Part shown: positions 1-39,034 of the stretch, piece after piece
Layout: each line of letters starts with the position of its first letter
Numbering within the stretch: the stretch's first letter is position 1
Sequence record: ON528715
Direction: 5' to 3' (one strand)
Source of the DNA: Shigella phage ESh1
Length of the DNA stretch: 39,034 nucleotides
Position numbers and translations under genes: made by a program
The notes under the pieces: generated by a model
The model's input: the letters and a program-made list of their open reading frames with translations, nothing else
Databases searched by the model: none
Told to the model about the DNA's origin: nothing

Positions 1-1
1 G

Positions 2-1399
2 ATTCTTACTGGTCGTGCTCGTCGTAATCAGGACACTGTGTGGGAAACCTCACTGCGCTCCATCAATGACCTAGGGTTCTTCGCTAAGAACGCCTATATG
101 GGTGCTCAGAACATTACGGAGATTGCTGGGATGATTGCAACAGGTAACGTCCGCGCTCTCGGTCATGGTATCCCAATCCTTCGCGATACTCTCTATAAGT
201 CTAAACCAGTTTCCGCTAAGGAACTTAAGGAACTACACTCGGCTCTATTCGGTAAGGAGGTGGACCAGTTGATTAGACCTCAACGTGCTGACATAGTGCA
301 GCGTCTAAGGGAAGCAACTGACACAGGACCTGTGGTGGCTAATATCGTAGGAACCTTAAAGTATTCCACGCAGGAACTGGCTGCCCGTTCTCCTTGGACG
401 AAGCTACTCAATGGGACTACTAACTACCTTCTGGATGCTGCCCGACAAGGGATGCTTGGAGACGTGATTAGTGCCACTCTCTCAGGGAAGACGACTAGAT
501 GGGAGAAGGAAGGCTTCCTGCGTGGTGCTTCTGTAACTCCTGAGCAGATGAAGGGAATCAGGGCACTCATTAAGGAACACATGGTACGTGGTAAGGACGG
601 TAAGTATACTGTTAAGGATAAGCACGCGTTCTCTATGGACCCAAGAGCTATGGACCTGTGGAGACTGGCTGATAAGGTAGCAGATGAGGCTATGCTGAGG
701 CCACATAAGGTTTCCTTACAGGATTCCCATGCGTTTGGTGCGTTAGGGAAGATGGTAATGCAGTTCAAGTCGTTTACTATCAAATCCCTGAACTCTAAGT
801 TCCTCCGTACCTTCTACGATGGTTACAAGAATAACCGAGCGATTGATGCCGCACTGAGTGGTATCATCTCTATGGGTCTTGCCGGAGGCTACTACGCAAT
901 GGCTGCACACGTCAAAGCGTATGGAATGCCGAAGGAGAAACGTAAGGAGTACTTAGAGCGAGCATTGGACCCGACCATGATTGCTCACGCTTCGTTGTCT
1001 CGTAGTTCTCAATTGGGTGCTCCTTTGGCAATGGCTGACCTAGTTGGTGGCCTGTTCGGGGTTGAGTCCTCAAAGATGGCTCGCTCTACTATTCTACCTA
1101 AGGACACCATGAAGGAGCGTGACCCTAATAAGCCTTATACCTCGTGGGAGGTTATGGGTAATATGGGGTCTAACATTCTGGAACAGATGCCTTCGGCTGG
1201 CTTCGTGGCTAACGTAGGGGCTTCCCTACTTAATACTGCTGGCGTGGTGAATGCTCCCAACAAAGCCACTGAGCAGGACTTCATGACTGGTCTTATGAAC
1301 TCCACAAAAGAGTTAGTACCTAACGACCCATTGACGCAACAGCTTGTGTTGAAGATTTATGAGGCGAACGGTGTTAACTTGAGGGAGCGTAGGAAATAA
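2..1399 (+). CDS. 16: Internal virion protein D (gp16), C-terminal portion; 5' partial at window edge, continuous with 36477..39034
   Basis: Open frame from position 2 (ILTGRARRNQDTVWETSLRS...) to stop at 1397-1399; matches the C-terminal third of T7 gp16 as recalled. Window end (..HALMDTVK) joins window start (ILTGRARR..) in frame. Confidence 0.9.
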   Translation: MLTGRARRNQDTVWETSLRSINDLGFFAKNAYMGAQNITEIAGMIATGNVRALGHGIPILRDTLYKSKPVSAKELKELHSALFGKEVDQLIRPQRADIVQRLREATDTGPVVANIVGTLKYSTQELAARSPWTKLLNGTTNYLLDAARQGMLGDVISATLSGKTTRWEKEGFLRGASVTPEQMKGIRALIKEHMVRGKDGKYTVKDKHAFSMDPRAMDLWRLADKVADEAMLRPHKVSLQDSHAFGALGKMVMQFKSFTIKSLNSKFLRTFYDGYKNNRAIDAALSGIISMGLAGGYYAMAAHVKAYGMPKEKRKEYLERALDPTMIAHASLSRSSQLGAPLAMADLVGGLFGVESSKMARSTILPKDTMKERDPNKPYTSWEVMGNMGSNILEQMPSAGFVANVGASLLNTAGVVNAPNKATEQDFMTGLMNSTKELVPNDPLTQQLVLKIYEANGVNLRERRK

Positions 1400-1419
1400 T
1401 ACGACTCACTATAGGGAGA
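1397..1419 (+). promoter_or_regulatory. Phage RNAP promoter phi17 (TAATACGACTCACTATAGGGAGA)
   Basis: Exact 23-bp T7 class III consensus, overlapping the gene 16 stop, upstream of gene 17. Confidence 0.9.
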
Positions 1420-1471
1420 GGCGAAATAATCTTCTCCCTGTAGTCTCTTAGATTTACTTTAAGGAGGTCAA

Positions 1472-3346
1472 ATGGCTAACGTAATTAAAACCGTTTTGAC
1501 TTACCAGTTAGATGGCTCCAATCGTGATTTTAATATCCCGTTTGAGTATCTAGCCCGTAAGTTCGTAGTGGTAACTCTTATCGGTGTAGACCGCAAGGTC
1601 CTTACTATTAATACAGACTACCGTTTCGCTACTCGTACTACAATCTCACTGACTAAGGCTTGGGGTCCAGCGGATGGCTACACTACTATCGAGTTACGTC
1701 GAGTAACCTCCACGACCGACCGCTTGGTTGACTTTACGGACGGCTCAATCCTTCGTGCGTATGACCTTAACGTTGCCCAGATTCAAACGATGCACGTAGC
1801 GGAAGAGGCGCGTGGCCTTACTGCCGATACCATCGGTGTCAATAACGATGGTCACTTAGATGCCCGTGGTCGTCGCATTGTGAACCTAGCGAACGCCGTG
1901 GATGACCGTGATGCTGTTCCTTTTGGTCAACTAAAGACCATGAACCAGAACTCATGGCATGCTCGAAATGAGGCCCTACAGTTCCGCAATGAGGCTCAGA
2001 ATTTCCGCAATCAAGCGGAAGGCTTTAAGAACGCGTCAGATACTAACGCTACTAACACAAAGCAGTGGCGAGATGAGGCTGAGGGGTTCCGTAATGAGGC
2101 CGAGCAATTCAAGAATACGGCTGGTCAATATGCCACCTCTGCTGGGAACTCTGCGTCTGCTGCTCATCAATCTGAGGTAAACGCTGGGAACTCAGCTACT
2201 GCCTCCGCAGATTCTGCCGCTTCTTCGAAACAGCAAGCAGACCGAGCGAAGCAGGAGGCAGACAAACTGGGCAACTGGAATGCACTTGCAGGGGCCATTG
2301 AGGGTGTTGATGGTAACGATGTAACGTTTAAAGGCATTATCAAAACACCGTTTAACGTTGTAGGTGGCGGCCTTGTCTCTACTGGTGCTGCAAGCATTGC
2401 AAAGGGTTTGAGTGTTGATGGTGGACTTGTTGTTGGTGAAGATATCGCTGCACATAAGGATGTGTGGGTAGATGGTGTGGTTGTTGCCAATGGTGGTATA
2501 CAGCAACAGTCTGGACCTAATTCCACTAATGATATGTGGCGACTGTTTATTAAAGGGGGACCAATGCATATTGGAAACCGACAAGGCCTTCACCTTGGTT
2601 GGAACGAGAGTGTTGGTACAGGGGCGTCATCCTTTATTACCAACAAAGGCTTAGGTGATGGGGGTTTTATTTTCCGCACGGTAAACTTTGAGAACACTGC
2701 TGAGATTGGTCGCGTTACATTCACTGGTAACGGTGGAGTACGCGCCTTCGATTTACAAGCAGTTAACGGTGCGCGCATTGAGGCTGGAAACAATATAGTA
2801 GGCGCAAGGATTTTCTCAGGAATGGGCAGCTGCCAATTCGATACCGAAGGTAACTTACTGGGAGGACTATGGAACCGCGTTGGTGGTGACCTATACAACT
2901 TCCTGTGGAACAAGGGTCACTTCGCTAAGCCACCTGCTGGAGTCCAGTTGTTTACATCCCGTGGTGGTGACTACCTCGAGGGTCTCGTGGATAACACGGC
3001 TGTAGGGTTCCGCTGGTTTCTGTCAGACAGGAGACTTAAAGAAAACATAAAGGTTGTACGCTCCGCTGAGGATATGCTCAATATTATCCGCTCGTACATC
3101 CCGGTTTCCTATAAGTATAAGGACTCTGAGTATGTTGATAAGCGTGGTAGAACGGTAAGAATTACCGGTAAGAACTCTCGCGCTGGTTTCATTACTCAGG
3201 ATTTGATTAGAATCTGGCCTGAGGCGGTGGACGTGCTGTCCGATGGTATGCAATCACCAGACCCTAACCAAATCATTGGTGGACTAATGCTTCTTGTCAA
3301 GAACCTTGACGAACGTGTACAGGAGTTGGAGAAAAATAACGCTTAA
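1472..3346 (+). CDS. 17: Tail fiber protein (gp17), mosaic: T7-like N-terminal region, divergent central/receptor-binding region, C-terminal chaperone-like module
   Basis: 624-aa ORF with RBS TAAGGAGGT. N-terminus MANVIKTVLTYQLDGSNRDFNIPFEYLARKF matches T7 gp17 to about residue 270, then diverges; C-terminal motif FLSDRRLKENI resembles auto-cleaving intramolecular chaperone domains. Confidence 0.9.
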   Translation: MANVIKTVLTYQLDGSNRDFNIPFEYLARKFVVVTLIGVDRKVLTINTDYRFATRTTISLTKAWGPADGYTTIELRRVTSTTDRLVDFTDGSILRAYDLNVAQIQTMHVAEEARGLTADTIGVNNDGHLDARGRRIVNLANAVDDRDAVPFGQLKTMNQNSWHARNEALQFRNEAQNFRNQAEGFKNASDTNATNTKQWRDEAEGFRNEAEQFKNTAGQYATSAGNSASAAHQSEVNAGNSATASADSAASSKQQADRAKQEADKLGNWNALAGAIEGVDGNDVTFKGIIKTPFNVVGGGLVSTGAASIAKGLSVDGGLVVGEDIAAHKDVWVDGVVVANGGIQQQSGPNSTNDMWRLFIKGGPMHIGNRQGLHLGWNESVGTGASSFITNKGLGDGGFIFRTVNFENTAEIGRVTFTGNGGVRAFDLQAVNGARIEAGNNIVGARIFSGMGSCQFDTEGNLLGGLWNRVGGDLYNFLWNKGHFAKPPAGVQLFTSRGGDYLEGLVDNTAVGFRWFLSDRRLKENIKVVRSAEDMLNIIRSYIPVSYKYKDSEYVDKRGRTVRITGKNSRAGFITQDLIRIWPEAVDVLSDGMQSPDPNQIIGGLMLLVKNLDERVQELEKNNA

Positions 3347-3394
3347 GGATGACACCAGATTAGGACCAAGGATGGTCTTTAATAAGGAGGATAC

Positions 3395-3598
3395 ATGCTG
3401 TCTTTGGATTTCAATAACGAGTTAGTCAAGGCTGCGCCTATTGTTGGCACTGGTGTGGCTGATGGCGCTGCGAGGCTTTTCTTCGGGCTGAGTCTTAATG
3501 AGTGGTTCTATATTGCTGCTATCGCCTACACAGTGGTTCAGATTGGTGCCAAGGTAGTCGATAAAATGATTGACTGGAAGAAAGCCAATAAGGAGTGA
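3395..3598 (+). CDS. 17.5: Holin (gp17.5)
   Basis: 67 aa, MLSLDFNNELVKAAPIVGTGVADG..., near-identical to T7 gp17.5 as recalled; RBS AAGGAGG. Confidence 0.9.
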   Translation: MLSLDFNNELVKAAPIVGTGVADGAARLFFGLSLNEWFYIAAIAYTVVQIGAKVVDKMIDWKKANKE

Positions 3599-3603
3599 TA
3601 TGT

Positions 3604-3873
3604 ATGGAAAAGGATAAGAGTCTTATTACGTTCTTAGAGATGTTGGACACCGCTATGGCACAGCGTATGCTTGCTGATTTATCTAACGACGAGCGTCGGA
3701 CTCCGCAACTCTATAACGCCATTAACAAACTGTTAGACCGACATAAGTTCCAGATTGGTAAGTTGCAGCCGGATGTTCACATCTTGGGTGGCCTTGCTGG
3801 TGCTCTTGAAGAGTACAAAGAGAAAGTCGGTGATAACGGCCTTACGGATGACGATTTGTACACATTACAGTGA
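3604..3873 (+). CDS. 18: Terminase small subunit / DNA maturation protein A (gp18)
   Basis: MEKDKSLITFLEMLDTAMAQRML... matches T7 gp18; start chosen at the internal ATG by homology (ORF track begins 9 nt upstream). Confidence 0.85.
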   Translation: MEKDKSLITFLEMLDTAMAQRMLADLSNDERRTPQLYNAINKLLDRHKFQIGKLQPDVHILGGLAGALEEYKEKVGDNGLTDDDLYTLQ

Positions 3874-3877
3874 TATA

Positions 3878-3920
3878 CTCAAGGCCACTACATATAGTGG
3901 TCTTTATGGATGTCATTGTC
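3878..3920 (+). promoter_or_regulatory. Probable RNase III processing hairpin (R18.5-like)
   Basis: Motif ACTCAAGG..hairpin (CCACTACATATAGTGG)..CTTTATGGAT, same architecture as other T7 RNase III sites; boundaries approximate. Confidence 0.4.
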
Positions 3921-3967
3921 TATACGAGATGCTCCTACGTGAAATCTGAAAGTTAACGGGAGGCATT

Positions 3968-4411
3968 ATGCTGCAATTTTTACGTAAGCTAGTCCCTTGG
4001 GTTCTCGCTGGGATGCTATTCGGATGGGGATGGCAACTTGGGGCAGACTCAATGGACGCTAAGTGGAAACAGGAGGTACAGAATGAGTACGTTAAGAGAG
4101 TTGAGGCTACGGCGAGTACTCAAAGAGCAATCAATGAAATATCGGCTAAGTATCAAGAAGACCTTGCCGCGCTGGAAGGGAGCACTGATAGGATTATTTC
4201 TGATTTGCGTAGCGACAATAAGCGGCTGCGCGTCAGAGTCAAACCTACCGGAACCTCCGATGGTAAGTGTGGATTCGAGCCTGATGGTAGAGCCGAACTT
4301 GACGACAGAGATGCTAAGCGTATTCTCGCAGTGACCCAAAAGGGTGACGCATGGATTCGTGCGTTACAAGATACTATTCGTGAACTGCAACGTAAGCAGG
4401 AAATCAAGTAG
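3968..4411 (+). CDS. 18.5: Rz-like i-spanin (gp18.5)
   Basis: 147 aa, N-terminal TM segment [15 protein letters not shown], matches T7 gp18.5. Confidence 0.85.
4083..4334 (+). CDS. 18.7: Rz1-like o-spanin lipoprotein (gp18.7), embedded in 18.5 in the +1 frame
   Basis: [26 protein letters not shown] (lipobox-like ISGC) followed by proline-rich region; matches T7 gp18.7; start chosen by homology inside the longer ORF 4038..4334. Confidence 0.8.
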   Translation: MSTLRELRLRRVLKEQSMKYRLSIKKTLPRWKGALIGLFLICVATISGCASESNLPEPPMVSVDSSLMVEPNLTTEMLSVFSQ

Positions 4412-4419
4412 GAGGCAAT

Positions 4420-6180
4420 GTGTCTACTCAATCCAATCGTAATGCGCTCGTAGTGGCGCAACTGAAAGGAGACTTCGTGGCGTTTCTGTTCGTCTTATGG
4501 AAGGCGTTAAACCTTCCGGTGCCCACTAAGTGTCAGATTGACATGGCTAAGGTGCTGGCGAATGGAGATAACAAGAAGTTCATCTTACAGGCTTTCCGTG
4601 GTATCGGTAAGTCATTCATCACCTGTGCGTTCGTTGTGTGGTCCTTATGGAGAGACCCTCAGTTGAAGATACTTATTGTATCAGCCTCTAAGGAACGTGC
4701 AGACGCTAACTCCATCTTTATTAAGAACATCATTGACCTGCTGCCGTTCCTAGCTGAGTTAAAGCCAAGACCAGGACAGCGTGACTCGGTAATCAGCTTT
4801 GATGTAGGCCCAGCCAATCCTGACCACTCTCCTAGTGTAAAATCAGTAGGTATTACTGGTCAGTTAACAGGTAGCCGTGCTGACATTATTATTGCGGATG
4901 ACGTTGAGATTCCGTCTAACAGTGCAACTATGGGTGCCCGTGAGAAGCTATGGACTCTGGTTCAGGAGTTCGCTGCATTACTTAAGCCACTGCCTTCCTC
5001 CCGCGTTATCTACCTTGGTACACCTCAGACAGAGATGACTCTCTATAAGGAACTTGAGGATAACCGTGGATACACAACCATAATCTGGCCTGCTCTGTAC
5101 CCAAGGACTCGTGAAGAGAACCTCTATTACTCACAGCGTCTTGCTCCTATGCTACGTGCTGAGTACGATGAGAACCCTGAGGCACTCGCTGGGACTCCGA
5201 CAGACCCTGTGCGCTTTGACCGTGATGACCTCCGTGAGCGTGAGTTGGAATACGGCAAGGCTGGCTTCACACTACAGTTCATGCTTAACCCGAACTTGAG
5301 TGATGCCGAGAAGTACCCTCTGAGGCTTCGTGATGCTATCGTAGCGGCCTTAGACTTAGAGAAGGCCCCAATGCATTACCAGTGGCTTCCTAACCGTCAG
5401 AACATCATTGAGGACCTTCCTAACGTTGGCCTTAAAGGTGATGACCTTCATACGTACCATGAGTGCTCTAACAACTCTGGTCAGTATCAACAGAAGATTC
5501 TGGTCATTGACCCGAGTGGTCGCGGTAAGGATGAAACAGGTTACGCTGTGCTGTACACCCTGAACGGTTACATCTACCTAATGGAAGCTGGAGGTTTCCG
5601 TGATGGCTACTCTGATAAGACCCTTGAGTTACTCGCTAAGAAAGCTAAGCAATGGGGAGTCCAGACGGTTGTCTACGAGAGTAACTTCGGTGACGGTATG
5701 TTTGGTAAGGTATTCAGTCCTATACTTCTTAAACACCACAACTGCGCAATGGAAGAGATTCGTGCTCGTGGTATGAAGGAGATGCGTATTTGTGATACCC
5801 TTGAGCCAGTCATGCAGACTCACCGCCTTGTCATTCGTGATGAGGTCATTAGGGCCGACTATCAGTCCGCTCGTGACGTAGACGGTAAGCATGACGTTAA
5901 GTACTCACTGTTCTACCAGATGACCCGTATCACTCGTGAGAAAGGTGCTCTGGCTCATGATGACCGATTGGATGCCCTTGCGTTAGGCATTGAGTATCTC
6001 CGTGAGTCCATGCAGTTGGATTCCGTTAAGGTCGAAGGTGAAGTGCTTGCTGACTTCCTTGAGGAGCACATGATGCGTCCTACAGTGTCTGCTACCCACA
6101 TCATTGAGATGTCTGTAGGAGGAGTTGATGTGTACTCCGAGGACGATGAGGGTTACGGTACGTCTTTCATTGAGTGGTGA
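4420..6180 (+). CDS. 19: Terminase large subunit / DNA maturation protein B (gp19), GTG start
   Basis: 586 aa, [19 protein letters not shown]... essentially T7 gp19; RBS GGAGG 6 nt upstream of GTG. Confidence 0.92.
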
Positions 6181-6261
6181 TTTATGCACTGAGACTGCAT
6201 ATGGATGCACTATAGACCACGGATGGTCAGTTCTTTAAGTTACTGAAAAGACACGATAAAT

Positions 6262-6284
6262 TAATACGACTCACTATAGGGAGA
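6262..6284 (+). promoter_or_regulatory. Phage RNAP promoter phiOR
   Basis: TAATACGACTCACTATAGGGAGA consensus downstream of gene 19. Confidence 0.85.
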
Positions 6285-6439
6285 GGAGGGACGAAAGGTT
6301 ACTATATAGATACTGAATGAATACTTATAGAGTGCATAAAGTATGCATATAGTCGTACCTAGAGTGACCTCTAAGAATGGTGATTATATTGTTATTAATA
6401 TCACCTATACTTAAAGACCAACATAAAGGGAGGAGACTC

Positions 6440-6589
6440 ATGTTCCGCTTATTGTTGAACCTACTGCGGCATAGAGTCACCTACCGATTTCTTGTGGTAC
6501 TTTGTGCTGCCCTTGGGTACGCATCTCTTACTGGAGACCTCAGTTCACTGGAGTCTGCCGTTTGCTCTATACTCACTTGTAGCGATTAG
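6440..6589 (+). CDS. 19.5: gp19.5 small membrane-type protein
   Basis: MFRLLLNLLRHRVTYRFLVVLCAALGYASLTGDLSSLES.. matches T7 gp19.5; RBS AAAGGGAGGAG; ORF track extends upstream to 6377 but the RBS supports 6440. Confidence 0.75.
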   Translation: MFRLLLNLLRHRVTYRFLVVLCAALGYASLTGDLSSLESAVCSILTCSD

Positions 6590-6649
6590 GGTCTTCCTGA
6601 CCGACTGATGGCTCACCGAGGGATTCAGCGGTATGATTGCATCACACCA

Positions 6650-6830
6650 CTTCATCCCTATAGAGTCAAGTCCTAAGGTATACCCATAAAGAGCCTCTAA
6701 TGGTCTATCCTAAGGTCTATACCTAAAGATAGGCCATCCTATCAGTGGAACCTAAAGAGGGTCTTAGAGAGGGCCTAAGGAGTTCCTAGAGGGTCCTTTA
6801 AAATATACCATAAAAATCTGAGTGACTATC
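6650..6830 (+). repeat. Right-end short-repeat array (CCTAAAG/CCTAAGG-type motifs) preceding the terminal repeat
   Basis: Repeated motifs tcctaaggtatacc, tcctaaggtctatacc, cctaaagataggcc, cctaaagagggtc, cctaaggagttcc; corresponds to the T7 right-end repeat region. Confidence 0.6.
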
Positions 6831-6990
6831 TCACAGTGTACGGACCTAAAGTTCCCCCCATAGGGGTACCAAAGGCCCAGCCAATCACCTAAAGTCAACC
6901 TTCGGTTGACCTTGAGGGTTCCCTAAGGGTTGGGGTTGGTCCCTTGGGTTTACCTTGAGTGTCTCCTTGTCCCTATCTGTTCAGTCTCCT
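6831..6990 (+). repeat. Direct terminal repeat (single collapsed copy; concatemer junction)
   Basis: Begins TCTCACAGTGTACGGACCTAAAGTTCCCC, the T7 genome-end sequence; length assumed about 160 bp by analogy, the true boundary cannot be set from one copy. Confidence 0.6.
6975..6981 (+). promoter_or_regulatory. Concatemer-junction pause site for phage RNAP (ATCTGTT)
   Basis: Exact ATCTGTT heptamer inside the terminal repeat, as in the T7 class II pause/termination signal. Confidence 0.5.
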
Positions 6991-7145
6991 AAAGTCACCT
7001 CCTAAAGTCACCTCCTAAAGTCACCTCCTAAAGTCATTCCTACCGTCTACAACCTAAAGACTACACTTAAAGACCCATCAAGTCAACGCCTATCTTAAAG
7101 TATCTCCTAAAGACCATCCTAAAGACCATCCTAAAGCCTATCCCA
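6987..7145 (+). repeat. Left-end short-repeat array incl. 13-bp tandem repeat x4 and cctaaagaccat x2
   Basis: 13-bp period tandem repeat (tcctaaagtcacc) at 6987-7038 and further CCTAAAG-containing units to about 7145. Confidence 0.7.
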
Positions 7146-7207
7146 TAGACGCCTTGTTGTTACCTATAAAGAGTTACCTTAATCATAGTCTTTAATCATT
7201 GTCTCTT

Positions 7208-7230
7208 TAATACGACTCACTATAAGGAGA
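7208..7230 (+). promoter_or_regulatory. Phage RNAP promoter phiOL (TAATACGACTCACTATAAGGAGA)
   Basis: Near-consensus 23-mer at the genetic left end. Confidence 0.8.
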
Positions 7231-7281
7231 CTACTTAAAGACCCTTAAAAGAGATTAATTAAAAATTTATCAAAAAGAGTG

Positions 7282-7310
7282 TTGACTTAAAGAGTCCTAG
7301 AGGTTACTAT
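7282..7310 (+). promoter_or_regulatory. Host sigma70 early promoter A1
   Basis: TTGACT - 17 bp - TACTAT, collinear with T7 A1. Confidence 0.75.
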
Positions 7311-7407
7311 TCATCTCGTCAACGGGACAACGGCCTAAAGCCACTCCCTGAGATACCGGGGTCAACCGGATAAGTAGGCAGCCTGTAAGCCATACGAAAA
7401 ACAGGCA

Positions 7408-7437
7408 TTGACAACACGAAGTAACATGCAGTAAGAT
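7408..7437 (+). promoter_or_regulatory. Host sigma70 early promoter A2
   Basis: TTGACA - 18 bp - TAAGAT, near-identical to T7 A2. Confidence 0.8.
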
Positions 7438-7522
7438 ACACAACGTAGCGTCAACCGGACGCACACAAGGTGTCTTCTAGGTGACTTAAGCGCACCACGG
7501 CACATAAGGTGAAACAAAACGG

Positions 7523-7551
7523 TTGACAACACGAAGTAAACACGGTACGAT
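7523..7551 (+). promoter_or_regulatory. Host sigma70 early promoter A3
   Basis: TTGACA - 17 bp - TACGAT, near-identical to T7 A3. Confidence 0.8.
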
Positions 7552-7669
7552 GTACCACATGCAGTAAGGGTGTAGGGATAGGAACCGAGAAACCTGCCCG
7601 TGACCCGCCAAGGATAAGGCACTAGCTATGAGTCGAATTCGGTCACTCATCGCATAAAAGAATAACAGG

Positions 7670-7698
7670 TTGACAGCCTCCTTTAAAAGCTGTAAGAT
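7670..7698 (+). promoter_or_regulatory. Additional sigma70-type early promoter (fourth, not in T7 as recalled)
   Basis: TTGACA - 17 bp - TAAGAT followed by gtaccac as in A3; lies in about 185 bp of extra sequence between A3 and gene 0.3. Confidence 0.6.
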
Positions 7699-7814
7699 GT
7701 ACCACGAAATGACGGAACAGTGAGGCGCAACACTGAAACGCGCTAGGGTCTAACGAAACCTGACCGACATGCTCTTTAACAATCTGGTAAATAGCTCTTG
7801 AGTGCACGACTAGC

Positions 7815-7858
7815 GGATAACTCAAGGGTATCGCAAGGTGCCCTTTATGATATTCACT
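7815..7858 (+). promoter_or_regulatory. RNase III site R0.3
   Basis: AACTCAAGGGTATCGCAAGGTGCCCTTTATGATATTCAC, matching the T7 R0.3 region. Confidence 0.6.
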
Positions 7859-7882
7859 AACAACTGCACGAGGTAACACAAG

Positions 7883-8248
7883 ATGGCTATGTCTAACATG
7901 ACTTACAACAACGTTTTCGACCACGCTTATGAAATGCTGAAAGAAAACATCCGTTATGATGACATCCGCGACACTGATGACCTGCATGATGCTGTTCATA
8001 TGGCTGCCGATAGCGCCGTTCCGCACTATTACAGCGACATTTTCAGCGTAATGGCAAGCGAGGGCATTGACCTTGAGTTCGAGGACTCTGGTCTTATGCC
8101 GGACACCAAGGACGTAATCCGTATCCTGCAAGCTCGCATCTATGAGCAACTCACGATTGACCTCTGGGAAGACGCTGAGGACTTACTTAACGAGTACCTT
8201 GAGGACGTCGAGGAAGAAGAGGAAGACTACGAAGAGGGCGAAGAGTAA
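7883..8248 (+). CDS. ocr: Ocr, DNA-mimic anti-restriction protein (gp0.3)
   Basis: [36 protein letters not shown]... with acidic C-terminus; matches T7 Ocr with a slightly longer acidic tail. Confidence 0.92.
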
Positions 8249-8406
8249 TGACTAACAACAACAACACGCAATACGGTCTGACCGCTCAAACTGTACTGTT
8301 TTATAGTGACATGGTGCGCTGTGGGTTTAACTGGTCGCTCGCAATGGCACACCTTAAGGAACTGTACGAAAACAACAAGGCAATAGCTTTGGAATCTACT
8401 GAGTGA
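8248..8406 (+). CDS. 0.4: gp0.4 (FtsZ-inhibitor homolog)
   Basis: 52 aa, ..QYGLTAQTVLFYSDMVRCGFNWSLAMA.LKELYENNKAIALES.., start overlaps the 0.3 stop (TAATG). Confidence 0.8.
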   Translation: MTNNNNTQYGLTAQTVLFYSDMVRCGFNWSLAMAHLKELYENNKAIALESTE

Positions 8407-8407
8407 T

Positions 8408-8455
8408 AGGCTCAAGGTCGCTCATAGCGAGTGGCCTTTATGATTATCACTTTAC
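8408..8455 (+). promoter_or_regulatory. RNase III site R0.5
   Basis: GGCTCAAGGTCGCTCATAGCGAGTGGCCTTTATGATTATCAC hairpin motif. Confidence 0.5.
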
Positions 8456-8472
8456 TTACGGGAGTAATGAAT

Positions 8473-8601
8473 ATGCTTACTATTGGTCTACTCACCGCTC
8501 TGGGCCTAGCTGTAGGTGCATCCTTTGGGGAGTCTTTGGGTGTAGCTATAGGCGCTTACTTGGTCGCTTGTATTATCACAGGAGCACTGCGCAAATGCTG
8601 A
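8473..8601 (+). CDS. 0.5: gp0.5 small hydrophobic protein
   Basis: MLTIGLLTALGLAVGASFGESLGVAIGAYLVACIITGALRKC; RBS GGGAG 9 nt upstream; an alternative ATG lies at 8467. Confidence 0.6.
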   Translation: MLTIGLLTALGLAVGASFGESLGVAIGAYLVACIITGALRKC

Positions 8602-8732
8602 AACACTACGTTATGCCTATCCACACGTCCAACGGGGCAACTGTATGCACACCTGACGGGTTCGCAATGAAACAGCGAATCGAACGCCTTAAGCGCGAAC
8701 TGCGCATCAACCGTAAGCTGAACAACATCTGA
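8595..8732 (+). CDS. 0.6: gp0.6
   Basis: MLKHYVMPIHTSNGATVCTPDGFAMKQRIERLKRELRINRKLNNI, matches T7 gp0.6A N-terminus; overlaps the 0.5 stop. Confidence 0.65.
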   Translation: MLKHYVMPIHTSNGATVCTPDGFAMKQRIERLKRELRINRKLNNI

Positions 8733-8744
8733 GGCACTAACACG

Positions 8745-8960
8745 ATGGAAACTACCGAAGGCTTAAAGCGAGGATATATGCCCAACGGGACACTGTACGC
8801 AGCAAACAGGCGACTTGTGAGGGAGTGGCGAGTAAATAACCTAGAACGCCGTAAGGAACAGGAGCGCGCTGCATGGCATCGGCGAAAGGAAAAGGTTAAA
8901 GTCAAGAAACTAGCCGCACTTGAACAGGCTCTAGCCAACACACTGAACGCTATCTCATAA
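8745..8960 (+). CDS. Hypothetical basic protein (0.6B/0.65-region)
   Basis: 71-aa ORF with own ATG, K/R-rich (RRKEQERAAWHRRKEKVKVKK), C-terminus resembles the T7 0.6B extension. Confidence 0.45.
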   Translation: METTEGLKRGYMPNGTLYAANRRLVREWRVNNLERRKEQERAAWHRRKEKVKVKKLAALEQALANTLNAIS

Positions 8961-8984
8961 CGAACACATAAAGGACACACTACA

Positions 8985-10064
8985 ATGAACATTACTGACA
9001 TCACGAACGCAATCGACGCAATCAAAGCACTACCAATCTGTGAACTTGACAAGCGCCAAGGTATGCTCATCGACTTACTGGTCGAGATGGTCAATAGCGA
9101 GACATGCGACGGTGAGATAACCGAACTGAATCAGTGTCTTGAGGCGCAAGACTGGTGGACTACCTTGAAGTGCCTCACGGCTGACGCAGGGTTCAAGATG
9201 CTCGGTAATGGTCACTTCTCGGCTGCCTATAGTCACCCTCTGCTGCCTAACCGAGTGATTAAGGTAGGCTTTAAGAAAGAAGACTCAGGCGCTGCGTATA
9301 CCGCGTTCTGCCGCATGTATCAGGGTCGTGCTGGTATCCCTAACGTCTACGATGTACAGCGTCACGCTGGCTGCTATACGGTGGTTCTTGATGCACTCAA
9401 CGACTGTGAATCATATGATAATGAGGTGCACGATAAATATGCTGGGATTGCAAGCGATATTATTGATTACAAATCGGCTGCATATGATAAGCGTACCGGA
9501 TGGGATGGGGAGTTCGTCGAGACTTGCAAGCTAATCCGTAAGTTCTTTGAGGGCATCGCTTCGTTCGATATGCACAGCGGTAACATCATGTTCGACGATA
9601 ACGATGTGCCGTACATTACTGACCCTGTGTCGTTCTCGCACAAGAAAGACGGCGGCGCTTTCAGTATTGACCCTGAGGAACTCATTAAGGAAGTCGAGGA
9701 AGTAGCACTACAGAGGGCAATCGACCGCGCTAAGGCACGTAAAGTACGCCACGAGGGGCGCTTAGCGGCTCGCAAAATGAAACGTCGCAACCGTAAGGCA
9801 CGCAAAGCACACCGCGAAAAATGCCAACGCAAGGTTGCACTGATGAACATAGCAAGAGGCCAGGACTGGCGCAATCACGTCAGAGTAAGGGATGTCATTG
9901 GTACAGTCAGACACGCAAACGCATGGGCGCAAATGCAGTTTGCGGACTTTAAGGCGCTTGAAGAACGCATAGCGGCCCATTGGTTCAACGCTGACAGAAT
10001 GGCTATAGCTAACGGTCTACCGCTGAACATCGACAAGAAACTTGACGCAATGTTTATGGGCTGA
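8985..10064 (+). CDS. 0.7: Ser/Thr protein kinase / host transcription shutoff (gp0.7)
   Basis: 359 aa, [26 protein letters not shown]..., same length and sequence pattern as T7 gp0.7. Confidence 0.9.
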
Positions 10065-10134
10065 TAGTCTTATCTTACAGGTCATCTACGGGTGGCCTGA
10101 ATAGATACGATTTACTAACCGAAAGAGGCGCTAA

Positions 10135-12786
10135 ATGAACACGATTAACATCGCTAAGAACGACTTCTCTGACATTGAACTGGCTGCTATCCCTTTCAAT
10201 ACTCTCGCTGACCATTATGGTGAGCGTTTAGCTCGTGAGCAACTAGCTCTTGAGCATGAGTCTTACGAAATGGGTGAAGCACGTTTCCGCAAGATGTTTG
10301 AGCGTCAACTTAAGGCGGGTGAGGTTGCTGATAATGCTGCTGCAAAGCCTCTGATTACTACCCTGCTCCCTAAGATGGTTGCACGCATCAACGATTGGTT
10401 TGAAGAGGTAAAAGCTAAGCGCGGTAAGCGTCCAACGGCTTTCCAATTCCTGCAAGAAATCAAGCCGGAAGCCGTAGCGTACATCACCATTAAGACAACT
10501 CTGGCTTGCCTAACCAGTGCAGACAATACAACGGTTCAGGCTGTAGCAAGTGCAATCGGTCGAGCTATCGAGGATGAGGCTCGCTTTGGTCGCATCCGTG
10601 ACCTTGAAGCTAAGCACTTCAAGAAGCGCGTTGAGGAACAGCTTAACAAGCGCGTAGGGCACGTCTACAAGAAAGCATTCATGCAGGTTGTAGAAGCGGA
10701 TATGCTCTCTAAGGGTCTACTAGGTGGCGAGGCGTGGTCTTCGTGGCATAAGGAAGACTCCATTCACGTAGGTGTGCGCTGCATTGAGATGCTCATTGAG
10801 TCAACCGGAATGGTTAGCTTACATCGTCAAAATGCTGGCGTAGTGGGTCAAGACTCTGAGACTATCGAACTTGCACCGGAATACGCTGAGGCTATCGCAA
10901 CCCGTGCGGGTGCGCTGGCTGGTATCTCTCCGATGTTCCAACCTTGCGTAGTCCCTCCTAAGCCTTGGACTGGTATTACTGGTGGTGGCTATTGGGCAAA
11001 CGGTCGTCGTCCTCTGGCACTGGTGCGCACCCACAGCAAGAAAGCACTGATGCGCTACGAAGATGTTTACATGCCTGAGGTGTACAAAGCGATTAACATT
11101 GCGCAAAACACCGCATGGAAAATCAACAAGAAAGTCCTAGCGGTCGCCAACGTGATAACCAAGTGGAAGCATTGCCCTGTAGAGGACATCCCTGCGATTG
11201 AACGTGAAGAACTCCCGATGAAACCGGAAGACATCGACACGAATCCTGAGGCTCTCACTGCATGGAAACGTGCCGCTGCCGCTGTGTACCGCAAGGACAA
11301 GGCTCGCAAGTCTCGCCGTATCAGCCTTGAGTTCATGCTTGAGCAAGCCAATAAGTTTGCTAACCATAAGGCCATCTGGTTCCCTTATAACATGGACTGG
11401 CGTGGTCGTGTTTACGCTGTGTCAATGTTTAACCCACAGGGTAACGACATGACCAAGGGTCTTCTGACGCTGGCTAAAGGTAAACCAATCGGCAAGGAAG
11501 GTTACTACTGGCTGAAAATCCACGGTGCAAACTGTGCGGGTGTCGATAAGGTTCCCTTCCCTGAGCGCATCAAGTTCATTGAGGACAACCACGAGAACAT
11601 CCTAGCGTGCGCTAAGTCTCCTCTGGAGAACACTTGGTGGACTGAGCAGGATTCTCCGTTCTGCTTCCTTGCGTTCTGCTTTGAGTACGCTGGGGTACAG
11701 CACCACGGATTAAGCTACAACTGCTCTCTTCCGCTGGCGTTCGATGGGTCTTGCTCCGGTATTCAGCACTTCTCTGCGATGTTGCGCGATGAGGTAGGGG
11801 GTCGTGCGGTTAACTTGCTGCCTAGTGAAACCGTTCAGGACATCTACGGGATTGTTGCTAAGAAAGTTAACGAGACTCTACAAGCTGATGTAATCAACGG
11901 GACCGACAACGAAGTAGTTACCGTGACCGATGAGAACACTGGTGAAATCTCCGAGAAAGTCAAGTTGGGTACCAAGGCGCTGGCTGGTCAATGGCTGGCT
12001 TACGGTGTTACTCGTAGCGTGACTAAGCGTTCAGTCATGACGTTGGCTTACGGGTCCAAAGAGTTCGGCTTCCGTCAACAAGTGCTGGAAGATACCATTC
12101 AGCCAGCTATTGATTCCGGCAAGGGTCTTATGTTCACTCAGCCAAATCAGGCTGCTGGATACATGGCGAAACTTATCTGGGAATCTGTGAGCGTTACGGT
12201 GGTAGCTGCGGTTGAAGCAATGAACTGGCTCAAGTCTGCTGCTAAGTTGCTGGCTGCTGAGGTAAAAGATAAGAAGACTGGAGAGATTCTTCGCAAGCGT
12301 TGCGCTGTACATTGGGTGACTCCTGATGGATTCCCTGTGTGGCAGGAATACAAGAAGCCGATTCAGACCCGCTTGAACCTGATGTTCCTCGGTCAGTTCC
12401 GCTTGCAGCCAACCATTAACACTAACAAGGACAGTGAGATTGACGCACACAAACAGGAGTCTGGCATAGCTCCTAACTTTGTGCATAGCCAAGACGGTAG
12501 CCACCTGCGTAAGACTGTAGTGTGGGCACATGAGAAGTACGGAATAGAATCGTTTGCACTGATTCATGACTCCTTCGGGACAATTCCGGCTGACGCTGCC
12601 AACCTGTTCAAAGCTGTACGCGAAACTATGGTTGACACCTACGAGTCTTGCGATGTACTGGCTGACTTCTATGACCAGTTCGCTGACCAGTTGCACGAGT
12701 CTCAATTGGATAAAATGCCAGCACTTCCGGCTAAAGGTAACTTGAACCTCCAAGACATCCTTAAGTCAGACTTCGCGTTCGCATAA
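10135..12786 (+). CDS. 1: Single-subunit DNA-directed RNA polymerase (gp1)
   Basis: 883 aa, MNTINIAKNDFSDIELAAIPFNTLADHYGERLAREQ... to ...SDFAFA; near-identical to T7 RNAP with a few substitutions. Confidence 0.98.
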   Translation: MNTINIAKNDFSDIELAAIPFNTLADHYGERLAREQLALEHESYEMGEARFRKMFERQLKAGEVADNAAAKPLITTLLPKMVARINDWFEEVKAKRGKRPTAFQFLQEIKPEAVAYITIKTTLACLTSADNTTVQAVASAIGRAIEDEARFGRIRDLEAKHFKKRVEEQLNKRVGHVYKKAFMQVVEADMLSKGLLGGEAWSSWHKEDSIHVGVRCIEMLIESTGMVSLHRQNAGVVGQDSETIELAPEYAEAIATRAGALAGISPMFQPCVVPPKPWTGITGGGYWANGRRPLALVRTHSKKALMRYEDVYMPEVYKAINIAQNTAWKINKKVLAVANVITKWKHCPVEDIPAIEREELPMKPEDIDTNPEALTAWKRAAAAVYRKDKARKSRRISLEFMLEQANKFANHKAIWFPYNMDWRGRVYAVSMFNPQGNDMTKGLLTLAKGKPIGKEGYYWLKIHGANCAGVDKVPFPERIKFIEDNHENILACAKSPLENTWWTEQDSPFCFLAFCFEYAGVQHHGLSYNCSLPLAFDGSCSGIQHFSAMLRDEVGGRAVNLLPSETVQDIYGIVAKKVNETLQADVINGTDNEVVTVTDENTGEISEKVKLGTKALAGQWLAYGVTRSVTKRSVMTLAYGSKEFGFRQQVLEDTIQPAIDSGKGLMFTQPNQAAGYMAKLIWESVSVTVVAAVEAMNWLKSAAKLLAAEVKDKKTGEILRKRCAVHWVTPDGFPVWQEYKKPIQTRLNLMFLGQFRLQPTINTNKDSEIDAHKQESGIAPNFVHSQDGSHLRKTVVWAHEKYGIESFALIHDSFGTIPADAANLFKAVRETMVDTYESCDVLADFYDQFADQLHESQLDKMPALPAKGNLNLQDILKSDFAFA

Positions 12787-12794
12787 CGTCAAAT

Positions 12795-12817
12795 TAATAC
12801 GACTCACTATAGAGGGA
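12795..12817 (+). promoter_or_regulatory. Phage RNAP promoter phi1.1A
   Basis: TAATACGACTCACTATAGAGGGA. Confidence 0.85.
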
Positions 12818-12860
12818 CAAACTCAAGGTCACTTAATGAGTGGCCTTTATGATTGACCTT
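12818..12860 (+). promoter_or_regulatory. RNase III site R1.1
   Basis: CAAACTCAAGGTCACTTAATGAGTGGCCTTTATGATTGACC hairpin between phi1.1A and phi1.1B. Confidence 0.55.
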
Positions 12861-12868
12861 CTTCCGGT

Positions 12869-12891
12869 TAATACGACTCACTATAGGAGAA
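12869..12891 (+). promoter_or_regulatory. Phage RNAP promoter phi1.1B
   Basis: TAATACGACTCACTATAGGAGAA. Confidence 0.85.
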
Positions 12892-12965
12892 CCTTAAGGT
12901 TTAACTTTAAGACCCTTAAGTGTTAATTAGAGATTTAAATTAAAGAATTACTAAGAGAGGACTTT
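12892..12965 (+). other. AT-rich primary origin of replication region (downstream of phi1.1A/phi1.1B)
   Basis: AT-rich tract (ttaactttaagaccc...agatttaaattaaagaatta) immediately after the paired promoters, as in the T7 primary origin. Confidence 0.6.
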
Positions 12966-12969
12966 AAGT

Positions 12970-13098
12970 ATGCGTAACTTCGAAAAGATGACCAAACGTT
13001 CTAACCGTAATGCTCATGACTTTGAGGCAATTAAGGGTCGCAAGTTTAATAAACCATTACGAACCCGTGCACATAAACGCTGCTGGGAGGGTCAATAA
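12970..13098 (+). CDS. 1.1: gp1.1
   Basis: 42 aa MRNFEKMTKRSNRNAHDFEAIKGRKFNKPLRTRAHKRCWEGQ, as T7 gp1.1. Confidence 0.8.
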   Translation: MRNFEKMTKRSNRNAHDFEAIKGRKFNKPLRTRAHKRCWEGQ

Positions 13099-13099
13099 G

Positions 13100-13357
13100 A
13101 TGGGACGTCTATATAGTGGGAACTTAAATGACTTCAAGGCTGCTTTCAACAGGCTCTACCAGTTGGACCTTGCTGTTATAGCAGTTGAGCAGGAAGGCTC
13201 ACCAAACATAAAGGCAACCATGTACCTTCGGATTGAAGACCGTGCTGGACGCATAATTGCTCAGGAAGAGATTCACCACTGCGACGAAGACGTTCTGTAC
13301 AATATATGCACTGCTTGGCTGAACCGTATGTATGACCAGTTGAAGGACTGGAAGTAA
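13100..13357 (+). CDS. 1.2: gp1.2, inhibitor of host dGTP triphosphohydrolase
   Basis: 85 aa; N- and C-termini (MGRLYSGNL.. and ..MYDQLKDWK) match T7 gp1.2, central region diverged. Confidence 0.8.
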   Translation: MGRLYSGNLNDFKAAFNRLYQLDLAVIAVEQEGSPNIKATMYLRIEDRAGRIIAQEEIHHCDEDVLYNICTAWLNRMYDQLKDWK

Positions 13358-13377
13358 TACGACTCACTAAAGGTAGA
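13355..13377 (+). promoter_or_regulatory. Phage RNAP promoter phi1.3
   Basis: TAATACGACTCACTAAAGGTAGA, overlapping the 1.2 stop. Confidence 0.8.
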
Positions 13378-13382
13378 ACCCA

Positions 13383-13796
13383 ATGAACGACATAAAGCGA
13401 TTCAACGATAAGACCGAACCGTGTGGTGATTGTTTGCGTTGGATTGGTAGCATCCAGCCTAATGGCTACGGACGGTTTCGCCTGCATGGTAAGCCTATGT
13501 ATGCCCATAGGGCTTCGTACATTCTGTTCAACGGTGAGTTGAATAATGGTGATGTAGTCCTACACTCCTGTGACAATAGATGGTGTGTAAATCCGGCACA
13601 CCTAATCAAGGGCACACAGGCAGATAACCTTATAGACATGGCTATCAAAGGCCGTGGCGCTAGAAAGATAACTAATGAGCAGGTCGAGATGATACGTATG
13701 GACCCTCGCTCCGGCAGGGAGCTAGCAAGGGTACTTAATGTAGCTGCTTCGACAATAAGCCACATACGAAACGGTAAACTGAGGAAATATATATGA
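13383..13796 (+). CDS. HNH-family homing endonuclease (free-standing), inserted between phi1.3 and the ligase gene
   Basis: 137 aa with N-terminal CGDCLRW and HNH core GDVVLHSCDNRWCVNPAHLIKGTQADN; stop overlaps ligase start (ATGA). No counterpart at this site in T7. Confidence 0.8.
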   Translation: MNDIKRFNDKTEPCGDCLRWIGSIQPNGYGRFRLHGKPMYAHRASYILFNGELNNGDVVLHSCDNRWCVNPAHLIKGTQADNLIDMAIKGRGARKITNEQVEMIRMDPRSGRELARVLNVAASTISHIRNGKLRKYI

Positions 13797-14875
13797 TTAT
13801 CAACTTTAAGACTTCACCATACAAGGCAGTATCTTTCGTAGAGTCTGCCATCAAGAAAGCTCTGGATAACGCTGGGTATCTTATCGCTGACATTAAGTAC
13901 GATGGTGTCCGTGGTAACATCTGCGTAGACAATACCGCTAACTGCTGCTGGCTCTCTCGTGTATCTAAAACGATTCCGGCACTGGAGCACTTAAACGGAT
14001 TTGATGTTCGCTGGAAGCGTCTGCTGAACGATGACCGTTGCTTCTACAAAGACGGCTTCATGCTTGATGGGGAACTCATGGTCAAAGGCGTAGACTTTAA
14101 CGCAGGGTCCGGCCTACTGCGTACCAAATGGACTGACACCAAGAACCAAGAGTTCCACGAAGAGTTATTCGTTGAACCAATCCGTAAGAAAGATAAGGTT
14201 CCCTTTAAGCTACACACTGGACACCTTCACGTCAAACTGTACGCTATCCTCCCGCTGCACATAGTAGAGTCTGGAGAAGACTGTGACGTTATGACGTTGC
14301 TCATGCAGGAACACGTTAAGAACATGCTGCCTCTGCTACAGGAATACTTCCCTGAAATTGAGTGGCAAGCGGCTGAATCTTACGAAGTATACGACATGAT
14401 TGAACTCCAGCAATTGTACGAGCAGAAGCGAGCAGAAGGCCATGAGGGTCTCATTGTGAAAGACCCGATGTGTATCTATAAGCGCGGTAAGAAGTCAGGC
14501 TGGTGGAAAATGAAACCTGAGAACGAAGCTGACGGTATCATTCAGGGTCTGGTATGGGGTACAAAAGGTCTGGCTAATGAAGGCAAAGTGATTGGTTTTG
14601 AGGTGCTTCTTGAGAGTGGGCGTGTAGTTAACGCCACGAATATCTCTCGCGACTTAATGGATGAGTTCACTGAGACAGTAAAAGAGGCCACCCTAAGTCA
14701 ATGGGGATTCTTTAGCCCATACGGTATTGGAGACAACGATGCCTGTACGATTAACCCTTACGATGGATGGGCGTGTCAAATCAGCTACATGGAGGAAACA
14801 CCTGACGGCTCTCTACGTCACCCATCGTTCGTAATGTTCCGTGGCACAGAGGACAACCCTCAAGAGAAAATGTAA
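13793..14875 (+). CDS. 1.3: ATP-dependent DNA ligase (gp1.3)
   Basis: 360 aa with adenylation motif IADIKYDGVRG; otherwise near-identical to T7 ligase. Confidence 0.95.
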   Translation: MIINFKTSPYKAVSFVESAIKKALDNAGYLIADIKYDGVRGNICVDNTANCCWLSRVSKTIPALEHLNGFDVRWKRLLNDDRCFYKDGFMLDGELMVKGVDFNAGSGLLRTKWTDTKNQEFHEELFVEPIRKKDKVPFKLHTGHLHVKLYAILPLHIVESGEDCDVMTLLMQEHVKNMLPLLQEYFPEIEWQAAESYEVYDMIELQQLYEQKRAEGHEGLIVKDPMCIYKRGKKSGWWKMKPENEADGIIQGLVWGTKGLANEGKVIGFEVLLESGRVVNATNISRDLMDEFTETVKEATLSQWGFFSPYGIGDNDACTINPYDGWACQISYMEETPDGSLRHPSFVMFRGTEDNPQEKM

Positions 14876-14882
14876 TTATACT

Positions 14883-14913
14883 GGCTCACCTTCGGGTGGG
14901 CCTTTCTGCGTTT
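14883..14913 (+). terminator. Early terminator TE (rho-independent)
   Basis: GGCTCACC-TTCG-GGTGGGCC hairpin followed by a T-rich tract, same as T7 TE after gene 1.3. Confidence 0.85.
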
Positions 14914-14927
14914 ATAGGAGGCACTTT

Positions 14928-15083
14928 ATGTTTAAGAAGGTTGGTAAATTCCTTGCAGCTTGGGCAGCTATCCTGACGTTTGCGTATCTTCTTGCGGTAT
15001 ACCCTCAAGTAGCACTCGTAGTAGTTGGCGCTTGCTGCTTAGCGGCAGCGTGTGCTTGCGTATGGTGCTTCGTTAACTGCTAA
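14928..15083 (+). CDS. 1.4: gp1.4 small hydrophobic protein
   Basis: 51 aa MFKKVGKFLAAWAAILTFAYLLAVYPQ...; start chosen by homology and position after TE. Confidence 0.7.
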   Translation: MFKKVGKFLAAWAAILTFAYLLAVYPQVALVVVGACCLAAACACVWCFVNC

Positions 15084-15103
15084 TACGACTCACTAAAGGA
15101 GGT
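15081..15103 (+). promoter_or_regulatory. Phage RNAP promoter phi1.5
   Basis: TAATACGACTCACTAAAGGAGGT. Confidence 0.8.
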
Positions 15104-15110
15104 ACACATC

Positions 15111-15200
15111 ATGATGTACTTAATGCCATTACTCATTGTTATCATAGGATGCCTTGCGCTCCATTGTAGTGACGATGACATGCCAGATGGTCACGCTTAA
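15111..15200 (+). CDS. 1.5: gp1.5
   Basis: 29 aa MMYLMPLLIVIIGCLALHCSDDDMPDGHA between phi1.5 and phi1.6. Confidence 0.65.
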   Translation: MMYLMPLLIVIIGCLALHCSDDDMPDGHA

Positions 15201-15220
15201 TACGACTCACTAAAGGAGAC
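15198..15220 (+). promoter_or_regulatory. Phage RNAP promoter phi1.6
   Basis: TAATACGACTCACTAAAGGAGAC. Confidence 0.8.
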
Positions 15221-15225
15221 ACTAT

Positions 15226-15486
15226 ATGTTTCGACTTCATTACAACAAAAGCATTAAGAATTTCACGGTTCGCCGTGCTGACCGTTCAATCGTATGTGCG
15301 AGCGAGCGCCGAGCTAAATTACCTCTTATTGGTAACACAGTTCCTCTGGCACCGAGCGTCCACATCATTATCACCCGTGGTGACTTCGAGAAAGCAGTAG
15401 ACAAGAAACGTCCGGTTCTTAGTGTGGCAGTGACCCGATTCCCGTTCGTCCGTCTGTTACTCAAACGAATCAAGGAGGTGTTCTGA
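15226..15486 (+). CDS. 1.6: gp1.6
   Basis: 86 aa ORF at the T7 1.6 position; [21 protein letters not shown]... Confidence 0.8.
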
Positions 15487-16079
15487 TGGGACTGTTAGAT
15501 GGTTCAGATTGGGAAAAAGAAAACCCACCAGTTCAATCAACTGGGTGTATAGCTTGCTTAGAGAAAGATGACCGTTATCCACACACTTGCAACAAAGGAG
15601 CTAACAATATGACCGAACGTGAACAAGAGATTATCATTAAGTTGATAGATAATAACGAGGGTCGTAGCGGAGACACATCTGGTTGTGGACTGTTCTGCGC
15701 TGGAGTACCTTGCGGCGAGTGTCCTGTGACAAACGATGGGCACATTACTCTAGGTGAAATCCGAGCGATGGACCCGCGTAAACCTCACCTGAATAAACTT
15801 GAGGTAACTCCTACAGATGACCATCCTTCCGCTGAGGCAATCGAAGGTGTCACTAAGCCTTCCCATTACATGCTGTTCGATGACATTGAGGCTATCGAAG
15901 TGATTGCCCGTTCAATGACTCGTGAGCAGTTCAAAGGGTACTGCTTAGGGAACATCCTTAAGTACCGCCTACGTGCTGGTAAGAAGTCAGAACTGGCTTA
16001 CTTAGAGAAAGACATGGCGAAAGCTGGCTTCTATGGTGAACTGTACGAGAAACATAAGGATAAGTGCTATGACGCTTAA
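15486..16079 (+). CDS. 1.7: Nucleotide kinase (gp1.7)
   Basis: 197 aa, Cys-rich N-terminal region, matches T7 gp1.7; start overlaps the 1.6 stop. Confidence 0.85.
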   Translation: MGLLDGSDWEKENPPVQSTGCIACLEKDDRYPHTCNKGANNMTEREQEIIIKLIDNNEGRSGDTSGCGLFCAGVPCGECPVTNDGHITLGEIRAMDPRKPHLNKLEVTPTDDHPSAEAIEGVTKPSHYMLFDDIEAIEVIARSMTREQFKGYCLGNILKYRLRAGKKSELAYLEKDMAKAGFYGELYEKHKDKCYDA

Positions 16080-16159
16080 CGATGTTCTGTACTTCGGATT
16101 AATTTGTGCTGGAGTAGGCGCGTTACTTCGCTTAATGTATTGGGCCATAGAGGTGGAAT

Positions 16160-16176
<17 letters not shown>
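16069..16176 (+). CDS. Small ORF overlapping 1.7 end (1.8-region, frame A)
   Basis: 35-aa ORF MTLNDVLYFGLICAGVGALLRLMYWAIEVEYGKAK starting where T7 gene 1.8 would start; below the ORF-track cutoff. Confidence 0.35.
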
Positions 16177-16472
<296 letters not shown>

Positions 16473-16475
<3 letters not shown>

Positions 16476-16495
16476 TACGACTCACTATTAGGGAG
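16473..16495 (+). promoter_or_regulatory. Phage RNAP promoter phi2.5
   Basis: TAATACGACTCACTATTAGGGAG, overlapping the gene 2 stop. Confidence 0.8.
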
Positions 16496-16549
16496 GGAAG
16501 ACCCCCCCCCCTTTGAGAAACCAAATGAAACCTAAAGGAGATTAACATT

Positions 16550-17248
16550 ATGGCTAAGAAGATTTTCACCTCTGCGCTTGGCATCGCTGAACCTTACGCT
16601 TACATCTCTAAGCCGGACTACGGCAACGAAGAGCGTGGCTTTGGGAACCCTCGCGGTGTCTACAAAGTTGACCTGACTATTCCCAACAAAGACCCGCGCT
16701 GCCAGCGTATGGTCGATGAAATCGTGAAGTGCCACGAAGAGGCTTATGCTGCTGCCGTTGAGGAATACGAAGCTAACCCGCCTGCTGTAGCTCGTGGTAA
16801 GAAACCTCTGAAACCGTATGAAGGAGACATGCCGTTCTTCGATAACGGTGACGGCACGACTACCTTTAAGTTCAAATGCTATGCGTCTTTCCAAGACAAG
16901 AAAACCAAAGAGACCAAGCACATCAATCTGGTTGTGGTTGACTCCAAGGGCAAGAAGATTGAAGACGTTCCGATTATCGGTGGCGGCTCTAAGCTGAAAG
17001 TCAAATACTCTCTGGTTCCGTACAAGTGGAACACTGCTGTGGGTGCCAGCGTTAAGCTGCAACTTGAATCCGTGATGCTGGTCGAACTGGCTACCTTTGG
17101 TGGTGGTGAAGACGATTGGGCTGACGAAGTTGAAGAGAACGGCTATGTTGCCTCTGGTTCTGCCAAAGCGAGCAAACCACGCGACGAAGAAAGCTGGGAC
17201 GAAGACGACGAAGGCTCTTACGAAGAAGACTCAGACGGAGACTTCTAA
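16550..17248 (+). CDS. 2.5: Single-stranded DNA-binding protein (gp2.5)
   Basis: 232 aa with acidic C-terminus ...DEDDEGSYEEDSDGDF; matches T7 gp2.5. Confidence 0.95.
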   Translation: MAKKIFTSALGIAEPYAYISKPDYGNEERGFGNPRGVYKVDLTIPNKDPRCQRMVDEIVKCHEEAYAAAVEEYEANPPAVARGKKPLKPYEGDMPFFDNGDGTTTFKFKCYASFQDKKTKETKHINLVVVDSKGKKIEDVPIIGGGSKLKVKYSLVPYKWNTAVGASVKLQLESVMLVELATFGGGEDDWADEVEENGYVASGSAKASKPRDEESWDEDDEGSYEEDSDGDF

Positions 17249-17704
17249 GTGGCTGGCGCATACGCTGCGCGTGGTATCAGAAAGGTCGGGACATTCCGTT
17301 CCGGCCTAGAAGATAAGGTCTCTAAGCAGCTAGAGGGTAAGGGCATTAAGTTCGACTATGAACTGTGGAAAATCCCTTACGTTGTCCCTGCGAGCAACCA
17401 TGTGTATACTCCAGACTTCCTGCTGCCTAACGGAATCTTTATTGAAACCAAAGGTTTATGGGAGAGTGACGACCGAAAGAAACACTTACTGATTCGCGAA
17501 CAGTTTCCCGAACTGGACATCCGTCTGGTGTTCTCAAGCTCACGCACTAAGCTGTATAAAGGGTCTCCTACCAGTTATGGTGAGTGGTGTGAGAAGCACG
17601 GTATTCTGTTTGCTGACAAATTAATTCCTGTAGAATGGCTCAAAGAACCCAAAAAGGAGGTGCCATTTGACAAGCTGAAACAATCGAAGGGAGGAAAGAA
17701 ATAA
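17249..17704 (+). CDS. 3: Endonuclease I, Holliday-junction resolvase (gp3), GTG start
   Basis: 151 aa (M)AGAYAARGIRKVGTFRSGLEDKVSKQLEGKGIKF.. matches T7 endonuclease I; begins directly after the 2.5 stop. Confidence 0.85.
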   Translation: MAGAYAARGIRKVGTFRSGLEDKVSKQLEGKGIKFDYELWKIPYVVPASNHVYTPDFLLPNGIFIETKGLWESDDRKKHLLIREQFPELDIRLVFSSSRTKLYKGSPTSYGEWCEKHGILFADKLIPVEWLKEPKKEVPFDKLKQSKGGKK

Positions 17705-18159
17705 TGGCTCGTGTACAGTTTAAACAACGTGAATCTACTGACGCAATCTTTGTCCACTGCTCGGCTACTAAGCCAAGTCAGAATGTAGGAGTTCGCGAGA
17801 TTCGGCAGTGGCATAAAGAGCAGGGTTGGCTTGATGTAGGGTATCACTTTATCATCAAGAGAGATGGTACTGTGGAGGAAGGCCGAGATGAGATGGCTGT
17901 AGGCTCTCACGTTAAGGGACACAACCACAACTCTATTGGCGTCTGCCTTGTAGGTGGTATCGACGATAAAGGTAAGTTTGACGCTAACTTTACGCCAGCC
18001 CAAATGCAATCCCTTCGCTCACTGCTTGTCACACTGCTGGCTAAGTACGAAGGTGCTGTGCTTCGGGCGCATCATGATGTGGCACCTAAGGCTTGCCCAT
18101 CGTTCGACCTTAAGCGTTGGTGGGAGAAGAACGAACTGGTCACTTCTGACCGTGGATAA
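17704..18159 (+). CDS. 3.5: Lysozyme / N-acetylmuramoyl-L-alanine amidase, RNAP inhibitor (gp3.5)
   Basis: 151 aa MARVQFKQRESTDAIFVHCSATKPSQNVGVREIRQWH.., as T7 lysozyme. Confidence 0.95.
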   Translation: MARVQFKQRESTDAIFVHCSATKPSQNVGVREIRQWHKEQGWLDVGYHFIIKRDGTVEEGRDEMAVGSHVKGHNHNSIGVCLVGGIDDKGKFDANFTPAQMQSLRSLLVTLLAKYEGAVLRAHHDVAPKACPSFDLKRWWEKNELVTSDRG

Positions 18160-18160
18160 T

Positions 18161-18183
18161 TAATTAAACTCACTAAAGGGAGA
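18161..18183 (+). promoter_or_regulatory. Phage RNAP promoter phi3.8-like
   Basis: TAATTAAACTCACTAAAGGGAGA followed by ACCACAACGGTTTCCC; here it directly precedes gene 4. Confidence 0.75.
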
Positions 18184-18215
18184 CCACAACGGTTTCCCTT
18201 TGTTCGCAATGTTGA

Positions 18216-19931
<1,716 letters not shown>

Positions 19932-19949
19932 CAAGATTCTTGACGATTT

Positions 19950-19972
19950 CAATACGACTCACTAAAGGAGAC
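19950..19972 (+). promoter_or_regulatory. Phage RNAP promoter phi4.3
   Basis: CAATACGACTCACTAAAGGAGAC upstream of gene 4.3. Confidence 0.75.
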
Positions 19973-19979
19973 ACACATC

Positions 19980-20192
19980 ATGTTCAAACTGATTAAGAAA
20001 TTAGGCCAACTGCTGGTTCGCATGTACAACGTGGAAGCCAAGCGTCTGAACGATGAGGCTCGTAAAGAGGCCACACAGTCACGCGCTCTGGCGGTTCGCT
20101 CCAATGAACTGGCTGACAGTGCGTCCACAAAAGTTACCGAAGCTGCTCGTGTAGCAAACCAAGCTCAACAGCTTTCCAAATTCTTTGAGTAA
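19980..20192 (+). CDS. 4.3: gp4.3
   Basis: 70 aa MFKLIKKLGQLLVRMYNVEAKRLNDEARKE.., as T7 gp4.3. Confidence 0.85.
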   Translation: MFKLIKKLGQLLVRMYNVEAKRLNDEARKEATQSRALAVRSNELADSASTKVTEAARVANQAQQLSKFFE

Positions 20193-20211
20193 TCAAACAG
20201 GAGAAACCATT

Positions 20212-20481
20212 ATGTCAAACGTAGCTGAAACTATTCGCCTATCCGATACGGCTGACCAGTGGAACCGTCGAGTCCACATCAACGTTCGTAACGGTAAGGC
20301 GACTATGGTCTACCGTTGGAAGGACTCTAAGTCCTCTAAGAATCACACTCAGCGTATGACGTTGACAGATGAGCAAGCACTTCGTCTGGTTAATGCGCTT
20401 ACCAAGGCTGCCGTGACAGCAATCCATGAAGCTGGTCGCGTCAATGAAGCTATGGCTATCCTCGACAAGATTGATAGCTAA
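20212..20481 (+). CDS. 4.5: gp4.5
   Basis: 89 aa MSNVAETIRLSDTADQWNRRVHINVRNGKATMVYRW..; RBS ACAGGAGAAA; start chosen by homology. Confidence 0.85.
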   Translation: MSNVAETIRLSDTADQWNRRVHINVRNGKATMVYRWKDSKSSKNHTQRMTLTDEQALRLVNALTKAAVTAIHEAGRVNEAMAILDKIDS

Positions 20482-20482
20482 G

Positions 20483-20525
20483 AGTGGTATCCTCAAGGTC
20501 GCCCAAGTGGTGGCCTTCATGAATA
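20483..20525 (+). promoter_or_regulatory. RNase III site R4.7
   Basis: TATCCTCAAGGTCGCCCAAGTGGTGGCCTTCATGAATAC hairpin motif. Confidence 0.5.
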
Positions 20526-20548
20526 CTATTCAACTCACTATAGGAGAT
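20526..20548 (+). promoter_or_regulatory. Phage RNAP promoter phi4.7
   Basis: CTATTCAACTCACTATAGGAGAT, weaker match to consensus. Confidence 0.6.
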
Positions 20549-20554
20549 ATTACC

Positions 20555-20962
20555 ATGCGTGACCCTAAAGTTATCCAAGCAGAAATCGCTAAGTTAGAAG
20601 CTGAACTGGAGGACGTTAAGTACCATGAAGCTAAGACTCGCTCCGCTGTTCATATCTTGAAGAACTTAGGCTGGACTTGGACAAGACAGACTGGCTGGAA
20701 GAAACCAGAAGTTACCAAGCTGAGCCACAAGGTGTTTGATAAGGACACTATGACCCACATCAAGGCTGGTGATTGGGTTAAGGTTGACATGGGAGTCGTT
20801 GGTGGATATGGCTACGTCCGCTCAGTGAGTGGCAAATATGCACAAGTATCATACATCACAGGTGTTACCCCACGAGGAGCAATCGTTGCCGATAAGACCA
20901 GCATGATTCACACAGGTTTCTTGACAGTTGTTTCATACGAAGAGATTGTTAAGTCACGATAA
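20555..20962 (+). CDS. 4.7: gp4.7
   Basis: 135 aa MRDPKVIQAEIAKLEAELEDVKYHEAKTRS.., as T7 gp4.7; start is the internal Met of ORF 20426..20962. Confidence 0.85.
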   Translation: MRDPKVIQAEIAKLEAELEDVKYHEAKTRSAVHILKNLGWTWTRQTGWKKPEVTKLSHKVFDKDTMTHIKAGDWVKVDMGVVGGYGYVRSVSGKYAQVSYITGVTPRGAIVADKTSMIHTGFLTVVSYEEIVKSR

Positions 20963-20980
20963 TCAATAGGAGAAATCAAT

Positions 20981-23095
20981 ATGATCGTTTCTGACATCGA
21001 AGCTAACGCCCTCTTAGAGAGCGTCACTAAGTTCCACTGCGGGGTTATCTACGACTACTCCACCGCTGAGTACGTAAGTTACCGCCCGAGTGACTTCGGT
21101 GCGTATCTGGATGCGCTGGAAGCCGAGGTTGCACGAGGCGGTCTTATTGTGTTCCACAACGGTCACAAGTATGACGTTCCTGCATTGACCAAACTGGCAA
21201 AGCTACAATTGAACCGAGAGTTCCATCTTCCTCGTGAGAACTGTATTGACACCCTAGTGCTGTCACGCTTGATTCACTCTAACCTCAAAGACACCGATAT
21301 GGGTCTTCTGCGTTCCGGCAAGTTGCCAGGAAAACGCTTTGGGTCTCACGCTTTGGAGGCGTGGGGTTATCGCTTAGGCGAGATGAAGGGTGAATACAAA
21401 GACGACTTTAAGCGTATGCTTGAAGAGCAGGGTGAAGAATACATCGACGGAATGGAGTGGTGGAACTTCAACGAAGAGATGATGGACTATAACGTTCAGG
21501 ACGTTGTGGTCACTAAAGCTCTCCTTGAGAAGCTACTCTCTGACAAACATTACTTCCCTCCTGAGATTGACTTCACGGACGTAGGATACACTACGTTCTG
21601 GTCAGAATCCCTTGAGGCCGTTGATATTGAACATCGCGCTGCGTGGCTGCTCGCTAAGCAAGAGCGCAATGGGTTCCCGTTTGACACGAAAGCAATCGAA
21701 GAGTTGTACGTAGAGTTAGCTGCCCGTCGCTCTGAGTTGCTCCGTAAATTGACCGAAACGTTCGGCTCATGGTATCAACCGAAAGGTGGCACTGAGATGT
21801 TCTGCCATCCGCGAACAGGTAAGCCGCTACCTAAGTACCCTCGCATTAAGACACCTAAAGTTGGTGGAATCTTTAAGAAGCCTAAGAACAAGGCACAGCG
21901 AGAAGGCCGTGAGCCTTGCGAACTGGATACCCGCGAGTACGTTGCTGGTGCTCCTTATACTCCAGTGGAGCACGTAGTGTTTAACCCTTCGTCTCGTGAC
22001 CACATTCAGAAGAAACTCCAAGAGGCTGGATGGGTCCCGACCAAGTACACCGATAAGGGCGCTCCTGTGGTGGACGATGAGGTACTCGAAGGTGTTCGTG
22101 TAGATGACCCTGAGAAGCAAGCTGCTATCGACCTCATTAAAGAGTATCTAATGATTCAGAAGCGAATCGGACAGTCTGCTGAGGGAGACAAGGCATGGCT
22201 TCGTTACGTTGCTGAGGACGGTAAGATTCATGGTTCTGTTAACCCCAATGGAGCGGTTACTGGGCGTGCGACCCATGCGTTCCCCAACCTTGCACAAATT
22301 CCTGGTGTACGTTCTCCTTATGGAGAGCAGTGTCGCGCTGCTTTTGGCGCTGAGCACCATTTGGATGGGATAACTGGTAAGCCTTGGGTGCAGGCAGGTA
22401 TCGACGCATCCGGTCTGGAGTTACGCTGCTTGGCCCACTTTATGGCTCGCTTTGATAACGGAGAGTATGCTCACGAGATTCTTAATGGCGACATCCACAC
22501 TAAGAACCAGATGGCTGCCGAATTGCCTACCCGTGATAACGCCAAGACGTTCATCTATGGGTTCCTCTATGGTGCTGGTGACGAGAAGATTGGACAGATT
22601 GTTGGTGCTGGTAAAGAGCGCGGTAAGGAACTAAAGAAGAAATTCCTTGAGAACACCCCAGCTATCGCAGCACTCCGTGAGTCTATCCAACAGGCACTTG
22701 TCGAGTCCTCTCAGTGGGTTGCTGGTGAACAGCGAGTCAAGTGGAAACGCCGCTGGATTAAAGGTCTGGATGGTCGTAAGGTACACGTTCGTAGTCCTCA
22801 CGCTGCCTTGAATACCCTACTGCAATCTGCTGGTGCTCTTATCTGCAAACTGTGGATTATCAAGACCGAAGAGATGCTCGTAGAGAAAGGCTTGAAGCAT
22901 GGCTGGGATGGGGACTTTGCGTACATGGCATGGGTACATGATGAAATTCAAGTAGGTTGCCGTACCGAAGAGATTGCTCAGGTGGTCATCGAGACCGCAC
23001 AAGAGGCGATGCGCTGGGTGGGAGACCACTGGAACTTCCGGTGTCTTCTGGATACCGAAGGTAAGATGGGTCCTAATTGGGCCGTATGTCACTAA
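20981..23095 (+). CDS. 5: DNA polymerase (gp5), family A with 3'-5' exonuclease
   Basis: 704 aa [36 protein letters not shown]...; same length and sequence as T7 gp5 as recalled. Confidence 0.97.
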
Positions 23096-23114
23096 TTCTA
23101 TAGGAGAAATTATT

Positions 23115-23411
23115 ATGGCTATCACTAAGAAATTTAAAGTGTCATTTGACGTTACCCTTAAGCTGGACAGCGAGACAGAAGAATTGATGCGAGAAAAGAT
23201 TCTGGACCTAGCCCATCGTGCTGGTGCTGGTGAGGAAATTGCTCCTATGGACCGAGAGTTGCTAGTTCAGGCCCTGACACGTGGTCCAGACGGTGCCGCT
23301 GCATTTGCTGTTCGCCAAGGTATCCGTAACGCTGTAAAGGAGATGTTCGAAGAGACTAGTGATAAATCACTGTTCAAACAATCCCCTGCAACTGTACGGG
23401 AGGTGTTCTGA
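23115..23411 (+). CDS. 5.5: gp5.5 (H-NS-binding protein homolog)
   Basis: 98 aa MAITKKFKVSFDVTLKLDSETEELMREKILDLAHRAG..; assigned as 5.5 by length and position immediately before 5.7. Confidence 0.7.
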   Translation: MAITKKFKVSFDVTLKLDSETEELMREKILDLAHRAGAGEEIAPMDRELLVQALTRGPDGAAAFAVRQGIRNAVKEMFEETSDKSLFKQSPATVREVF

Positions 23412-23620
23412 TGTCTGACTATCTGAAAGTGCTGCAAGCAATCAAAGGTTGCCCTAAGACTTTCCAGTCCAACTATGTGCGTAACAATGCGAGCCTCGTA
23501 GCGGAGGCCGCTTCTCGCGGGCACATCTCGTGCCTGACTACTAGTGGACGTAACGGTGGCGCTTGGGAAATCACTGCTTCCGGTACTCGCTTTCTGAAAC
23601 GAATGGGAGGATGTGTCTAA
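23411..23620 (+). CDS. 5.7: gp5.7
   Basis: 69 aa MSDYLKVLQAIKGCPKTFQSNYVRNNASLVAEAASRGH.., as T7 gp5.7. Confidence 0.85.
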   Translation: MSDYLKVLQAIKGCPKTFQSNYVRNNASLVAEAASRGHISCLTTSGRNGGAWEITASGTRFLKRMGGCV

Positions 23621-23778
23621 TGTCTCGTGACCTTGTGACTATTCCGCGTGATGTGTGGAACGATATGCAGGGCTACATCGACTCTCTGGAACGTGAGAAC
23701 GATAGCCTTAAGAATCAACTGATGGAGGCTGACGAATACGTAGCCGAACTAGAGGAGAAACTTAATGGCACTTCTTGA
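23620..23778 (+). CDS. 5.9: gp5.9, RecBCD inhibitor
   Basis: 52 aa MSRDLVTIPRDVWNDMQGYIDSLERENDSLKNQLMEADEYVAELEEKLNGTS; acidic DNA-mimic-like. Confidence 0.85.
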   Translation: MSRDLVTIPRDVWNDMQGYIDSLERENDSLKNQLMEADEYVAELEEKLNGTS

Positions 23779-24667
23779 TCTTAAACAGTTCTACGAGTTA
23801 CGTGAAGGATGTAACGACAAAGGAATCCTTGTGATGGATGGTGACTGGCTTGTCTTTCAAGCTATGAGTGCTGCTGAGTTCGATGCCTCATGGGAGGAAG
23901 AGATTTGGCACCGCTGCTGTGACCACGCTAAGGCCCGTCAGATTCTTGAGGATTCCATCAAGTCCTACGAGACCCGTAAGAAGGCTTGGGTAGGTGCTCC
24001 GATTGTCCTTGCGTTCACCGATAGTGTTAACTGGCGTAAAGAACTGGTGGACCCGAACTACAAGGCTAACCGTAAGGCCACTAAGAAACCTGTAGGTTAC
24101 TTTGAGTTCCTTGAGGCCCTCTTTGAGCGAGAAGAGTTCTACTGCATCCGTGAGCCTATGCTTGAGGGTGATGACGTTATGGGAGTAATTGCTTCCAATC
24201 CGTCTGCCTTTGGTGCTCGTAAGGCGGTAATCATCTCGTGTGATAAGGACTTTAAGACCATCCCTAACTGTGACTTCCTGTGGTGTACAACTGGTAACAT
24301 CCTGACTCAGACCGAAGAGTCCGCTGACTGGTGGCACCTCTTCCAGACAATCAAGGGTGACATTACCGATGGTTACTCAGGGATTGCTGGGTGGGGTGAT
24401 ACTGCCGAGGACTTCTTGAACAACCCGTTCATTACCGAGCCTAAAACGTCTGTGCTTAAGTCTGGAAAGAACAAAGGCCAAGAGGTTACTAAATGGGTTA
24501 AACGCGACCCTGAGCCACATGAGACGCTTTGGGACTGCATTAAGTCTATCGGAGCGAAGGCCGGTATGACCGAAGAGGATGTTATCAAGCAGGGCCAGAT
24601 GGCTCGCATCCTTCGGTTCAACGAGTACAACTTTATTGACAAGGAGATTTACCTGTGGAGACCGTAG
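23765..24667 (+). CDS. 6: 5'-3' exonuclease (gp6)
   Basis: 300 aa MALLDLKQFYELREGCNDKGILVMDGDWLVFQAMSA.., as T7 gp6. Confidence 0.95.
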   Translation: MALLDLKQFYELREGCNDKGILVMDGDWLVFQAMSAAEFDASWEEEIWHRCCDHAKARQILEDSIKSYETRKKAWVGAPIVLAFTDSVNWRKELVDPNYKANRKATKKPVGYFEFLEALFEREEFYCIREPMLEGDDVMGVIASNPSAFGARKAVIISCDKDFKTIPNCDFLWCTTGNILTQTEESADWWHLFQTIKGDITDGYSGIAGWGDTAEDFLNNPFITEPKTSVLKSGKNKGQEVTKWVKRDPEPHETLWDCIKSIGAKAGMTEEDVIKQGQMARILRFNEYNFIDKEIYLWRP

Positions 24668-24768
24668 CGTATATTGGCATTGGTCTTAGTGCTCTCGGAG
24701 TGTGCCTCATTGCGTGGGGCCTTTGGGACTTAGCCAGAATAATCAAGTCGTTACACGACACTAAGTGA
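24655..24768 (+). CDS. 6.3: gp6.3 small membrane protein (GTG start)
   Basis: 37 aa (M)ETVAYIGIGLSALGVCLIAWGLWDLARIIKSLHDTK, overlaps the gene 6 end as in T7. Confidence 0.6.
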   Translation: METVAYIGIGLSALGVCLIAWGLWDLARIIKSLHDTK

Positions 24769-24769
24769 T

Positions 24770-24830
24770 AAACTCAAGGTCCCTAAATTAATACGACTCA
24801 CTATAGGGAGATAGGGGCCTTTATGATTAT
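24770..24830 (+). promoter_or_regulatory. RNase III site R6.5 region (flanks phi6.5)
   Basis: AAACTCAAGGTCCC ... GGGGCCTTTATGATTATTAC pairing around the promoter. Confidence 0.5.
24789..24811 (+). promoter_or_regulatory. Phage RNAP promoter phi6.5
   Basis: TAATACGACTCACTATAGGGAGA exact consensus. Confidence 0.9.
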
Positions 24831-24865
24831 TACTTTAAGATTTAACTCTAAGAGGAATCTTTATC

Positions 24866-25120
24866 ATGTTAACACCTATTCAACAATTACTTAAGAACCC
24901 TAACGATATTCCAGATGTACCTCGTGCAACCGCTGAGTATCTACAGGTTCGATTCAACCACGCGTACCTCGAAGCGTCTGGTCATATAGGATTTATGCGT
25001 GCTAGTGGTTGTAGTGAATCCCACATCTTGGGTTTCATTCAGGGCCTACAGTATGCCTCTAACATCATTGACGAGATTGAGTTACGCAGGGAACAACTAA
25101 GAGATGATGGGGAGGATTAA
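24866..25120 (+). CDS. 6.5: gp6.5
   Basis: 84 aa [40 protein letters not shown].. Confidence 0.85.
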
Positions 25121-25124
25121 CCTT

Positions 25125-25394
25125 ATGTGTTTCTCACCGAAAGTTAAAGTTCCGAAGATGGATACCAATCAGATTCGAGCCGTTGAGCCAGCGCCTCTGA
25201 CCCAAGAAGTGTCAAGCGTGGAGTTCGGCGGTGGGTCTTCTGATGAGACGGATACCGAAGGCACCGAAGTGTCTGGACGCAAAGACCTCAAGGTCGAACG
25301 CGATGATTCCGTAGCGAAGTCTAAAGCCGCTGGTACTGGCTCCGCTCGTATGAAATCTTCAATCCGTAAGTCCGCATTTGGAGGCAAGAAGTAA
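25125..25394 (+). CDS. 6.7: gp6.7 virion/ejected protein
   Basis: MCFSPKVKVPKMDTNQIRAVEPAPLTQEVSSVEFGG.., start chosen by homology with T7 gp6.7. Confidence 0.8.
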   Translation: MCFSPKVKVPKMDTNQIRAVEPAPLTQEVSSVEFGGGSSDETDTEGTEVSGRKDLKVERDDSVAKSKAAGTGSARMKSSIRKSAFGGKK

Positions 25395-25795
25395 TGTCTG
25401 AGTTCACATGTGTGGAAGCTGAGAGTCGCTTCCGTGCAATCCGGTGGACTGTGGAACACCTTGGGTTGCCTAAGGGATTTGAAGGACACTTCATAGGTTA
25501 CAGCCTATACGTTGACGAAGTTATGGACATGTCCGGTTGTCGTGAAGAGTACATTCTGGACTCTACAGGAAAACATGTAGCGTACTTTGCGTGGTGTGTA
25601 AGCTGTGATATTCACCACAAGGGAGACATTCTGGACGTAACGTCAGTTGTCATTAATCCTGAGGCAGACTCTAAAGGCTTGCAGCGATTCCTAGCGAAAC
25701 GCTTTAAGAACCTTGCAGAACTCCACGATTGCAATTGGGTGTCCCGCTGTAAACATGAAGGCGAGACAATGCGTGTATACTTTAAGGAGGTATAA
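25394..25795 (+). CDS. 7: gp7 host-range/virion protein
   Basis: 133 aa MSEFTCVEAESRFRAIRWTVEHLGLPKGFEGHFIGYSLY.. Confidence 0.85.
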   Translation: MSEFTCVEAESRFRAIRWTVEHLGLPKGFEGHFIGYSLYVDEVMDMSGCREEYILDSTGKHVAYFAWCVSCDIHHKGDILDVTSVVINPEADSKGLQRFLAKRFKNLAELHDCNWVSRCKHEGETMRVYFKEV

Positions 25796-25798
25796 GTT

Positions 25799-26119
25799 AT
25801 GGGTAAGAAAATTAAGAAGGCCGTGAAGAAAGTCACCAAGCCAATTACGAAAGCCGTGAAGAAAGTTACCAAGGAAGTGGCTCGTCCTGTTAAACAGGTT
25901 GCTGGTGCGCTGGCAGGTGGTGCTGGTGAAGCACAGGTAGTGGAAGTACCACAACCAACGGCTGCTGCAACTCCTGCTGCACAGATTGTTGACGTACCTG
26001 AGAAAGAGGTTTCCACTGAGGACGAAGCACAGACCGAAAGCGGACGTAAGAAAGCCCGTGCTGGCGGTAAGAAGTCCTTAAGCGTAGCCCGTAGCTCAGG
26101 TGGCGGCATCAACATTTAA
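25799..26119 (+). CDS. 7.3: gp7.3 tail/adsorption-associated protein
   Basis: 106 aa lysine-rich MGKKIKKAVKKVTKPITKAVKKVTKEV.., about 7 aa longer than T7 gp7.3. Confidence 0.85.
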   Translation: MGKKIKKAVKKVTKPITKAVKKVTKEVARPVKQVAGALAGGAGEAQVVEVPQPTAAATPAAQIVDVPEKEVSTEDEAQTESGRKKARAGGKKSLSVARSSGGGINI

Positions 26120-26133
26120 ACAGGAGGTGACAC

Positions 26134-27744
26134 ATGGCTGAGAAGCGTACAGGTCTAGCCGAGGAAGGCGCAAAGTCCGTTTATGACAGATTGAAGAACG
26201 ACCGCGCTCCTTATGAGACTCGTGCTCAAAACTGCGCTCAGTACACCATTCCGTCCCTCTTCCCTAAGGACTCCGATAACTCATCCACAGACTACACAAC
26301 TCCGTGGCAAGCCGTGGGTGCTCGTGGTCTCAATAACTTAGCCTCTAAGCTCATGTTGGCACTCTTCCCTATGCAAACGTGGATGAAGCTGACTATCTCT
26401 GAGTATGAGGCGAAACAGTTACTGAATGACCCAGATGGACTCGCCAAGGTCGATGAGGGTCTCTCAATGGTAGAGCGTATCATCATGAACTACATTGAGT
26501 CGAACAGCTACCGAGTGACTCTCTTTGAGGCTCTCAAGCAGTTAGTAGTAGCGGGTAACGTCCTGCTGTACCTACCGGAACCAGAAGGGTCAAACTATAA
26601 TCCCATGAAGCTGTACCGATTGTCTTCTTATGTGGTCCAACGAGACGCATTCGGCAACGTTCTGCAAATGGTGACTCGTGACCAGATAGCTTTTGGTGCT
26701 CTCCCTGAGGACATCCGTAAGGCTGTAGAAGGTCAAGGCGGTGAGAAGAAAGCTGATGAGACCGTCGATGTGTACACTCACATCTATCTGGATGAGGACT
26801 CAGGTGAATACAAACGATACGAAGAGGTCGAGGGTATGGAAGTACAAGGCTCCGATGGGTCTTACCCTAAAGAGGCTTGCCCATACATCCCGATTCGAAT
26901 GGTTCGGCTCGACGGTGAATCCTACGGTCGTTCGTACATTGAGGAATACTTAGGCGACTTACGGTCCCTTGAGAATCTCCAAGAGGCCATCGTTAAGATG
27001 TCAATGATTAGCTCTAAGGTTATCGGCTTAGTGAATCCTGCTGGTATCACCCAGCCACGCCGACTGACCAAAGCTCAGACTGGCGACTTCGTTACTGGTC
27101 GTCCAGAGGACATCTCGTTCCTCCAATTGGAGAAGCAAGCAGACTTTACTGTAGCCAAGGCTGTCAGTGATGCTATTGAGGCTCGCCTTTCGTTTGCCTT
27201 TATGTTGAACTCTGCGGTTCAGCGCACAGGTGAACGTGTGACCGCCGAAGAGATTCGGTATGTCGCTTCTGAACTTGAAGATACTTTAGGTGGTGTCTAC
27301 TCTATCCTTTCTCAAGAATTACAATTGCCTCTGGTACGAGTGCTCTTGAAGCAACTACAAGCCACGCAACAGATTCCTGAGTTACCTAAGGAAGCCGTAG
27401 AGCCAACCATTAGTACAGGTCTGGAAGCAATTGGTCGAGGCCAAGACCTTGATAAGCTGGAACGCTGTGTCACTGCGTGGGCTGCTCTAGCTCCTATGCG
27501 TGATGACCCTGACATCAACCTTGCGATGATTAAGTTGCGCATTGCGAACGCTATTGGTATTGACACTTCTGGTATTCTACTCACCGAAGAACAGAAGCAA
27601 CAGAAGATGGCCCAACAGTCTATGCAAATGGGTATGGATAATGGTGCTGCTGCACTGGCCCAAGGTATGGCTGCACAAGCTACAGCTTCACCTGAAGCTA
27701 TGGCTGCTGCCGCTGATTCCGTAGGTTTACAGCCGGGCATTTAA
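26134..27744 (+). CDS. 8: Head-tail connector / portal protein (gp8)
   Basis: 536 aa MAEKRTGLAEEGAKSVYDRLKNDRAPYETRAQNCAQY.., as T7 gp8. Confidence 0.95.
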   Translation: MAEKRTGLAEEGAKSVYDRLKNDRAPYETRAQNCAQYTIPSLFPKDSDNSSTDYTTPWQAVGARGLNNLASKLMLALFPMQTWMKLTISEYEAKQLLNDPDGLAKVDEGLSMVERIIMNYIESNSYRVTLFEALKQLVVAGNVLLYLPEPEGSNYNPMKLYRLSSYVVQRDAFGNVLQMVTRDQIAFGALPEDIRKAVEGQGGEKKADETVDVYTHIYLDEDSGEYKRYEEVEGMEVQGSDGSYPKEACPYIPIRMVRLDGESYGRSYIEEYLGDLRSLENLQEAIVKMSMISSKVIGLVNPAGITQPRRLTKAQTGDFVTGRPEDISFLQLEKQADFTVAKAVSDAIEARLSFAFMLNSAVQRTGERVTAEEIRYVASELEDTLGGVYSILSQELQLPLVRVLLKQLQATQQIPELPKEAVEPTISTGLEAIGRGQDLDKLERCVTAWAALAPMRDDPDINLAMIKLRIANAIGIDTSGILLTEEQKQQKMAQQSMQMGMDNGAAALAQGMAAQATASPEAMAAAADSVGLQPGI

Positions 27745-27764
27745 TACGACTCACTATAGGGAGA
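27742..27764 (+). promoter_or_regulatory. Phage RNAP promoter phi9
   Basis: TAATACGACTCACTATAGGGAGA overlapping the gene 8 stop. Confidence 0.9.
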
Positions 27765-27843
27765 CCTCATCTTTGAAATTAGCGATGACAAGAGGTTGTA
27801 GTCCTCGGTCTTCCCATAGTTCAACTTTAAGGAGACAATAATA

Positions 27844-28758
27844 ATGGCTGAATCTAATGCAGACGTATATGCATCTTTTGGCGTGAACTCCGCTGTGATG
27901 TCTGGTGGTTCCGTTGAGGAACATGAACAGAACATGCTGGCTCTTGATGTTGCTGCCCGTGATGGCGATGATGCAATCGAGTTAGCGTCCGACGAAGTGG
28001 AAACAGAACGAGACCTGTATGACAACTCTGACCCATTCGGTCAAGAGGATGATGAGGGCCGCATTCAGGTTCGTATTGGTGATGGCTCTGAGCCGACCGA
28101 TGTTGACACTGGAGAAGAAGGCGTTGAGGGTTCCGAAGAGTTTACCCCACTGGGTGAGACTCCAGAAGAACTGGTAGCTGCCTCTGAGCAACTTGGTGAG
28201 CACGAAGAGGGCTTCCAAGAGATGATTAACATTGCTGCAGAGCGTGGCATGAGCGTCGAGACCATCGAGGCCATCCAGCGTGAGTACGAGGAGAACGAAG
28301 AGTTATCCGCTGAGTCCTACGCTAAGCTGGCTGAAATTGGTTACACGAAGGCTTTCATCGACTCGTACATTCGCGGTCAAGAAGCTCTGGTGGAGCAGTA
28401 CGTAAACAGTGTCATTGAGTACGCTGGTGGTCGTGAACGTTTTGACGCACTGTATAATCACCTTGAGACGCACAACCCTGAGGCTGCACAGTCGCTGGAC
28501 AATGCGTTGACCAATCGTGACTTAGCGACCGTTAAGGCTATCATCAACTTGGCTGGTGAGTCTCGCGCTAAGGCATTTGGTCGTAAACCAACTCGTAGCG
28601 TGACAAATCGTGCTATTCCGGCTAAACCTCAAGCTACCAAGCGTGAAGGCTTTGCGGACCGTAGCGAGATGATTAAAGCTATGAGTGACCCACGGTATCG
28701 CACAGATGCCAACTATCGTCGTCAAGTCGAACAGAAAGTAATCTACTCGAACTTCTGA
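27844..28758 (+). CDS. 9: Capsid assembly scaffolding protein (gp9)
   Basis: 304 aa acidic protein MAESNADVYASFGVNSAVMSGGSVEEHEQNMLALD.. Confidence 0.92.
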   Translation: MAESNADVYASFGVNSAVMSGGSVEEHEQNMLALDVAARDGDDAIELASDEVETERDLYDNSDPFGQEDDEGRIQVRIGDGSEPTDVDTGEEGVEGSEEFTPLGETPEELVAASEQLGEHEEGFQEMINIAAERGMSVETIEAIQREYEENEELSAESYAKLAEIGYTKAFIDSYIRGQEALVEQYVNSVIEYAGGRERFDALYNHLETHNPEAAQSLDNALTNRDLATVKAIINLAGESRAKAFGRKPTRSVTNRAIPAKPQATKREGFADRSEMIKAMSDPRYRTDANYRRQVEQKVIYSNF

Positions 28759-28771
28759 TAGACTCTGAAAT

Positions 28772-28794
28772 TAATACGACTCACTATAGGGAGA
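28772..28794 (+). promoter_or_regulatory. Phage RNAP promoter phi10 with strong RBS leader
   Basis: TAATACGACTCACTATAGGGAGACCACAACGGTTTCCCTCTAGAAAT...AAGAAGGAGA: the classic phi10/gene 10 leader. Confidence 0.95.
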
Positions 28795-28852
28795 CCACAA
28801 CGGTTTCCCTCTAGAAATCATTCTTGTTTAACTTTAAGAAGGAGACATACAT

Positions 28853-29884
28853 ATGGCTAACATGACTGGTGGACAGCAACTGGGTACTAACCAAGGTAAA
28901 GGCGCAAGTGCTTCCGATAAACTGGCGCTGTTCTTGAAGGTATTTGGTGGTGAAGTTCTGACTGCATTCGCTCGTACCTCTGTGACCACTTCTCGACACA
29001 TGGTTCGTTCCATCTCCAGTGGTAAATCCGCTCAGTTCCCTGTACTGGGTCGAACTCAGGCAGCATATCTGGCTCCTGGTGAGAACCTTGACGATAAACG
29101 TAAAGACATCAAACACACCGAGAAGGTAATCACCATTGATGGTCTCCTGACGGCTGACGTTCTGATTTACGACATTGAGGACGCGATGAACCACTACGAC
29201 GTTCGCTCTGAGTATACCTCTCAGTTGGGTGAATCTCTGGCGATGGCTGCTGATGGCGCGGTTCTGGCTGAGATTGCCGGTCTGTGTAACTTGGCAAGCA
29301 CCTCTGATGAGAACATTGCAGGTCTCGGTACTGCCACTGTAATTGAGACCACTCAGGCCAAGACTGCACTTACCGACCAAGTTGCTCTGGGTAAGGAGAT
29401 TATTGCGGCTCTGACTAAAGCTCGTGCGGCTCTGACCAAGAACTATGTTCCGGCTGCTGACCGTGTGTTCTACTGTGACCCAGATAGCTACTCTGCGATT
29501 CTGGCTGCACTGATGCCGAACGCGGCAAACTACGCTGCTTTGATTGACCCTGAGAAGGGTTCTATCCGCAACGTTATGGGCTTTGAGGTTGTAGAAGTTC
29601 CCCACCTAACCGCTGGTGGCGCTGGTACCACACGTGAGGACACTACTGGTCAGAAGCACGCCTTCCCTGTAACTAAGAGTGGTAATGACAAGGTTGCTAA
29701 GGACAACGTCATCGGCCTGTTCATGCACCGCTCTGCGGTTGGTACCGTCAAGCTGCGTGACTTGGCTCTGGAGCGCGCTCGCCGTGCTAACTTCCAAGCG
29801 GACCAGATTATCGCTAAGTACGCAATGGGCCATGGCGGTCTGCGCCCAGAAGCTGCTGGTGCGGTGGTTTTCAAGGGGGAGTAA
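28853..29884 (+). CDS. 10A: Major capsid protein 10A
   Basis: 343 aa MANMTGGQQLGTNQGKGASASDKLALFLKVFGGEVLTAFARTS..., close to T7 gp10A. Confidence 0.97.
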   Translation: MANMTGGQQLGTNQGKGASASDKLALFLKVFGGEVLTAFARTSVTTSRHMVRSISSGKSAQFPVLGRTQAAYLAPGENLDDKRKDIKHTEKVITIDGLLTADVLIYDIEDAMNHYDVRSEYTSQLGESLAMAADGAVLAEIAGLCNLASTSDENIAGLGTATVIETTQAKTALTDQVALGKEIIAALTKARAALTKNYVPAADRVFYCDPDSYSAILAALMPNAANYAALIDPEKGSIRNVMGFEVVEVPHLTAGGAGTTREDTTGQKHAFPVTKSGNDKVAKDNVIGLFMHRSAVGTVKLRDLALERARRANFQADQIIAKYAMGHGGLRPEAAGAVVFKGE

Positions 29885-30042
29885 TGCTAAAGGTGGCCTC
29901 GACGGTCGCTGCTAGTCCCGAAGAGGCGAGCGTTACTTCAACAGAAGAAACCTTAACGCCAGCACAGAAGGCCGCACGCACCCGCGCTGCTAACAAAGCC
30001 AGAAAGGAAGCTGAGTTGGCTGCTGCCACCGCTGAGCAATAA
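28853..30042 (+). CDS. 10B: Minor capsid protein 10B, by programmed -1 ribosomal frameshift near 29866-29875
   Basis: Slippery GGTTTTC at 29866-29872; the -1 frame reads ..VMLKVASTVAASPEEASVTSTEETLTPAQKAARTRAANKARKEAELAAATAEQ to TAA at 30040-30042, as in T7 10B. Confidence 0.65.
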
Positions 30043-30051
30043 CTAGCATAA

Positions 30052-30090
30052 CCCCTTGGGGCCTCTAAACGGGTCTTGAGGGGTTTTTTG
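30052..30090 (+). terminator. Late terminator Tphi
   Basis: CCCCTTGGGGCCTCTAAACGGGTCTTGAGGGGTTTTTTG hairpin plus T-run, as the T7 Tphi terminator. Confidence 0.95.
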
Positions 30091-30107
30091 CTTAAAGGAG
30101 GAACTAT

Positions 30108-30698
30108 ATGCGCTCTTACGATATGAACGTTGAGACTGCCGCTGAGTTATCCGCTGTGAACGACATTCTGGCATCTATCGGTGAACCTCCGGTATCGACG
30201 CTGGAAGGTGACTCTAACGCAGACGTAGCTAACGCTCGGCGTATTCTCAATAAGATTAACCGACAGATTCAGTCTCGTGGCTGGACATTCAACATTGAGG
30301 AAGGAATAACGCTATTACCTGATGTTTACTCCAACCTGATTGTATACAGTGATGACTATTTATCCCTAATGGCTACTTCCGGTCAATCCATCTACGTTAA
30401 CCGTGGTGGCTATGTGTATGACCGAACGAGTCAGTCAGACCGATTTGAGTCCGGTATTACTGTGAACATTATCAGGCTGCGCGACTACGATGAGATGCCC
30501 GAGTGCTTCCGTTACTGGATTGTCACTAAGGCTTCCCGTCAGTTCAACAACCGATTCTTTGGGGCACCAGAAGTAGAGGGTGTACTCCAAGAAGAGGAAG
30601 ATGAGGCTCGACGTCTCTGTATGGAGTACGAAGTAGACTACGGTGGGTACAATATGCTGGATGGTGACGCGTTCACTTCCGGTCTACTGACTCGCTAA
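30108..30698 (+). CDS. 11: Tail tubular protein A (gp11)
   Basis: 196 aa [35 protein letters not shown].. Confidence 0.95.
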
Positions 30699-30721
30699 TA
30701 GTAATAAATAAGGAGGCTCTA

Positions 30722-33109
30722 ATGGCACTCATTAGCCAATCAATCAAGAACTTGAAGGGTGGTATCAGCCAACAGCCGGACATCCTTCGTTATCCAGACC
30801 AAGGGTCACGCCAAGTTAACGGTTGGTCTTCGGAGACCGAGGGCCTCCAAAAGCGTCCACCTATGGTTTTCCTTAAGACACTTGGAGGCAGCGGTGACTT
30901 GGGGCAAGCACCTTACATTCATCTTATTAACCGCGATGAGAACGAACAGTATTACGCTGTGTTCACTGGCGCAGGAATCCGAGTGTTTGACCTTGCCGGT
31001 AACGAGAAACAGGTACGATACCCAACAGACGGTGCTTCGTACATCACTACTTCAAACCCAAGGAATGACTTGAGGATGGTAACTGTAGCTGACTATACGT
31101 TCATCGTTAACAGAAACGTAAGGGTAGCGCGTAATCCCAACTCGGTAAACCTTGCTGGGTTCAACCCTAAGAAGGACGCATTAATCAACGTTCGTGGCGG
31201 TCAATATGGTAGGACACTACAGATTCAGATAAACGGTGGAACCCAAGCAAGCTACCAGATTCCTGATGGCTCACAGCCAGCGCATGTTAATAACACAGAC
31301 GCCCAATGGCTCGCTGAGGAACTTGCGCGACAACTTCGGGCAAATACTCCCGGATGGACCTTTAACGTTGGGCAGGGTTTCATTCACATTATTGCAGACG
31401 CTGCTGGTGAGATTAACTCTCTAGTGACTAAGGATGGTTATGCTGACCAGTTGATTAATCCTGTTACTCACTACGCGCAGTCGTTCTCTAAGTTGCCACC
31501 TAACGCTCCTGATGGGTACATGGTGAAAATCGTAGGGGATGCGTCCAAGTCTGCTGACCAATATTACGTTAGATATGATGCTACTCGCAAAGTATGGGTT
31601 GAGACATTGGGGTGGAACGTTAACAATCAGCTTATGTACGAAACGATGCCTCACGCATTGGTGCGTGCTGCTGACGGTAACTTTGAGTTCAGATGGCTTG
31701 AGTGGAACCCTAAAACCTGTGGTGACGACGATACGAACCCATGGCCTTCCTTCATGGACTCCACAATCAACGATGTGTTCTTCTTCCGTAACCGTTTAGG
31801 TTTCCTTAGTGGGGAGAATATCATCCTGAGTAGAACCGCTAAGTACTTTAACTTCTACCCAGCGTCAATCGCGAACTTGAGTGACGATGACCCTATTGAC
31901 GTGGCTGTAAGTACCAACCGAATAGCAATCCTTAAGTATGCCGTTCCGTTCTCAGAAGAGTTACTCATCTGGTCCGATGAAGCACAATTCGTCCTGACTG
32001 CTTCCGGCACCCTAACGTCGAAGTCAGTTGAGTTGAACCTGACGACCCAGTTTGATGTGCAGGACCGAGCGAGACCTTTTGGGATTGGGCGTAATGTCTA
32101 CTTTGCTAGTCCGAGGTCCAGCTTCACGTCCATCCACAGGTACTACGCTGTGCAGGATGTAAGCTCCGTTAAGAACGCCGAGGACATTACAGCACACGTT
32201 CCTAACTACATCCCAAATGGTGTGTTTAGTATTTGTGGTAGTGGTACGGAAAACTTCTGTTCGGTACTATCTCACGGTGACCCTAGCAAAATCTTCATGT
32301 ACAAATTCCTGTACCTGAACGAAGAGTTACGGCAACAGTCGTGGTCTCACTGGGACTTTGGGGCAAACGTGCAGGTTTTGGCGTGTCAGAGCATCAACTC
32401 AGATATGTACATTATCCTACGTAACGAGTTCAATACGTTCCTTGCGAGAGTTTCCTTTACGAAGAACGCCATTGACTTACAGGGAGAACCTTATCGGGCC
32501 TTTATGGACATGAAGATTCGCTACACGATTCCTAGTGGAACATACAATGATGACACGTTCACTACCTCTATCCATATTCCAGCCATTTATGGCGCGAACT
32601 TCGGGAGAGGCAAAATAACTGTATTGGAGCCTGATGGTAAGATAACCGTATTTGAGCAACCTACGGCTGGGTGGAGCAATGACCCATGGTTGAGACTAAG
32701 TGGTAATTTAGAGGGACGAACTGTATACATTGGGTTCAACATTAACTTCGTCTATGAGTTCTCTAAGTTTCTCATCAAGCAGACTGCCGACGACGGGTCT
32801 ACCTCCACGGAAGACATTGGTCGCTTACAGTTACGCCGAGCGTGGGTTAACTATGAGGAATCTGGTACGTTCGACATTTATGTTGAGAACCAATCATCCA
32901 ATTGGAAGTATACAATGGCTGGTGCTCGCTTAGGCTCTAACACTCTGAGGGCTGGGCGATTGAACTTAGGGACAGGCCAATACAGATTCCCTGTGGTTGG
33001 TAATGCAAAGTTCAATACCGTGTCCATCTTGTCTGACGAGACTACCCCGTTGAACATCATTGGATGTGGCTGGGAAGGTAACTACTTACGGAGAAGTTCC
33101 GGTATTTAA
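30722..33109 (+). CDS. 12: Tail tubular protein B (gp12)
   Basis: 795 aa MALISQSIKNLKGGISQQPDILRYPDQGSRQVNGWSSETEGLQKRPP.. Confidence 0.95.
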   Translation: MALISQSIKNLKGGISQQPDILRYPDQGSRQVNGWSSETEGLQKRPPMVFLKTLGGSGDLGQAPYIHLINRDENEQYYAVFTGAGIRVFDLAGNEKQVRYPTDGASYITTSNPRNDLRMVTVADYTFIVNRNVRVARNPNSVNLAGFNPKKDALINVRGGQYGRTLQIQINGGTQASYQIPDGSQPAHVNNTDAQWLAEELARQLRANTPGWTFNVGQGFIHIIADAAGEINSLVTKDGYADQLINPVTHYAQSFSKLPPNAPDGYMVKIVGDASKSADQYYVRYDATRKVWVETLGWNVNNQLMYETMPHALVRAADGNFEFRWLEWNPKTCGDDDTNPWPSFMDSTINDVFFFRNRLGFLSGENIILSRTAKYFNFYPASIANLSDDDPIDVAVSTNRIAILKYAVPFSEELLIWSDEAQFVLTASGTLTSKSVELNLTTQFDVQDRARPFGIGRNVYFASPRSSFTSIHRYYAVQDVSSVKNAEDITAHVPNYIPNGVFSICGSGTENFCSVLSHGDPSKIFMYKFLYLNEELRQQSWSHWDFGANVQVLACQSINSDMYIILRNEFNTFLARVSFTKNAIDLQGEPYRAFMDMKIRYTIPSGTYNDDTFTTSIHIPAIYGANFGRGKITVLEPDGKITVFEQPTAGWSNDPWLRLSGNLEGRTVYIGFNINFVYEFSKFLIKQTADDGSTSTEDIGRLQLRRAWVNYEESGTFDIYVENQSSNWKYTMAGARLGSNTLRAGRLNLGTGQYRFPVVGNAKFNTVSILSDETTPLNIIGCGWEGNYLRRSSGI

Positions 33110-33139
33110 TTAAGTGTTCTCCCTGTGGTGGTTCGAAAT

Positions 33140-33162
33140 TAATACGACTCACTATAGGGAGA
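33140..33162 (+). promoter_or_regulatory. Phage RNAP promoter phi13
   Basis: TAATACGACTCACTATAGGGAGA exact consensus. Confidence 0.9.
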
Positions 33163-33188
33163 ACAATACGACTACGGGAGGGTTTCTT

Positions 33189-33605
33189 ATGATGATTATA
33201 AGACCTACTAAAAGTACAGACTTTGAGGTATTCACTCCGGCTCACCATGACATTCTTGAAGCTAAGGCTGCTGGTATTGAGCCGAGTTTCCCTGATGCTT
33301 CCGAGTGTGTCACGTTGAGCCTCTATGGGTTCCCTATAGCCATCGGTGGTAACTGTGGGGACCAATGCTGGTTCGTTACGAGCGACCAAGTGTGGAGACT
33401 TAGTGGAAAAGCTAAGCGAGAGTTCCGTAAGTTAATCATGGAGTATCGCGATAAGATGCTTGAGAAGTATGATACTCTTTGGAATTACGTATGGGTAGGC
33501 AATACGTCCCACATTCGTTTCCTCAAGACTATCGGTGCGGTATTCCATGAAGAGTACACACGGGATGGTCAATTTCAACTATTCACAATAACGAAAGGAG
33601 GATAA
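33189..33605 (+). CDS. 13: Internal virion / assembly protein gp13
   Basis: 138 aa MMIIRPTKSTDFEVFTPAHHDILEAKAAGIEPSF..; start is the internal Met of ORF 33114..33605, with RBS GGGAGGG. Confidence 0.85.
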   Translation: MMIIRPTKSTDFEVFTPAHHDILEAKAAGIEPSFPDASECVTLSLYGFPIAIGGNCGDQCWFVTSDQVWRLSGKAKREFRKLIMEYRDKMLEKYDTLWNYVWVGNTSHIRFLKTIGAVFHEEYTRDGQFQLFTITKGG

Positions 33606-33609
33606 CCAT

Positions 33610-34200
33610 ATGTGTTGGCCTGCCGCAATACCTATCGCATTGGCTGGCGCTCAGGCTATCAGTGGTCAGAACGCTCAAGCCAAAATGATTGCCGCTCAGA
33701 CCGCTGCTGGTCGTCGTCAAGCTATGGAAATCATGAAGCAGACAAACATCCAGAATGCTGACCTATCGCTGCAATCCAGAAGTCGCCTTGAGGAAGCGTC
33801 CTCTGAGTTGACCTCTCAGAACATGCAGAAGGTCCAAGCTCTGGGGTCTATCCGAGCGGCTATCGGGGAGAGTATGCTTGAAGGTTCCTCAATGGACCGC
33901 ATTAAGCGAGTCACAGAAGGACAGTTCATTCGGGAAGCCAATATGGTAACTGAGAACTATCGCCGTGACTACCAAGCAATCTTCGCACAGCAACTTGGCG
34001 GTACTCAAAGTGCTGCAAGCCAGATTAGCGAAATCTATAAGGGCGAACAGAAACAGAAGAGTAAGCTACAGATGGTTCTGGACCCGTTGGCTATCATGGG
34101 GTCTTCCGCTGCGAGTGCTTACGCATCCGGTGCGTTCGACTCTAAGCCCACAACTAAGGCACCTATTGTTGCCGCTAAAGGAACCAAGACGGGGAGGTAA
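33610..34200 (+). CDS. 14: Internal virion protein B (gp14)
   Basis: 196 aa MCWPAAIPIALAGAQAISGQNAQAKMIAAQTAAGRRQ.. Confidence 0.92.
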   Translation: MCWPAAIPIALAGAQAISGQNAQAKMIAAQTAAGRRQAMEIMKQTNIQNADLSLQSRSRLEEASSELTSQNMQKVQALGSIRAAIGESMLEGSSMDRIKRVTEGQFIREANMVTENYRRDYQAIFAQQLGGTQSAASQISEIYKGEQKQKSKLQMVLDPLAIMGSSAASAYASGAFDSKPTTKAPIVAAKGTKTGR

Positions 34201-34206
34201 TGAGCT

Positions 34207-36450
34207 ATGAGTAAAATTGAATCTGCCCTTCAAGCGGCACAACCGGGACTCTCTCGGTTACGTGGTGGTGCTGGTGGTATGGGCTATCGTGCGGCTACCA
34301 CTCAGGCTGAACAGCCAAAGTCAAGCCTATTGGACACCATTGGTCGGTTCGCTAAGGCTGGTGCCGATATGTATACCGCTAAGGAACAACGAGCACGAGA
34401 CCTAGCTGACGAACGCTCTAACGAGATTATCCGTAAGCTGACTCCTGAGCAACGCCGAGAAGCTCTCAACAACGGGACTCTTCTGTATCAAGATGACCCA
34501 TACGCTATGGAAGCACTTCGAGTCAAGACAGGTCGTAACGCTGCGTACCTTGTGGACGACGACGTTATGCAGAAGGTCAAGGAGGGTGTCTTCCGCACTC
34601 GTGAGGAGATGGAACAGTATCGCCATAGTCGTCTTCAAGAGGGTGCTAAGGCATACGCTGAGCAGTTCGGTATTGACCCTGAGGACGTTGATTATCAGCG
34701 TGGTTTCAATGGGGACATTACCGAGCGTAATATCTCGCTGTATGGTGCACATGATAACTTCTTGAGCCAGCAAGCTCAGAAGGGTGCCATCATGAACAGC
34801 CGAGTGGAACTCAACGGTGTCCTTCAAGACCCTGATATGCTTCGTCGCCCAGACTCTGCTGACTTCTTTGAGAAGTACATCGACAATGGTCTTGTTACTG
34901 GGGCAATCCCATCGGACGCTCAAGCCACACAGCTTATAAGTCAAGCGTTCAGTGACGCTTCTAGCCGTGCTGGTGGTGCTGACTTCCTGATGCGAGTCGG
35001 TGACAAGAAGGTAACACTTAACGGAGCCACTACGACTTACCGAGAGTTGATGGGAGAAGAACAGTGGAATGCTCTTATGGTCACAGCACAACGTTCTCAG
35101 TTTGAGAATGACGCTAAGCTGAACGAGCAGTACCGCTTGAAGATTAACTCTGCGCTGAACCAAGAGGACCCTCGTACTGCGTGGGAGATGCTTCAAGGTA
35201 TCAAGGCTGAACTCGATAAGGTTCAACCCGATGAGCAGATGACACCACAACGTGAGTGGCTAATCTCCGCACAGGAACAAGTTCAGAATCAGATGAAAGC
35301 ATGGACTAAGGCTCAAGCCAAAGCTCTGGATGACTCAATGAAGTCTATGAACAAACTTGACGTAATCGACAGGCAGTTCCAGAAGCGAATCAATGGTGAG
35401 TGGGTCTCAACGGACTTCAAGGATATGCCAGTCAATGAGAACACTGGTGAGTTCAAGCATAGTGATATGGTTAACTACGCCAATAAGAAGCTCGCTGAGA
35501 TTGATCGTATGGACATTCCAGATGGCGCCAAGGACATGATGAAGTTGAAATACCTTCAAGCGGACTCTAAGGACGGGGCCTTCCGTACAGCAATCGGAAC
35601 TATGGTTACCGACGCTGGTCAAGAGTGGTCTGCCGCTGTGATTAACGGTAAGTTACCAGAACGAACTCCAGCTTTGGATGCTCTACGTAGAATCCGCAAT
35701 GCTGACCCTCAGTTGATTGCCGCTCTGTATCCTGACCAAGCTGAGTTATTCCTGACGATGGATATGATGGACAAGCAGGGCCTTGACCCTCAGCTTATTC
35801 TGGATGCTGACCGACTGGCTGTCAAGAGGTCAAAAGAGCAACGCTTTGAGGATGATAAGGCATTCGAGTCAGCACTTAATGCATCTAAGGCTCCTGAGAT
35901 TGCCCGTATGCCAGCGTCACTTCGTGAATCTGCCCGTAAGATTTATGACTCCGTTAAGTACCGCTCAGGTAACGAAAGCATGGCTATGGAGCAGATGACC
36001 AAGTTCCTTAAGGAATCTACCTATACGTTCACTGGTGATGATGTTGACGGTGATACCGTTGGTGTAATTCCTAAGAACCTGATGCAAGTCAACTCTGACC
36101 CGAAATCGTGGGAGCAAGGTCGTGATATTCTGGAGGAAGCACGTAAGGGAATAATTGCGAGCAACCCTTGGATAACTAATAAGCAATTGACCATGTATTC
36201 ACAAGGTGACTCCATTTACCTTATGGACACCACTGGTCAAGTCCGAGTCCGCTATGATAAAGAGTTACTCTCGAAGGTCTGGAGTGAGAACCAGAAGAAA
36301 CTCGAAGAGAAAGCTCGTGAGAAGGCTCTGGCTGATGTTAACAAGCGAGCACCTATAGTTGCCGCTAAGAAGGCCCGTGAAGCTGCTGCTAAACGAGTCC
36401 GAGAGAAACGTAAACAGACTCCTAAGTTCATCTATGGACGTAAGGAGTAA
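34207..36450 (+). CDS. 15: Internal virion protein C (gp15)
   Basis: 747 aa MSKIESALQAAQPGLSRLRGGAGGMGYRAATTQAEQ.. Confidence 0.95.
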   Translation: MSKIESALQAAQPGLSRLRGGAGGMGYRAATTQAEQPKSSLLDTIGRFAKAGADMYTAKEQRARDLADERSNEIIRKLTPEQRREALNNGTLLYQDDPYAMEALRVKTGRNAAYLVDDDVMQKVKEGVFRTREEMEQYRHSRLQEGAKAYAEQFGIDPEDVDYQRGFNGDITERNISLYGAHDNFLSQQAQKGAIMNSRVELNGVLQDPDMLRRPDSADFFEKYIDNGLVTGAIPSDAQATQLISQAFSDASSRAGGADFLMRVGDKKVTLNGATTTYRELMGEEQWNALMVTAQRSQFENDAKLNEQYRLKINSALNQEDPRTAWEMLQGIKAELDKVQPDEQMTPQREWLISAQEQVQNQMKAWTKAQAKALDDSMKSMNKLDVIDRQFQKRINGEWVSTDFKDMPVNENTGEFKHSDMVNYANKKLAEIDRMDIPDGAKDMMKLKYLQADSKDGAFRTAIGTMVTDAGQEWSAAVINGKLPERTPALDALRRIRNADPQLIAALYPDQAELFLTMDMMDKQGLDPQLILDADRLAVKRSKEQRFEDDKAFESALNASKAPEIARMPASLRESARKIYDSVKYRSGNESMAMEQMTKFLKESTYTFTGDDVDGDTVGVIPKNLMQVNSDPKSWEQGRDILEEARKGIIASNPWITNKQLTMYSQGDSIYLMDTTGQVRVRYDKELLSKVWSENQKKLEEKAREKALADVNKRAPIVAAKKAREAAAKRVREKRKQTPKFIYGRKE

Positions 36451-36476
36451 CTAAAGGCTACATAAGGAGGCCCTAA

Positions 36477-39034
36477 ATGGATAAGTACGATAAGAACGTA
36501 CCAAGTGATTATGATGGTCTGTTCCAAAAGGCGGCTGATGCCAACGGGGTCTCTTATGACCTTTTACGTAAAGTCGCTTGGACAGAATCACGATTTGTGC
36601 CTACAGCAAAATCTAAGACTGGACCATTAGGCATGATGCAATTTACCAAGGCAACCGCTAAGGCCCTAGGTCTGCGAGTTACCGATGGTCCAGACGATGA
36701 CCGACTGAATCCTGAGTTAGCCATCAATGCTGCCGCTAAGCACCTCGCAGGTCTGGTAGGGAAGTTTGATGGTGATGAACTTAAAGCTGCCCTTGCGTAC
36801 AACCAAGGTGAGGGTAGATTGGGTAATCCACAACTTGAGGCGTACTCCAAGGGAGACTTTGCGTCCATCTCTGATGAAGGACGTAATTACCTTCGTAATC
36901 TTCTAGATGTGGCTAAGTCTCCTATGGCTGGACAGTTGGAAGCATTCGGTGGTATCACCCCAAAGGGTAAAGGCATTCCTGCTGAGGTAGGACTTGCTGG
37001 TATTGGGCATAAGCAGAAGGTTACGCAGGAACTTCCTGAGTCCACAAGTTTTGACGTTAAGGGTATTGAACAGGAGGCTCCGGCGAAACCATTCGCCAAG
37101 GACTTTTGGGAGACCCATGGAGAAACACTTGATGAGTACAATAAGCGTTCAACATTCTTCGGATTTAAAAATGCTGCCGAAGCTGAACTCTCCAACTCAG
37201 TCGCTGGTATGGCCTTCCGTGCTGGTCGCCTCGATAATGGTTTTGATGTGTTTAAAGACACCATTACGCCGACTCGCTGGAACTCTCACATCTGGACTCC
37301 AGAAGAGTTAGAGAAGATTAGAACCGAAGTTAAGAACCCTGCGTACATCAACGTGGTAACTGGTGGTTCCCCTGAGAATCTTGACGACCTCATTAAGCTG
37401 GCTAACGAGAACTTTGAGAATGACTCACGCGCTGCTGAGGCTGGTCTTGGGGCTAAGCTAAGTGCTGGCGTTATCGGTGCTGGTGTGGACCCTCTCAGCT
37501 ATGTACCTATGGTTGGGGTTACTGGTAAGGGCTTCAAGTTAATCAACAAGTCTCTTGTGGTTGGTGCTGAGAGTGCTGCCCTTAACGTGGCTTCGGAAGG
37601 ACTACGCACCTCCGTTGCTGGTGGTGATTCCGACTATGCTGGAGCGGCTCTAGGAGGCTTTGTATTTGGTGCAGGAATGTCTGCACTCAGTGACGCTATC
37701 GCCGCTGGTCTGAAACGGAATAAGCCAGAAGCTGAGTTTGACAATGAGTTTATTGGTACTATGATGCGAATGGAAGCACGCGAGACTGCACGTAACGCCA
37801 ACTCTACGGACCTCTCTCGGATGAATACAGATAACATGAAGTTTGATAGTGAGCATAACGGTATTCCATATGCAGACCTTCCTACTGAGAAGGGTGCTGT
37901 GGTTCTCCATGATGGCTCTGTACTTAGTGCTAGTAACCCAATCAATCCTAAGACTCTCAAAGAGTTCTCCGAGGTTGACCCTGAGAAAGCTGCACGAGGC
38001 ATCAAACTAGCAGGATTCACTGAGATTGGGTTGAAGACCTTAGGCTCAGACGACGCCGATATTCGACGTGTGGCTATTGACCTAGTGCGGTCTCCTACCG
38101 GAATGCAATCAGGTTCCTCAGGTAAGTATGGTTCAACAGCTTCGGATATTTTCGAGAAACTTCGTGGCACTGACCAGCGTACTTACAACGACTTGTATAA
38201 GGCGATGTCTGACGCGATGAAAGACCCTGAGTTCTCCACTGGTGGAGCTAAGATGTCTCGAGAAGAAGCTCGTTACACTATCGAGCGTCGAGTGGCCTTG
38301 GCTATTGAGAACCCTGAGCTACAGAAGGCTTTAACTCCTAACGAGCGAATCGTAATGGACATCGTTAAGAGACATTATGACACCAAGCGTGAACTCATGG
38401 AGAACCCTGCGGTCTTTGGTAATACCAAGGCTGTGAGTATCTTCCCAGAGAGTCGCCACAAGGGTACATATGTTCCACATGTGTACGACAAGTACGCTAA
38501 GGCACTTAAGATTCAACGTTATGGCGCTGAGGGCTTACAGGAAGGTATCGCTCGGTCGTGGATGTGTAGCTACGATTTGAGACCTGCGGTAAAGGCCCGT
38601 ATTGACGAAGCACTTAAAGAGATGCACGGTGTAGAGGAAGTCACACATGATATGGTGTATAAGTACGCTATGGATAAAGCATATGGTATCTCCCACTCAG
38701 ACAGGTTCACTAATAGCTCCATCATTGAGGAGAACATTGAGGGTCTTGTCGGTATTGAGAATAACTCATTCCTTGAAGCACGAAACCTCTTTGACTCCGA
38801 CTTAGCAATCACCATGCCAGATGGCGAGCAATTCTCTGTGAACGATTTGAGGGACTTTAGCATGTTCCGTATCATGCCAGCGTATGACCGCCGCATAAAT
38901 GGTGACATCGCCATCATGGGGTCTACTGGTAAAACCACTAAGGAACTTAAGGATGAGATTTTGGCTCTTAAGGCGAAAGCCGAGGGTGACGGTAAGAAGA
39001 CTGGCGAGGTTCATGCTCTAATGGATACCGTTAA
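36477..39034 (+). CDS. 16: Internal virion protein D (gp16), N-terminal portion with lytic transglycosylase motif; 3' partial, continues at 2..1399
   Basis: MDKYDKNVPSDYDGLFQKAADANGVSYDLLRKVAWTESRFVPTAKSKTGPLGMMQF..; open to window end; the two parts total 3957 nt (1318 codons plus stop), the size of T7 gp16. Confidence 0.92.
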   Translation, partial: MDKYDKNVPSDYDGLFQKAADANGVSYDLLRKVAWTESRFVPTAKSKTGPLGMMQFTKATAKALGLRVTDGPDDDRLNPELAINAAAKHLAGLVGKFDGDELKAALAYNQGEGRLGNPQLEAYSKGDFASISDEGRNYLRNLLDVAKSPMAGQLEAFGGITPKGKGIPAEVGLAGIGHKQKVTQELPESTSFDVKGIEQEAPAKPFAKDFWETHGETLDEYNKRSTFFGFKNAAEAELSNSVAGMAFRAGRLDNGFDVFKDTITPTRWNSHIWTPEELEKIRTEVKNPAYINVVTGGSPENLDDLIKLANENFENDSRAAEAGLGAKLSAGVIGAGVDPLSYVPMVGVTGKGFKLINKSLVVGAESAALNVASEGLRTSVAGGDSDYAGAALGGFVFGAGMSALSDAIAAGLKRNKPEAEFDNEFIGTMMRMEARETARNANSTDLSRMNTDNMKFDSEHNGIPYADLPTEKGAVVLHDGSVLSASNPINPKTLKEFSEVDPEKAARGIKLAGFTEIGLKTLGSDDADIRRVAIDLVRSPTGMQSGSSGKYGSTASDIFEKLRGTDQRTYNDLYKAMSDAMKDPEFSTGGAKMSREEARYTIERRVALAIENPELQKALTPNERIVMDIVKRHYDTKRELMENPAVFGNTKAVSIFPESRHKGTYVPHVYDKYAKALKIQRYGAEGLQEGIARSWMCSYDLRPAVKARIDEALKEMHGVEEVTHDMVYKYAMDKAYGISHSDRFTNSSIIEENIEGLVGIENNSFLEARNLFDSDLAITMPDGEQFSVNDLRDFSMFRIMPAYDRRINGDIAIMGSTGKTTKELKDEILALKAKAEGDGKKTGEVHALMDTV

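Follow-up and report, generated by a model that had tools for sequence, protein, structure and literature searches.

ESh1 gp17, a T7-like Shigella phage tail fiber with a phiYeO3-12-type distal cassette and a predicted self-cleaving C-terminal chaperone

Gene 17 of Shigella phage ESh1 encodes a modular tail fiber in which a T7-like N-terminal half is followed by a distal cassette of the type found in phage phiYeO3-12. We studied this gene in a window of 39,034 nucleotides (record ON528715; the window is the whole stretch of DNA that was analyzed, and nucleotide positions refer to it). We propose that gp17 is a T7-like fiber that acquired a phiYeO3-12-type cassette bearing a self-cleaving chaperone and an O-antigen-binding tip, and we put the probability of this explanation as a whole at about 0.8. 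An earlier note, made from the sequence alone, had described a mosaic fiber with a T7-like N terminus and a different distal half; the nucleotide boundaries and the type of cassette reported below agree with that description. ESh1 is a Teseptimavirus that was isolated from sewage on Shigella, and the paper describing it makes no mention of the tail fiber (PMC9686686).

RESULTS

Gene 17 and its neighborhood

The following features define the locus.

1397 to 1419, plus strand: phi17, the class III T7 RNA polymerase promoter that drives gene 17, overlapping the gene 16 stop codon; a perfect match to the 23-nt TAATACGACTCACTATAGGGAGA
1461 to 1469, plus strand: strong ribosome-binding site TAAGGAGGT, read from the sequence, ending 2 nt 5' of the gene 17 ATG
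1472 to 3346, plus strand: gene 17, tail fiber precursor gp17 (ATG start, 624 codons plus stop; 67.8 kDa, 67,778 Da)
3395 to 3598, plus strand: gene 17.5, class II holin of 67 aa and downstream neighbor, by which point T7 homology has returned (ORF list, blastn)

Gene 17 sits between gene 16 and the 17.5 holin gene, behind the phi17 promoter, as expected of a T7-type gp17. The number of matches to TAATACGACTCACTATAGGGAGA expected by chance is 0, and phi17 is annotated at the same position in T7; the position of the holin gene likewise corresponds to that annotated in T7, T3, and phiYeO3-12. The protein has been deposited as “non-contractile tail fiber protein [Shigella phage ESh1]” (100% amino acid identity), and residues 1 to 623 match positions 1 to 645 of PHROG 9502, “tail fiber protein” (647 positions), with an E value of 5.5e-289. 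At 624 aa, gp17 is longer than its counterparts in T7 (553 aa) and T3 (558 aa), in agreement with the ESh1 and T7 lengths quoted in the earlier note; the motifs quoted there (FRNEAE, a Gly/Val-rich stretch, and FLSDRRLKENI) were all found where it had placed them. No NCBIfam model matched gp17, the holin, or the gp16 fragment. Two minus-strand open reading frames inside gene 17 (2167 to 2526 and 2192 to 2593) were set aside as mechanical ORFs.

A T7-like N-terminal half that ends at a conserved junction

1472 to 1957, plus strand: T7-type tail-attachment (adaptor) domain, residues 1 to 162 (PF03906, Phage_T7_tail; E value, 4.7e-73; full profile coverage)
1958 to 2263, plus strand: T7-like coiled-coil shaft with FRNEA-type repeats, residues ~163 to 264 (aligned to T7 gp17)
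2237 to 2344, plus strand: junction segment ADRAKQEADKLGNWNALAGAIEGVDGNDVTFKG, residues 256 to 291, which holds the 5' recombination boundary (alignment, identities per 30 residues, entropy, blastn ends)

Residues 1 to 150 of T7 gp17 are 99% identical to their ESh1 counterpart, and the adaptor domain matched cryo-EM chains 7boz, 8e4g, and 8dsp when PDB sequences were searched with phmmer. Across residues 1 to 291, PDB entries of T7 gp17 (7boz and others) were near-identical to the ESh1 protein, and the search with full-length gp17 returned nothing significant past residue 291. A six-way alignment gave identities to T7/T3 of 90 to 100% up to residue ~180, 67 to 93% up to residue 270, and 10 to 27% beyond residue 300. 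The shaft, in which FRNEAE occupies residues 206 to 211, is a variable region among family members. The T7-like part had earlier been taken to span about the first 270 residues; the likeness to T7 held, but its limit lies farther downstream, at residue ~284 to 291 (nt 2322 by blastn).

The junction segment is common to T7/T3-type and phiYeO3-12-type fibers, and the family alignment shows an entropy minimum at residues 256 to 270. The motif ADKLGNxNxLAGAIxxVxGNxV (residues ~262 to 285) is kept in both fiber types and, because it is also a local conservation peak in the family, its sequence makes it a plausible site of homologous recombination.

A replaced distal cassette that is exchanged in modules

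2323 to 3365, plus strand: cassette replaced relative to T7/T3, from codon 285 to the stop codon plus a spacer of ~19 nt (blastn)

The limits of the cassette were drawn at these positions because nucleotide homology to T7/T3 ends at 2322 and returns at 3360 to 3366: by blastn, T7 matched window positions 1 to 2322 and 3366 to 4500 and T3 matched 1 to 2322 and 3360 to 4500, with T7/T3 homology absent across 2323 to 3365. PDB alignment, identities, and blastn all indicated that the T7/T3-type distal half and tip domain are not present in ESh1 gp17. T7 and T3 gp17, which resemble the ESh1 protein in genomic position, promoter, flanking genes, and near-identical residues 1 to 291, have unrelated distal halves and lack the C-terminal chaperone described below. 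The cassette is instead of the phiYeO3-12/NC-A/Bas102 type (65 to 83% amino acid identity), and the profile and homolog searches that the earlier note had proposed placed the C-terminal half with the phiYeO3-12-type fibers of PHROG 9502, with an S74 domain, and not with the T7/T3 tip.

The phiYeO3-12 gp17 protein (645 aa; close relatives in vB_YenP_AP5 and phiYe-F10) has the same order of parts as that of ESh1, namely, a PF03906 adaptor, a coiled coil, a beta-rich receptor-binding region, and an S74 domain. Identity between the two is 65% over the C-terminal 354 aa and 73 to 93% per 30-residue block over residues 511 to 624, but only 73 to 83% in the adaptor and 23 to 47% in the shaft. phiYeO3-12 is a T3-like Teetrevirus of Yersinia enterocolitica O:3, whereas ESh1 is a T7-like Teseptimavirus of Shigella. 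Full-length homologs of ESh1 gene 17 (82 to 86% nucleotide identity) occur in NC-A, 64795_ec1, MeretOppenheim (Bas102), and vB_Yep_9, members of Teseptimavirus that have a T7-type N terminus like that of ESh1 and a C-terminal part with 81 to 83% amino acid identity. NC-A, Bas102, and vB_Yep_9 are 53 to 100% identical to ESh1 gp17 throughout, with a local drop to 53 to 60% at residues 301 to 330. The hosts of the NC-A group (Escherichia coli NC101, E. coli K-12 O16+, and Y. enterocolitica) differ from that of ESh1.

At a coverage of at least 80%, only six phage records contained the whole of gene 17; 64795_ec1, Bas102, NC-A, and vB_Yep_9 are represented, some in duplicate. The first ~820 to 846 nt of the gene alone are common to more than 200 records. 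The closest relatives at the whole-genome level (window positions 4000 to 28000) were 04922B, vB_YenP_WW2, and a T7 isolate, all ~92% identical, and Bas102 is the only one of the closest whole-genome relatives that belongs to the six. The C-terminal 354 aa were found at 58 to 83% identity in both T7-like and T3-like phages of Escherichia, Shigella, Yersinia, Enterobacter, Citrobacter, Klebsiella, and Serratia.

Among 56 full-length relatives, the cassette is joined to adaptors that are 95 to 99%, ~70%, or ~77 to 82% identical to that of T7; at least three N-terminal types are represented, and the shafts are 23 to 91% identical to the ESh1 shaft. In P0058 and P0059, the chaperone is 78 to 85% identical to that of ESh1, but the receptor-binding region is only 33% identical. 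Given these pairings, the adaptor, shaft, receptor-binding region, and chaperone behave as modules that can be exchanged one by one.

The receptor-binding region and its conserved core

2345 to 3022, plus strand: beta-rich receptor-binding region of the mature fiber with variable flanks, residues 292 to 517 (65 to 83% amino acid identity to phiYeO3-12, NC-A, and Bas102)
2540 to 2914, plus strand: conserved core module, residues 357 to 481, QG..WNE..G.G...N.G.G.GGF.FR.VN..NT.E.G.VT (exhaustive phmmer, alignment, Pfam content)

The region opens with the Gly/Val-rich GGGLVSTGAASIAKGLSVDGGLVVGEDIA (residues 298 to 326, nt 2363 to 2449), a stretch that had been described as unrelated to the T7 tip, as the low T7 identity past residue 300 bears out. 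Residues 292 to 517 had no match in Pfam, NCBIfam, or the sequences of the PDB, and a family profile searched against the PDB left the region similarly unmatched. Variability, measured as entropy, peaks at residues 316 to 330 and 346 to 360.

When 1.84 billion cluster representatives were searched exhaustively with phmmer, the whole binding region was spanned by just two clusters (clustering at 50% identity), but the core at residues ~357 to 481 was common to 84 clusters and was best kept at residues 368 to 426. We scanned 81 sequences (80 of these phmmer matches plus the ESh1 fragment) with Pfam. Their anchors varied, including T7 tail, tail-collar, Gp34 trimer, and Gp53-like C domains, and 33 of the 81 also contained an S74 domain. 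A profile built from the remote core relatives matched PDB entries solely through their S74 parts. The core recurs in diverse clusters and its flanks are variable; therefore, the binding region appears to be a shared scaffold with variable flanks.

The AlphaFold2 monomer model of residues 262 to 624 was of low confidence (pLDDT, 59; pTM, 0.28) and showed mostly short strands in the receptor-binding region. Foldseek comparison of this poor model with the PDB ranked 4uw8 and 3gw6 first at E values of ~0.1; no match was significant, and we do not count this ranking as support. The S74 reference folds for comparison were 3GW6, 3GUD, and 4UW8, for which the ESh1 monomer models were too poor to serve as a test of fold.

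A C-terminal S74 chaperone with a predicted cleavage site

3020 to 3040, plus strand: predicted scissile bond Leu517|Ser518 and Ser518/Lys523 dyad (L-SDRRLK), from invariance, alignment, and the fragment mass of a homolog
3023 to 3343, plus strand: Peptidase_S74 intramolecular chaperone, residues 518 to 624 (PF13884); predicted released fragment of 107 aa and 12.3 kDa

Residues 518 to 586 match PF13884 (“chaperone of endosialidase”) with an E value of 2.9e-12 and a score of 47.1 bits, well over the curated cutoff of 22. The S-x4-K dyad stands at the start of this domain, within FLSDRRLKENI (residues 516 to 526, nt 3017 to 3049). The 56-sequence alignment shows no variation at S518, D519, R520, R521, or K523, and the most conserved part of gp17, with the lowest entropy, is residues 511 to 615. 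MAFFT placed Ser518/Lys523 (SDRRLK) on Ser1264/Lys1269 of T5 pb1 (SDARLK) and Ser911/Lys916 of the K1F endosialidase endoNF (SNGERK), pairs that we take to be the cleavage serine and catalytic lysine of those proteins, and aligned the terminal LDERVQELEK with FEARLSAIEDK and IEARLSALEQK of the T5 and K1F terminal helices. The threshold-passing Pfam match, the invariant dyad, and this alignment support the suggestion that gp17 ends in a domain of the autocleaving-chaperone type. That module had been sized at about 110 final residues from FLSDRRLKENI; its identity stands, but the predicted fragment is 107 aa (residues 518 to 624). The helical C-terminal end that had also been predicted was seen, with moderate confidence, in both AlphaFold2 models (residues ~598 to 623, nt 3263 to 3340; pLDDT, about 70); in S74 domains, a terminal helix of this kind forms the trimeric bundle.

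Direct comparison with distant S74 proteins gave weaker signals. Searched against the PDB with phmmer, the chaperone module had weak matches (E values, 0.1 to 1) to MYRF (7dc3), a fiber (8jov), and S16 gp37 (6f45), all of which run across the SD.RLK motif. The family profile aligned to the T5 pb1 C terminus by hhalign with an E value of 0.018 and a probability of 2.6% and had no match to the K1F C terminus; BLASTP of the ESh1 chaperone against T5 pb1 and K1F was not significant. The sole significant link between the ESh1 chaperone and these two proteins is the Pfam hidden Markov model. As S74 prototypes, the K1F endosialidase gp17 and the T5 L-shaped fiber pb1 share with ESh1 a self-cleaving type of C-terminal chaperone, the Ser-x4-Lys arrangement, and a terminal helix, and K1F gp17 also shares the T7-type N-terminal adaptor; their upstream domains are unlike those of ESh1, being a sialidase beta-propeller and triple beta-helix stalk in K1F and a fiber tip in T5 pb1.

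The strongest evidence for a self-cleaving chaperone comes from experiments on the phiYeO3-12 homolog, the SDRRLK motif of which is identical to that of ESh1. On SDS-PAGE, recombinant phiYeO3-12 gp17 gave a band of ~58 kDa and a by-product of ~11 kDa (PMC7582827), and mass spectrometry yielded species of 57.423 and 12.242 kDa, which the authors read as S74 autoproteolysis; the protein cleaves itself even as a maltose-binding protein (MBP) fusion (PMC8739404). We computed a mass of 12,258.8 Da for phiYeO3-12 residues 539 to 645, which begin at the serine of SDRRLK; the difference of −17 Da is unexplained. Adjacent cut sites miss the measured mass by at least 70 Da, so a cut before Ser539 fits best. 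The same cut in ESh1 corresponds to computed masses of 55,503 Da for residues 1 to 517 and 12,293 Da for the 107 aa of residues 518 to 624. By analogy, we infer that the S74 domain of ESh1 gp17 functions as a chaperone that cuts itself off, and we predict that the fiber matures by self-cleavage at Leu517-Ser518.

Host range and the likely receptor

The host range of ESh1 is restricted by serotype: S. flexneri 2a, 3a, and 5 and S. dysenteriae 1 are lysed, whereas S. flexneri 6 and S. sonnei are not (PMC9686686). Relatives with the same type of fiber that have been studied with respect to their receptors depend on O-antigen. The gp17 protein of phiYeO3-12 attaches to Y. enterocolitica O:3 but fails to bind a rough mutant that lacks the O-antigen (PMC8739404). 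Bas102, the fiber of which was described with a C-terminal intramolecular chaperone, depends on restoration of the O16 O-antigen, which points to that antigen as its receptor, and infects a narrow range of hosts, whereas the T7 receptor is the rough lipopolysaccharide (LPS) core (PMC11990801). The Shigella host range together with the O-antigen dependence of these relatives supports a receptor specificity for ESh1 that would differ from that of T7. More weakly, the same homologs lead us to infer an O-antigen as the probable receptor of ESh1. A single O-antigen backbone is common to S. flexneri 2a, 3a, and 5, and serotype 6 and S. sonnei differ from it; the lysis pattern is compatible with recognition of that backbone but is not decisive.

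An alternative hypothesis keeps the architecture and maturation proposed here and assigns the fiber a different receptor, either the LPS core, as in T7, or an outer membrane protein. For a phage that recognizes a single O-antigen, lysis of multiple S. flexneri serotypes together with S. dysenteriae 1 is a broad pattern, and the unrelated phages ESh22 and ESh35 share the lysis pattern, which may therefore reflect other properties of the strains (PMC9686686). The paper on vB_ShiP-A7 reports no receptor for the homolog in that Shigella phage. Since the homologs for which the matter was studied depend on O-antigen, with phiYeO3-12 gp17 failing on the rough mutant and Bas102 requiring O16, we regard a non-O-antigen receptor as unlikely, and the agreement between lysis and the distribution of the S. 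flexneri backbone also speaks against it.

Two further readings concern what the distal region does, and we give each very little credence. One holds that the S74-like module is a degenerate chaperone that is not cleaved off and stays in the virion, where it would serve as a cap for structure or binding; in its favor, self-cleavage of ESh1 gp17 is a prediction from homologs, and the structural comparison drew on poor models. Against such a cap are the invariance of the Ser/Lys dyad and its neighbors in 56 relatives, the position of the S74 module as the best-conserved part of the protein, and the autoproteolysis of the phiYeO3-12 homolog even when fused to MBP (PMC8739404). The other reading makes the distal region a tailspike with enzymatic activity, a polysaccharide depolymerase, in place of a fiber that simply binds: other S74-bearing phage proteins, such as the K1F endosialidase, are enzymes, and enzymatic spikes are common among O-antigen-specific podoviruses (PMC11990801). 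Pfam, NCBIfam, and PDB searches of gp17 found no beta-helix lyase or hydrolase, sialidase, or esterase domain or other catalytic domain, however, and the receptor-binding region comprises just ~226 aa. ESh1 plaques were recorded as “Large,” with no halo reported, although the same table lists a halo for a different phage (PMC9686686), and the BASEL authors counted the homolog in Bas102 among simple fibers. We rejected the depolymerase reading for want of a catalytic domain and a plaque halo, and for the same reasons a nonenzymatic binding fiber is the best reading of gp17.

DISCUSSION

We postulate that phage RNA polymerase transcribes gene 17 from phi17 and that the product, gp17, is the precursor of a modular homotrimeric tail fiber. 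Residues 1 to 162 would dock the fiber to the tail as in T7, and residues ~163 to 264 would form a T7-like coiled-coil shaft. An ancestral recombination at the junction (residues 256 to 291) would have swapped the whole distal T7 half for a phiYeO3-12-type cassette consisting of the beta-rich receptor-binding region (292 to 517) and the C-terminal S74 chaperone (518 to 624). The chaperone would nucleate trimerization and folding of the distal region, after which the Ser518/Lys523 dyad would cut Leu517-Ser518, releasing a 12.3-kDa fragment; the mature fiber would then have 517 aa (55.5 kDa) and a new C terminus at the distal tip. The tip would bind a host surface polysaccharide without degrading it, with the O-antigen of S. 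flexneri and S. dysenteriae 1 as the likeliest candidate, and this binding would set the host range of ESh1 apart from that of T7. Of this scheme, the domain order, the cassette limits, the conserved dyad, and the shuffling of modules were shown by the sequence analysis; self-cleavage and chaperone function are carried over from homologs, and the O-antigen receptor is the weakest part.

The fiber design is real but ordinary. It has already been published for close homologs, including self-cleavage and O-antigen binding, and the domain pair of ESh1 gp17 is already listed in public databases; nothing here is biologically new past the published phiYeO3-12 gp17 and BASEL phage Bas102. Only the exact boundaries of the cassette and the unmodeled conserved core in the binding region are mildly new. 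The practical value is modest: the proposed design would account for the fact that ESh1, whose backbone is that of T7, infects smooth Shigella and not rough E. coli, and it predicts that the fiber in ESh1 virions is 55.5 kDa rather than 67.8 kDa. The swap boundaries at nt 2322/2323 and ~3365/3366 could serve to transplant the cassette onto other T7-like therapeutic phages.

Tentatively, the core of ~60 to 125 aa at residues ~357 to 481 might be a widespread, unmodeled tail fiber domain, an S74-folded scaffold with variable glycan-binding loops; we consider this possible, though short of likely. If true, the core module would be a portable unit for predicting or reengineering O-antigen specificity.

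Modular organization of the gp17 receptor-binding region

The receptor-binding region of the tail fiber precursor gp17 (residues 292 to 517) contains a conserved core module.

2540-2914 of the window: conserved core module (gp17 residues 357 to 481)

This module is common to approximately 80 diverse tail-fiber clusters, among them fibers of Pseudomonas, Burkholderia, and Erwinia phages, at 35 to 60% identity, and at the sequence level it matched neither a Pfam model nor a solved structure. The C-terminal S74 chaperone seems to have been exchanged, or retained, independently of the receptor-binding region: in P0058 and P0059, two of the 56 full-length gp17 relatives compared module by module, the chaperones are 78 to 85% identical to that of ESh1 gp17, whereas the receptor-binding regions that precede them share only 33% identity with its own.

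For the self-cleaving homolog from phiYeO3-12, we computed an average mass of 12,258.8 Da for residues 539 to 645 (locus L001). The value published for the fragment that is released is 12,242 Da (PMC8739404), 17 Da lower; this gap could stem from a clone whose sequence differs, from a modification, or from an error in the measurement.

Gene 17 annotation and antisense ORFs

L003 2501-4373: gene 17 homolog of Escherichia phage 64795_ec1 (KU927499)
2167-2526 of the window, minus strand: antisense ORF inside gene 17, 119 aa
2192-2593 of the window, minus strand: antisense ORF inside gene 17, 133 aa

The 64795_ec1 homolog is split into two overlapping coding sequences (2501-3373 and 3348-4373), both annotated as “tail fibers protein,” which suggests a frameshift or sequencing error in the record. 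The two antisense ORFs of ESh1 are probably mechanical; antisense-encoded peptides were claimed in virions of a related phage in the vB_ShiP-A7 paper.

Genome ends and promoters

The window (1-39034) spans all of record ON528715 (39,034 bp), under which the complete genome of Shigella phage ESh1 was deposited. The linear cut point of this genome is arbitrary and lies within gene 16, the N-terminal part of gp16 extending past the 3′ end of the window.

38-1399: C-terminal part of gp16
1397, 6262, 7208, 12795, 12869, 13355, 24789, 27742, 28772, and 33140, plus strand: T7-RNA-polymerase-type promoters

Because no direct repeat of at least 60 nt was found in window 1-39034, it seems that assembly collapsed the terminal repeat of the T7 type. 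The ten plus-strand promoters, six of them perfect 23-mers, imply that ESh1 uses promoters of T7 specificity, which is consistent with its placement in Teseptimavirus.

Follow-up and report, generated by a model that had tools for sequence, protein, structure and literature searches.

The stretch of DNA analysed here (39,034 nucleotides of Shigella phage ESh1, record ON528715; hereafter the window) carries the circularly permuted genome of a T7-like phage of the genus Teseptimavirus. Between genes 1 and 8, this genome shares 93% identity with T7 and 96% with Shigella phage ESh3, and a T7-type left end (TCTCACAGTGTACGG...) starts at window position 6829. Short tandem repeats of the CCTAAAG type at 6990-7035 and 7100-7140 (e.g. 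TCACCTCCTAAAG, about three and a half copies) are typical of T7 left-end repeat arrays. The leading genome end is the early control region, where homologs of the host promoters A1, A2 and A3 are accompanied by a further sigma70-type promoter core within a 147-bp non-coding cassette (Table 1). This promoter cluster serves gene 0.3 first, the ATG of which is at 7883. In the T7 reference, A1, A2 and A3 are the only members of the cluster; they initiate at 498, 626 and 750, and gene 0.3 lies at 925. If the A3 start of T7 is taken as a guide, the A3 homolog would initiate at about 7559.

Table 1. Features of the early region of ESh1, in window coordinates.
Feature	Positions	Strand	Basis or remark
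A1 homolog, TTGACT-17-TACTAT	7282-7310	+	Promoter scan; aligns with T7/T3 A1 context
A2 homolog, TTGACA-18-TAAGAT	7408-7437	+	Promoter scan; flanks near-identical to T7 A2
A3 homolog, TTGACA-17-TACGAT	7523-7551	+	Promoter scan, alignment
Direct repeat GATGTACCAC, left copy	7549-7558	+	End of A3 -10 through start region
Cassette (conserved upstream block and predicted fourth promoter), non-coding, 147 bp	7559-7705	+	Alignment gap in T7, T3, phiSG-JL2 and ESh3
Upstream block with four predicted helices	7568-7653	+	RNAalifold consensus of 24 distinct sequences
Predicted helix 1	7568-7570/7604-7606		
Predicted helix 2	7575-7582/7593-7599		
Predicted helix 3	7607-7609/7618-7620		
Predicted helix 4	7625-7636/7643-7653		
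Fourth sigma70-type promoter core	7670-7698	+	-35 TTGACA at 7670-7675, 17-bp spacer, -10 TAAGAT at 7693-7698
Inverted repeat ACAGC/GCTGT across promoter spacer	7673-7693	+	Inner part of predicted helix 5
Direct repeat GATGTACCAC, right copy	7696-7705	+	End of fourth -10 through start region
Leader hairpin, invariant 9-nt loop ACACUGAAA	7725-7743	+	20 nt downstream of predicted fourth start
BoxA-consensus GCTCTTTAACA	7771-7781	+	Perfect match; invariant in all aligned genera
R0.3-type RNase III hairpin	7812-7860	+	By homology; aligns with T3 annotated stem_loop R0.3, positions 822-875
Gene 0.3 (ocr homolog)	7883-8248	+	ORF list; Ocr or ocr-like anti-restriction in relatives' annotation

The initial annotation had reported an element TTGACA-17-TAAGAT beside the A1-A3 homologs, and both the sequence and the promoter scans agree with it, placing the element downstream of these homologs and upstream of gene 0.3/ocr, on the same strand as A2 and A3. 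Its -35 matches TTGACA at six of six positions and its -10 is a four-of-six match; the 17-bp spacer, which is of optimal length, and the A at position 2 and T at position 6 of the -10 are those of a sigma70 promoter. The -10 is identical to that of A2, the start region is identical to that of A3, and A-rich DNA (ATAAAAGAATAA) lies upstream, as it does at A1-A3. Initiation is predicted at about 7704-7706. A set of 24 distinct homologs shows no change in the -35; the -10 reads TAAGAT, TAAGCT or TAATAT, with variation confined to its fourth and fifth positions; the Berlinvirus and Kayfunavirus copies carry the weaker TAAGCT (3/6).

Hexamer match quality by itself is at chance level genome-wide: both strands of the 39-kb window hold seven matches of at least 10/12, against 6.4 +/- 2.4 in first-order Markov shuffles. 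The expected number of 10/12 matches on one strand of the 325-nt interval between A3 and gene 0.3 is about 0.03. Conservation of the hexamers cannot alone single out promoter function either, since the whole cassette is nearly invariant. The case for a promoter is built on the clustering with A2 and A3, the key positions conserved in the 24 homologs and a leader placement like that of T7 A3. Elsewhere in the window, further sigma70-like matches of 10-11/12 occur at 37738 (+; TTGACA-16-TATGAT), 35825 (-), 3300 (-) and 4864 (+), a number expected by chance.

The predicted leader of the fourth promoter runs for 177 nt to the ocr ATG, compared with 175 nt for T7 A3, and its start precedes the conserved hairpin, the BoxA and the R0.3 site in the same placement as T7 A3. 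Like the early clusters of the T7 group, the element points rightward at the leading genome end, upstream of R0.3 and of the first early gene; T7 and T3, with A1-A3, have no positional homolog, and the homolog is instead the fourth promoter of phage BA14. The BoxA match to the consensus GYTCTTTAANA (PMC5725501) suggests that early transcripts may undergo Nus-factor antitermination. The surrounding block GCTCTTTAACAAT.TGG (7771-7787) is invariant in all aligned phages, which represent five genera and include T7 and T3; for T7, this may have been noted already. At the hairpin, compensatory changes affect four of the five stem pairs across ten phages including T7 and T3, and its location upstream of BoxA is boxB-like, as in rrn leaders. 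Single-sequence folding of the downstream leader was not significant (z = -0.97).

Transcripts from about 7704-7706 would thus carry a T7 A3-like leader with hairpin, BoxA and R0.3, followed by ocr, 0.7 and gene 1, which would make the element one more host-polymerase entry point into the early operon. Counted from the left end, its -35 falls at genome position 842 and its start at about 877. Roughly 850 bp of T7 DNA enter the cell without transcription (PMC8954989), and an element at the edge of this segment may be available only after A1-A3 fire; by this analogy the predicted fourth promoter would boost early transcription, not trigger entry. Its firing in vivo, its strength and any effect on the amount or timing of ocr expression are properties that we infer. 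A shift in the timing of ocr and 0.7, as first proposed for this locus, would be plausible.

Relative to T7, the interval between A3 and gene 0.3 had been described as about 360 bp long instead of about 175 bp, with a leader expanded by about 185 bp. The T7 value of 175 nt is correct; the ESh1 value had been measured from the A3 -35 hexamer and becomes about 325 nt when taken from the A3 start near 7559, so that the expansion amounts to 147-150 bp, not ~185 bp. A ten-phage alignment has a clean gap over precisely the cassette in the four phages listed in Table 1, which confirms that T7 is without the element.

The cassette contains no ORF of at least 20 aa on the + strand, and minus-strand ORFs that overlap it extend into non-conserved regions. 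Within predicted helix 4 is a micro-ORF of nine codons (7628-7657, ATG/GTG start, MSRIRSLIA) with AAGG ahead of it; the four variable sites of this ORF carry no coding signal. An intrinsic terminator or attenuator was considered and rejected: neither strand of 7559-7705 has a terminator-like site, and the hairpin at 7625-7653 is followed by AUAAAAGAAUAA. On the minus strand, AATTCGACTCA at 7629-7639 matches 10 of 11 positions of the binding half of the phage RNA polymerase promoter (AATACGACTCA, phiOL, 7209-7219); it comes without the initiation half TATAGGGAGA and is thus probably a chance match.

The initial annotation had interpreted the element as a duplicate of an A2/A3-type promoter, and several short similarities fit a local tandem duplication of A3 or A2 in the phage's own lineage. 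Over 38 nt, A3 and the fourth promoter are direct repeats of each other (71% identity, spacing 147 bp), and each copy ends in the decamer GATGTACCAC, which confirms the resemblance to A3 at the -10 and downstream. The 12-mer ACATGCAGTAAG of the A2 spacer/-10 region is found again at the left edge of the cassette, AACAGG precedes the -35 both in A2 and in the fourth promoter, and a further short motif, GAAACCTGNCCG, is common to the cassette and the leader. Nevertheless, only the two hexamers and the start region resemble A3, and the spacers are unrelated; a recent tandem duplication of A3 was rejected on this ground, as the likeness does not run through spacer and flanks. For the ~105-bp upstream block, only motifs of 10-12 nt match elsewhere in the early region, and when the cassette is aligned by Smith-Waterman to the intervals A1-A2 and A2-A3 and to the leader, the scores are within the range of shuffled sequences. 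The block finds its counterpart in no neighbouring interval but in three other genera, where the cassette is 93-100% identical while the A1-A3 regions of the same phages are 20-65% identical. This disparity indicates that the cassette was acquired or exchanged as a unit. We regard an origin by local duplication as very unlikely; to judge from these comparisons, a recent event within the lineage is largely refuted, and any duplication would belong to the deep past or to another lineage.

Among 50,697 phage records, the cassette was found in 44, always with at least 93% identity; diverged copies were not found, and no T7 or T3 record was among the matches. Escherichia phages account for 30 of 45 matching records. 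Genus assignment was checked for representative carriers and yielded four genera: Teseptimavirus (UFV01), Berlinvirus (BA14 and pO103), Kayfunavirus (ST31, IMEP24, BDX03P1, CHX131, yong1 and Baskent_phicoli_1) and Przondovirus (K35PH164C3, the sole Klebsiella phage among the 44 carriers). In an 18-locus alignment, identity to the window is 87-100% across 7570-7690 and falls to 20-65% in the flanks of the other genera. The cassette is also the best-matching 120-nt window of the whole genome against both BA14 (97.5%; median 69%, next best 93%) and ST31 (97.5%; median 68%, next best 85%). Carriers are nonetheless in the minority: of 301 records with a match to the early region, only 31 reach a query coverage of 80% or more, and ESh3, the nearest relative over the whole genome (96%), is without the cassette.

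Outside phage records, the cassette had no match in 5,426 E. coli genomes or 72,556 plasmids, and a host or vector origin was rejected accordingly. A scan of 185,579 species genomes with 18-mers returned 11 matches in unrelated taxa, by our estimate roughly the number expected by chance in about 6 x 10^11 bases. A metagenome scan for diverged copies recovered five true copies and one chance match; as all five are near-identical, they add little covariation power. In all 14 IMG/VR loci, the upstream block is found together with the promoter core.

Rearranged relatives suggest how the cassette moves. In the Teseptimavirus PDP351P2, at about 690-740, the sequence upstream of A2 (...CGAAAAACAGG) is joined directly to the fourth-promoter core (TTGACAGCCTCC...) with the junction AACAGG|TTGACA; the deletion of about 260 bp has removed the A2 core, A3 and the upstream block, leaving only two host promoters. 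Retention of the fourth core despite the loss of A2 and A3 fits a working promoter, as far as sequence can tell. The phiSG-JL2 arrangement GGTACGATGTACCAC|GAAATGACGGAACAGTGAGG joins the A3 core to the leader that is found after the fourth promoter, and recombination between the GATGTACCAC repeats would yield just this product, converting a four-promoter genome into a three-promoter one. Klebsiella phage K35PH164C3 resembles Berlinvirus and Przondovirus to the left of the cassette (70-97%) and is 97-100% identical to Teseptimavirus UFV01 from the cassette rightward to BoxA. We propose that recombination at short motifs common to all the early promoters may add the cassette to a genome, remove it or pass it between genera. 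The motifs in question are GATGTACCAC, in the -10/start region, and AACAGG..TTGACA, at the -35. Such a mechanism would explain the patchy distribution, the cross-genus near-identity and the two-, three- and four-promoter variants. The patchiness and near-identity, together with the sharp motif borders and mosaic junctions, speak for horizontal exchange that was both recent and repeated, and accord poorly with ancient vertical descent.

Three observations could be taken to mean that the hexamers are a non-functional by-product, with the cassette as a neutral passenger or as shared homology that recombination during co-infection keeps homogenised: the chance-level rate of such matches genome-wide, the absence of the cassette from most relatives and the mosaic junction in K35PH164C3. 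We give this reading little credence. The promoter sits exactly where T7 A3 does relative to the leader, its critical positions are kept in all 24 variants with compensatory substitutions at paired positions, the PDP351P2 deletion spares its core, and a neutral passenger is unlikely to be the most conserved segment both between and within genera. The proposal of a fourth early promoter stands as plausible in view of the consensus -35, the 17-bp spacer, the A2-type -10, the A3-like leader, the BA14 annotation and the PDP351P2 variant. We consider it likely that the element is a fourth rightward host sigma70 early promoter, carried on a discrete, horizontally exchanged 147-bp cassette.

One feature sits less easily with a promoter as the only function: the ~105 bp upstream of the -35 are as conserved as the core, and a core promoter needs no such block. 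The cassette might instead be selected for encoding a structured RNA, ~130 nt long and part of the leader of transcripts from A1-A3. In cis, such an RNA could influence the elongating polymerase or the fate of the mRNA; alternatively, it could work in trans once released by RNase III. The promoter-like hexamers would then lie inside the last hairpin as a secondary or incidental feature, and the reading is compatible with an active promoter. RNAalifold predicts five helices in which 99.9% of paired cells (all but one) are standard pairs, compared with 27-38% when partners are slid by 1-3 columns. There are 25 variable columns, six of which form three compensatory pairs, each extending an invariant helix: 7568/7606 changes from G-C to U-A in all Kayfunavirus copies, 7628/7650 occurs as A-U, G-U and G-C, and 7677/7689, in the promoter spacer, changes from C-G to U-A (T-A) in the Berlinvirus and Przondovirus copies. 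Only 5 of 300 pairs of variable columns are always pairable (six with the gapped 7677/7689), and those of them that are stacked are precisely these three.

Further points speak for an RNA. Helices 1-4 recur in the minimum-energy fold of the single sequence, in which covariation plays no part; the G-U intermediate at 7628/7650 favours an RNA over a symmetric DNA site; and the constant association of block and core in the IMG/VR loci points the same way, as does the rank of the cassette as the most conserved stretch of the genome. Against this, the single-sequence fold is no more stable than shuffles (z = -1.42), and an Rfam 15 scan of 7150-8000 with E up to 10 gave only chance-level miRNA/snoRNA matches. 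The compensatory pairs amount to roughly one evolutionary event each and come from the alignment that had itself yielded the consensus structure, the near-identity is also accounted for by recent horizontal transfer, and the cassette is dispensable, given that PDP351P2 is without the whole upstream block and most relatives are without the cassette. On balance, a leader RNA as the selected function is a possibility that we hold at rather low probability. A more specific version, in which the cassette encodes a ~130-nt leader RNA of five helices (7568-7700), with the promoter in its last hairpin, and spreads for a host-specific advantage, appears unlikely to us. If true, such an RNA would have spread through four or more genera of T7-like phages that mostly infect E. 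coli, may modify or protect early transcription complexes or act as a decoy for a host factor or defence system, and would account for the cassette being the most conserved segment of these genomes.

The closest known counterpart to the predicted fourth promoter is in BA14. Four features are labelled 'host RNAP promoter' in its records (EU734171 and NC_011040), and the last of them (834-870), itself an annotated prediction, is the same element. The BA14 cassette is 96-97.5% identical and occupies the same place, preceded by the third host promoter and followed by the leader hairpin, BoxA and gene 0.3. BA14 is, however, a Berlinvirus with a genome ~70% identical to that of ESh1, its -10 is TAAGCT, the compensating changes in its spacer are C to T and G to A, and its gene 0.3 is of the SAM hydrolase type rather than ocr. 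The T7 promoters A1-A3 (class I) are alike in being rightward sigma70 promoters within the first ~900 bp, with a near-consensus -35, a 17-18 bp spacer, A-rich upstream DNA and the same leader. T7 differs in having three promoters, not four, and no counterpart of the ~105-bp upstream block; the spacer of the fourth promoter, with its inverted repeat, is unrelated to those of A1-A3. The E. coli rrn P1/P2 promoters with their boxB-boxA leader, i.e. tandem sigma70 promoters of a long transcript with hairpin and BoxA, offer a functional analogy only, as sequence homology does not extend beyond BoxA.

A survey of Yersinia podoviruses found that T7-like left ends carry 3-6 host promoters (PMC5923468), and the series of two in PDP351P2, three in T7 and four in ESh1 fits this theme of variation. 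Together with the BA14 annotation, the survey makes a fourth early promoter a known kind of variation. It contains no description of the cassette or of its cross-genus conservation, and our literature search found no paper describing the cassette, its conservation or a mapped start. What would go beyond the existing record is only the conservation of the cassette across genera and the possible leader RNA.

Early-promoter copy number thus appears to vary between two, three and four in close relatives of T7 by recombination at common short sequences, and in ESh1 the predicted fourth promoter is inserted such that the A3 leader is reused exactly. An extra host-polymerase entry ahead of ocr could aid escape from type I restriction and the speed of transcription-driven genome entry. 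Less expected is a non-coding cassette that is 93-100% identical in phages otherwise ~70% identical and that marks an inter-genus mosaic junction. It offers a concrete example of a common linker for early-region exchange between T7-like genera, and is a candidate for an undescribed leader RNA.

Other non-coding insertions were observed in the same part of the genome. ESh3 carries, just after the A3 start and at the exact cassette site, a short unrelated insert of ~20 nt (CAGCTACCACAGG...GTAGCAC), and phiSG-JL2 has, at about 790-915, a different lineage-specific insertion of ~125 nt, located downstream of the leader hairpin and ahead of BoxA (alignment columns 342-465). The early leader seems particularly prone to gaining such non-coding inserts.

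Follow-up and report, generated by a model that had tools for sequence, protein, structure and literature searches.

A probable homing endonuclease gene between the phi1.3 promoter and the DNA ligase gene of Shigella phage ESh1

Shigella phage ESh1 carries a small gene immediately upstream of its DNA ligase gene that is probably a free-standing homing endonuclease gene of the HNH_3 / T7 gp2.8-gp7.7 family, and its product is predicted to combine a His-Me finger nuclease with a C-terminal helix-turn-helix. The presence or absence of the gene at one precise site, the varied sequences that flank it, its intact motif, the purifying selection acting on it and a decayed copy in a relative all fit an element of this kind. 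From these patterns we infer cleavage by the HNH protein, a target site for it, and homing.

Results and discussion

The HNH gene and its expression signals

ESh1 is a T7-like phage (Teseptimavirus) whose genome is circularly permuted and shares approximately 91% identity with its nearest GenBank relatives. The window analysed here is the whole 39,034-nucleotide stretch of record ON528715, and all coordinates refer to it. The features at the locus are as follows.

13355..13377, + strand: phi1.3-type T7 RNA polymerase class II promoter, TAATACGACTCACTAAAGGTAGA, spanning -17 to +6 with +1 at G13372, located by pattern scan
13370..13373, + strand: putative weak Shine-Dalgarno sequence AAGG of the HNH gene, at promoter positions -2 to +2 and 9 nt 5′ of the ATG
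13383..13796, + strand: free-standing HNH (His-Me finger) endonuclease gene with an ATG start, 137 amino acids, by sequence likeness a paralogue of T7 genes 7.7 and 2.8
13781..13785, + strand: ligase Shine-Dalgarno sequence GAGGA, read from the sequence, inside the final HNH codons and 7 nt 5′ of the ligase ATG
13793..14875, + strand: gene 1.3, ATP-dependent DNA ligase, 360 amino acids, 96% identical to T7 gp1.3, immediately downstream of the HNH gene

The preliminary description of this DNA had placed a 137-residue open reading frame with two recognizable motifs between the phi1.3 promoter and gene 1.3. The coordinates bear this out, with CGDCLRW at residues 14-20 and LHSCDNRWCVNPAHL at residues 60-74. 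The start that it gave, 13355, is correct as the first base of the promoter but not as the start of the reading frame, which begins at 13383. The frame has a start codon of its own, occupies the space between genes 1.2 and 1.3 as a separate gene, and belongs to neither an intron nor an intein. The promoter aligns with the annotated phi1.3 promoter of T7, and its first three bases serve as the TAA stop of gene 1.2 (13355-13357). We considered whether the promoter variant CACTAAAGG (-2A) travels with the element. This was ruled out because the empty-site relatives L008, L010, L011 and L016 have the same variant, and thus the phi1.3 promoter belongs to the host backbone rather than to the element.

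The AAGG that had been proposed as the ribosome binding site is indeed present near the promoter, at the spacing given above. T7 class II promoters normally have a Shine-Dalgarno sequence within the bases that are transcribed first, and here it takes a weak form. In ESh1, phi1.5 (15081) and phi1.6 (15198) likewise embed such a sequence, as the stronger GGAGG or GGAGA. Transcripts that initiate at phi1.3 have a leader of only 11 nt before the HNH start codon, and read-through transcripts from upstream would include the complete AAGG. At the 3′ end, the TGA stop of the HNH gene (13794-13796) overlaps the ligase ATG (13793-13795) as ATGA, exactly as previously described. Other clades carry an equivalent AGGAG within the 3′ end of the HNH gene.

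A nuclease domain joined to a helix-turn-helix domain

Profile searches support the earlier identification of an HNH protein. The Pfam family HNH_3 (PF13392) matches residues 40-82 with 34.6 bits against a gathering cutoff of 24.8 (E=1.5e-8), and PHROG 59, 'HNH endonuclease', matches with E=1e-30. By these scores the HNH assignment is far above chance. The profile of the I-PpoI-type zinc-loop family scores just under threshold, and weak helix-turn-helix profile matches cover residues 104-135. These searches and the structural model described below divide the protein into two parts.

13383..13652, + strand: N-terminal nuclease domain, residues 1-90
13653..13793, + strand: C-terminal three-helix helix-turn-helix DNA-binding domain, residues 91-137, which diverges faster than the rest of the protein

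Across 51 aligned homologues, taken from a search of 5.8 billion proteins, residues C17, Y29, G30, H42, H61, C63, C68, P71 and H73 are invariant. Residues D64, N65, N70 and N82 occur in at least 90% of these homologues, and D85 is also near-invariant. The homologues keep the HNH start codon and an N-terminus of the form M-x-D/N-I-x-R-F, and all residues that are invariant or near-invariant in the family are retained in the ESh1 copy. Presumptive roles for individual motif residues, including those of metal and zinc ligands, are assigned by conservation and fold.

A sequence search of the PDB with the HNH protein gave no match at E≤1, and we therefore relied on structure prediction followed by a fold search. 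The AF2 model has a pLDDT of 89.9, its top structural matches are I-HmuI and I-PpoI, and it ends in a helix-turn-helix tail. Thus, the model confidently predicts a complete His-Me finger, or beta-beta-alpha-metal, fold. Two T7 proteins match it in sequence: gp7.7 is 39% identical (BLASTP E=1e-26, HNH residues 16-137 against gp7.7 residues 3-130), as is gp2.8 (39%, E=5e-23). Judged by this likeness, the HNH protein is paralogous to T7 gp7.7 and gp2.8 over its full length, with the C-terminal helix-turn-helix included. A tblastn search within the ESh1 genome yielded no further paralogues of the gene. A terminase-associated HNH protein resembling HK97 gp74 was also considered and rejected on position. 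The gene sits in the early/middle block of replication genes, approximately 7 kb away from the homologue of the large terminase, gene 19 (4420-6177).

Sporadic occurrence at one precise site

The preliminary description gave T7 as having no gene at this position, and named the presence of the same gene at the same site in all close relatives as grounds for abandoning its proposal. The gene is absent from T7, from Escherichia phage 04922B, which is the best whole-genome match to ESh1 and has an empty site, and from most related loci. Among 50,697 GenBank phage records, a DNA-level search finds recognizable homologues (≥60% amino acid identity) in 22. Three of these are of the ESh1 type, namely ESh3 (ON528717, 100% amino acid identity), vB_YenP_WW2 (OP161219, 94%) and Bas104 (PQ850595, 89%), and the other 19 share 60-65% identity. 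In most of the annotated records among the 22, the ligase gene lies beneath the 3′ end of the match.

A second sample was collected from IMG/VR with the ligase as query, and the HNH gene was then sought locally by tblastn. A homologue with 41-64% amino acid identity lies directly upstream of the ligase in 7 of these 50 loci. They include a distant clade (L037, L040 and L054) at 41-43% identity, and the many matches of 41-43% among Klebsiella phage records are probably members of it too. In the loci with a locatable gene 1.2 homologue, the distance from that gene to the ligase is bimodal, at 61-132 nt for empty sites and 434-439 nt for occupied ones. L007 alone departs from this pattern, with a gap of 361 nt that is filled by a duplicate of gene 1.2. 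The HNH gene is therefore sporadic at one precise site with discrete junctions. By itself, this pattern of presence and absence fits repeated gain and repeated loss alike.

Replacement of the leader hairpin

Comparison with empty sites defines the junctions. In T7, phi1.3 has its +1 at 6409 and the first base of gene 1.3 is 6475. The earlier view that the T7 ligase directly follows this promoter does not hold, because a 65-nt leader lies between them and contains a strong hairpin (-23 kcal/mol, z=-3.5). The empty site of L035 gives the same folding z-score of -3.5. We take this T7 hairpin to be the R1.3 RNase III site (Dunn and Studier 1983).

In the T7-type and T3-type promoter groups alike, the left junction falls within promoter positions +3 to +8. 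With the junction marked by a slash, T7-type sites read GGGACAA/TGCTTAAGG when empty and GGGATAA/CCCAATG when occupied, and T3-type sites read GGAGAA/TCCTTAAGG when empty (L035) and GGAGAA/ACGAAATG when occupied (L021). The right junction is the ligase start.

No RNase III-like hairpin is found at either end of the HNH gene in ESh1, where folding z-scores are +0.46 and +0.87. Likewise, the hairpin core AAGGTC...GGCCTT occurs three times in ESh1 and four times in T7, and the missing copy is R1.3. More generally, occupied alleles of the T7 and T3 types lack the hairpin, whereas all of their empty siblings conserve it. Approximately 59 nt, comprising the R1.3 hairpin and the native ligase Shine-Dalgarno sequence, are gone and approximately 420 nt stand in their place. 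The homing-endonuclease insertion proposed earlier is supported as to the kind of element, but the event was a replacement rather than a pure insertion, and it also involves the 5′ end of the ligase gene. A different arrangement is seen in Przondovirus-type loci, which retain the hairpin and have the HNH gene directly after it.

A recoded ligase start accompanies the gene

The difference between occupied and empty alleles extends past the HNH stop codon into the ligase gene.

13781..13831, + strand: recoded patch comprising the ligase Shine-Dalgarno sequence, start codon and codons 1-13, MIINFKTSPYKAV in occupied alleles and MMNIKTNPFKAV in empty alleles

We scanned the alignment for diagnostic columns over the 1400 nt that precede the ligase ATG and the 1150 nt that follow it. 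The columns at 13781-13831 are the only ones that separate all five ESh1-type occupied alleles from all 15 empty alleles of the T7 group. Apparent diagnostic columns at 13465-13673 were discarded as alignment artefacts, in which pieces of the empty-site hairpin had been forced into the interior of the HNH gene. Within the ligase gene, nucleotides 1-42 are 60-71% identical to empty alleles and nucleotides 43-342 are 84-95% identical. All ESh1-type carriers have the hairpin and leader replaced and positions 13781-13831 recoded.

Related changes occur in other groups. The Przondovirus-type ligase begins MNIQTKPYK in occupied loci and MMNIKTNPFK in empty ones. Among T3-type occupied loci, L021 has MNIFKTAPYK in place of MNIFKTNPFK, and L026 and L027 keep MNIFKTNPFK and differ further downstream, with AVAF in place of AVSF. 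Because the recoded patch accompanies the gene, the mobile unit would be approximately 455 bp, extending roughly from 13375 to 13831. The patch itself may be either donor sequence that rides with the cassette or a candidate immunity or target-site region that protects carriers.

Signs of movement independent of the flanking genes

Two divergent alleles of gene 1.2 (33-40% amino acid identity) are each found beside occupied and beside empty sites. ESh1 and Bas104 share 88-96% identity in the HNH gene and 38-58% in gene 1.2, and the DNA of ESh1 and ESh3 is 99.5% identical in the HNH gene and 90-94% identical in the adjacent gene 1.2 region. We count the near-identical copies of ESh1 and ESh3 in favor of recent spread. 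Downstream, ESh1 and L006 share 62% identity in the HNH gene and 89% in the ligase gene, and for ESh1 and L021 these values are 64% and 69%. On these comparisons, HNH identity is incongruent with ligase identity. The circumstantial case that emerges is one of horizontal movement independent of the flanks, to which general mosaic recombination could contribute.

These data also bear on the opposite history, in which the ancestor of the Studiervirinae already had the gene upstream of its ligase and T7 and most relatives later lost it, such that empty sites are deletions. Related HNH genes do lie directly upstream of the ligase in three lineages, with T7-, T3- and K11-type promoters, and the Przondovirus-type hairpin is upstream of the HNH gene, so that a clean deletion there could in principle yield the empty layout. 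However, divergence of the HNH gene does not track that of the ligase, and near-identical HNH copies adjoin gene 1.2 alleles that share only 33-40% of their amino acids. Furthermore, the occupied genomes are a small, scattered minority, and deletion of the gene from the occupied T7-type and T3-type alleles could not regenerate the hairpin that their empty siblings have kept. We therefore regard ancestral loss as very unlikely.

Divergence within the HNH protein is modular. Between the ESh1 type and the types represented by L006 and L021, the nuclease domain is 73-79% identical and the helix-turn-helix domain is 38-40% identical, and DNA similarity ends at nucleotide 269 of the gene. This is the pattern expected if DNA specificity evolves faster than catalysis.

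Constraint and decay

Within the ESh1-type clade, dN/dS is 0.15-0.28, and thus the HNH protein is under constraint by purifying selection. Elsewhere the gene is decaying: the L040 copy is a pseudogene with a premature stop after codon 43, and the L055 copy has the changes D64A and D81G at conserved positions. Such a coexistence of gain, constraint and decay is expected from the life cycle of a homing endonuclease gene.

Disabling changes in these relatives, together with the weak Shine-Dalgarno sequence and the short leader from phi1.3, might suggest that the ESh1 gene is an inactive relic, or that it has lost cleavage and acts only as a helix-turn-helix regulator. We consider this extremely improbable, given that each conserved residue of the family is intact in the ESh1 copy, that dN/dS is well below 1, and that a complete His-Me finger is predicted with confidence.

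A more substantial alternative is that the gene is a domesticated accessory gene kept for the benefit of the phage rather than by homing. Its protein could, for example, bind DNA and thereby blunt a host defense triggered by breaks, or degrade the DNA of competitors or of the host. Purifying selection fits such a function equally well as it fits homing. Moreover, T7 genes 2.8 and 7.7, which are paralogues of the ESh1 frame, belong to a set for which a benefit has been reported. According to a 2025 preprint, T7 deleted for genes 2.8, 3.8 and 7.7 loses to the wild type in the presence of GAPS4, and ectopic T7 gp3.8 that is catalytically inactive strongly weakens GAPS4 defense (10.1101/2025.09.07.674715). 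Against a beneficial role, most close relatives by far lack the gene, the nearest genome among them, and the gene is decaying in L040; both observations argue against a generally needed function. In addition, the catalytic motif is strictly conserved, and such a motif is not required for DNA binding alone. On balance, we judge it unlikely that benefit to the phage explains the gene in place of homing. Regardless, a beneficial role is compatible with homing, and both could hold.

A proposed homing cycle

If the gene is a homing endonuclease gene, as we favor, then a plausible cycle can be outlined. The gene would be transcribed along with the class I and class II genes, both by read-through from upstream and from phi1.3, and its translation would be weak owing to the poor Shine-Dalgarno sequence. 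During mixed infection with a T7-like phage whose site is empty, the monomeric enzyme would bind an extended, asymmetric site and nick or cut the empty allele at, or close to, the point where the R1.3 hairpin meets the ligase start. Since relatives of the I-HmuI type are nickases, the reaction may well be a nick. Phage recombination and repair would then copy the cassette of about 455 bp (about 13375-13831) from the carrier template into the recipient. In the carrier itself, the exchange of hairpin and leader for the cassette, together with the recoded ligase start, is proposed to protect the genome. Similarly, the cost to the phage is proposed to be low because a new ligase Shine-Dalgarno sequence lies inside the 3′ end of the HNH gene and the two genes overlap at ATGA.

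The ligase-region allele of phages without the insert, which had been suggested as the target, remains a plausible candidate that can now be drawn more narrowly. Free-standing endonucleases of T4 often cut hundreds to thousands of base pairs from their own genes (PMC2988022), and for this reason a target at the junction is only a conjecture, and the site could lie further off. Against a distant target, there is no other fixed difference within approximately 1.2 kb on either side of the ligase start.

A broader scenario can be sketched, which we offer as speculation and consider doubtful when taken as a whole. One HNH lineage may have repeatedly colonized the ligase start in at least three lineages of the Studiervirinae, with T7-, T3- and K11-type promoters, by means of an enzyme that targets the conserved DNA of the R1.3 hairpin and ligase start. 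Deletion of R1.3 in carriers of the T7 and T3 types could in turn alter the processing or expression of ligase mRNA, and the HNH protein, in the manner of its T7 paralogues, may protect its carrier against defenses that sense DNA breaks.

Relation to known systems

The nearest counterparts are genes 2.8 and 7.7 of T7. Together with gene 3.8, they were treated as homing endonuclease genes, and all three were deleted, in a 2025 preprint that calls gene 3.8 an HNH homing endonuclease (10.1101/2025.09.07.674715). The products gp7.7 and gp2.8 belong to the same family as the ESh1 protein and share its full-length, two-domain layout. Their genes are also free-standing on the coding strand between conserved genes of the same kind of host, and like the ESh1 gene they are dispensable and sporadically present. 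The sites differ: gene 7.7 lies between genes 7.3 and 8, gene 2.8 between 2.5 and 3, and the ESh1 gene between 1.2 and 1.3. Because the helix-turn-helix is only approximately 36% identical to those of gp7.7 and gp2.8, the target is probably different as well. The literature searched gave no mapped cleavage site for gp7.7, gp2.8 or the ESh1 protein.

More similar still are ESh3, vB_YenP_WW2 and Bas104, which have the same site, the same junctions and the same recoded ligase start as ESh1. They differ in their backbones, and the gene 1.2 product of Bas104 is only 33% identical to that of ESh1. Two of these three records annotate the gene as 'HNH endonuclease' or 'endonuclease'.

Two more distant systems can also be compared. 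I-HmuI of phage SPO1 acts as a nickase on alleles with and without the intron (PMC3428280). It shares only 18-23% sequence identity with the ESh1 protein, in which the Cys/His cluster instead resembles I-PpoI-type zinc sites. I-HmuI (PDB 1U3E) is encoded in a group I intron of a DNA polymerase gene, whereas the ESh1 gene has no intron and thus does not share the intron-encoded character of I-HmuI-like nicking endonucleases. In genomic setting, the ESh1 gene resembles MobA-E of T4, which are intergenic between conserved genes, occur sporadically, and spread by repair with co-conversion of flanking sequence (PMC2988022). The Mob proteins also join an HNH nuclease to a distinct C-terminal DNA-binding region (PMC2988022), but they represent another HNH subfamily in another phage family. 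Furthermore, the T4 enzymes often cut far from their own genes, whereas the fixed differences of the ESh1 element all lie within approximately 50 bp of the gene.

Among T7-like phages, free-standing genes for HNH homing endonucleases are frequent and sporadically distributed (PMC4925675, PMC8861465, PMC12295037). The literature that we searched offered this general sporadicity, and contained no paper on the ESh1-type gene or its site. The ESh1 gene is thus an ordinary member of a well-known kind that reveals no new type of system, and an identical protein, that of ESh3, is already in GenBank. What is added here are the precise boundaries of the element, the finding that R1.3 has been lost, and a candidate target of narrow extent.

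These additions have practical consequences. The occupied and empty alleles form a natural pair in the best-understood phage system, and with the candidate target narrowed to approximately 50 bp at the start of the ligase gene together with the R1.3 hairpin, homing or marker exclusion can readily be put to experiment with T7. Annotators of T7-like genomes should expect mosaicism driven by homing endonucleases between genes 1.2 and 1.3, and should note that the R1.3 processing site is missing as well from T7-type and T3-type genomes that bear the HNH gene. For phylogenies and for the engineering of synthetic T7-like phages, it is relevant that the 1.2-1.3 segment appears to move independently of the backbone.

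Finally, the small genes of ESh1 and T7 can be compared directly. ESh1 lacks genes 2.8, 3.8, 5.3 and 7.7 at their T7 positions, and carries an HNH gene that is absent from T7, a contrast that we count in favor of the homing reading. Gene 5.3 we take to be HNH-like. With T7's four small genes missing from ESh1, and that of ESh1 missing from T7, the two phages hold complementary sets.

HNH-family genes in the window

Four small genes that T7 carries (2.8, 3.8, 5.3 and 7.7) are missing from their T7 positions in the window, as judged from neighbouring genes that abut directly at each of the following places.

Window positions lacking a small T7 gene
17245-17255, gene 2.8
18156-18216, gene 3.8
23092-23115, gene 5.3
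~26100-26134, gene 7.7

The window HNH ORF has paralogues in T7 genes 2.8 and 7.7, and a 2025 preprint describes T7 gene 3.8 as an HNH homing endonuclease (10.1101/2025.09.07.674715). Given these four absences, the sole member of the family detected in the window is the HNH gene at 13383.

Altered copies of the HNH gene are present in relatives. The related IMG/VR ligase locus L040 carries a Przondovirus-type HNH gene upstream of ligase (2076-2483) with a premature stop after codon 43, and thus this copy is decaying. A second such locus, L055, carries a window-type copy (3001-3414; protein P0002) with the substitutions D64A and D81G, both at positions conserved in the family. This copy may be inactivated. 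Comparison of the L055 HNH gene with that of Escherichia phage Bas104 yields a dN/dS of 0.68, a figure that is based on very few differences.

Two open reading frames of the window run antisense across the region of its HNH gene.

Antisense ORFs
13176-13508, minus strand, 110 aa
13466-13765, minus strand, 99 aa

As all homologues of T7 genes identified in the window are on the plus strand, both of these ORFs are probably artefacts.

Transcript processing and possible gene 1.2 exchange

T7 has four copies of the RNase III hairpin core AAGGTC...GGCCTT, and the window has three.

Hairpin core positions
Window: 8414, 12825, 20495
T7: 1441, 5861, 6421, 13867

The copy missing from the window is the counterpart of R1.3, the hairpin between the phi1.3 promoter and the ligase gene of T7, so the mRNA spanning genes 1.1, 1.2, HNH and ligase probably remains unprocessed at that position.

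Gene 1.2 (window 13100-13357) encodes a dGTPase inhibitor. It comes in two highly divergent alleles, with 33-40% amino-acid identity between them, carried on backbones with ~90% identity elsewhere. The points where one allele gives way to the other coincide with two conserved promoters, phi1.1B and phi1.3, a pattern that suggests exchange of this module mediated by promoters. A 361-nt gap upstream of ligase in the related locus L007 (IMGVR_UViG_2974612054, about 2139-2501) holds no HNH gene; it is filled by a tandem duplicate of gene 1.2 that begins MGRLYSGNL.

Mosaic blocks elsewhere

Several short indel or replacement blocks that vary among close relatives are located at the 3′ end of ligase and in the stretch from gene 1.4 to gene 1.7 (14650-14750, 14900-15050 and 15450-15500). 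Within these blocks are segments common to the window and T7 that are missing from four related ligase loci (L009, L011, L016 and L047). Gene 5.5 (23115-23408) has just 51% identity to T7, compared with 98-99% for its neighbours. The tail fibre protein gp17 resembles that of T7 only in its N-terminal 290 aa (1472-2341), and so its receptor-binding part differs from that of T7.

Follow-up and report, generated by a model that had tools for sequence, protein, structure and literature searches.

The gene 2.5/gene 3 junction of a 13a-like Teseptimavirus is probably an unoccupied junction of the family type with an abutting GTG start, and not a loss of gene 2.8

The gene 2.5/gene 3 junction in the window (the whole stretch of DNA analysed here, 39,034 bases, the circularly permuted genome of a phage of the T7 group, Teseptimavirus) is most likely a normal, unoccupied junction of that group and not the outcome of a derived loss, and it would be T7 that carries a mobile HNH insert at this place. 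Over the region 16400-18300, which matches 630 phage records, Shigella phage ESh3 shares 98.4% identity with the window and the Escherichia phages C5, N30 and 13a share 95.0-95.6% (13a, EU734174, 95.0%); the window is a Teseptimavirus of the 13a/ESh3 type. The consensus of T7-type promoters is present 10 times on its + strand. Promoter phi2.5 drives the 2.5-3-3.5 transcription unit, whose features are the following:

16473-16495, + strand: promoter phi2.5, T7-type class II (TAATACGACTCACTATTAGGGAG), assigned by leader alignment and by the same sequence being annotated as phi2.5 in 13a and T7
16550-17248, + strand: gene 2.5, single-stranded DNA-binding protein, 232 aa (Pfam PF21265 SBB_T7, E 8.8e-90), ending in TAA at 17246-17248
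17237-17240, + strand: Shine-Dalgarno (SD) sequence GGAG of gene 3, within the Asp-Gly-Asp(-Phe) codons of gp2.5 and 8 nt 5' of the GTG
17249-17251, + strand: GTG start codon of gene 3, abutting the gene 2.5 TAA (spacer 0 nt) in the same frame
17249-17704, + strand: gene 3, endonuclease I (Holliday-junction resolvase), 151 aa (PF05367, E 6.7e-82, near full length)
17704-18159, + strand: gene 3.5, amidase/lysozyme (Pfam Amidase_2, E 2.5e-17)

The three genes form a tightly packed unit 3' of phi2.5, with TAA directly followed by GTG at the first joint and TAATG at the second, where the gene 3.5 ATG shares one base with the gene 3 TAA; neither a T7 promoter nor a + strand terminator was found between phi2.5 and the end of gene 3.5. 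Gene 2.5 is preceded by the SD AAGGAG (-8.7 kcal/mol), and its product is 97% identical in amino acids to T7 gp2.5 and has an acidic C-terminal tail ending in DGDF. The SD of gene 3.5, GGGAGGA, lies within the end of gene 3 and is strong (-11.3 kcal/mol).

Two side observations concern the same unit. A run of ten C at 16502-16511 (GGGAGGGAAGACCCCCCCCCCTTTGAG), in the transcribed leader just 3' of phi2.5, is the sole homopolymer of at least 8 C/G or at least 9 A/T in the window, and the same position reads ACTCCCT or ACCCCCT in ESh3, 13a, T7 and the other relatives in which the phi2.5 leader was found; the run could lengthen the stem-loop at the 5' end of the phi2.5 transcript (-9.9 kcal/mol, vs -5.1 in T7) or could be a homopolymer sequencing error. 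In another frame of the + strand, a Lys/Thr-rich ORF of 70 aa (17097-17309) extends over the codons for the gp2.5 acidic tail and into gene 3, and T7 has a similar one; most likely this ORF simply results from the GAA/GAC-rich codons of that tail, with no sign of being a gene.

The product of gene 3 belongs, as judged from its profile match, its predicted catalytic residues and its gene position, to the phage endonuclease I (T7 gp3) family. Residues 1-149 match positions 1-148/149 of the profile PF05367 Phage_endo_I with 272.9 bits (cut-off 29.1), and the T7 endonuclease I structures 2PFJ, 1M0D and 1FZR are matched as well (best E 8.4e-87, for 2PFJ), all these Pfam and PDB matches beginning at residue 1-4. 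The predicted catalytic residues E21, D56, E66 and K68 align with 2PFJ, a K67A mutant chain, and correspond to E20, D55, E65 and K67 of the T7 enzyme. The gene is flanked by gene 2.5 (SSB) and gene 3.5 (amidase), an order shared with 13a and T3, where it follows gene 2.5 directly, and also with T7.

The original prediction had placed the gene 2.5 stop at 17246-17248 and the start of gene 3 at an abutting GTG at 17249, and this reading was confirmed. Both genes are in one frame (positions 16550 and 17249 each leave a remainder of 2 on division by 3), and an upstream in-frame start for gene 3 is impossible because the codon before GTG 17249 is the gene 2.5 stop in that same frame, which disposes of the upstream in-frame ATG that had been named as evidence against the call. 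Downstream, the gene 3 ORF contains no in-frame ATG, as had been anticipated, and the next in-frame GTG is codon 52, 3' of the catalytic E21, so that a start there would remove this residue; no other start codon is thus credible. The GGAG element forms a duplex of -6.6 kcal/mol with the 3' end of 16S rRNA, and relatives also have GGAG or GAGG. The N-terminal peptide AGAYAAR is identical in the window, in T3, where the aligned start is the ATG of a TAATG overlap, and in the close relative L020, where TAA is directly followed by ATG. Taken together, the reading frames and alignments make GTG 17249 the sole plausible start of gene 3, and the call is sound. It is also already in public annotation: in the curated 13a record and in ESh3, the annotated gene 3 begins at the same GTG, directly after the end of gene 2.5, and the layout is hence already known.

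In order to place this junction among its relatives, IMG/VR was sampled twice, with the window gp3 and then the T7 gp3 as seeds, since the first sampling, based on window-specific peptides, missed the T7-like alleles. The resulting census comprises 116 loci with a gp2.5 homolog upstream of gene 3; the contigs were picked by peptide patterns and include many close relatives, and the counts below are not independent events:

TAATG overlap, as in T3: 52 of 116 loci
TAA directly followed by GTG: 15 of 116 loci
TAA directly followed by ATG: 3 of 116 loci
2-nt gap, GTG start: 10 of 116 loci
2-nt gap, ATG start: 2 of 116 loci
other small junction variants: 3 of 116 loci
HNH gene between genes 2.5 and 3: 10 of 116 loci
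larger gap without an HNH match: 21 of 116 loci

Genes 2.5 and 3 thus abut with no spacer in 18 of the 116 loci and are 2 nt apart in 12. An insert-free tight junction was found in about 82 of 116, across divergent backgrounds in which gp2.5 identity falls to about 50-60%, and 15 of the 21 loci with a larger gap form a distant group whose gp2.5 match is merely 26-30% identical. GTG starts of gene 3 recur in several lineages, as TAA-GTG and as TAA plus 2 nt plus GTG (four different N-termini), amounting to 25/116 loci. The curated 13a genome has GTG starts in 5 of its 55 CDS, including gene 3 and the essential gene 19, and of its 48 consecutive gene junctions 13 have a 0-nt spacer or an overlap. 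Across the sampled loci, a tight 2.5/3 junction is therefore the norm of the T7 family, with GTG starts being routine there; tight junctions being generic in these compact genomes, the abutment alone is no sign of special regulation.

The named phages agree with this picture. In 13a and ESh3 (ON528717) the junction is identical to that of the window (GGAGACTTCTAA GTG GCTGGCGCATA...), with the order 2.5-3-3.5, without 2.8 and with gene 3 starting from the abutting GTG. T3 (NC_003298) likewise lacks 2.8 and has gene 3 directly after gene 2.5, with the N-terminus MAGAYAAR and an SD-like GAGG in the gp2.5 tail; unlike in the window, its ATG shares one base with the stop (TAATG) and gene 3 is in another frame, the window having one extra G (TAAGTG) that keeps both genes in the same frame. 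T7 (NC_001604) resembles the window in the gene 2.5 tail, in the TAA with the GTG next to it, in the catalytic residues of an endonuclease I that is 86-87% identical, and in the TAATG overlap of genes 3 and 3.5. It differs in that the GTG abutting the gene 2.5 stop (...GGAGACTTCTAA GTG GAA CTG...) opens gene 2.8, while gene 3 lies 400 nt downstream. Gene 2.8 has 139 codons, in agreement with the approximate length of gp2.8 given in the original prediction, and encodes an HNH protein (HNH_3, zf-His_Me_endon). Close to its 3' end (GGGAGGCGACATG), GGGAGGCGAC ATG GCA GGT supplies a strong SD (GGGAGG, -11.7 kcal/mol) and the ATG of gene 3, which overlaps the end of 2.8 by 20 nt. Aligned with the window, T7 thus has 400 nt inserted precisely after the start codon of gene 3 and before its second codon. 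Gene 2.8, a mobile HNH homing-endonuclease gene by this comparison, takes over the GTG at the gene 2.5 stop, and its 3' end gives gene 3 a new SD and an ATG.

The same arrangement was observed in all seven HNH-bearing loci that were read base by base (T7, L028, L038, L039, L043, L086 and L087): in 7/7 the HNH gene begins at the gene 2.5 stop, abutting or overlapping it, in the forms TAA-GTG, TAA-ATG, TAATG or TTGA, and gene 3 has its own ATG in 7/7, preceded in most by an SD-like purine run in the 3' end of the HNH gene. Short 2.5/3 spacers in three further loci are, from the residual coding they retain, remnants of degraded 2.8-family homing-endonuclease genes. L042 keeps 45 nt between 2.5 and 3 (1956-2000) that encode the C-terminal motif ...STISNIKGGK, and in L195 (1968-2000) and L200 (about 1945-2000) the initial 8-18 codons of the HNH gene (M.LKEKLE...) persist, fused next to gene 3. 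In the window junction, neither a 2.8-type HNH gene (tblastn with gp2.8; spacer 0 nt) nor an HNH remnant was found.

Nearly all HNH-bearing loci have a gene 3 with the N-terminus AGYGAKGI, and T7, L086, L087 and L028 share 27-30 of its first 30 nt. The idea of an immunity allele, that is, a cleavage-resistant gene 3 allele travelling with the HNH gene, was dropped, as 28 insert-free loci carry AGYGAKGI too; the association largely reflects clade membership, and T7 gene 3 resembles that clade.

The original prediction had further proposed that gene 3 is translationally coupled to gene 2.5, with an effect on the dosage of a toxic resolvase, and coupling is plausible in view of the arrangement of the junction. 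Both genes are on one mRNA, with no promoter or terminator in between; the gene 3 start follows the gene 2.5 stop with a 0-nt spacer, and its signals are weaker than those of T7 (GGAG, -6.6 kcal/mol, with GTG vs GGGAGG, -11.7 kcal/mol, with ATG). As gp2.5 would be heavily translated and the signals of gene 3, a GTG and a 4-base SD, would be weak, much of the initiation at gene 3 would probably be due to ribosomes that have just terminated at the TAA, or to ribosomes whose passage along gene 2.5 opens the region, and coupling of this kind would give a low supply of the toxic nuclease tied to that of gp2.5. An RNA structure that enforces the coupling found no support: the predicted folding energy of 17195-17305 (111 nt, -31.5 kcal/mol) equals the mean of shuffled sequences (z = 0.00), and the acidic-tail codons account for a small hairpin at the SD.

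The alternative that survives best, although we consider it doubtful, is that gene 3 initiates independently at GTG 17249 through its own SD and that the abutment is mere genome compaction. GGAG at a spacing of 8 nt is a workable SD, the z-score above gives no significant RNA structure that would occlude the site, and abutting or overlapping junctions as well as GTG starts are common in 13a. Against this, the gene that follows 2.5, be it gene 3 or an HNH gene, starts between -4 and +2 nt from the stop in most loci, and gene 3, where it has been displaced, has a much stronger SD and an ATG, which suggests that the position at the junction aids initiation.

As for the direction of change, an ancestor with the T7 order 2.5, 2.8, 3, from which the lineage of the window deleted 2.8 so that gene 3 gained a GTG coupled to 2.5, is improbable. 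In its favour, the reference genome T7 has 2.8 at the junction, HNH genes do get lost there (the remnants in L042, L195 and L200), and a precise removal, by recombination with a phage lacking the insert, would leave the junction unscarred. It is opposed by the preponderance of insert-free tight junctions over the 10 HNH-bearing ones in divergent backgrounds, and by the lack of any spacer or remnant in the window. Moreover, T7 2.8 itself uses the TAA-adjacent GTG, and an insertion after a pre-existing TAA-GTG is simpler than a deletion that recreates it. A further argument against a loss comes from the comparison with T7 in 60-nt windows with the insert removed, where nucleotide identity is 90-100% in gene 2.5, 67-82% in gene 3 and 85-100% in gene 3.5: because gene 3 diverges between conserved flanks, the 2.8-plus-3 segment of T7 looks like an imported block. 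Seen from the window, gene 3 (17249-17704) is a mosaic block relative to T7 (L005, 1558-2007), with sharp boundaries at both gene junctions. The loss of 2.8 that had been proposed for this phage is thus not supported by the comparative data, with the insert-free junction as the family norm and T7 as the insert bearer.

The least credible possibility, that read-through of the single TAA between two genes in one frame yields a functional gp2.5-endonuclease I fusion, is hardly worth retaining: the frame is not conserved, since gene 3 is in a different frame at the TAATG (52 loci) and 2-nt-gap junctions, the window junction shows no read-through signal, and a TAA stop with a G after it terminates efficiently in E. 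coli.

Gene 2.8 had been described as absent, and this is correct for the 2.5/3 junction; elsewhere in the window, however, there is a gene of the 2.8 family:

13383-13796, + strand: free-standing HNH homing-endonuclease gene of the T7 gp2.8 family, 137 aa (tblastn; Pfam HNH_3)

A 2.8 homolog elsewhere had been named beforehand as evidence against the original prediction, and this gene is one, as a paralog at a different site and not a relocated 2.8. Its product is 38-39% identical to T7 gp2.8 (39% over 120 aa in tblastn, E 1.7e-19), matches HNH_3 with 34.6 bits (cut-off 24.8) and aligns with the HNH proteins of the 2.5/3 junction, sharing with gp2.8 the invariant H, C, D and N columns. The gene occupies the 1.2/1.3 junction: phi1.3 (13355-13377) lies just 5' of it, and on its 3' side comes the ligase gene 1.3 (13793-14875), whose ATG at 13793 overlaps the HNH stop codon. 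Its distribution among near-identical genomes is patchy: 187 phage records match the region, and a query cover of at least 80% is reached only in ESh3 and Yersinia phage WW2, the third record reaching 79%. 13a shows the opposite pattern to the window: its HNH gene 3.8 lies between 3.5 and 4, and it has none at 1.2/1.3. In Cedecea phage Yanou (locus L241) an annotated HNH gene (1494-1943) lies between 3 and 3.5, and the abutment of 2.5 and 3 is kept; this makes 3/3.5 a third HNH insertion site within the 2.5-3-3.5 unit. Relatives therefore carry such genes at the 2.5/3, 3/3.5 and 3.5/4 junctions, and the ORF of the window is alike to T7 2.8, 3.8 and 7.7, which are free-standing homing-endonuclease genes at junctions, but does not lie at 2.5/3. 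From their distribution, these HNH genes appear to behave as sporadic mobile inserts at gene junctions, with a predicted homing activity.

A literature search on gene 2.8 or on 2.5/3 coupling retrieved one relevant preprint, in which 2.8, 3.8 and 7.7 were deleted together as homing endonucleases in a T7 delta-3HE phage (bioRxiv 10.1101/2025.09.07.674715); a search on the start-codon usage of gene 3 retrieved nothing.

A broader reading, which we put forward tentatively and hold to be rather doubtful, is that the gene 2.5 stop and the start next to it serve as a reused landing pad, into which 2.8-family HNH genes would repeatedly enter, capture the coupled start and re-equip gene 3 with a strong SD and an ATG. 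Endonuclease I would then alternate, according to whether an HNH gene is present, between a weak GTG coupled to gp2.5, as in the window, and a strong, autonomous ATG, as in T7, which would affect how much of a toxic resolvase is made. On this reading, the recurrent GTG starts of gene 3 could reflect selection for low initiation.

The junction itself has little value as a discovery, and its significance lies in annotation and in the reading of T7 as a reference. In 13a-like phages, the call for gene 3 has to begin at a GTG immediately adjacent to the gene 2.5 stop, and some records mislabel or omit gene 3: in the relatives HZ2R8 (MG832642), NC-A (MK310182), N30 (MH717098) and JB01 (MW074885), gene 3 is given as a hypothetical protein or the endonuclease is unlisted, which may be due to the GTG touching the previous stop. 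For the family as a whole, T7 would not represent the ancestral layout at 2.5/3, and differences from T7 at gene junctions would often reflect mobile HNH genes in T7 and not losses elsewhere. The pair formed by T7 and a 13a-type phage offers a natural contrast for the way in which start-site context may set the level of a toxic nuclease.

Follow-up and report, generated by a model that had tools for sequence, protein, structure and literature searches.

The DNA analysed here, referred to throughout as the window, is the 39,034-nucleotide sequence of Shigella phage ESh1 (record ON528715), a complete T7-like (Teseptimavirus) phage genome in circularly permuted form, starting inside gene 16. On its plus strand, which carries all the features described below, gene 5 occupies positions 20981–23095 as a single open reading frame encoding a T7-type DNA polymerase of 704 aa, the product being 99.3% identical to T7 gp5 over those 704 residues and the two genes 95.6% identical in nucleotides. 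The gene runs uninterrupted in the window, whereas in the relative Bas104 an intron lies after the position equivalent to 22939; an Rfam scan of positions 20500–25000 of the window found no structured RNA. The gene 5 stop codon, ending at 23095, is followed by a spacer of 19 nt (23096–23114; TTCTATAGGAGAAATTATT) containing a ribosome-binding site, with the Shine–Dalgarno motif AGGAG at 23102–23106, 8 nt before the ATG of gene 5.5 at 23115. Downstream of gene 5.5 (23115–23411, 98 aa) come gene 5.7 (23411–23620, 69 aa), whose start overlaps the gene 5.5 stop codon in the sequence TGATG and whose product is 98.6% identical to T7 gp5.7; gene 5.9 (23620–23778, 52 aa), of the RecBCD-inhibitor family (98.1% aa identity to T7 gp5.9; Pfam Phage_T7_Gp5_9, E = 2.4e-6); and gene 6 (23765–24667, 300 aa), encoding an exonuclease 98.3% identical to T7 gp6. 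The original prediction for this DNA had gene 5 ending at 23095 and a 98-aa gene starting at 23115, followed by genes 5.7 and 5.9, and the ORF calls and protein identities agree with it on every one of these points.

The same prediction had assigned the 98-aa gene as 5.5, and the assignment holds: residues 1–98 of the protein match positions 1–99 of the 99-position Pfam profile PF11247 (Phage_T7_55, DUF2675) with an E-value of 4.3e-27 and a score of 94.6 bits, the cut-off being 25. When the protein was compared with both gp5.3 and gp5.5, it had no similarity to the former and aligned with the latter, the identity being 97% to the T3 protein and 93% to the 98-aa, T3-type gp5.5 of phiA1122. T7 gp5.5, according to the annotation of the T7 record, binds the host H-NS and relieves silencing, and to this protein the window allele is only 51% identical over 99 aa (E = 3e-28). 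The gene moreover lies directly upstream of 5.7, 5.9, and 6, and its product keeps the C-terminal SPATVREVF.

Gene 5.5 as a whole is 61.6% identical to that of T7 in nucleotides, as against about 95% in the flanks. From sliding identity, the positions of the mismatches, and the identities per gene, we delimited a divergent core at 23144–23372, whose nucleotide identity is about 55% to T7 and to Shigella phage ESh3, and 86–96% to T3, 64795_ec1, Bas104, and phiA1122. To judge from these identities, the core is an allelic replacement between conserved gene ends, and the allele may be called T3/phiA1122-type; the original prediction had passed over this feature of the gene.

In T7, as the prediction had correctly stated, a gene of 118 aa, 5.3 (16483–16839 of the T7 record), stands between genes 5 and 5.5. 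We searched for it in the window at the levels of protein and nucleotide. When T7 gp5.3 and the homologous ORF21 product of 64795_ec1 served as tblastn queries against the window in six frames, the best E-values were 0.4–0.6, and no gp5.3-like or PDDEXK_5-like protein was recovered; with the whole T7 5.3 interval as a blastn query at word size 7, the sole match in the window was a 17-nt segment at 23098–23114, which holds the ribosome-binding site and is common to all these phages. The window thus contains no remnant of gene 5.3, and the description of the junction as clean, with a ribosome-binding site and without a pseudogene, was accurate. The 19-nt spacer contains no open reading frame, nor is there an HNH gene of the T3 gp5.3 type between genes 5 and 5.5. 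Further tblastn searches of the window with T3 gp5.3, the HNH protein of the Bas104 intron, and the small ORFs that occupy the slot in other phages, together with a word-7 blastn search with the T3 5.3 interval, returned only an unrelated HNH gene and the shared ribosome-binding site. That HNH gene (13383–13796, 137 aa; Pfam HNH_3, E = 1.5e-8) lies between genes 1.2 and 1.3, a slot that is empty in T7, and is the only homing-endonuclease-like gene that we found in the window; none of the four homing-endonuclease-like genes of T7 (2.8, 3.8, 5.3, and 7.7) stands at its T7 position. We considered this HNH gene as a displaced homologue of 5.3 and rejected it: it is the best match in the window of T7 gp2.8 (39%, E = 2e-19) and of T7 gp7.7 (39%, E = 2e-22), to which it is related instead, whereas against T3 gp5.3 the E-value was only 0.006. 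A search for 5.3 elsewhere in the genome having thus given nothing, the absence of a counterpart is confirmed. Since this is an observation of gene content and not a statistical pattern, chance is not at issue, and the question becomes whether the absence is unusual.

The original prediction had called the T7 protein HNH-like; T7 gp5.3 (NP_041983) and the 64795_ec1 ORF21 product match Pfam PDDEXK_5 instead (E = 1e-10), and it is the product of the T3 gene also named 5.3, non-homologous to T7 gp5.3, that belongs to HNH_3 (E = 5e-19). Among PDB sequences T7 gp5.3 had a single and marginal match (2OST, E = 0.013), the structure of the homing endonuclease I-Ssp6803I, so that the family assignment leans mainly on Pfam. 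On this basis T7 gp5.3 is predicted to be a PD-(D/E)XK nuclease of the I-Ssp6803I family. The literature that we searched contained no experiment in which T7 gp5.3 was shown to cut DNA or to home, and no cleavage-site or marker-exclusion experiment for this slot in the T7 group.

Most relatives have the uninterrupted junction, and T7 is the exception. At least 88 phage records, including those of phiA1122, 13a, ESh3, and Bas104, span the junction without interruption, a count obtained with a 59-nt probe required to be covered to at least 80% in one piece at an identity of at least 90%, and seven of them match at 100%; the 19-mer spacer recurs without change in ESh3, phiA1122, Bas104, and 12 IMG/VR loci. 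In IMG/VR, 15 of 22 loci are empty, the other seven being occupied by inserts of 173, 259, 265, 329, 381, and 383 nt, of about five kinds. Homologues of gp5.3 were limited to 100 phage records, of which 57 are T7 strains, so that the T7-type gene is the minority state. The original prediction was therefore right as to the absence, while its framing of the gene as missing reflected the choice of T7 as the reference.

Where the gp5.3 homologue does occur, in Teseptimavirus, Przondovirus, Kayfunavirus, Berlinvirus, and Ghunavirus, its position is fixed, always directly after gene 5 and before gene 5.5. The content of the slot varies: T7, 64795_ec1, KP32, Kvp1, and others have a PD-(D/E)XK gene, T3 has an unrelated HNH gene, and a few further relatives have a short ORF that encodes no nuclease. 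In T7, 64795_ec1, and T3 the gene 5 stop codon is followed at once by the extra gene, which brings a ribosome-binding site of its own; downstream of the insert T7 and 64795_ec1 keep CTATAGGAGAAATTATT, and T3 keeps only AGGAGAAATTATT. Close relatives with conserved flanks accordingly differ by the presence or absence of a gene at exactly the same nucleotide position. Two of the families represented among the inserts, PDDEXK_5 and HNH_3, include known homing endonucleases, and two other types of insert have no Pfam match; since some inserts thus carry no recognisable nuclease, the slot is a general insertion hotspot and not one reserved for homing endonucleases. Occupancy and the allele of gene 5.5 were found in nearly all combinations: a PD-(D/E)XK gene with the T7-type allele in T7 and with the T3-type allele in 64795_ec1, an HNH gene with the T3-type allele in T3, an empty site with the T7-type allele in ESh3, and an empty site with the T3-type allele in the window, phiA1122, and Bas104. 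Only the combination of an HNH gene with the T7-type allele was not seen among the genomes compared.

The end of gene 5 also differs among these genomes. In the window the last four codons and the stop (23081–23095) read GCC GTA TGT CAC TAA, for A-V-C-H, and this terminus is the form of almost all genomes without 5.3, being present in 19 empty loci; T7, 64795_ec1, and KP32, all with a PD-(D/E)XK gp5.3, have AICH instead (GCG/GCA ATT TGC CAC/CAT), an association behind which stand only three independent occupied lineages. The differences of the window from T7 and 64795_ec1 fall at 23083, 23084, 23086, and 23089. One phage, vB_Yep_15, has an empty site yet an AICH terminus, so that the link between terminus and occupancy is not absolute; two chimeric probes combining gene 5 terminal codons with occupancy found no exact recombinant.

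Several known phages help to place the window. In Yersinia pestis phage phiA1122 (NC_004777) and Escherichia phage 13a, which are different phages overall and about 94% identical in nucleotides to the window over this region, the gene 5 stop codon is likewise followed by the same spacer and by gene 5.5, with no 5.3; phiA1122, unlike the window, keeps the HNH gene 7.7. In the literature searched, which did not include the phiA1122 genome paper, nothing was found on phiA1122 together with gene 5.3. The closest overall relative found, ESh3 (ON528717; 96.3% identity over 24 kb), resembles the window in its empty 5/5.5 junction and in lacking 2.8, 3.8, and 7.7, and has in the equivalent 1.2/1.3 slot an ORF annotated as a hypothetical protein, which corresponds in position to the window HNH gene; it differs in having a T7-type gp5.5 of 99 aa and an extra ORF of 116 nt between 5.5 and 5.7. 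The flanks of T7 5.3 are otherwise collinear with the window, the 17 nt downstream of the T7 insert being identical, and the HNH gene 5.3 of T3 and phiYeO3-12 stands in this same slot, between gene 5 and a gene 5.5 of the T3-type allele that the window also has; both inserts are absent from the window.

Free-standing homing endonuclease genes are familiar from the T-even phages, as the seg and mob genes (SegG and SegE are examples), and from the 'HEG islands' beside polymerase genes. As in the T7-group slot, these are small nuclease genes between conserved essential genes, and they display presence/absence polymorphism, mixed nuclease classes at one place, and exchange of neighbouring alleles, the difference being that the window shows the empty allele only. 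Homing endonuclease genes of different classes have been described as clustering beside DNA polymerase genes, where the set present is unstable (PMC10448857). Within the T7 group itself, the homing endonuclease gene 5.3 is present or absent between the near-identical T3-like phages SH1 and SH2/phiYeO3-12 (PMC4925675), and in T7 the gene has been handled as non-essential and replaceable (bioRxiv 10.1101/2024.11.17.624010).

We consequently read the junction in the window, with a probability of roughly 90%, as the empty allele of a known polymorphic insertion site for homing endonucleases. A free-standing nuclease of this kind would, upon mixed infection, cleave the empty allele close to the 3' end of the essential polymerase gene, and recombinational repair from the occupied genome would then copy the nuclease gene, together with nearby markers, into the recipient; that gp5.3 homes in this manner, and that its cut lies there, we infer. 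A nuclease gene that is dispensable might also be lost, or never acquired, and a patchy distribution would result. Nothing is broken in ESh1: as in most relatives, the conserved ribosome-binding site just after gene 5 serves for the translation of gene 5.5. We favour the possibility that this lineage was never invaded over that of an empty allele regained by recombination. Recombination with an empty-site phage and a history without invasion would leave the same junction in the window.

If, alternatively, a T7-type 5.3 had been present in the ancestor and precisely deleted in situ in this lineage, a T7-like ancestor would be plausible in view of the 98–99% identity of the gene 5, 5.7, 5.9, and 6 proteins to those of T7; the gene is dispensable, and vB_Yep_15, with its empty site and AICH terminus, looks like a lineage that lost or resisted it. 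The junction of the window, however, agrees in every base with the 19-mer shared by dozens of independent genomes that have one or the other 5.5 allele, and a random deletion would not recreate it; gene 5 ends in codons of the empty type and not of the T7 type; and the adjacent gene 5.5 is another allele, so that the segment as a whole did not arise from that of T7 by deletion. We accordingly hold such a deletion to be improbable. Almost as little credit is given to the proposal that gp5.3 is not mobile at all but an ancient accessory gene of the Studiervirinae, inherited vertically and repeatedly lost. That PD-(D/E)XK homologues stand at the identical position in five genera, with identities (40–78%) that fall roughly in step with the divergence of their phages, is compatible with such a history; against it, the occupants of the slot in other relatives are unrelated, being an HNH nuclease or small ORFs, occupancy differs between very close relatives whatever the flanking alleles, the other nuclease-like genes of T7 are equally patchy in this genome, and a fixed position beside an essential gene combined with a variable nuclease family has been documented as the signature of homing endonuclease genes (PMC10448857).

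Two further explanations would dispose of the absence itself, and to neither do we attach any appreciable probability. The 98-aa gene might have been the 5.3 counterpart, or 5.3 might have moved elsewhere in the genome, for which we found no supporting point: the full-length Phage_T7_55 match and the gp5.5 alignments refute the former, and for the latter no frame of the window matches gp5.3 below an E-value of 0.4, the sole nuclease-like extra gene being the relative of gp2.8 and gp7.7 at 13383–13796. An assembly or collapse artefact might instead have dropped some 360 nt at the junction; the assembly is indeed permuted, starting as it does within gene 16, but the junction is identical in many independently sequenced isolates, and the ribosome-binding site is functional and correctly spaced.

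Because an uninterrupted junction is common, and documented, in a slot that selfish nuclease genes enter and leave, the absence of 5.3 from ESh1 is ordinary and already known. Its import goes little beyond the annotation of the region, which should list genes 5, 5.5 (T3-type allele), 5.7, 5.9, and 6, and no 5.3. The case illustrates that a difference from a reference can be an oddity of the reference, T7 carrying a selfish and dispensable nuclease gene absent from most of its relatives; phages like ESh1, for their part, offer a natural empty target on which T7 gp5.3 could be assayed for homing. In this connection we tentatively suggest that the four positions at which the final 13 nt of gene 5 differ (GCC GTA TGT CAC in the window, GCG ATT TGC CAY in T7 and 64795_ec1) might mark the recognition or immunity site of gp5.3, a proposal that we regard as possible and not as probable. 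If it were correct, ESh1 would be a natural recipient open to cleavage, T7 gp5.3 would function as a homing endonuclease aimed at the 3' end of the polymerase gene, and the allele replacement in the nearby gene 5.5 would be a by-product of nuclease-stimulated recombination.

In Shigella phage ESh1, the slot that follows the DNA polymerase gene of T7-group phages, a polymorphic site for homing endonuclease genes, is in its common, empty form. Gene 5 (20981-23095; 704 aa) is separated from the 98-aa ORF at 23115-23411 by 19 nt between 23095 and 23115, which spacer reads TTCTATAGGAGAAATTATT and contains an AGGAG 8 nt upstream of the ATG at 23115. Genes 5.7 (23411-23620; 69 aa), 5.9 (23620-23778; 52 aa), and 6 (23765-24667; 300 aa) follow, the protein identities to T7 being 99.3% for gp5, 98.6% for gp5.7, 98.1% for gp5.9, and 98.3% for gp6; the original prediction had described this ORF layout exactly. 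The 98-aa protein matched the Pfam family Phage_T7_55 from end to end (E 4.3e-27), aligned over its whole length with T7 gp5.5 (51% identity, E 3e-28), and was 97, 95, and 93% identical to the gp5.5 of T3, 64795_ec1, and phiA1122, respectively, with no similarity to gp5.3; judged by these comparisons it is gp5.5, as had been proposed. The 118-aa gp5.3 of T7 (T7 16483-16839) had no counterpart in the window, where the best six-frame matches reached only E 0.4–0.6, and when the full T7 5.3 interval served as query in a sensitive search at the nucleotide level, all that came back was a 17-nt ribosome-binding-site segment (23098-23114) common to every member of the group. Since the 98-aa protein did not align to gp5.3 instead, and since a 5.3 homologue was not found elsewhere in the genome either, the reported absence of 5.3 between genes 5 and 5.5 is confirmed and the main interpretation stands, with two corrections, concerning the family of gp5.3 and the allele of gene 5.5.

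The absence of 5.3 is not unusual; T7 is the exception, not ESh1. When a 59-nt probe centred on the gene 5/5.5 junction was compared with phage records, an uninterrupted one-piece match was obtained in at least 88 of them (7 at 100%), including phiA1122 and its Yersinia pestis relatives, 13a, N30, C5, JB01, ESh3, and Bas104, along with many phages of Klebsiella, Serratia, Salmonella, and Citrobacter. Among 22 IMG/VR loci located via gp5.5, 15 had a spacer of 16–19 nt, which in 12 of these 15 was the identical 19-mer. T7-type gp5.3 homologues, for their part, occurred in only 100 phage records, 57 of which were T7 laboratory strains.

In junction alignments of T7, 64795_ec1, and T3, the stop codon of the polymerase gene is followed immediately by the extra gene, which brings its own Shine–Dalgarno sequence. 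Downstream of the insert, T7 and 64795_ec1 retain gene 5.5's original CTATAGGAGAAATTATT-ATG, and T3 retains only AGGAGAAATTATT-ATG. At least five kinds of insert occupy this slot: a PD-(D/E)XK gene (381–383 nt), the T3 HNH gene (329 nt), two related versions of a 75–76-aa ORF (259 and 265 nt; IMG/VR contigs L017 1235-1500 and L028 1241-1500), and a 55-aa ORF (173 nt; contig L016 1327-1500), none of these short ORFs matching a Pfam family. Each 75–76-aa insert is flanked on either side by a copy of the ribosome-binding-site region. The PD-(D/E)XK gene is found at one fixed place in five genera, represented by T7/64795_ec1, KP32, YZ1/ST37, Kvp1, and Emajogi. The genes named 5.3 are not all of one family: the HNH-like nature that the original prediction attributed to T7 gp5.3 was not borne out, that protein and its 64795_ec1 homologue matching instead PDDEXK_5 of Pfam (E about 1e-10), with a marginal sequence match from T7 gp5.3 to PDB 2OST (E 0.013), which structure we take to be I-Ssp6803I, a PD-(D/E)XK homing endonuclease. 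The T3 gene called 5.3 encodes a different, unrelated protein, which is HNH (HNH_3, E 5e-19).

The nucleotide identity between the window and T7 is about 95% in gene 5 and in 5.7–6, and 61.6% in gene 5.5; within about 23144-23372 the identity drops to about 55% with T7 and ESh3 and is 86–96% with T3, 64795_ec1, Bas104, and phiA1122. Therefore, ESh1, like phiA1122, combines a T7-like backbone with a 5.5 allele of the T3 type. Occupancy of the slot is independent of the adjoining allele: the PD-(D/E)XK gene precedes a T7-type 5.5 in T7 and a T3-type 5.5 in 64795_ec1, the HNH gene precedes a T3-type 5.5 in T3, and the empty slot adjoins a T7-type 5.5 in ESh3 and a T3-type 5.5 in the window, phiA1122, and Bas104; only the HNH gene with a T7-type 5.5 was unseen. 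The 23144-23372 patch forms a short mosaic directly downstream of the slot.

At this slot, nuclease genes that are small and belong to unrelated families recur at a single position next to an essential gene; they are distributed patchily among near-identical genomes, their boundaries are precise, and there is allele exchange next door. Such a pattern is a recognised hallmark of free-standing homing endonuclease genes. In a mixed infection the nuclease would cut the empty allele, whose recombinational repair would then copy the nuclease gene together with adjacent markers; we infer that gp5.3 is catalytically active and cuts at some site. This biology is ordinary and documented before: within the T3-like group, the homing endonuclease encoded by gene 5.3 of SH2 and phiYeO3-12 is missing from SH1 (PMC4925675); DNA polymerase genes have clusters of homing endonuclease genes next to them, in which the classes are mixed and the content is unstable (PMC10448857); and one study regards gene 5.3 of T7 as non-essential, its wholesale replacement leaving the phage viable (bioRxiv 10.1101/2024.11.17.624010).

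The empty slot of ESh1 might reflect either a lineage that was never invaded, or that regained the empty allele by recombination, or else a deletion of 5.3 in situ. Because the junction matches the common empty allele at every base and gene 5 ends in codons of the empty type, in-situ deletion is the less favoured. As to those codons, gene 5 ends in A-V-C-H in 19 of the 19 empty loci examined and in A-I-C-H (GCG/GCA ATT TGC CAY) in the three independent lineages that carry T7-clade gp5.3 (T7, 64795_ec1, and KP32), and chimeric probes found no genome combining the exact T7-type end with an empty site or the empty-type end with 5.3. Yersinia phage vB_Yep_15 (L035 61-143) nevertheless has GCG ATT TGT CAC followed by an empty spacer, so that the linkage between terminus and occupancy is strong, not absolute; that junction may be the footprint of a 5.3 loss or a naturally resistant target allele. 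The linkage itself could stem from a co-conversion tract, from a resistant target, or from loss of the gene in a lineage, and is proof of none of these.

Insertions also vary at two further points no more than 500 bp from the slot; in the window none of the three points is occupied. Bas104 (L006 3031-3631) carries, after the equivalent of window position 22939, a 601-nt insert with an HNH gene, also present in JeanTinguely, which insert interrupts gene 5 about 155 nt before the stop, whereas gene 5 of the window is uninterrupted; the Bas104 insert scored 36.8 bits (E 1.3e-7) against the Rfam group I intron model Intron_gpI, under the gathering score of 50. ESh3 (L002 11322-11438) has, after the equivalent of 23415, an extra 116 nt with a 38-aa cysteine-rich ORF between 5.5 and 5.7, unlike the window and T7. 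In a genome-wide search with T7 proteins, none of the four nuclease-like T7 genes 2.8, 3.8, 5.3, and 7.7 was at its T7 position, those of the HNH-like genes being vacant at 17245-17255 (2.8), 18156-18216 (3.8), and 26119-26134 (7.7). A single HNH_3 gene (13383-13796, plus strand; 137 aa) instead separates genes 1.2 and 1.3, between which T7 has no gene; its product, 39% identical to T7 gp7.7 and gp2.8, is probably a free-standing homing endonuclease adjoining the ligase gene, and ESh3 has an ORF of equal size, annotated as hypothetical, in the equivalent slot.

By tblastn with 56 T7 proteins, the window (1-39034) is a complete T7-like genome in permuted order, with gene 16 at the right end, genes 17–19.5 at 1472-6586, and 0.3 onward from 7883. 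The window start falls within gene 16, of which 36477-39032 holds only the first 852 of 1318 aa, and the genome ends with their terminal repeat are expected at about 6.6–7.0 kb. The nearest deposited relative is ESh3 (96.3% over 24 kb), identity to T7 itself being 92.4%. Alignment to the T7 tail fibre gp17 is confined to its N-terminal 290 of 553 aa, at 90% identity (window 1472 to about 3390); the C-terminal receptor-binding part is replaced, which suggests a host range different from that of T7. Further mosaic patches relative to T7 affect gp1.2 (13100-13354; 61% identity), gp1.8 (16172-16273; 41%), and gp0.7 (8985-10061; 82%), most other proteins being above 90%.

Follow-up and report, generated by a model that had tools for sequence, protein, structure and literature searches.

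In bacteriophage T7, gene 7.7 lies between gene 7.3 and the portal gene, gene 8. In the DNA analysed here, a complete T7-like phage genome of 39,034 nt in circularly permuted form (the window, meaning this whole stretch), the same two genes are separated by 14 nt. Has the window phage lost gene 7.7, or has T7 gained it? The reading favoured here, with a probability of about 0.85, is that the window carries an endonuclease-free allele of the 7.3/8 junction, which is the majority and probably the ancestral one, and that 7.7 is a free-standing HNH homing gene inserted in a minority of T7-like phages. That lytic phages, T7-like ones included, vary in the homing endonuclease genes they carry is already well known, and the junction of the window is also found in published genomes.

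The 7.3/8 junction of the window

The window was compared with T7 by tblastn, with 56 T7 proteins as queries, and by pairwise blastn against NC_001604 (L001). Nearly all of the proteins were found, in T7 order, with gp16 split across both ends of the window. The blastn comparison, which the first-pass annotation had proposed as a check, gave ten collinear blocks, 80–94% identical, covering nearly the whole window, with gene 7.7 missing as a unit. The window belongs to the genus Teseptimavirus and is ~90% identical to T7. The features at the junction are as follows.

25799..26119, + strand: gene 7.3, tail/virion assembly protein, 106 aa (ORF list; Pfam VirionAssem_T7, E 4e-46)
26120..26133, + strand: 14-nt 7.3/8 spacer, ACAGGAGGTGACAC, unoccupied; site of gene 7.7 in T7
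26134..27744, + strand: gene 8, portal (head-tail connector) protein, 536 aa (Pfam Head-tail_con, E 6e-113)

The TAA stop codon of gene 7.3 is at 26117–26119 and the ATG of gene 8 at 26134–26136, exactly where the first-pass annotation had ended gp7.3 and begun the portal gene (sequence and ORF list). The Shine-Dalgarno sequence of gene 8, AGGAGGT, occupies 26122–26128, five bases 5′ of the ATG. Nothing else is present in the spacer, whose sole job is to supply this sequence to the portal gene. Both flanking proteins are orthologous to those of T7 (tblastn): the portal protein is 98.3% identical in amino acids to T7 gp8, and gp7.3 is 77% identical to its T7 counterpart of 99 aa, the alignment containing three short indels (+12, −9 and +18 nt) in the lysine-rich N-terminal half. 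A 167-aa antisense ORF is present at 25612..26115, opposite genes 7 and 7.3; the genes of the T7 group all lie on one strand.

In the blastn alignment, window position 26128 corresponds to T7 19843 and position 26134 to T7 20240. T7 19844–20239 is unmatched, with 5 nt in its place in the window, and the whole of gene 7.7 (19848–20240, 393 nt) is replaced as a unit. The interval from the end of gene 7.3 to the beginning of gene 8 contains no ORF of ~130 aa (ORF list and sequence). Across the whole window, blastn with a word size of 7 detected no nucleotide remnant of gene 7.7 (best E-value 0.5), and tblastn with gp7.7 detected no high-identity homologue, the sole match being 39% identical and lying at 13428–13793; true gp7.7 orthologues in the phage collection are at least 95% identical. 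These results confirm that the window has no counterpart of gene 7.7 between gene 7.3 and the portal gene.

The circular permutation of the assembly, with gp16 divided between its ends, could raise the suspicion that the empty junction is an artefact, produced by a misassembled contig or by an overlooked short ORF. We consider this scarcely credible. The junction is unbroken and collinear with T7 on both sides, 14 nt is too short for an ORF, and the four other gene indels between T7 and the window are also clean and gene-sized. Moreover, the same layout occurs in independently sequenced phages, namely ESh3, N30, CICC 80001, NC-A and 64795_ec1. The first of these, Shigella phage ESh3 (ON528717), is the nearest published genome (a 24.9-kb query matched it along 95% of its length with 96.2% nucleotide identity, and matched T7 with 91.6%). 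At ~4% nucleotide divergence, it has the gene order of the window and an annotated 14-nt 7.3/8 gap. The other four, together with IME390 and vB_SmaP-UFV01 (all Teseptimavirus), likewise have no gene 7.7 and share the gene order and 14-nt spacer of the window. These other Teseptimavirus relatives differ from the window in the set of endonuclease sites that are occupied.

Occupancy of the junction among T7-like phages

The survey of IMG/VR covered 80 loci encoding a relative of the portal protein, and the junction was measurable in 78. The 7.3/8 spacer was 13–27 nt long in 72 of these T7-like loci, five (T7, a T7-like record, L005, L006 and L063) had an insert of ~400 nt, and one (L035) had a 97-nt remnant. 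Occupancy was counted on the IMG/VR loci; the junction query against the phage collection joins pieces up to ~540 nt apart, so that the two states are indistinguishable there. The spacer ACAGGAGGTGACAC was identical, or nearly so (one base off), in eight close loci, L002, L003, L004, L008, L010, L011 and L016 among them, and in ESh3. Spacers of the GGAGGTGAC type, 13–27 nt in length, were found across other genera, and in distant genera every spacer was short and had the form GGAGG(T)GAC..ATG.

The compact 7.3/8 junction is the majority state in the subfamily (Studiervirinae). It is probably also the ancestral state, since nearly all loci are compact and the spacers of distant genera are short and of one type. 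T7, and not the window phage, is the exception at this junction; most likely T7 gained gene 7.7, and a loss in the window phage is unlikely. T7 is atypical in having genes 2.8, 3.8, 5.3 and 7.7, and their absence elsewhere should therefore not be taken as gene loss, in annotation or in phylogeny.

Among close Teseptimavirus relatives, three diverged HNH lineages were found at the 7.3/8 junction. Lineage A is T7 gp7.7 itself, which matched Pfam HNH_3 with 49.8 bits; lineage B (L005, LNA7 and Bas102) is 72% identical to gp7.7 in amino acids, and lineage C (L006, ESh6 and ESh2) 47%. Further HNH lineages occupy the junction in L063, whose portal protein is only 78% identical to that of the window, in Vec13 (Kayfunavirus) and in fPS-53 (Helsettvirus). 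At this junction, clean presence or absence of a whole gene distinguishes genomes that are otherwise more than 90% identical.

The HNH genes at this junction share features at both ends. All of them have the C-terminus ..TWR(H/S)(I). The HNH stop codon and the ATG of gene 8 overlap (TAATG) in T7, L005, L006 and L063, and in fPS-53 the ATG of gene 8 follows directly after the HNH stop codon. The codons for TWRH include GGAG, and these last codons stand in for the ribosome-binding site displaced by the insertion. The start of lineage B is the would-be ATG of gene 8, behind the Shine-Dalgarno sequence of gene 8 itself (..AGGAGGTGACACATGGAG..).

The 97-nt remnant of L035 ends in ..CGTAAGACATGGAGGAATAATTAATG, in which the 3′ end of a gp7.7-family HNH gene can be recognised. 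As just this 3′ end is kept, L035 has a decayed copy, which shows that such genes do decay. It bears on the alternative of secondary loss, in which an ancestor of the window phage had a 7.7-type gene that was deleted, the compact spacer being what remains. Such a loss would be tolerable to the phage: a T7 triple deletion of 2.8, 3.8 and 7.7, treated as the three homing endonucleases of T7 in a 2025 preprint on GAPS4, has been built and still forms plaques (bioRxiv 10.1101/2025.09.07.674715). The window, however, retains no remnant of the gene at the nucleotide or protein level, and its spacer equals that of most close relatives to within one base and resembles those of distant genera. The flanking haplotype, considered below, also bears on this alternative.

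The HNH gene upstream of ligase and the other endonuclease sites

The first-pass annotation had noted an HNH gene elsewhere in the window, and its presence was confirmed.

13383..13796, + strand: free-standing gene for a 137-aa HNH endonuclease, flanked by gene 1.2 and gene 1.3 (ligase) (Pfam HNH_3)

The window has no other HNH gene. This ORF matched HNH_3 with 34.6 bits (cut-off 24.8) and zf-His_Me_endon with 25.8 bits, just under the cut-off of 27. Its stop codon overlaps the ATG of the ligase gene (ATGA), and a T7-type promoter-like sequence, TAATACGACTCACTAAAGGTAGA, is found just upstream, at 13355–13377. In T7 the 1.2/1.3 junction is empty. On the basis of its HNH domain and of its presence or absence at a fixed site in related phages, the ORF is a candidate free-standing homing endonuclease gene.

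The same ORF accounts for the tblastn match of T7 gp7.7 (13428–13793, 39% identity over 128 aa, E 2e-22). According to the first-pass annotation, a gp7.7 hit anywhere in the window would speak against the absence of gene 7.7. A hit was obtained, but it counts in a formal sense only, because the matched sequence is the HNH gene that the annotation had itself mentioned, a paralogue at another locus; as a criterion, any tblastn hit of gp7.7 is too loose. The match could also be explained by relocation, gene 7.7 having moved to become the HNH gene at 13383–13796, and both proteins are indeed HNH_3 members of the same length with a helix-turn-helix-like region at the C-terminus. We regard relocation as very improbable. 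The 39% identity is what the window protein shows to the rest of the family as well: T7 gp2.8 matched the same place, also at 39%, and identity to each member of the gp7.7 and gp2.8 families tested was 34–40%, far from the at least 95% of true orthologues or even the 72% of lineage B. Nucleotide similarity to gene 7.7 is absent. The window gene also has orthologues of its own, with ESh3 (100% amino-acid identity, likewise upstream of ligase), Yersinia phage WW2 (94%) and Bas104 (89%) in the phage collection, followed by ~20 further T7-like phages at 56–65%. A DNA ligase gene is annotated beside the match in 22 of the 23 relatives listed (56–100% identical), the exception being phiA020. From these comparisons, the window HNH gene is best classed as a paralogue of gp7.7 and not as a relocated copy.

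When the 1.2-HNH-1.3 region was used as the query, only 2 of 203 matching records covered the whole of it; most close relatives aligned in two pieces, without the ~410-nt HNH gene. No close relatives of this gene were found in the IMG/VR scan.

Three further sites at which T7 carries an endonuclease gene are unoccupied in the window.

17248..17249, + strand: gene 2.5/gene 3 boundary, no spacer (ORFs 16550..17248 and 17249..17704); site of HNH gene 2.8 in T7
18160..18230, + strand: gene 3.5/gene 4 intergenic region (blastn); site of HNH gene 3.8 in T7
23096..23114, + strand: gene 5/gene 5.5 spacer (blastn); site of gene 5.3, a PD-(D/E)XK-type endonuclease gene, in T7

In blastn, window positions 17252/17273 correspond to T7 9860/10278 at 2.5/3, positions 18211/18246 to T7 11213/11586 at 3.5/4, and positions 23096/23098 to T7 16468/16834 at 5/5.5. 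Genes 2.8, 3.8 and 5.3 are thus each missing as a clean gene-sized gap (tblastn and blastn). Neither gp3.8 nor gp5.3 had a tblastn match in the window better than E 0.4 (none better than E 0.46 for gp3.8 or E 0.6 for gp5.3). The first-pass annotation was therefore right that 3.8, 5.3 and 7.7 are all missing; its list overlooked 2.8, the fourth absent gene. It had also listed all three as homing-endonuclease-related. Of these, gp7.7 and gp3.8 matched Pfam HNH_3, as did gp2.8 and the window HNH ORF, but gp5.3 is not an HNH protein: none of the HNH models matched it, and its match to PDDEXK_5 (PF11645; 42.1 bits, cut-off 26.1) assigns it to the PD-(D/E)XK family, with a nuclease fold different from HNH.

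Among relatives, the 2.5/3, 3.5/4, 5/5.5 and 1.2/1.3 junctions are also variably occupied. HNH genes lie at 5/5.5 in T3, 13a and other phages, and inserts there are about 0, 310, 360 or 600 nt. With clean presence or absence at five junctions, and several HNH lineages at 7.3/8, the mobile endonuclease gene turnover that the first-pass annotation had proposed is supported.

A linked tract at the 5′ end of gene 8

To the right of the insertion point, the first 127 nt of gene 8 in T7 are only 80% identical to the window. A region of 2.9 kb around 7.3/8 was aligned for 8 occupied and 11 empty close genomes, the window included, several of them interrelated. Only 5 of the 707 variable sites were fixed differences between occupied and empty genomes (26154, 26157, 26160, 26232 and 26256), and all five fell in gene 8, none of them beyond its nt 123. 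In this order, the bases of the window are T, A, C, C and C. The same bases were found at all five sites in 10 of the 11 empty genomes, L012 differing at 26157 and 26160, and all 8 occupied genomes differed from the window at every one of the five. High r2 with occupancy was confined to positions +11 to ~+270 of gene 8; values were near background upstream and farther downstream.

26134..26260, + strand: 5′ tract of gene 8, haplotype of unoccupied genomes; putative homing target and co-conversion tract (fixed differences and r2)

Within this tract, identity to the window was 80–83% for occupied and 84–98% for empty genomes, whereas outside it the two groups were equally similar to the window, mostly 93–96%. 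The occupied genomes thus do not just form a clade. Whichever of the three lineages is present, its endonuclease gene is accompanied by a short block adjoining the insertion point. The tightest discriminating cluster is at 26145–26160, where the window reads AAG CGT ACA GGT CTA GCC and all occupied genomes read AAA CGA ACA GGA CTT GCG.

The tract also bears on secondary loss of gene 7.7. A deletion should leave the occupied haplotype behind, yet the window has the unoccupied one. L012, an empty genome with part of the occupied-type haplotype, speaks for secondary loss and against the favoured reading. Taking this together with the evidence from the spacer, we consider secondary loss unlikely for the window and retain the reading that its junction is an endonuclease-free allele, with 7.7 inserted in other phages.

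The pattern in gene 8 fits homing with co-conversion and substitutions that make the target resistant to cleavage. In this process, a gene of the gp7.7 type would spread in mixed infection; its product would cut genomes without the gene, close to the insertion point, and repair by recombination from the occupied genome would bring in the endonuclease gene together with a flanking stretch. From the comparison of haplotypes, we infer a recognition or cleavage site near 26145–26160, of which the window would have the cleavable version. With the target in this part of gene 8, a gp7.7-type enzyme would cut and convert the window phage during co-infection. In the other direction, the window HNH gene (13383–13796) would convert T7 at 1.2/1.3. 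The association in the tract could come partly from plain physical linkage to the indel, and it could also come from selection on translation initiation of gene 8 once this is coupled to the upstream ORF.

The three lineages are just 45–72% identical and share one flanking haplotype; with a separate specificity for each, this would not be an obvious expectation. HNH lineages may replace one another on a background that is already occupied. As a tentative model, to which we give somewhat less than even odds, ~26145–26160 would be the shared target of at least three competing lineages that insert exactly at the gene 8 start with ~125–270 nt of co-conversion. The window phage would then be a naive, cleavable recipient at the four sites occupied in T7, and at the ligase site it would act as donor. 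If this is true, T7 and the window phage form a natural pair for reciprocal homing crosses. The two genomes are collinear and ~90% identical; T7 has the HNH gene 7.7 (393 nt) at the 7.3/8 junction, plus 2.8, 3.8 and 5.3, and the window has its HNH gene at 1.2/1.3.

To our knowledge, enzymes of the gp7.7 type have never been biochemically characterised, and our literature searches found neither a cleavage site nor a homing assay published for gp7.7, nor any experiment in which gp7.7 or its relatives cut at this junction or home. For specialists, the comparison offers a modest lead: it places the likely target of these enzymes in a short stretch where the portal gene begins. The position beside a gene such as the portal gene is in keeping with homing endonuclease genes in general, which cluster beside essential phage genes (PMC10448857). 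A known parallel is found in the T-even phages. Cleavage sites and marker exclusion have been demonstrated for the T-even enzymes, whereas the T7-like 7.3/8 junction shows here a comparative signature that would fit homing. The seg and mob genes of T-even phages (SegG, MobE) are likewise intergenic endonuclease ORFs that adjoin essential genes and are present or absent between close relatives. As is generally known for the free-standing homing endonuclease genes of these phages, homing brings co-conversion of the markers that flank the insertion point (PMC2988022, PMC2790892), much as the 5′ tract of gene 8 appears to travel with the endonuclease gene at the 7.3/8 junction.

Genome ends and permutation

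Comparison with T7 (NC_001604) showed that gp16 is divided between the two ends of the window (1-1399 and 36477-39034), and the window represents the genome in circularly permuted form. One copy of the T7-type terminal repeat was found, at approximately 6829-6969. This region aligns with both T7 1-141 and T7 39778-39918; therefore, the true genome ends lie there.

Genes diverged from T7

The diverged genes and an additional ORF were located as follows.

1472..3346, gene 17, tail fibre (diverged C-terminal part, 2342-3346)
13100-13354, gene 1.2, host interaction
16071-16264, gene 1.8 region, host interaction
23115-23408, gene 5.5, host interaction
25612-26115, minus strand, 167-aa ORF starting with ATG, antisense to genes 7 and 7.3

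Amino acid identity to T7 was 51% for gp5.5, 61% for gp1.2, and 41% for gp1.8, with adjacent genes at 96-99%; the divergence looks like allelic replacement and not gradual drift. The tail fibre is 624 aa long, compared with 553 aa in T7, and is matched by residues 1-290 of T7 gp17 only, with no T7-like similarity in the C-terminal part (2342-3346). Such a T7-unlike C-terminal part suggests that the receptor-binding domain and the host range differ from those of T7.

Among the virion genes of the neighbourhood, gp7.3 was the least conserved (77% amino acid identity to T7). Three in-frame indels relative to the T7 protein were observed at 25799-26000 (+12, -9, and +18 nt), the first within a repeated KKAVKKVTK motif and the third within an alanine- and proline-rich stretch. 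The 167-aa minus-strand ORF is probably a side effect of sense-strand composition, because genes of the T7 group are all on one strand.

HNH genes at the 7.3/8 junction and upstream of the ligase gene

In relatives of the window, the following features were found at or beside the junction between gene 7.3 and the portal gene 8.

L005 2594-3001, HNH gene of lineage B (72% identical to T7 gp7.7); also present in L110 and L112 (phages LNA7 and Bas102)
L035 2898-2994 (IMGVR_UViG_3300034358_000001), 97-nt spacer between genes 7.3 and 8, terminating in ..CGTAAGACATGGAGGAATAATTAATG
L115 2203-3608 (Yersinia phage fPS-53, LT962379), portal gene downstream of a junction HNH gene, given in the annotation as a pair of overlapping CDS (g029, g030)

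The lineage B HNH gene starts where the native ATG of gene 8 would otherwise lie and is served by the native Shine-Dalgarno sequence of gene 8; both ends of the insert carry the motif GACACATGGAG. Every junction HNH gene terminates in TWR(H/S)(I), with a new GGAG for gene 8 provided by its final codons. The end of the L035 spacer, ..CGTAAGACATGGAGGAATAATTAATG, is the decayed 3′ end of a gp7.7-family HNH gene, left over from a deletion. Annotation of the fPS-53 portal as g029 and g030 could stem from a frameshift or an error in sequencing, or the gene could really be split.

The HNH gene of the window (13383..13796, plus strand) lies between gene 1.2 and the ligase gene. A promoter-like T7-type sequence, TAATACGACTCACTAAAGGTAGA, was observed 5 nt ahead of its start (region 13355-13385), and the gene has no obvious Shine-Dalgarno sequence. 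Its stop codon overlaps the ATG of the ligase gene (ATGA, 13793-13796). The gene is coupled to a downstream essential gene, the same design as that of the HNH genes at the 7.3/8 junction.

Follow-up and report, generated by a model that had tools for sequence, protein, structure and literature searches.

In phage T7, six copies of gene product 7.3 (gp7.3) sit at the adaptor/nozzle junction of the tail, where residues 84-98 alone are resolved by cryo-EM (PMC11784390). This C-terminal segment anchors to two nozzle (gp12) subunits, and the DNA end is touched by K84/K85 (PMC11784390). Residues 1-83 are unmodelled in the same work, with no helix resolved in the N-terminal part of the protein, and diffuse density round the DNA end is ascribed to the basic N-terminus (PMC11784390). 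The role proposed for T7 gp7.3 is that of a nozzle-assembly scaffold that is expelled on nozzle opening (PMC11784390). Older work annotated the protein as required for adsorption (PMC11784390; PMC3276506), and adsorption is absent in particles that lack it (cited in PMC11784390).

Here we describe the N-terminal part of gp7.3 in Shigella phage ESh1 (record ON528715), in which a seven-residue peptide, AVKKVTK, is encoded twice. The 39,034-nucleotide stretch of DNA analysed is called the window below, and all positions are counted from its first letter. An initial annotation of this DNA had regarded the repeat as a possible adaptive, slippage-mediated expansion in an adsorption-associated protein. 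Our comparisons with related phages indicate that this is an ordinary feature of a known tail protein, inherited as an allele and not newly expanded by adaptation.

Results

Identity of gene 7.3 and its surroundings

The 106-amino-acid product matches the whole profile of the Pfam family PF11653 (VirionAssem_T7; positions 1-99 of 99) with a score of 155.9 bits (cut-off 25; E 4.3e-46). A HMMER search also matches it to T7 'Protein 7.3' in PDB entry 9jyz (E 5e-39). The genes are arranged in the order of a T7-like late operon, 6.5 (PF10911), 6.7 (PF17570), 7, 7.3 and 8, which agrees with annotated relatives, and the 536-amino-acid open reading frame downstream of gene 7.3 is the portal gene (gene 8). 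The stop codon of gene 7 (TAA) occupies positions 25793-25795. When the two proteins are aligned, residues 91-105 of the window gp7.3 correspond to T7 residues 84-98 with no differences. Judged by these matches, the open reading frame is gp7.3, as the initial annotation had proposed, and both the Pfam and the PDB match bear this assignment out. The features discussed in this study are collected in Table 1.

Table 1. Features of gene 7.3 in the window, followed by the N-terminal length classes of gp7.3
Feature	Position	Strand	Source or remark
Ribosome-binding site of gene 7.3, AAGGAGGT	25784..25791	+	Read directly; overlaps the end of gene 7
Gene 7.3	25799..26119	+	106 aa, starts MGKKIKKAVKKVTKPITKAVKKVTKEVARP; tail-channel/virion assembly protein, ejected at infection (T7 data)
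Three hendecad units	25805..25903	+	Tandem Repeats Finder (period 33), repeat search, translation parsing
Predicted single amphipathic alpha-helix, residues 3-39	25805..25915	+	AlphaFold2
Repeat copy 1, GCCGTGAAGAAAGTCACCAAG	25820..25840	+	Encodes A8-K14 (AVKKVTK); read directly
CCA ATT ACG AAA (PITK)	25838..25849	+	Four codons that the T7-type allele lacks under the most parsimonious alignment
Repeat copy 2, GCCGTGAAGAAAGTTACCAAG	25853..25873	+	Encodes A19-K25 (AVKKVTK); read directly
Second indel hot spot, Gly/Ala tract GALAGGAG	25904..25927	+	Codon alignment
Third indel hot spot, QPTAAATPAAQ	25952..25984	+	Short GCT/GCA/ACT-CCT repeats; codon alignment
C-terminal segment equivalent to T7 gp7.3 residues 84-98	26069..26113	+	HMMER alignment; structure from PMC11784390
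N-terminal length 13			L011; exactly 11 codons fewer than L009
N-terminal length 17			L015
N-terminal length 20			T7 laboratory clone T7_1t3
N-terminal length 21			2 protein clusters
N-terminal length 24			Three architectures, including T7
N-terminal length 28			Window and relatives

Several observations concern the neighbouring reading frames and the assembly as a whole. Gene 7 (25394-25795, 133 amino acids), which is labelled 'host range' in annotated relatives, gave no Pfam family at E <= 0.01. The open reading frame of gp6.7 (25104-25394) encodes 96 amino acids with a Pfam match that begins at residue 8; relatives annotate 88 amino acids, and the true start of gp6.7 is probably an internal ATG near 25125. 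An antisense open reading frame of 167 amino acids (25612-26115) is a mechanical reading frame opposite a well-supported gene, and nothing in the data speaks for it. Nucleotide 1 of T7 aligns to window position 6829 (window 6829-7561; 80% identity over 788 aligned columns), and because this is a single match, the window is a circularly permuted assembly in which the terminal repeat has collapsed. Just inside this point, at about 6975-7030, lies a 13-nucleotide tandem array, TCCTAAAGTCACC, present in 3-4 copies, which we take to resemble the short-repeat arrays beside the T7 terminal repeat.

The in-frame repeat

The two copies of the repeat start 33 nucleotides apart, are both in frame and have a single mismatch (C at 25834, T at 25867). 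Tandem Repeats Finder reports a period of 33 with 1.9 copies and 90% matches over 25810-25873, and a repeat search stretches the pair to 33 nucleotides at 85% identity. The initial annotation had described a 21-nucleotide in-frame repeat with a 33-nucleotide offset and one mismatch, and both direct reading and Tandem Repeats Finder confirm this description. The copies lie head to tail with high DNA identity, as in a slippage-prone tandem repeat, and the longest exact repeat in this segment of the window is 14 nucleotides (GCCGTGAAGAAAGT), again at a spacing of 33.

Direct repeats of 21 nucleotides that carry at most one mismatch and lie 21-100 nucleotides apart are found at two places only in the 39-kb window, and in none of 30 first-order Markov simulations. 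When the N-terminal residues were shuffled, an exact seven-amino-acid repeat appeared 104 times in 200,000. Given the peptide twice and the codon usage of the genome, identity at six or more of the seven codons has a probability of P = 0.017. The repeat is a genuine duplication at the DNA level that exceeds chance.

Three indel hot spots account for the size difference from T7

The initial annotation held that the repeat makes the protein about seven residues longer than T7 gp7.3. The total is correct (106 versus 99 residues), but alignments show that the repeat region supplies only four of the seven. A HMMER alignment with T7 and a 22-gene Teseptimavirus codon alignment divide the difference of +7 among three places: the lysine-rich N-terminus (+4 residues), the Gly/Ala tract (-3) and an Ala/Pro/Thr tract (+6).

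The repeats allow an equivalent placement of the four N-terminal codons, at GCC GTG AAG AAA (AVKK, 25853-25864). Under the most parsimonious codon alignment, the T7 segment TCC GTT AAG AAA GTC GTT AAG GAA pairs with copy 2 of phage 64795_ec1, GCC GTT AAG AAA GTC GTT AAG GAA (23 of 24 nucleotides), and the codons that T7 lacks would be those for PITK. At the Gly/Ala tract it is T7 that has three additional residues (GGLAGLAGG), and the deficit of GLA in the window is due to a 9-nucleotide tandem, GGTCTGGCT, in T7. The third hot spot adds six residues (PTAAAT) to the window protein relative to T7, and relatives vary there by 1, 2, 3, 5 and 6 codons. In T7 evolution experiments, in-frame deletions of gp7.3 fall in the same region as this Ala/Pro/Thr hot spot (PMC12798971). 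One relative (P0039) carries a tandem AATP-AATP in the low-complexity hot-spot region of its gp7.3.

A predicted amphipathic helix with an 11-codon period

Translation of the repeat region can be parsed into three units of 11 residues: KKIKKAVKKVT (25805-25837), KPITKAVKKVT (25838-25870) and KEVARPVKQVA (25871-25903). Units 1 and 2 share 85% DNA identity, unit 3 is degenerate, and the T7 counterpart of the three units consists of 11 + 7 + 11 residues. AlphaFold2, supplied with a 49-sequence alignment, predicts a helix over residues 3-39 (mean pLDDT of 85, 84 and 70 in the first three 10-residue blocks) and disorder in the rest of the protein. Between residues 5 and 38, hydrophobic residues keep an unbroken 3-4 spacing. 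The segment has a hydrophobic moment of 0.68, which peaks at exactly 100 degrees, and the observed maximum was reached in none of 20,000 shuffles. For a solved structure of the repeat region, the PDB offers only T7 gp7.3 (9jyz, with residues 84-98 modelled), plus a non-significant hit to 9gf4 (E = 0.4). The periodicity and the prediction indicate that a 33-nucleotide period encodes a predicted lysine-rich amphipathic N-terminal helix, and that the repeat forms the core in which this period is best preserved.

In phage SYGE1 (L051), codons 12 and 23 of gp7.3 carry valine-to-alanine changes in both copies of the repeat (GTC to GCC and GTT to GCT, respectively), and the third positions still differ. 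The parallel changes are 11 residues apart on the same predicted helix face, a lone example that could be coincidental. A T7 clone, T7_80L (MZ375247), carries T13P and R25S in the same gp7.3 helix.

The 28-residue allele is inherited

The window genome is T7-like (Teseptimavirus), and among deposited genomes that of Shigella phage ESh3 is the closest, with 96% identity over 25 kb. The gp7.3 of ESh3 differs from that of the window in one residue (K83R) and carries the same repeat, which is likewise present, in proteins with a few substitutions, in Escherichia phages Bas104, JeanTinguely and AV103 and in Cedecea phage Yanou. In all five phages the protein has 106 amino acids and a 28-residue N-terminus; SYGE1 has the same N-terminus in a protein of 105 amino acids. 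A 111-nucleotide query over the segment retrieved about 32 deposited records at 90% identity or above, and all of those listed span the 111 nucleotides with no indel, whereas T7-type records cover 99 nucleotides of the same query. The relatives that we retrieved at about 90-95% DNA identity here share the 28-residue segment with the window, and it is present in 14 of 22 Teseptimavirus genes, the window and ESh3 included.

The mismatch between the copies is also shared. ESh3, Bas104 and JeanTinguely have the same GTC/GTT difference as the window, and GTC in copy 1 with GTT in copy 2 is kept in L001, L002, L003, L005, L007, L013, L048, L049 and L050. A difference common to orthologues indicates that the two copies were already distinct before these phages diverged. 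On this comparison of sequences, the 28-residue allele is inherited and not private to ESh1, and the repeat is ancestral within its lineage. The initial annotation had raised the possibility of an adaptive expansion, and had named an identical repeat in close relatives as the sign of an ancestral one; the relatives carry the same repeat, the same length and the conserved mismatch, and by that reasoning the expansion is not recent.

We grouped gp7.3 proteins into 120 clusters at 90% identity and took the N-terminal length as the number of residues before the RPV motif. This length is 24 in 94 clusters, 28 in 22 and 21 in 2. The comparison of gp7.3 lengths across phages that had been proposed at the outset thus reveals a polymorphism throughout the genus (13-28 residues), but the length is a constant 28 in the closest relatives, among which copy number does not change; differences appear at the genus level only (13, 17, 21, 24 and 28). 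The exact window gp7.3 is absent from a collection of 15 billion proteins. Two records have unexpected host names: Staphylococcus hyicus is given as the source of a deposited T7-type gp7.3 (P0035), and MT350293.1, 'Enterococcus phage EFA-2', is named as an Enterococcus faecalis phage and has 89% identity to the window in this region. Both are probably cases of contamination or host misattribution.

Polarity of the 28- and 24-residue forms

Yersinia phage AP10 (L018), which is not a Teseptimavirus, aligns to the window gp7.3 over residues 1-25 with no gap. AP10 and AV103 have the same KPVEKAVK, for which the AP10 DNA reads ACT AAA CCT GTG GAG AAA GCC GTT AAG. Two more gp7.3 types outside the T7-like group, KKVTKPIEKVVKE and KQVSKPVEKVVKG, have a KP-x-x-K-A/V-V-K unit in the same register, the genus of the second non-Teseptimavirus type being assigned by sequence type only. 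Because this unit is common to three non-T7 lineages, the short form of T7 was probably derived by loss. The long, 28-residue register is thus probably ancestral and the 24-residue form of T7 a loss of four codons, a call that is moderately secure since alignments of periodic units allow more than one register, as in outgroup type L021, whose RP motif matches the KP motif of AP10.

The corresponding seven-codon segments of AP10 (VIRKVTK and AVKSVGK) are alike at only 8 of 21 nucleotides, compared with 19-20 of 21 for the copies in Teseptimavirus alleles of the 28-residue class. For this reason an additional old event is needed in the Teseptimavirus stem, which would be either an intragenic conversion or a duplication combined with a loss. 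Copy 1 (KKAVKKVTK) occurs widely across the family, whereas copy 2 is specific to Teseptimavirus.

Both the AP10 comparison and this distribution would fit concerted evolution of the two copies, by repeated intragenic gene conversion or by one such event that made the second AVKKVTK in the Teseptimavirus ancestor. We regard this account as unlikely. Its ongoing form conflicts with the GTC/GTT difference, which is stable across orthologues, and with the valine-to-alanine changes of SYGE1, which keep different third positions and so must be two separate mutations with no copied tract. These two observations make ongoing gene conversion between the copies unlikely, and we reject it. A single ancient conversion event may have occurred and would be compatible with the explanation that we prefer, namely an inherited allele of a periodic helix.

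Length changes in the helix segment

The events inferred for the helix segment involve 4, 4, 4, 7, 7, 7 and 11 codons, and never 1, 2, 5 or 6. In phage 13a, for example, the helix is seven residues shorter, at its end. By contrast, indels of 1, 2, 3, 5 and 6 codons occur in the codon alignment at the two hot spots of gene 7.3 that encode disordered sequence. Simulated deletions of 4, 7, 8 or 11 residues leave the hydrophobic moment at 0.61-0.74; it falls to 0.09-0.35 when 2, 6, 9 or 10 residues are removed.

Exact direct repeats of at least 5 nucleotides occur in the segment at spacings of 9, 12, 21, 33 and 45 nucleotides only (in T7 also 42), and the natural indels of 4, 7 and 11 codons coincide with spacings that bear such repeats. 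Since direct repeats are present only at phase-preserving spacings, mutation bias and selection are inseparable here. A laboratory clone of T7 carries an example of such a change. The gp7.3 of T7_1t3 (OL964750.1, L054 locus 610-897) has 95 amino acids owing to a 12-nucleotide in-frame deletion that removes KKVV. The deletion, TCC GTT AAG [AAA GTC GTT AAG] GAA, lies between two copies of the 7-nucleotide sequence CGTTAAG, and to judge from this junction it is a signature of slippage or short-homology recombination. A literature search found no source paper for the T7 mutant records OL964750 and MZ375247, and a search on direct-repeat deletions in T7 found nothing directly relevant.

These data are consistent with a simple mechanism. 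A periodic protein sequence requires periodic DNA (GTN AAG AAA GTN), which places short direct repeats 12, 21 and 33 nucleotides apart. Slippage or short-homology recombination at these repeats would add or remove 4, 7 or 11 codons, and changes of these sizes would keep the hydrophobic stripe in phase and hence be tolerated. The natural length classes of 13, 17, 21, 24 and 28 residues (and the laboratory class of 20) would then have been mixed among lineages by recurrent events, recombination, or both. Because the longest exact repeat has a spacing of 33 nucleotides, the likeliest spontaneous event in the window would be the loss of one hendecad (33 nucleotides), giving MGKKIKKAVKKVTKEVARP.

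We consider it likely that the window carries an inherited, phase-keeping allele of the helix, that slippage or short-homology recombination varies its length, that the T7 form arose by loss and that the variation is near-neutral. The slippage-mediated length polymorphism proposed in the initial annotation is retained in part: the segment is polymorphic in length with indels at short direct repeats, but no change in copy number is seen among the closest relatives.

Host association of the length classes

Both major length classes have been isolated on E. coli K-12, as JeanTinguely (28 residues; Basel sewage) and JacobBurckhardt (24 residues) illustrate, and no association between host and length class was seen in the records at hand, which are a small sample. 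Neighbour-joining trees of the flanking sequences (gene 7 and the 5' part of gene 8) have the 24- and 28-residue classes interleaved; these trees are shallow and affected by mosaicism, and they show interleaving but cannot count events. Interleaving of this kind is expected from recurrent indels, from mosaic recombination, or from both. Each length step corresponds to about one to three helix turns and about one or two lysines per chain, and in net charge the window segment differs from its T7 counterpart by +1 per chain. The length variation is probably close to neutral, as inferred from the lack of a host partition in this small sample. The suggestion that the repeat is adaptive finds no support here, given that K-12 hosts both classes, the flank trees interleave and no host partition is seen.

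Among Teseptimaviruses that are close in other respects, the first 900 nucleotides of gene 8 (from about 26134) exist as two groups of alleles separated by deep divergence, with L006, L009, L011, L012 and L016 in one group and the remainder in the other. T7 groups with L011, and the window groups with ESh3. This pattern suggests mosaic recombination right beside gene 7.3.

Discussion

If the variation were not near-neutral, helix length might instead be a functional tuning knob, with different lengths selected on different hosts or envelopes. For example, the cationic helix might interact with LPS or the outer membrane once it has been ejected, or its length might set the amount of contact with the DNA end in the channel. 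Natural lengths of 13 to 28 residues within one genus and the failure of particles without gp7.3 to adsorb (cited in PMC11784390) would be in keeping with such a role, as would the substitutions and in-frame deletions that gp7.3 gains in T7 evolution experiments (PMC12798971). However, the experimental deletions described in the text of that study fall in the disordered G39-Q55 part of gp7.3 and not in the helix (PMC12798971). The shared K-12 host, the interleaving of alleles on the flank trees and the small difference in net charge between the window and T7 also count against selection for particular lengths, and we judge this explanation to be distinctly unlikely.

Even less probable, in our assessment, is that gp7.3 of this phage was lengthened when slippage recently duplicated AVKKVTK, and that the change was adaptive for adsorption. 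The copies do agree at 20 of 21 nucleotides, which is more than the peptide requires, and they have rare codons in common (GCC, 16%; GTG, 22%); the annotation of gp7.3 as required for adsorption in older work (PMC11784390; PMC3276506) also fits this reading. However, the 28-residue segment is present in relatives with its mismatch conserved across orthologues, the difference from T7 is four codons and not seven, outgroups have the longer register, and hosts do not partition by length. Least probable of all is a role at the nucleic-acid level, as mRNA structure or as an A-rich enhancer of translation initiation: the repeat is A-rich and lies 21-75 nucleotides downstream of the ATG, but the fold of 25770-25900 is no stabler than shuffled sequences (z = -0.59; 49 of 200 at least as stable), orthologues differ freely at synonymous sites of the segment but retain the amino-acid periodicity, and an Rfam search of the whole window gave no family at threshold, so that the unremarkable fold and the Rfam result together make an RNA-level role unlikely.

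With the inherited, phase-keeping allele as the preferred reading, the practical consequence is small, in that a likely misreading of the repeat as a new adaptive expansion is corrected. Use of the T7 reference alone as the comparison leads to the wrong indel size and probably also to the wrong polarity. A broader proposal, which we offer tentatively and hold to be possible but doubtful, is that the gp7.3 N-terminus folds as an amphipathic helix and that selection on its phase restricts length changes to whole-turn steps (4, 7 or 11 residues). If this were true, the N-terminus would not be merely a floppy polycation, and the part of the protein unseen by cryo-EM would have a defined structural role. 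Candidate roles would be a six-helix lining or plug round the DNA end in the channel, or a cationic helix that is active on membranes or LPS after ejection. Periodic coding DNA would also steer slippage into tolerated variants, and thus act as a built-in 'accordion'. The comparison of in-phase with out-of-phase indels offers a cheap handle on the structurally unexplained N-terminal third of an essential protein.

Comparison with known systems

The window gp7.3 and T7 gp7.3 are products of the same gene, located between gene 7 and the portal gene, and their C-terminal halves are identical, including the nozzle-anchoring residues. Both proteins are laid out in the same way, with basic termini that enclose a low-complexity A/P/Q centre followed by an acidic stretch, and they differ in length (99 amino acids in T7, 106 in the window). 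A more distant parallel, likened by description, is gp34 of Ar-KM, a phiKMV-like 'wedge' protein that has been proposed as a functional orthologue of gp7.3 (bioRxiv 10.64898/2026.05.18.726046). It too is encoded by a small open reading frame upstream of the portal gene and has basic termini and a low-complexity A/Q/P centre. Unlike gp7.3, it is present in 8 copies at another location, and a hendecad repeat is absent from its description.

With respect to the helix itself, 11-residue (hendecad) amphipathic repeats form the helices of apolipoproteins and alpha-synuclein. The window segment resembles such helices in its period of 11, its 3-4-4 hydrophobic spacing and its strong helical hydrophobic moment, but it has only 2-3 units and no sequence homology to them, so the likeness is one of periodicity alone. 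Similarly, the match of the window to a designed hendecad coiled coil (9gf4) is the weak, non-significant one reported above.

Deletion between short direct repeats in T7 is reportedly well documented from the work of Studier and of Masker and colleagues. The gp7.3 indels resemble these classical deletions in that they occur at short direct repeats, here 12, 21 and 33 nucleotides apart. They differ in that the gp7.3 repeats lie inside an essential coding region, where only in-frame changes that keep the phase of the predicted helix are seen.
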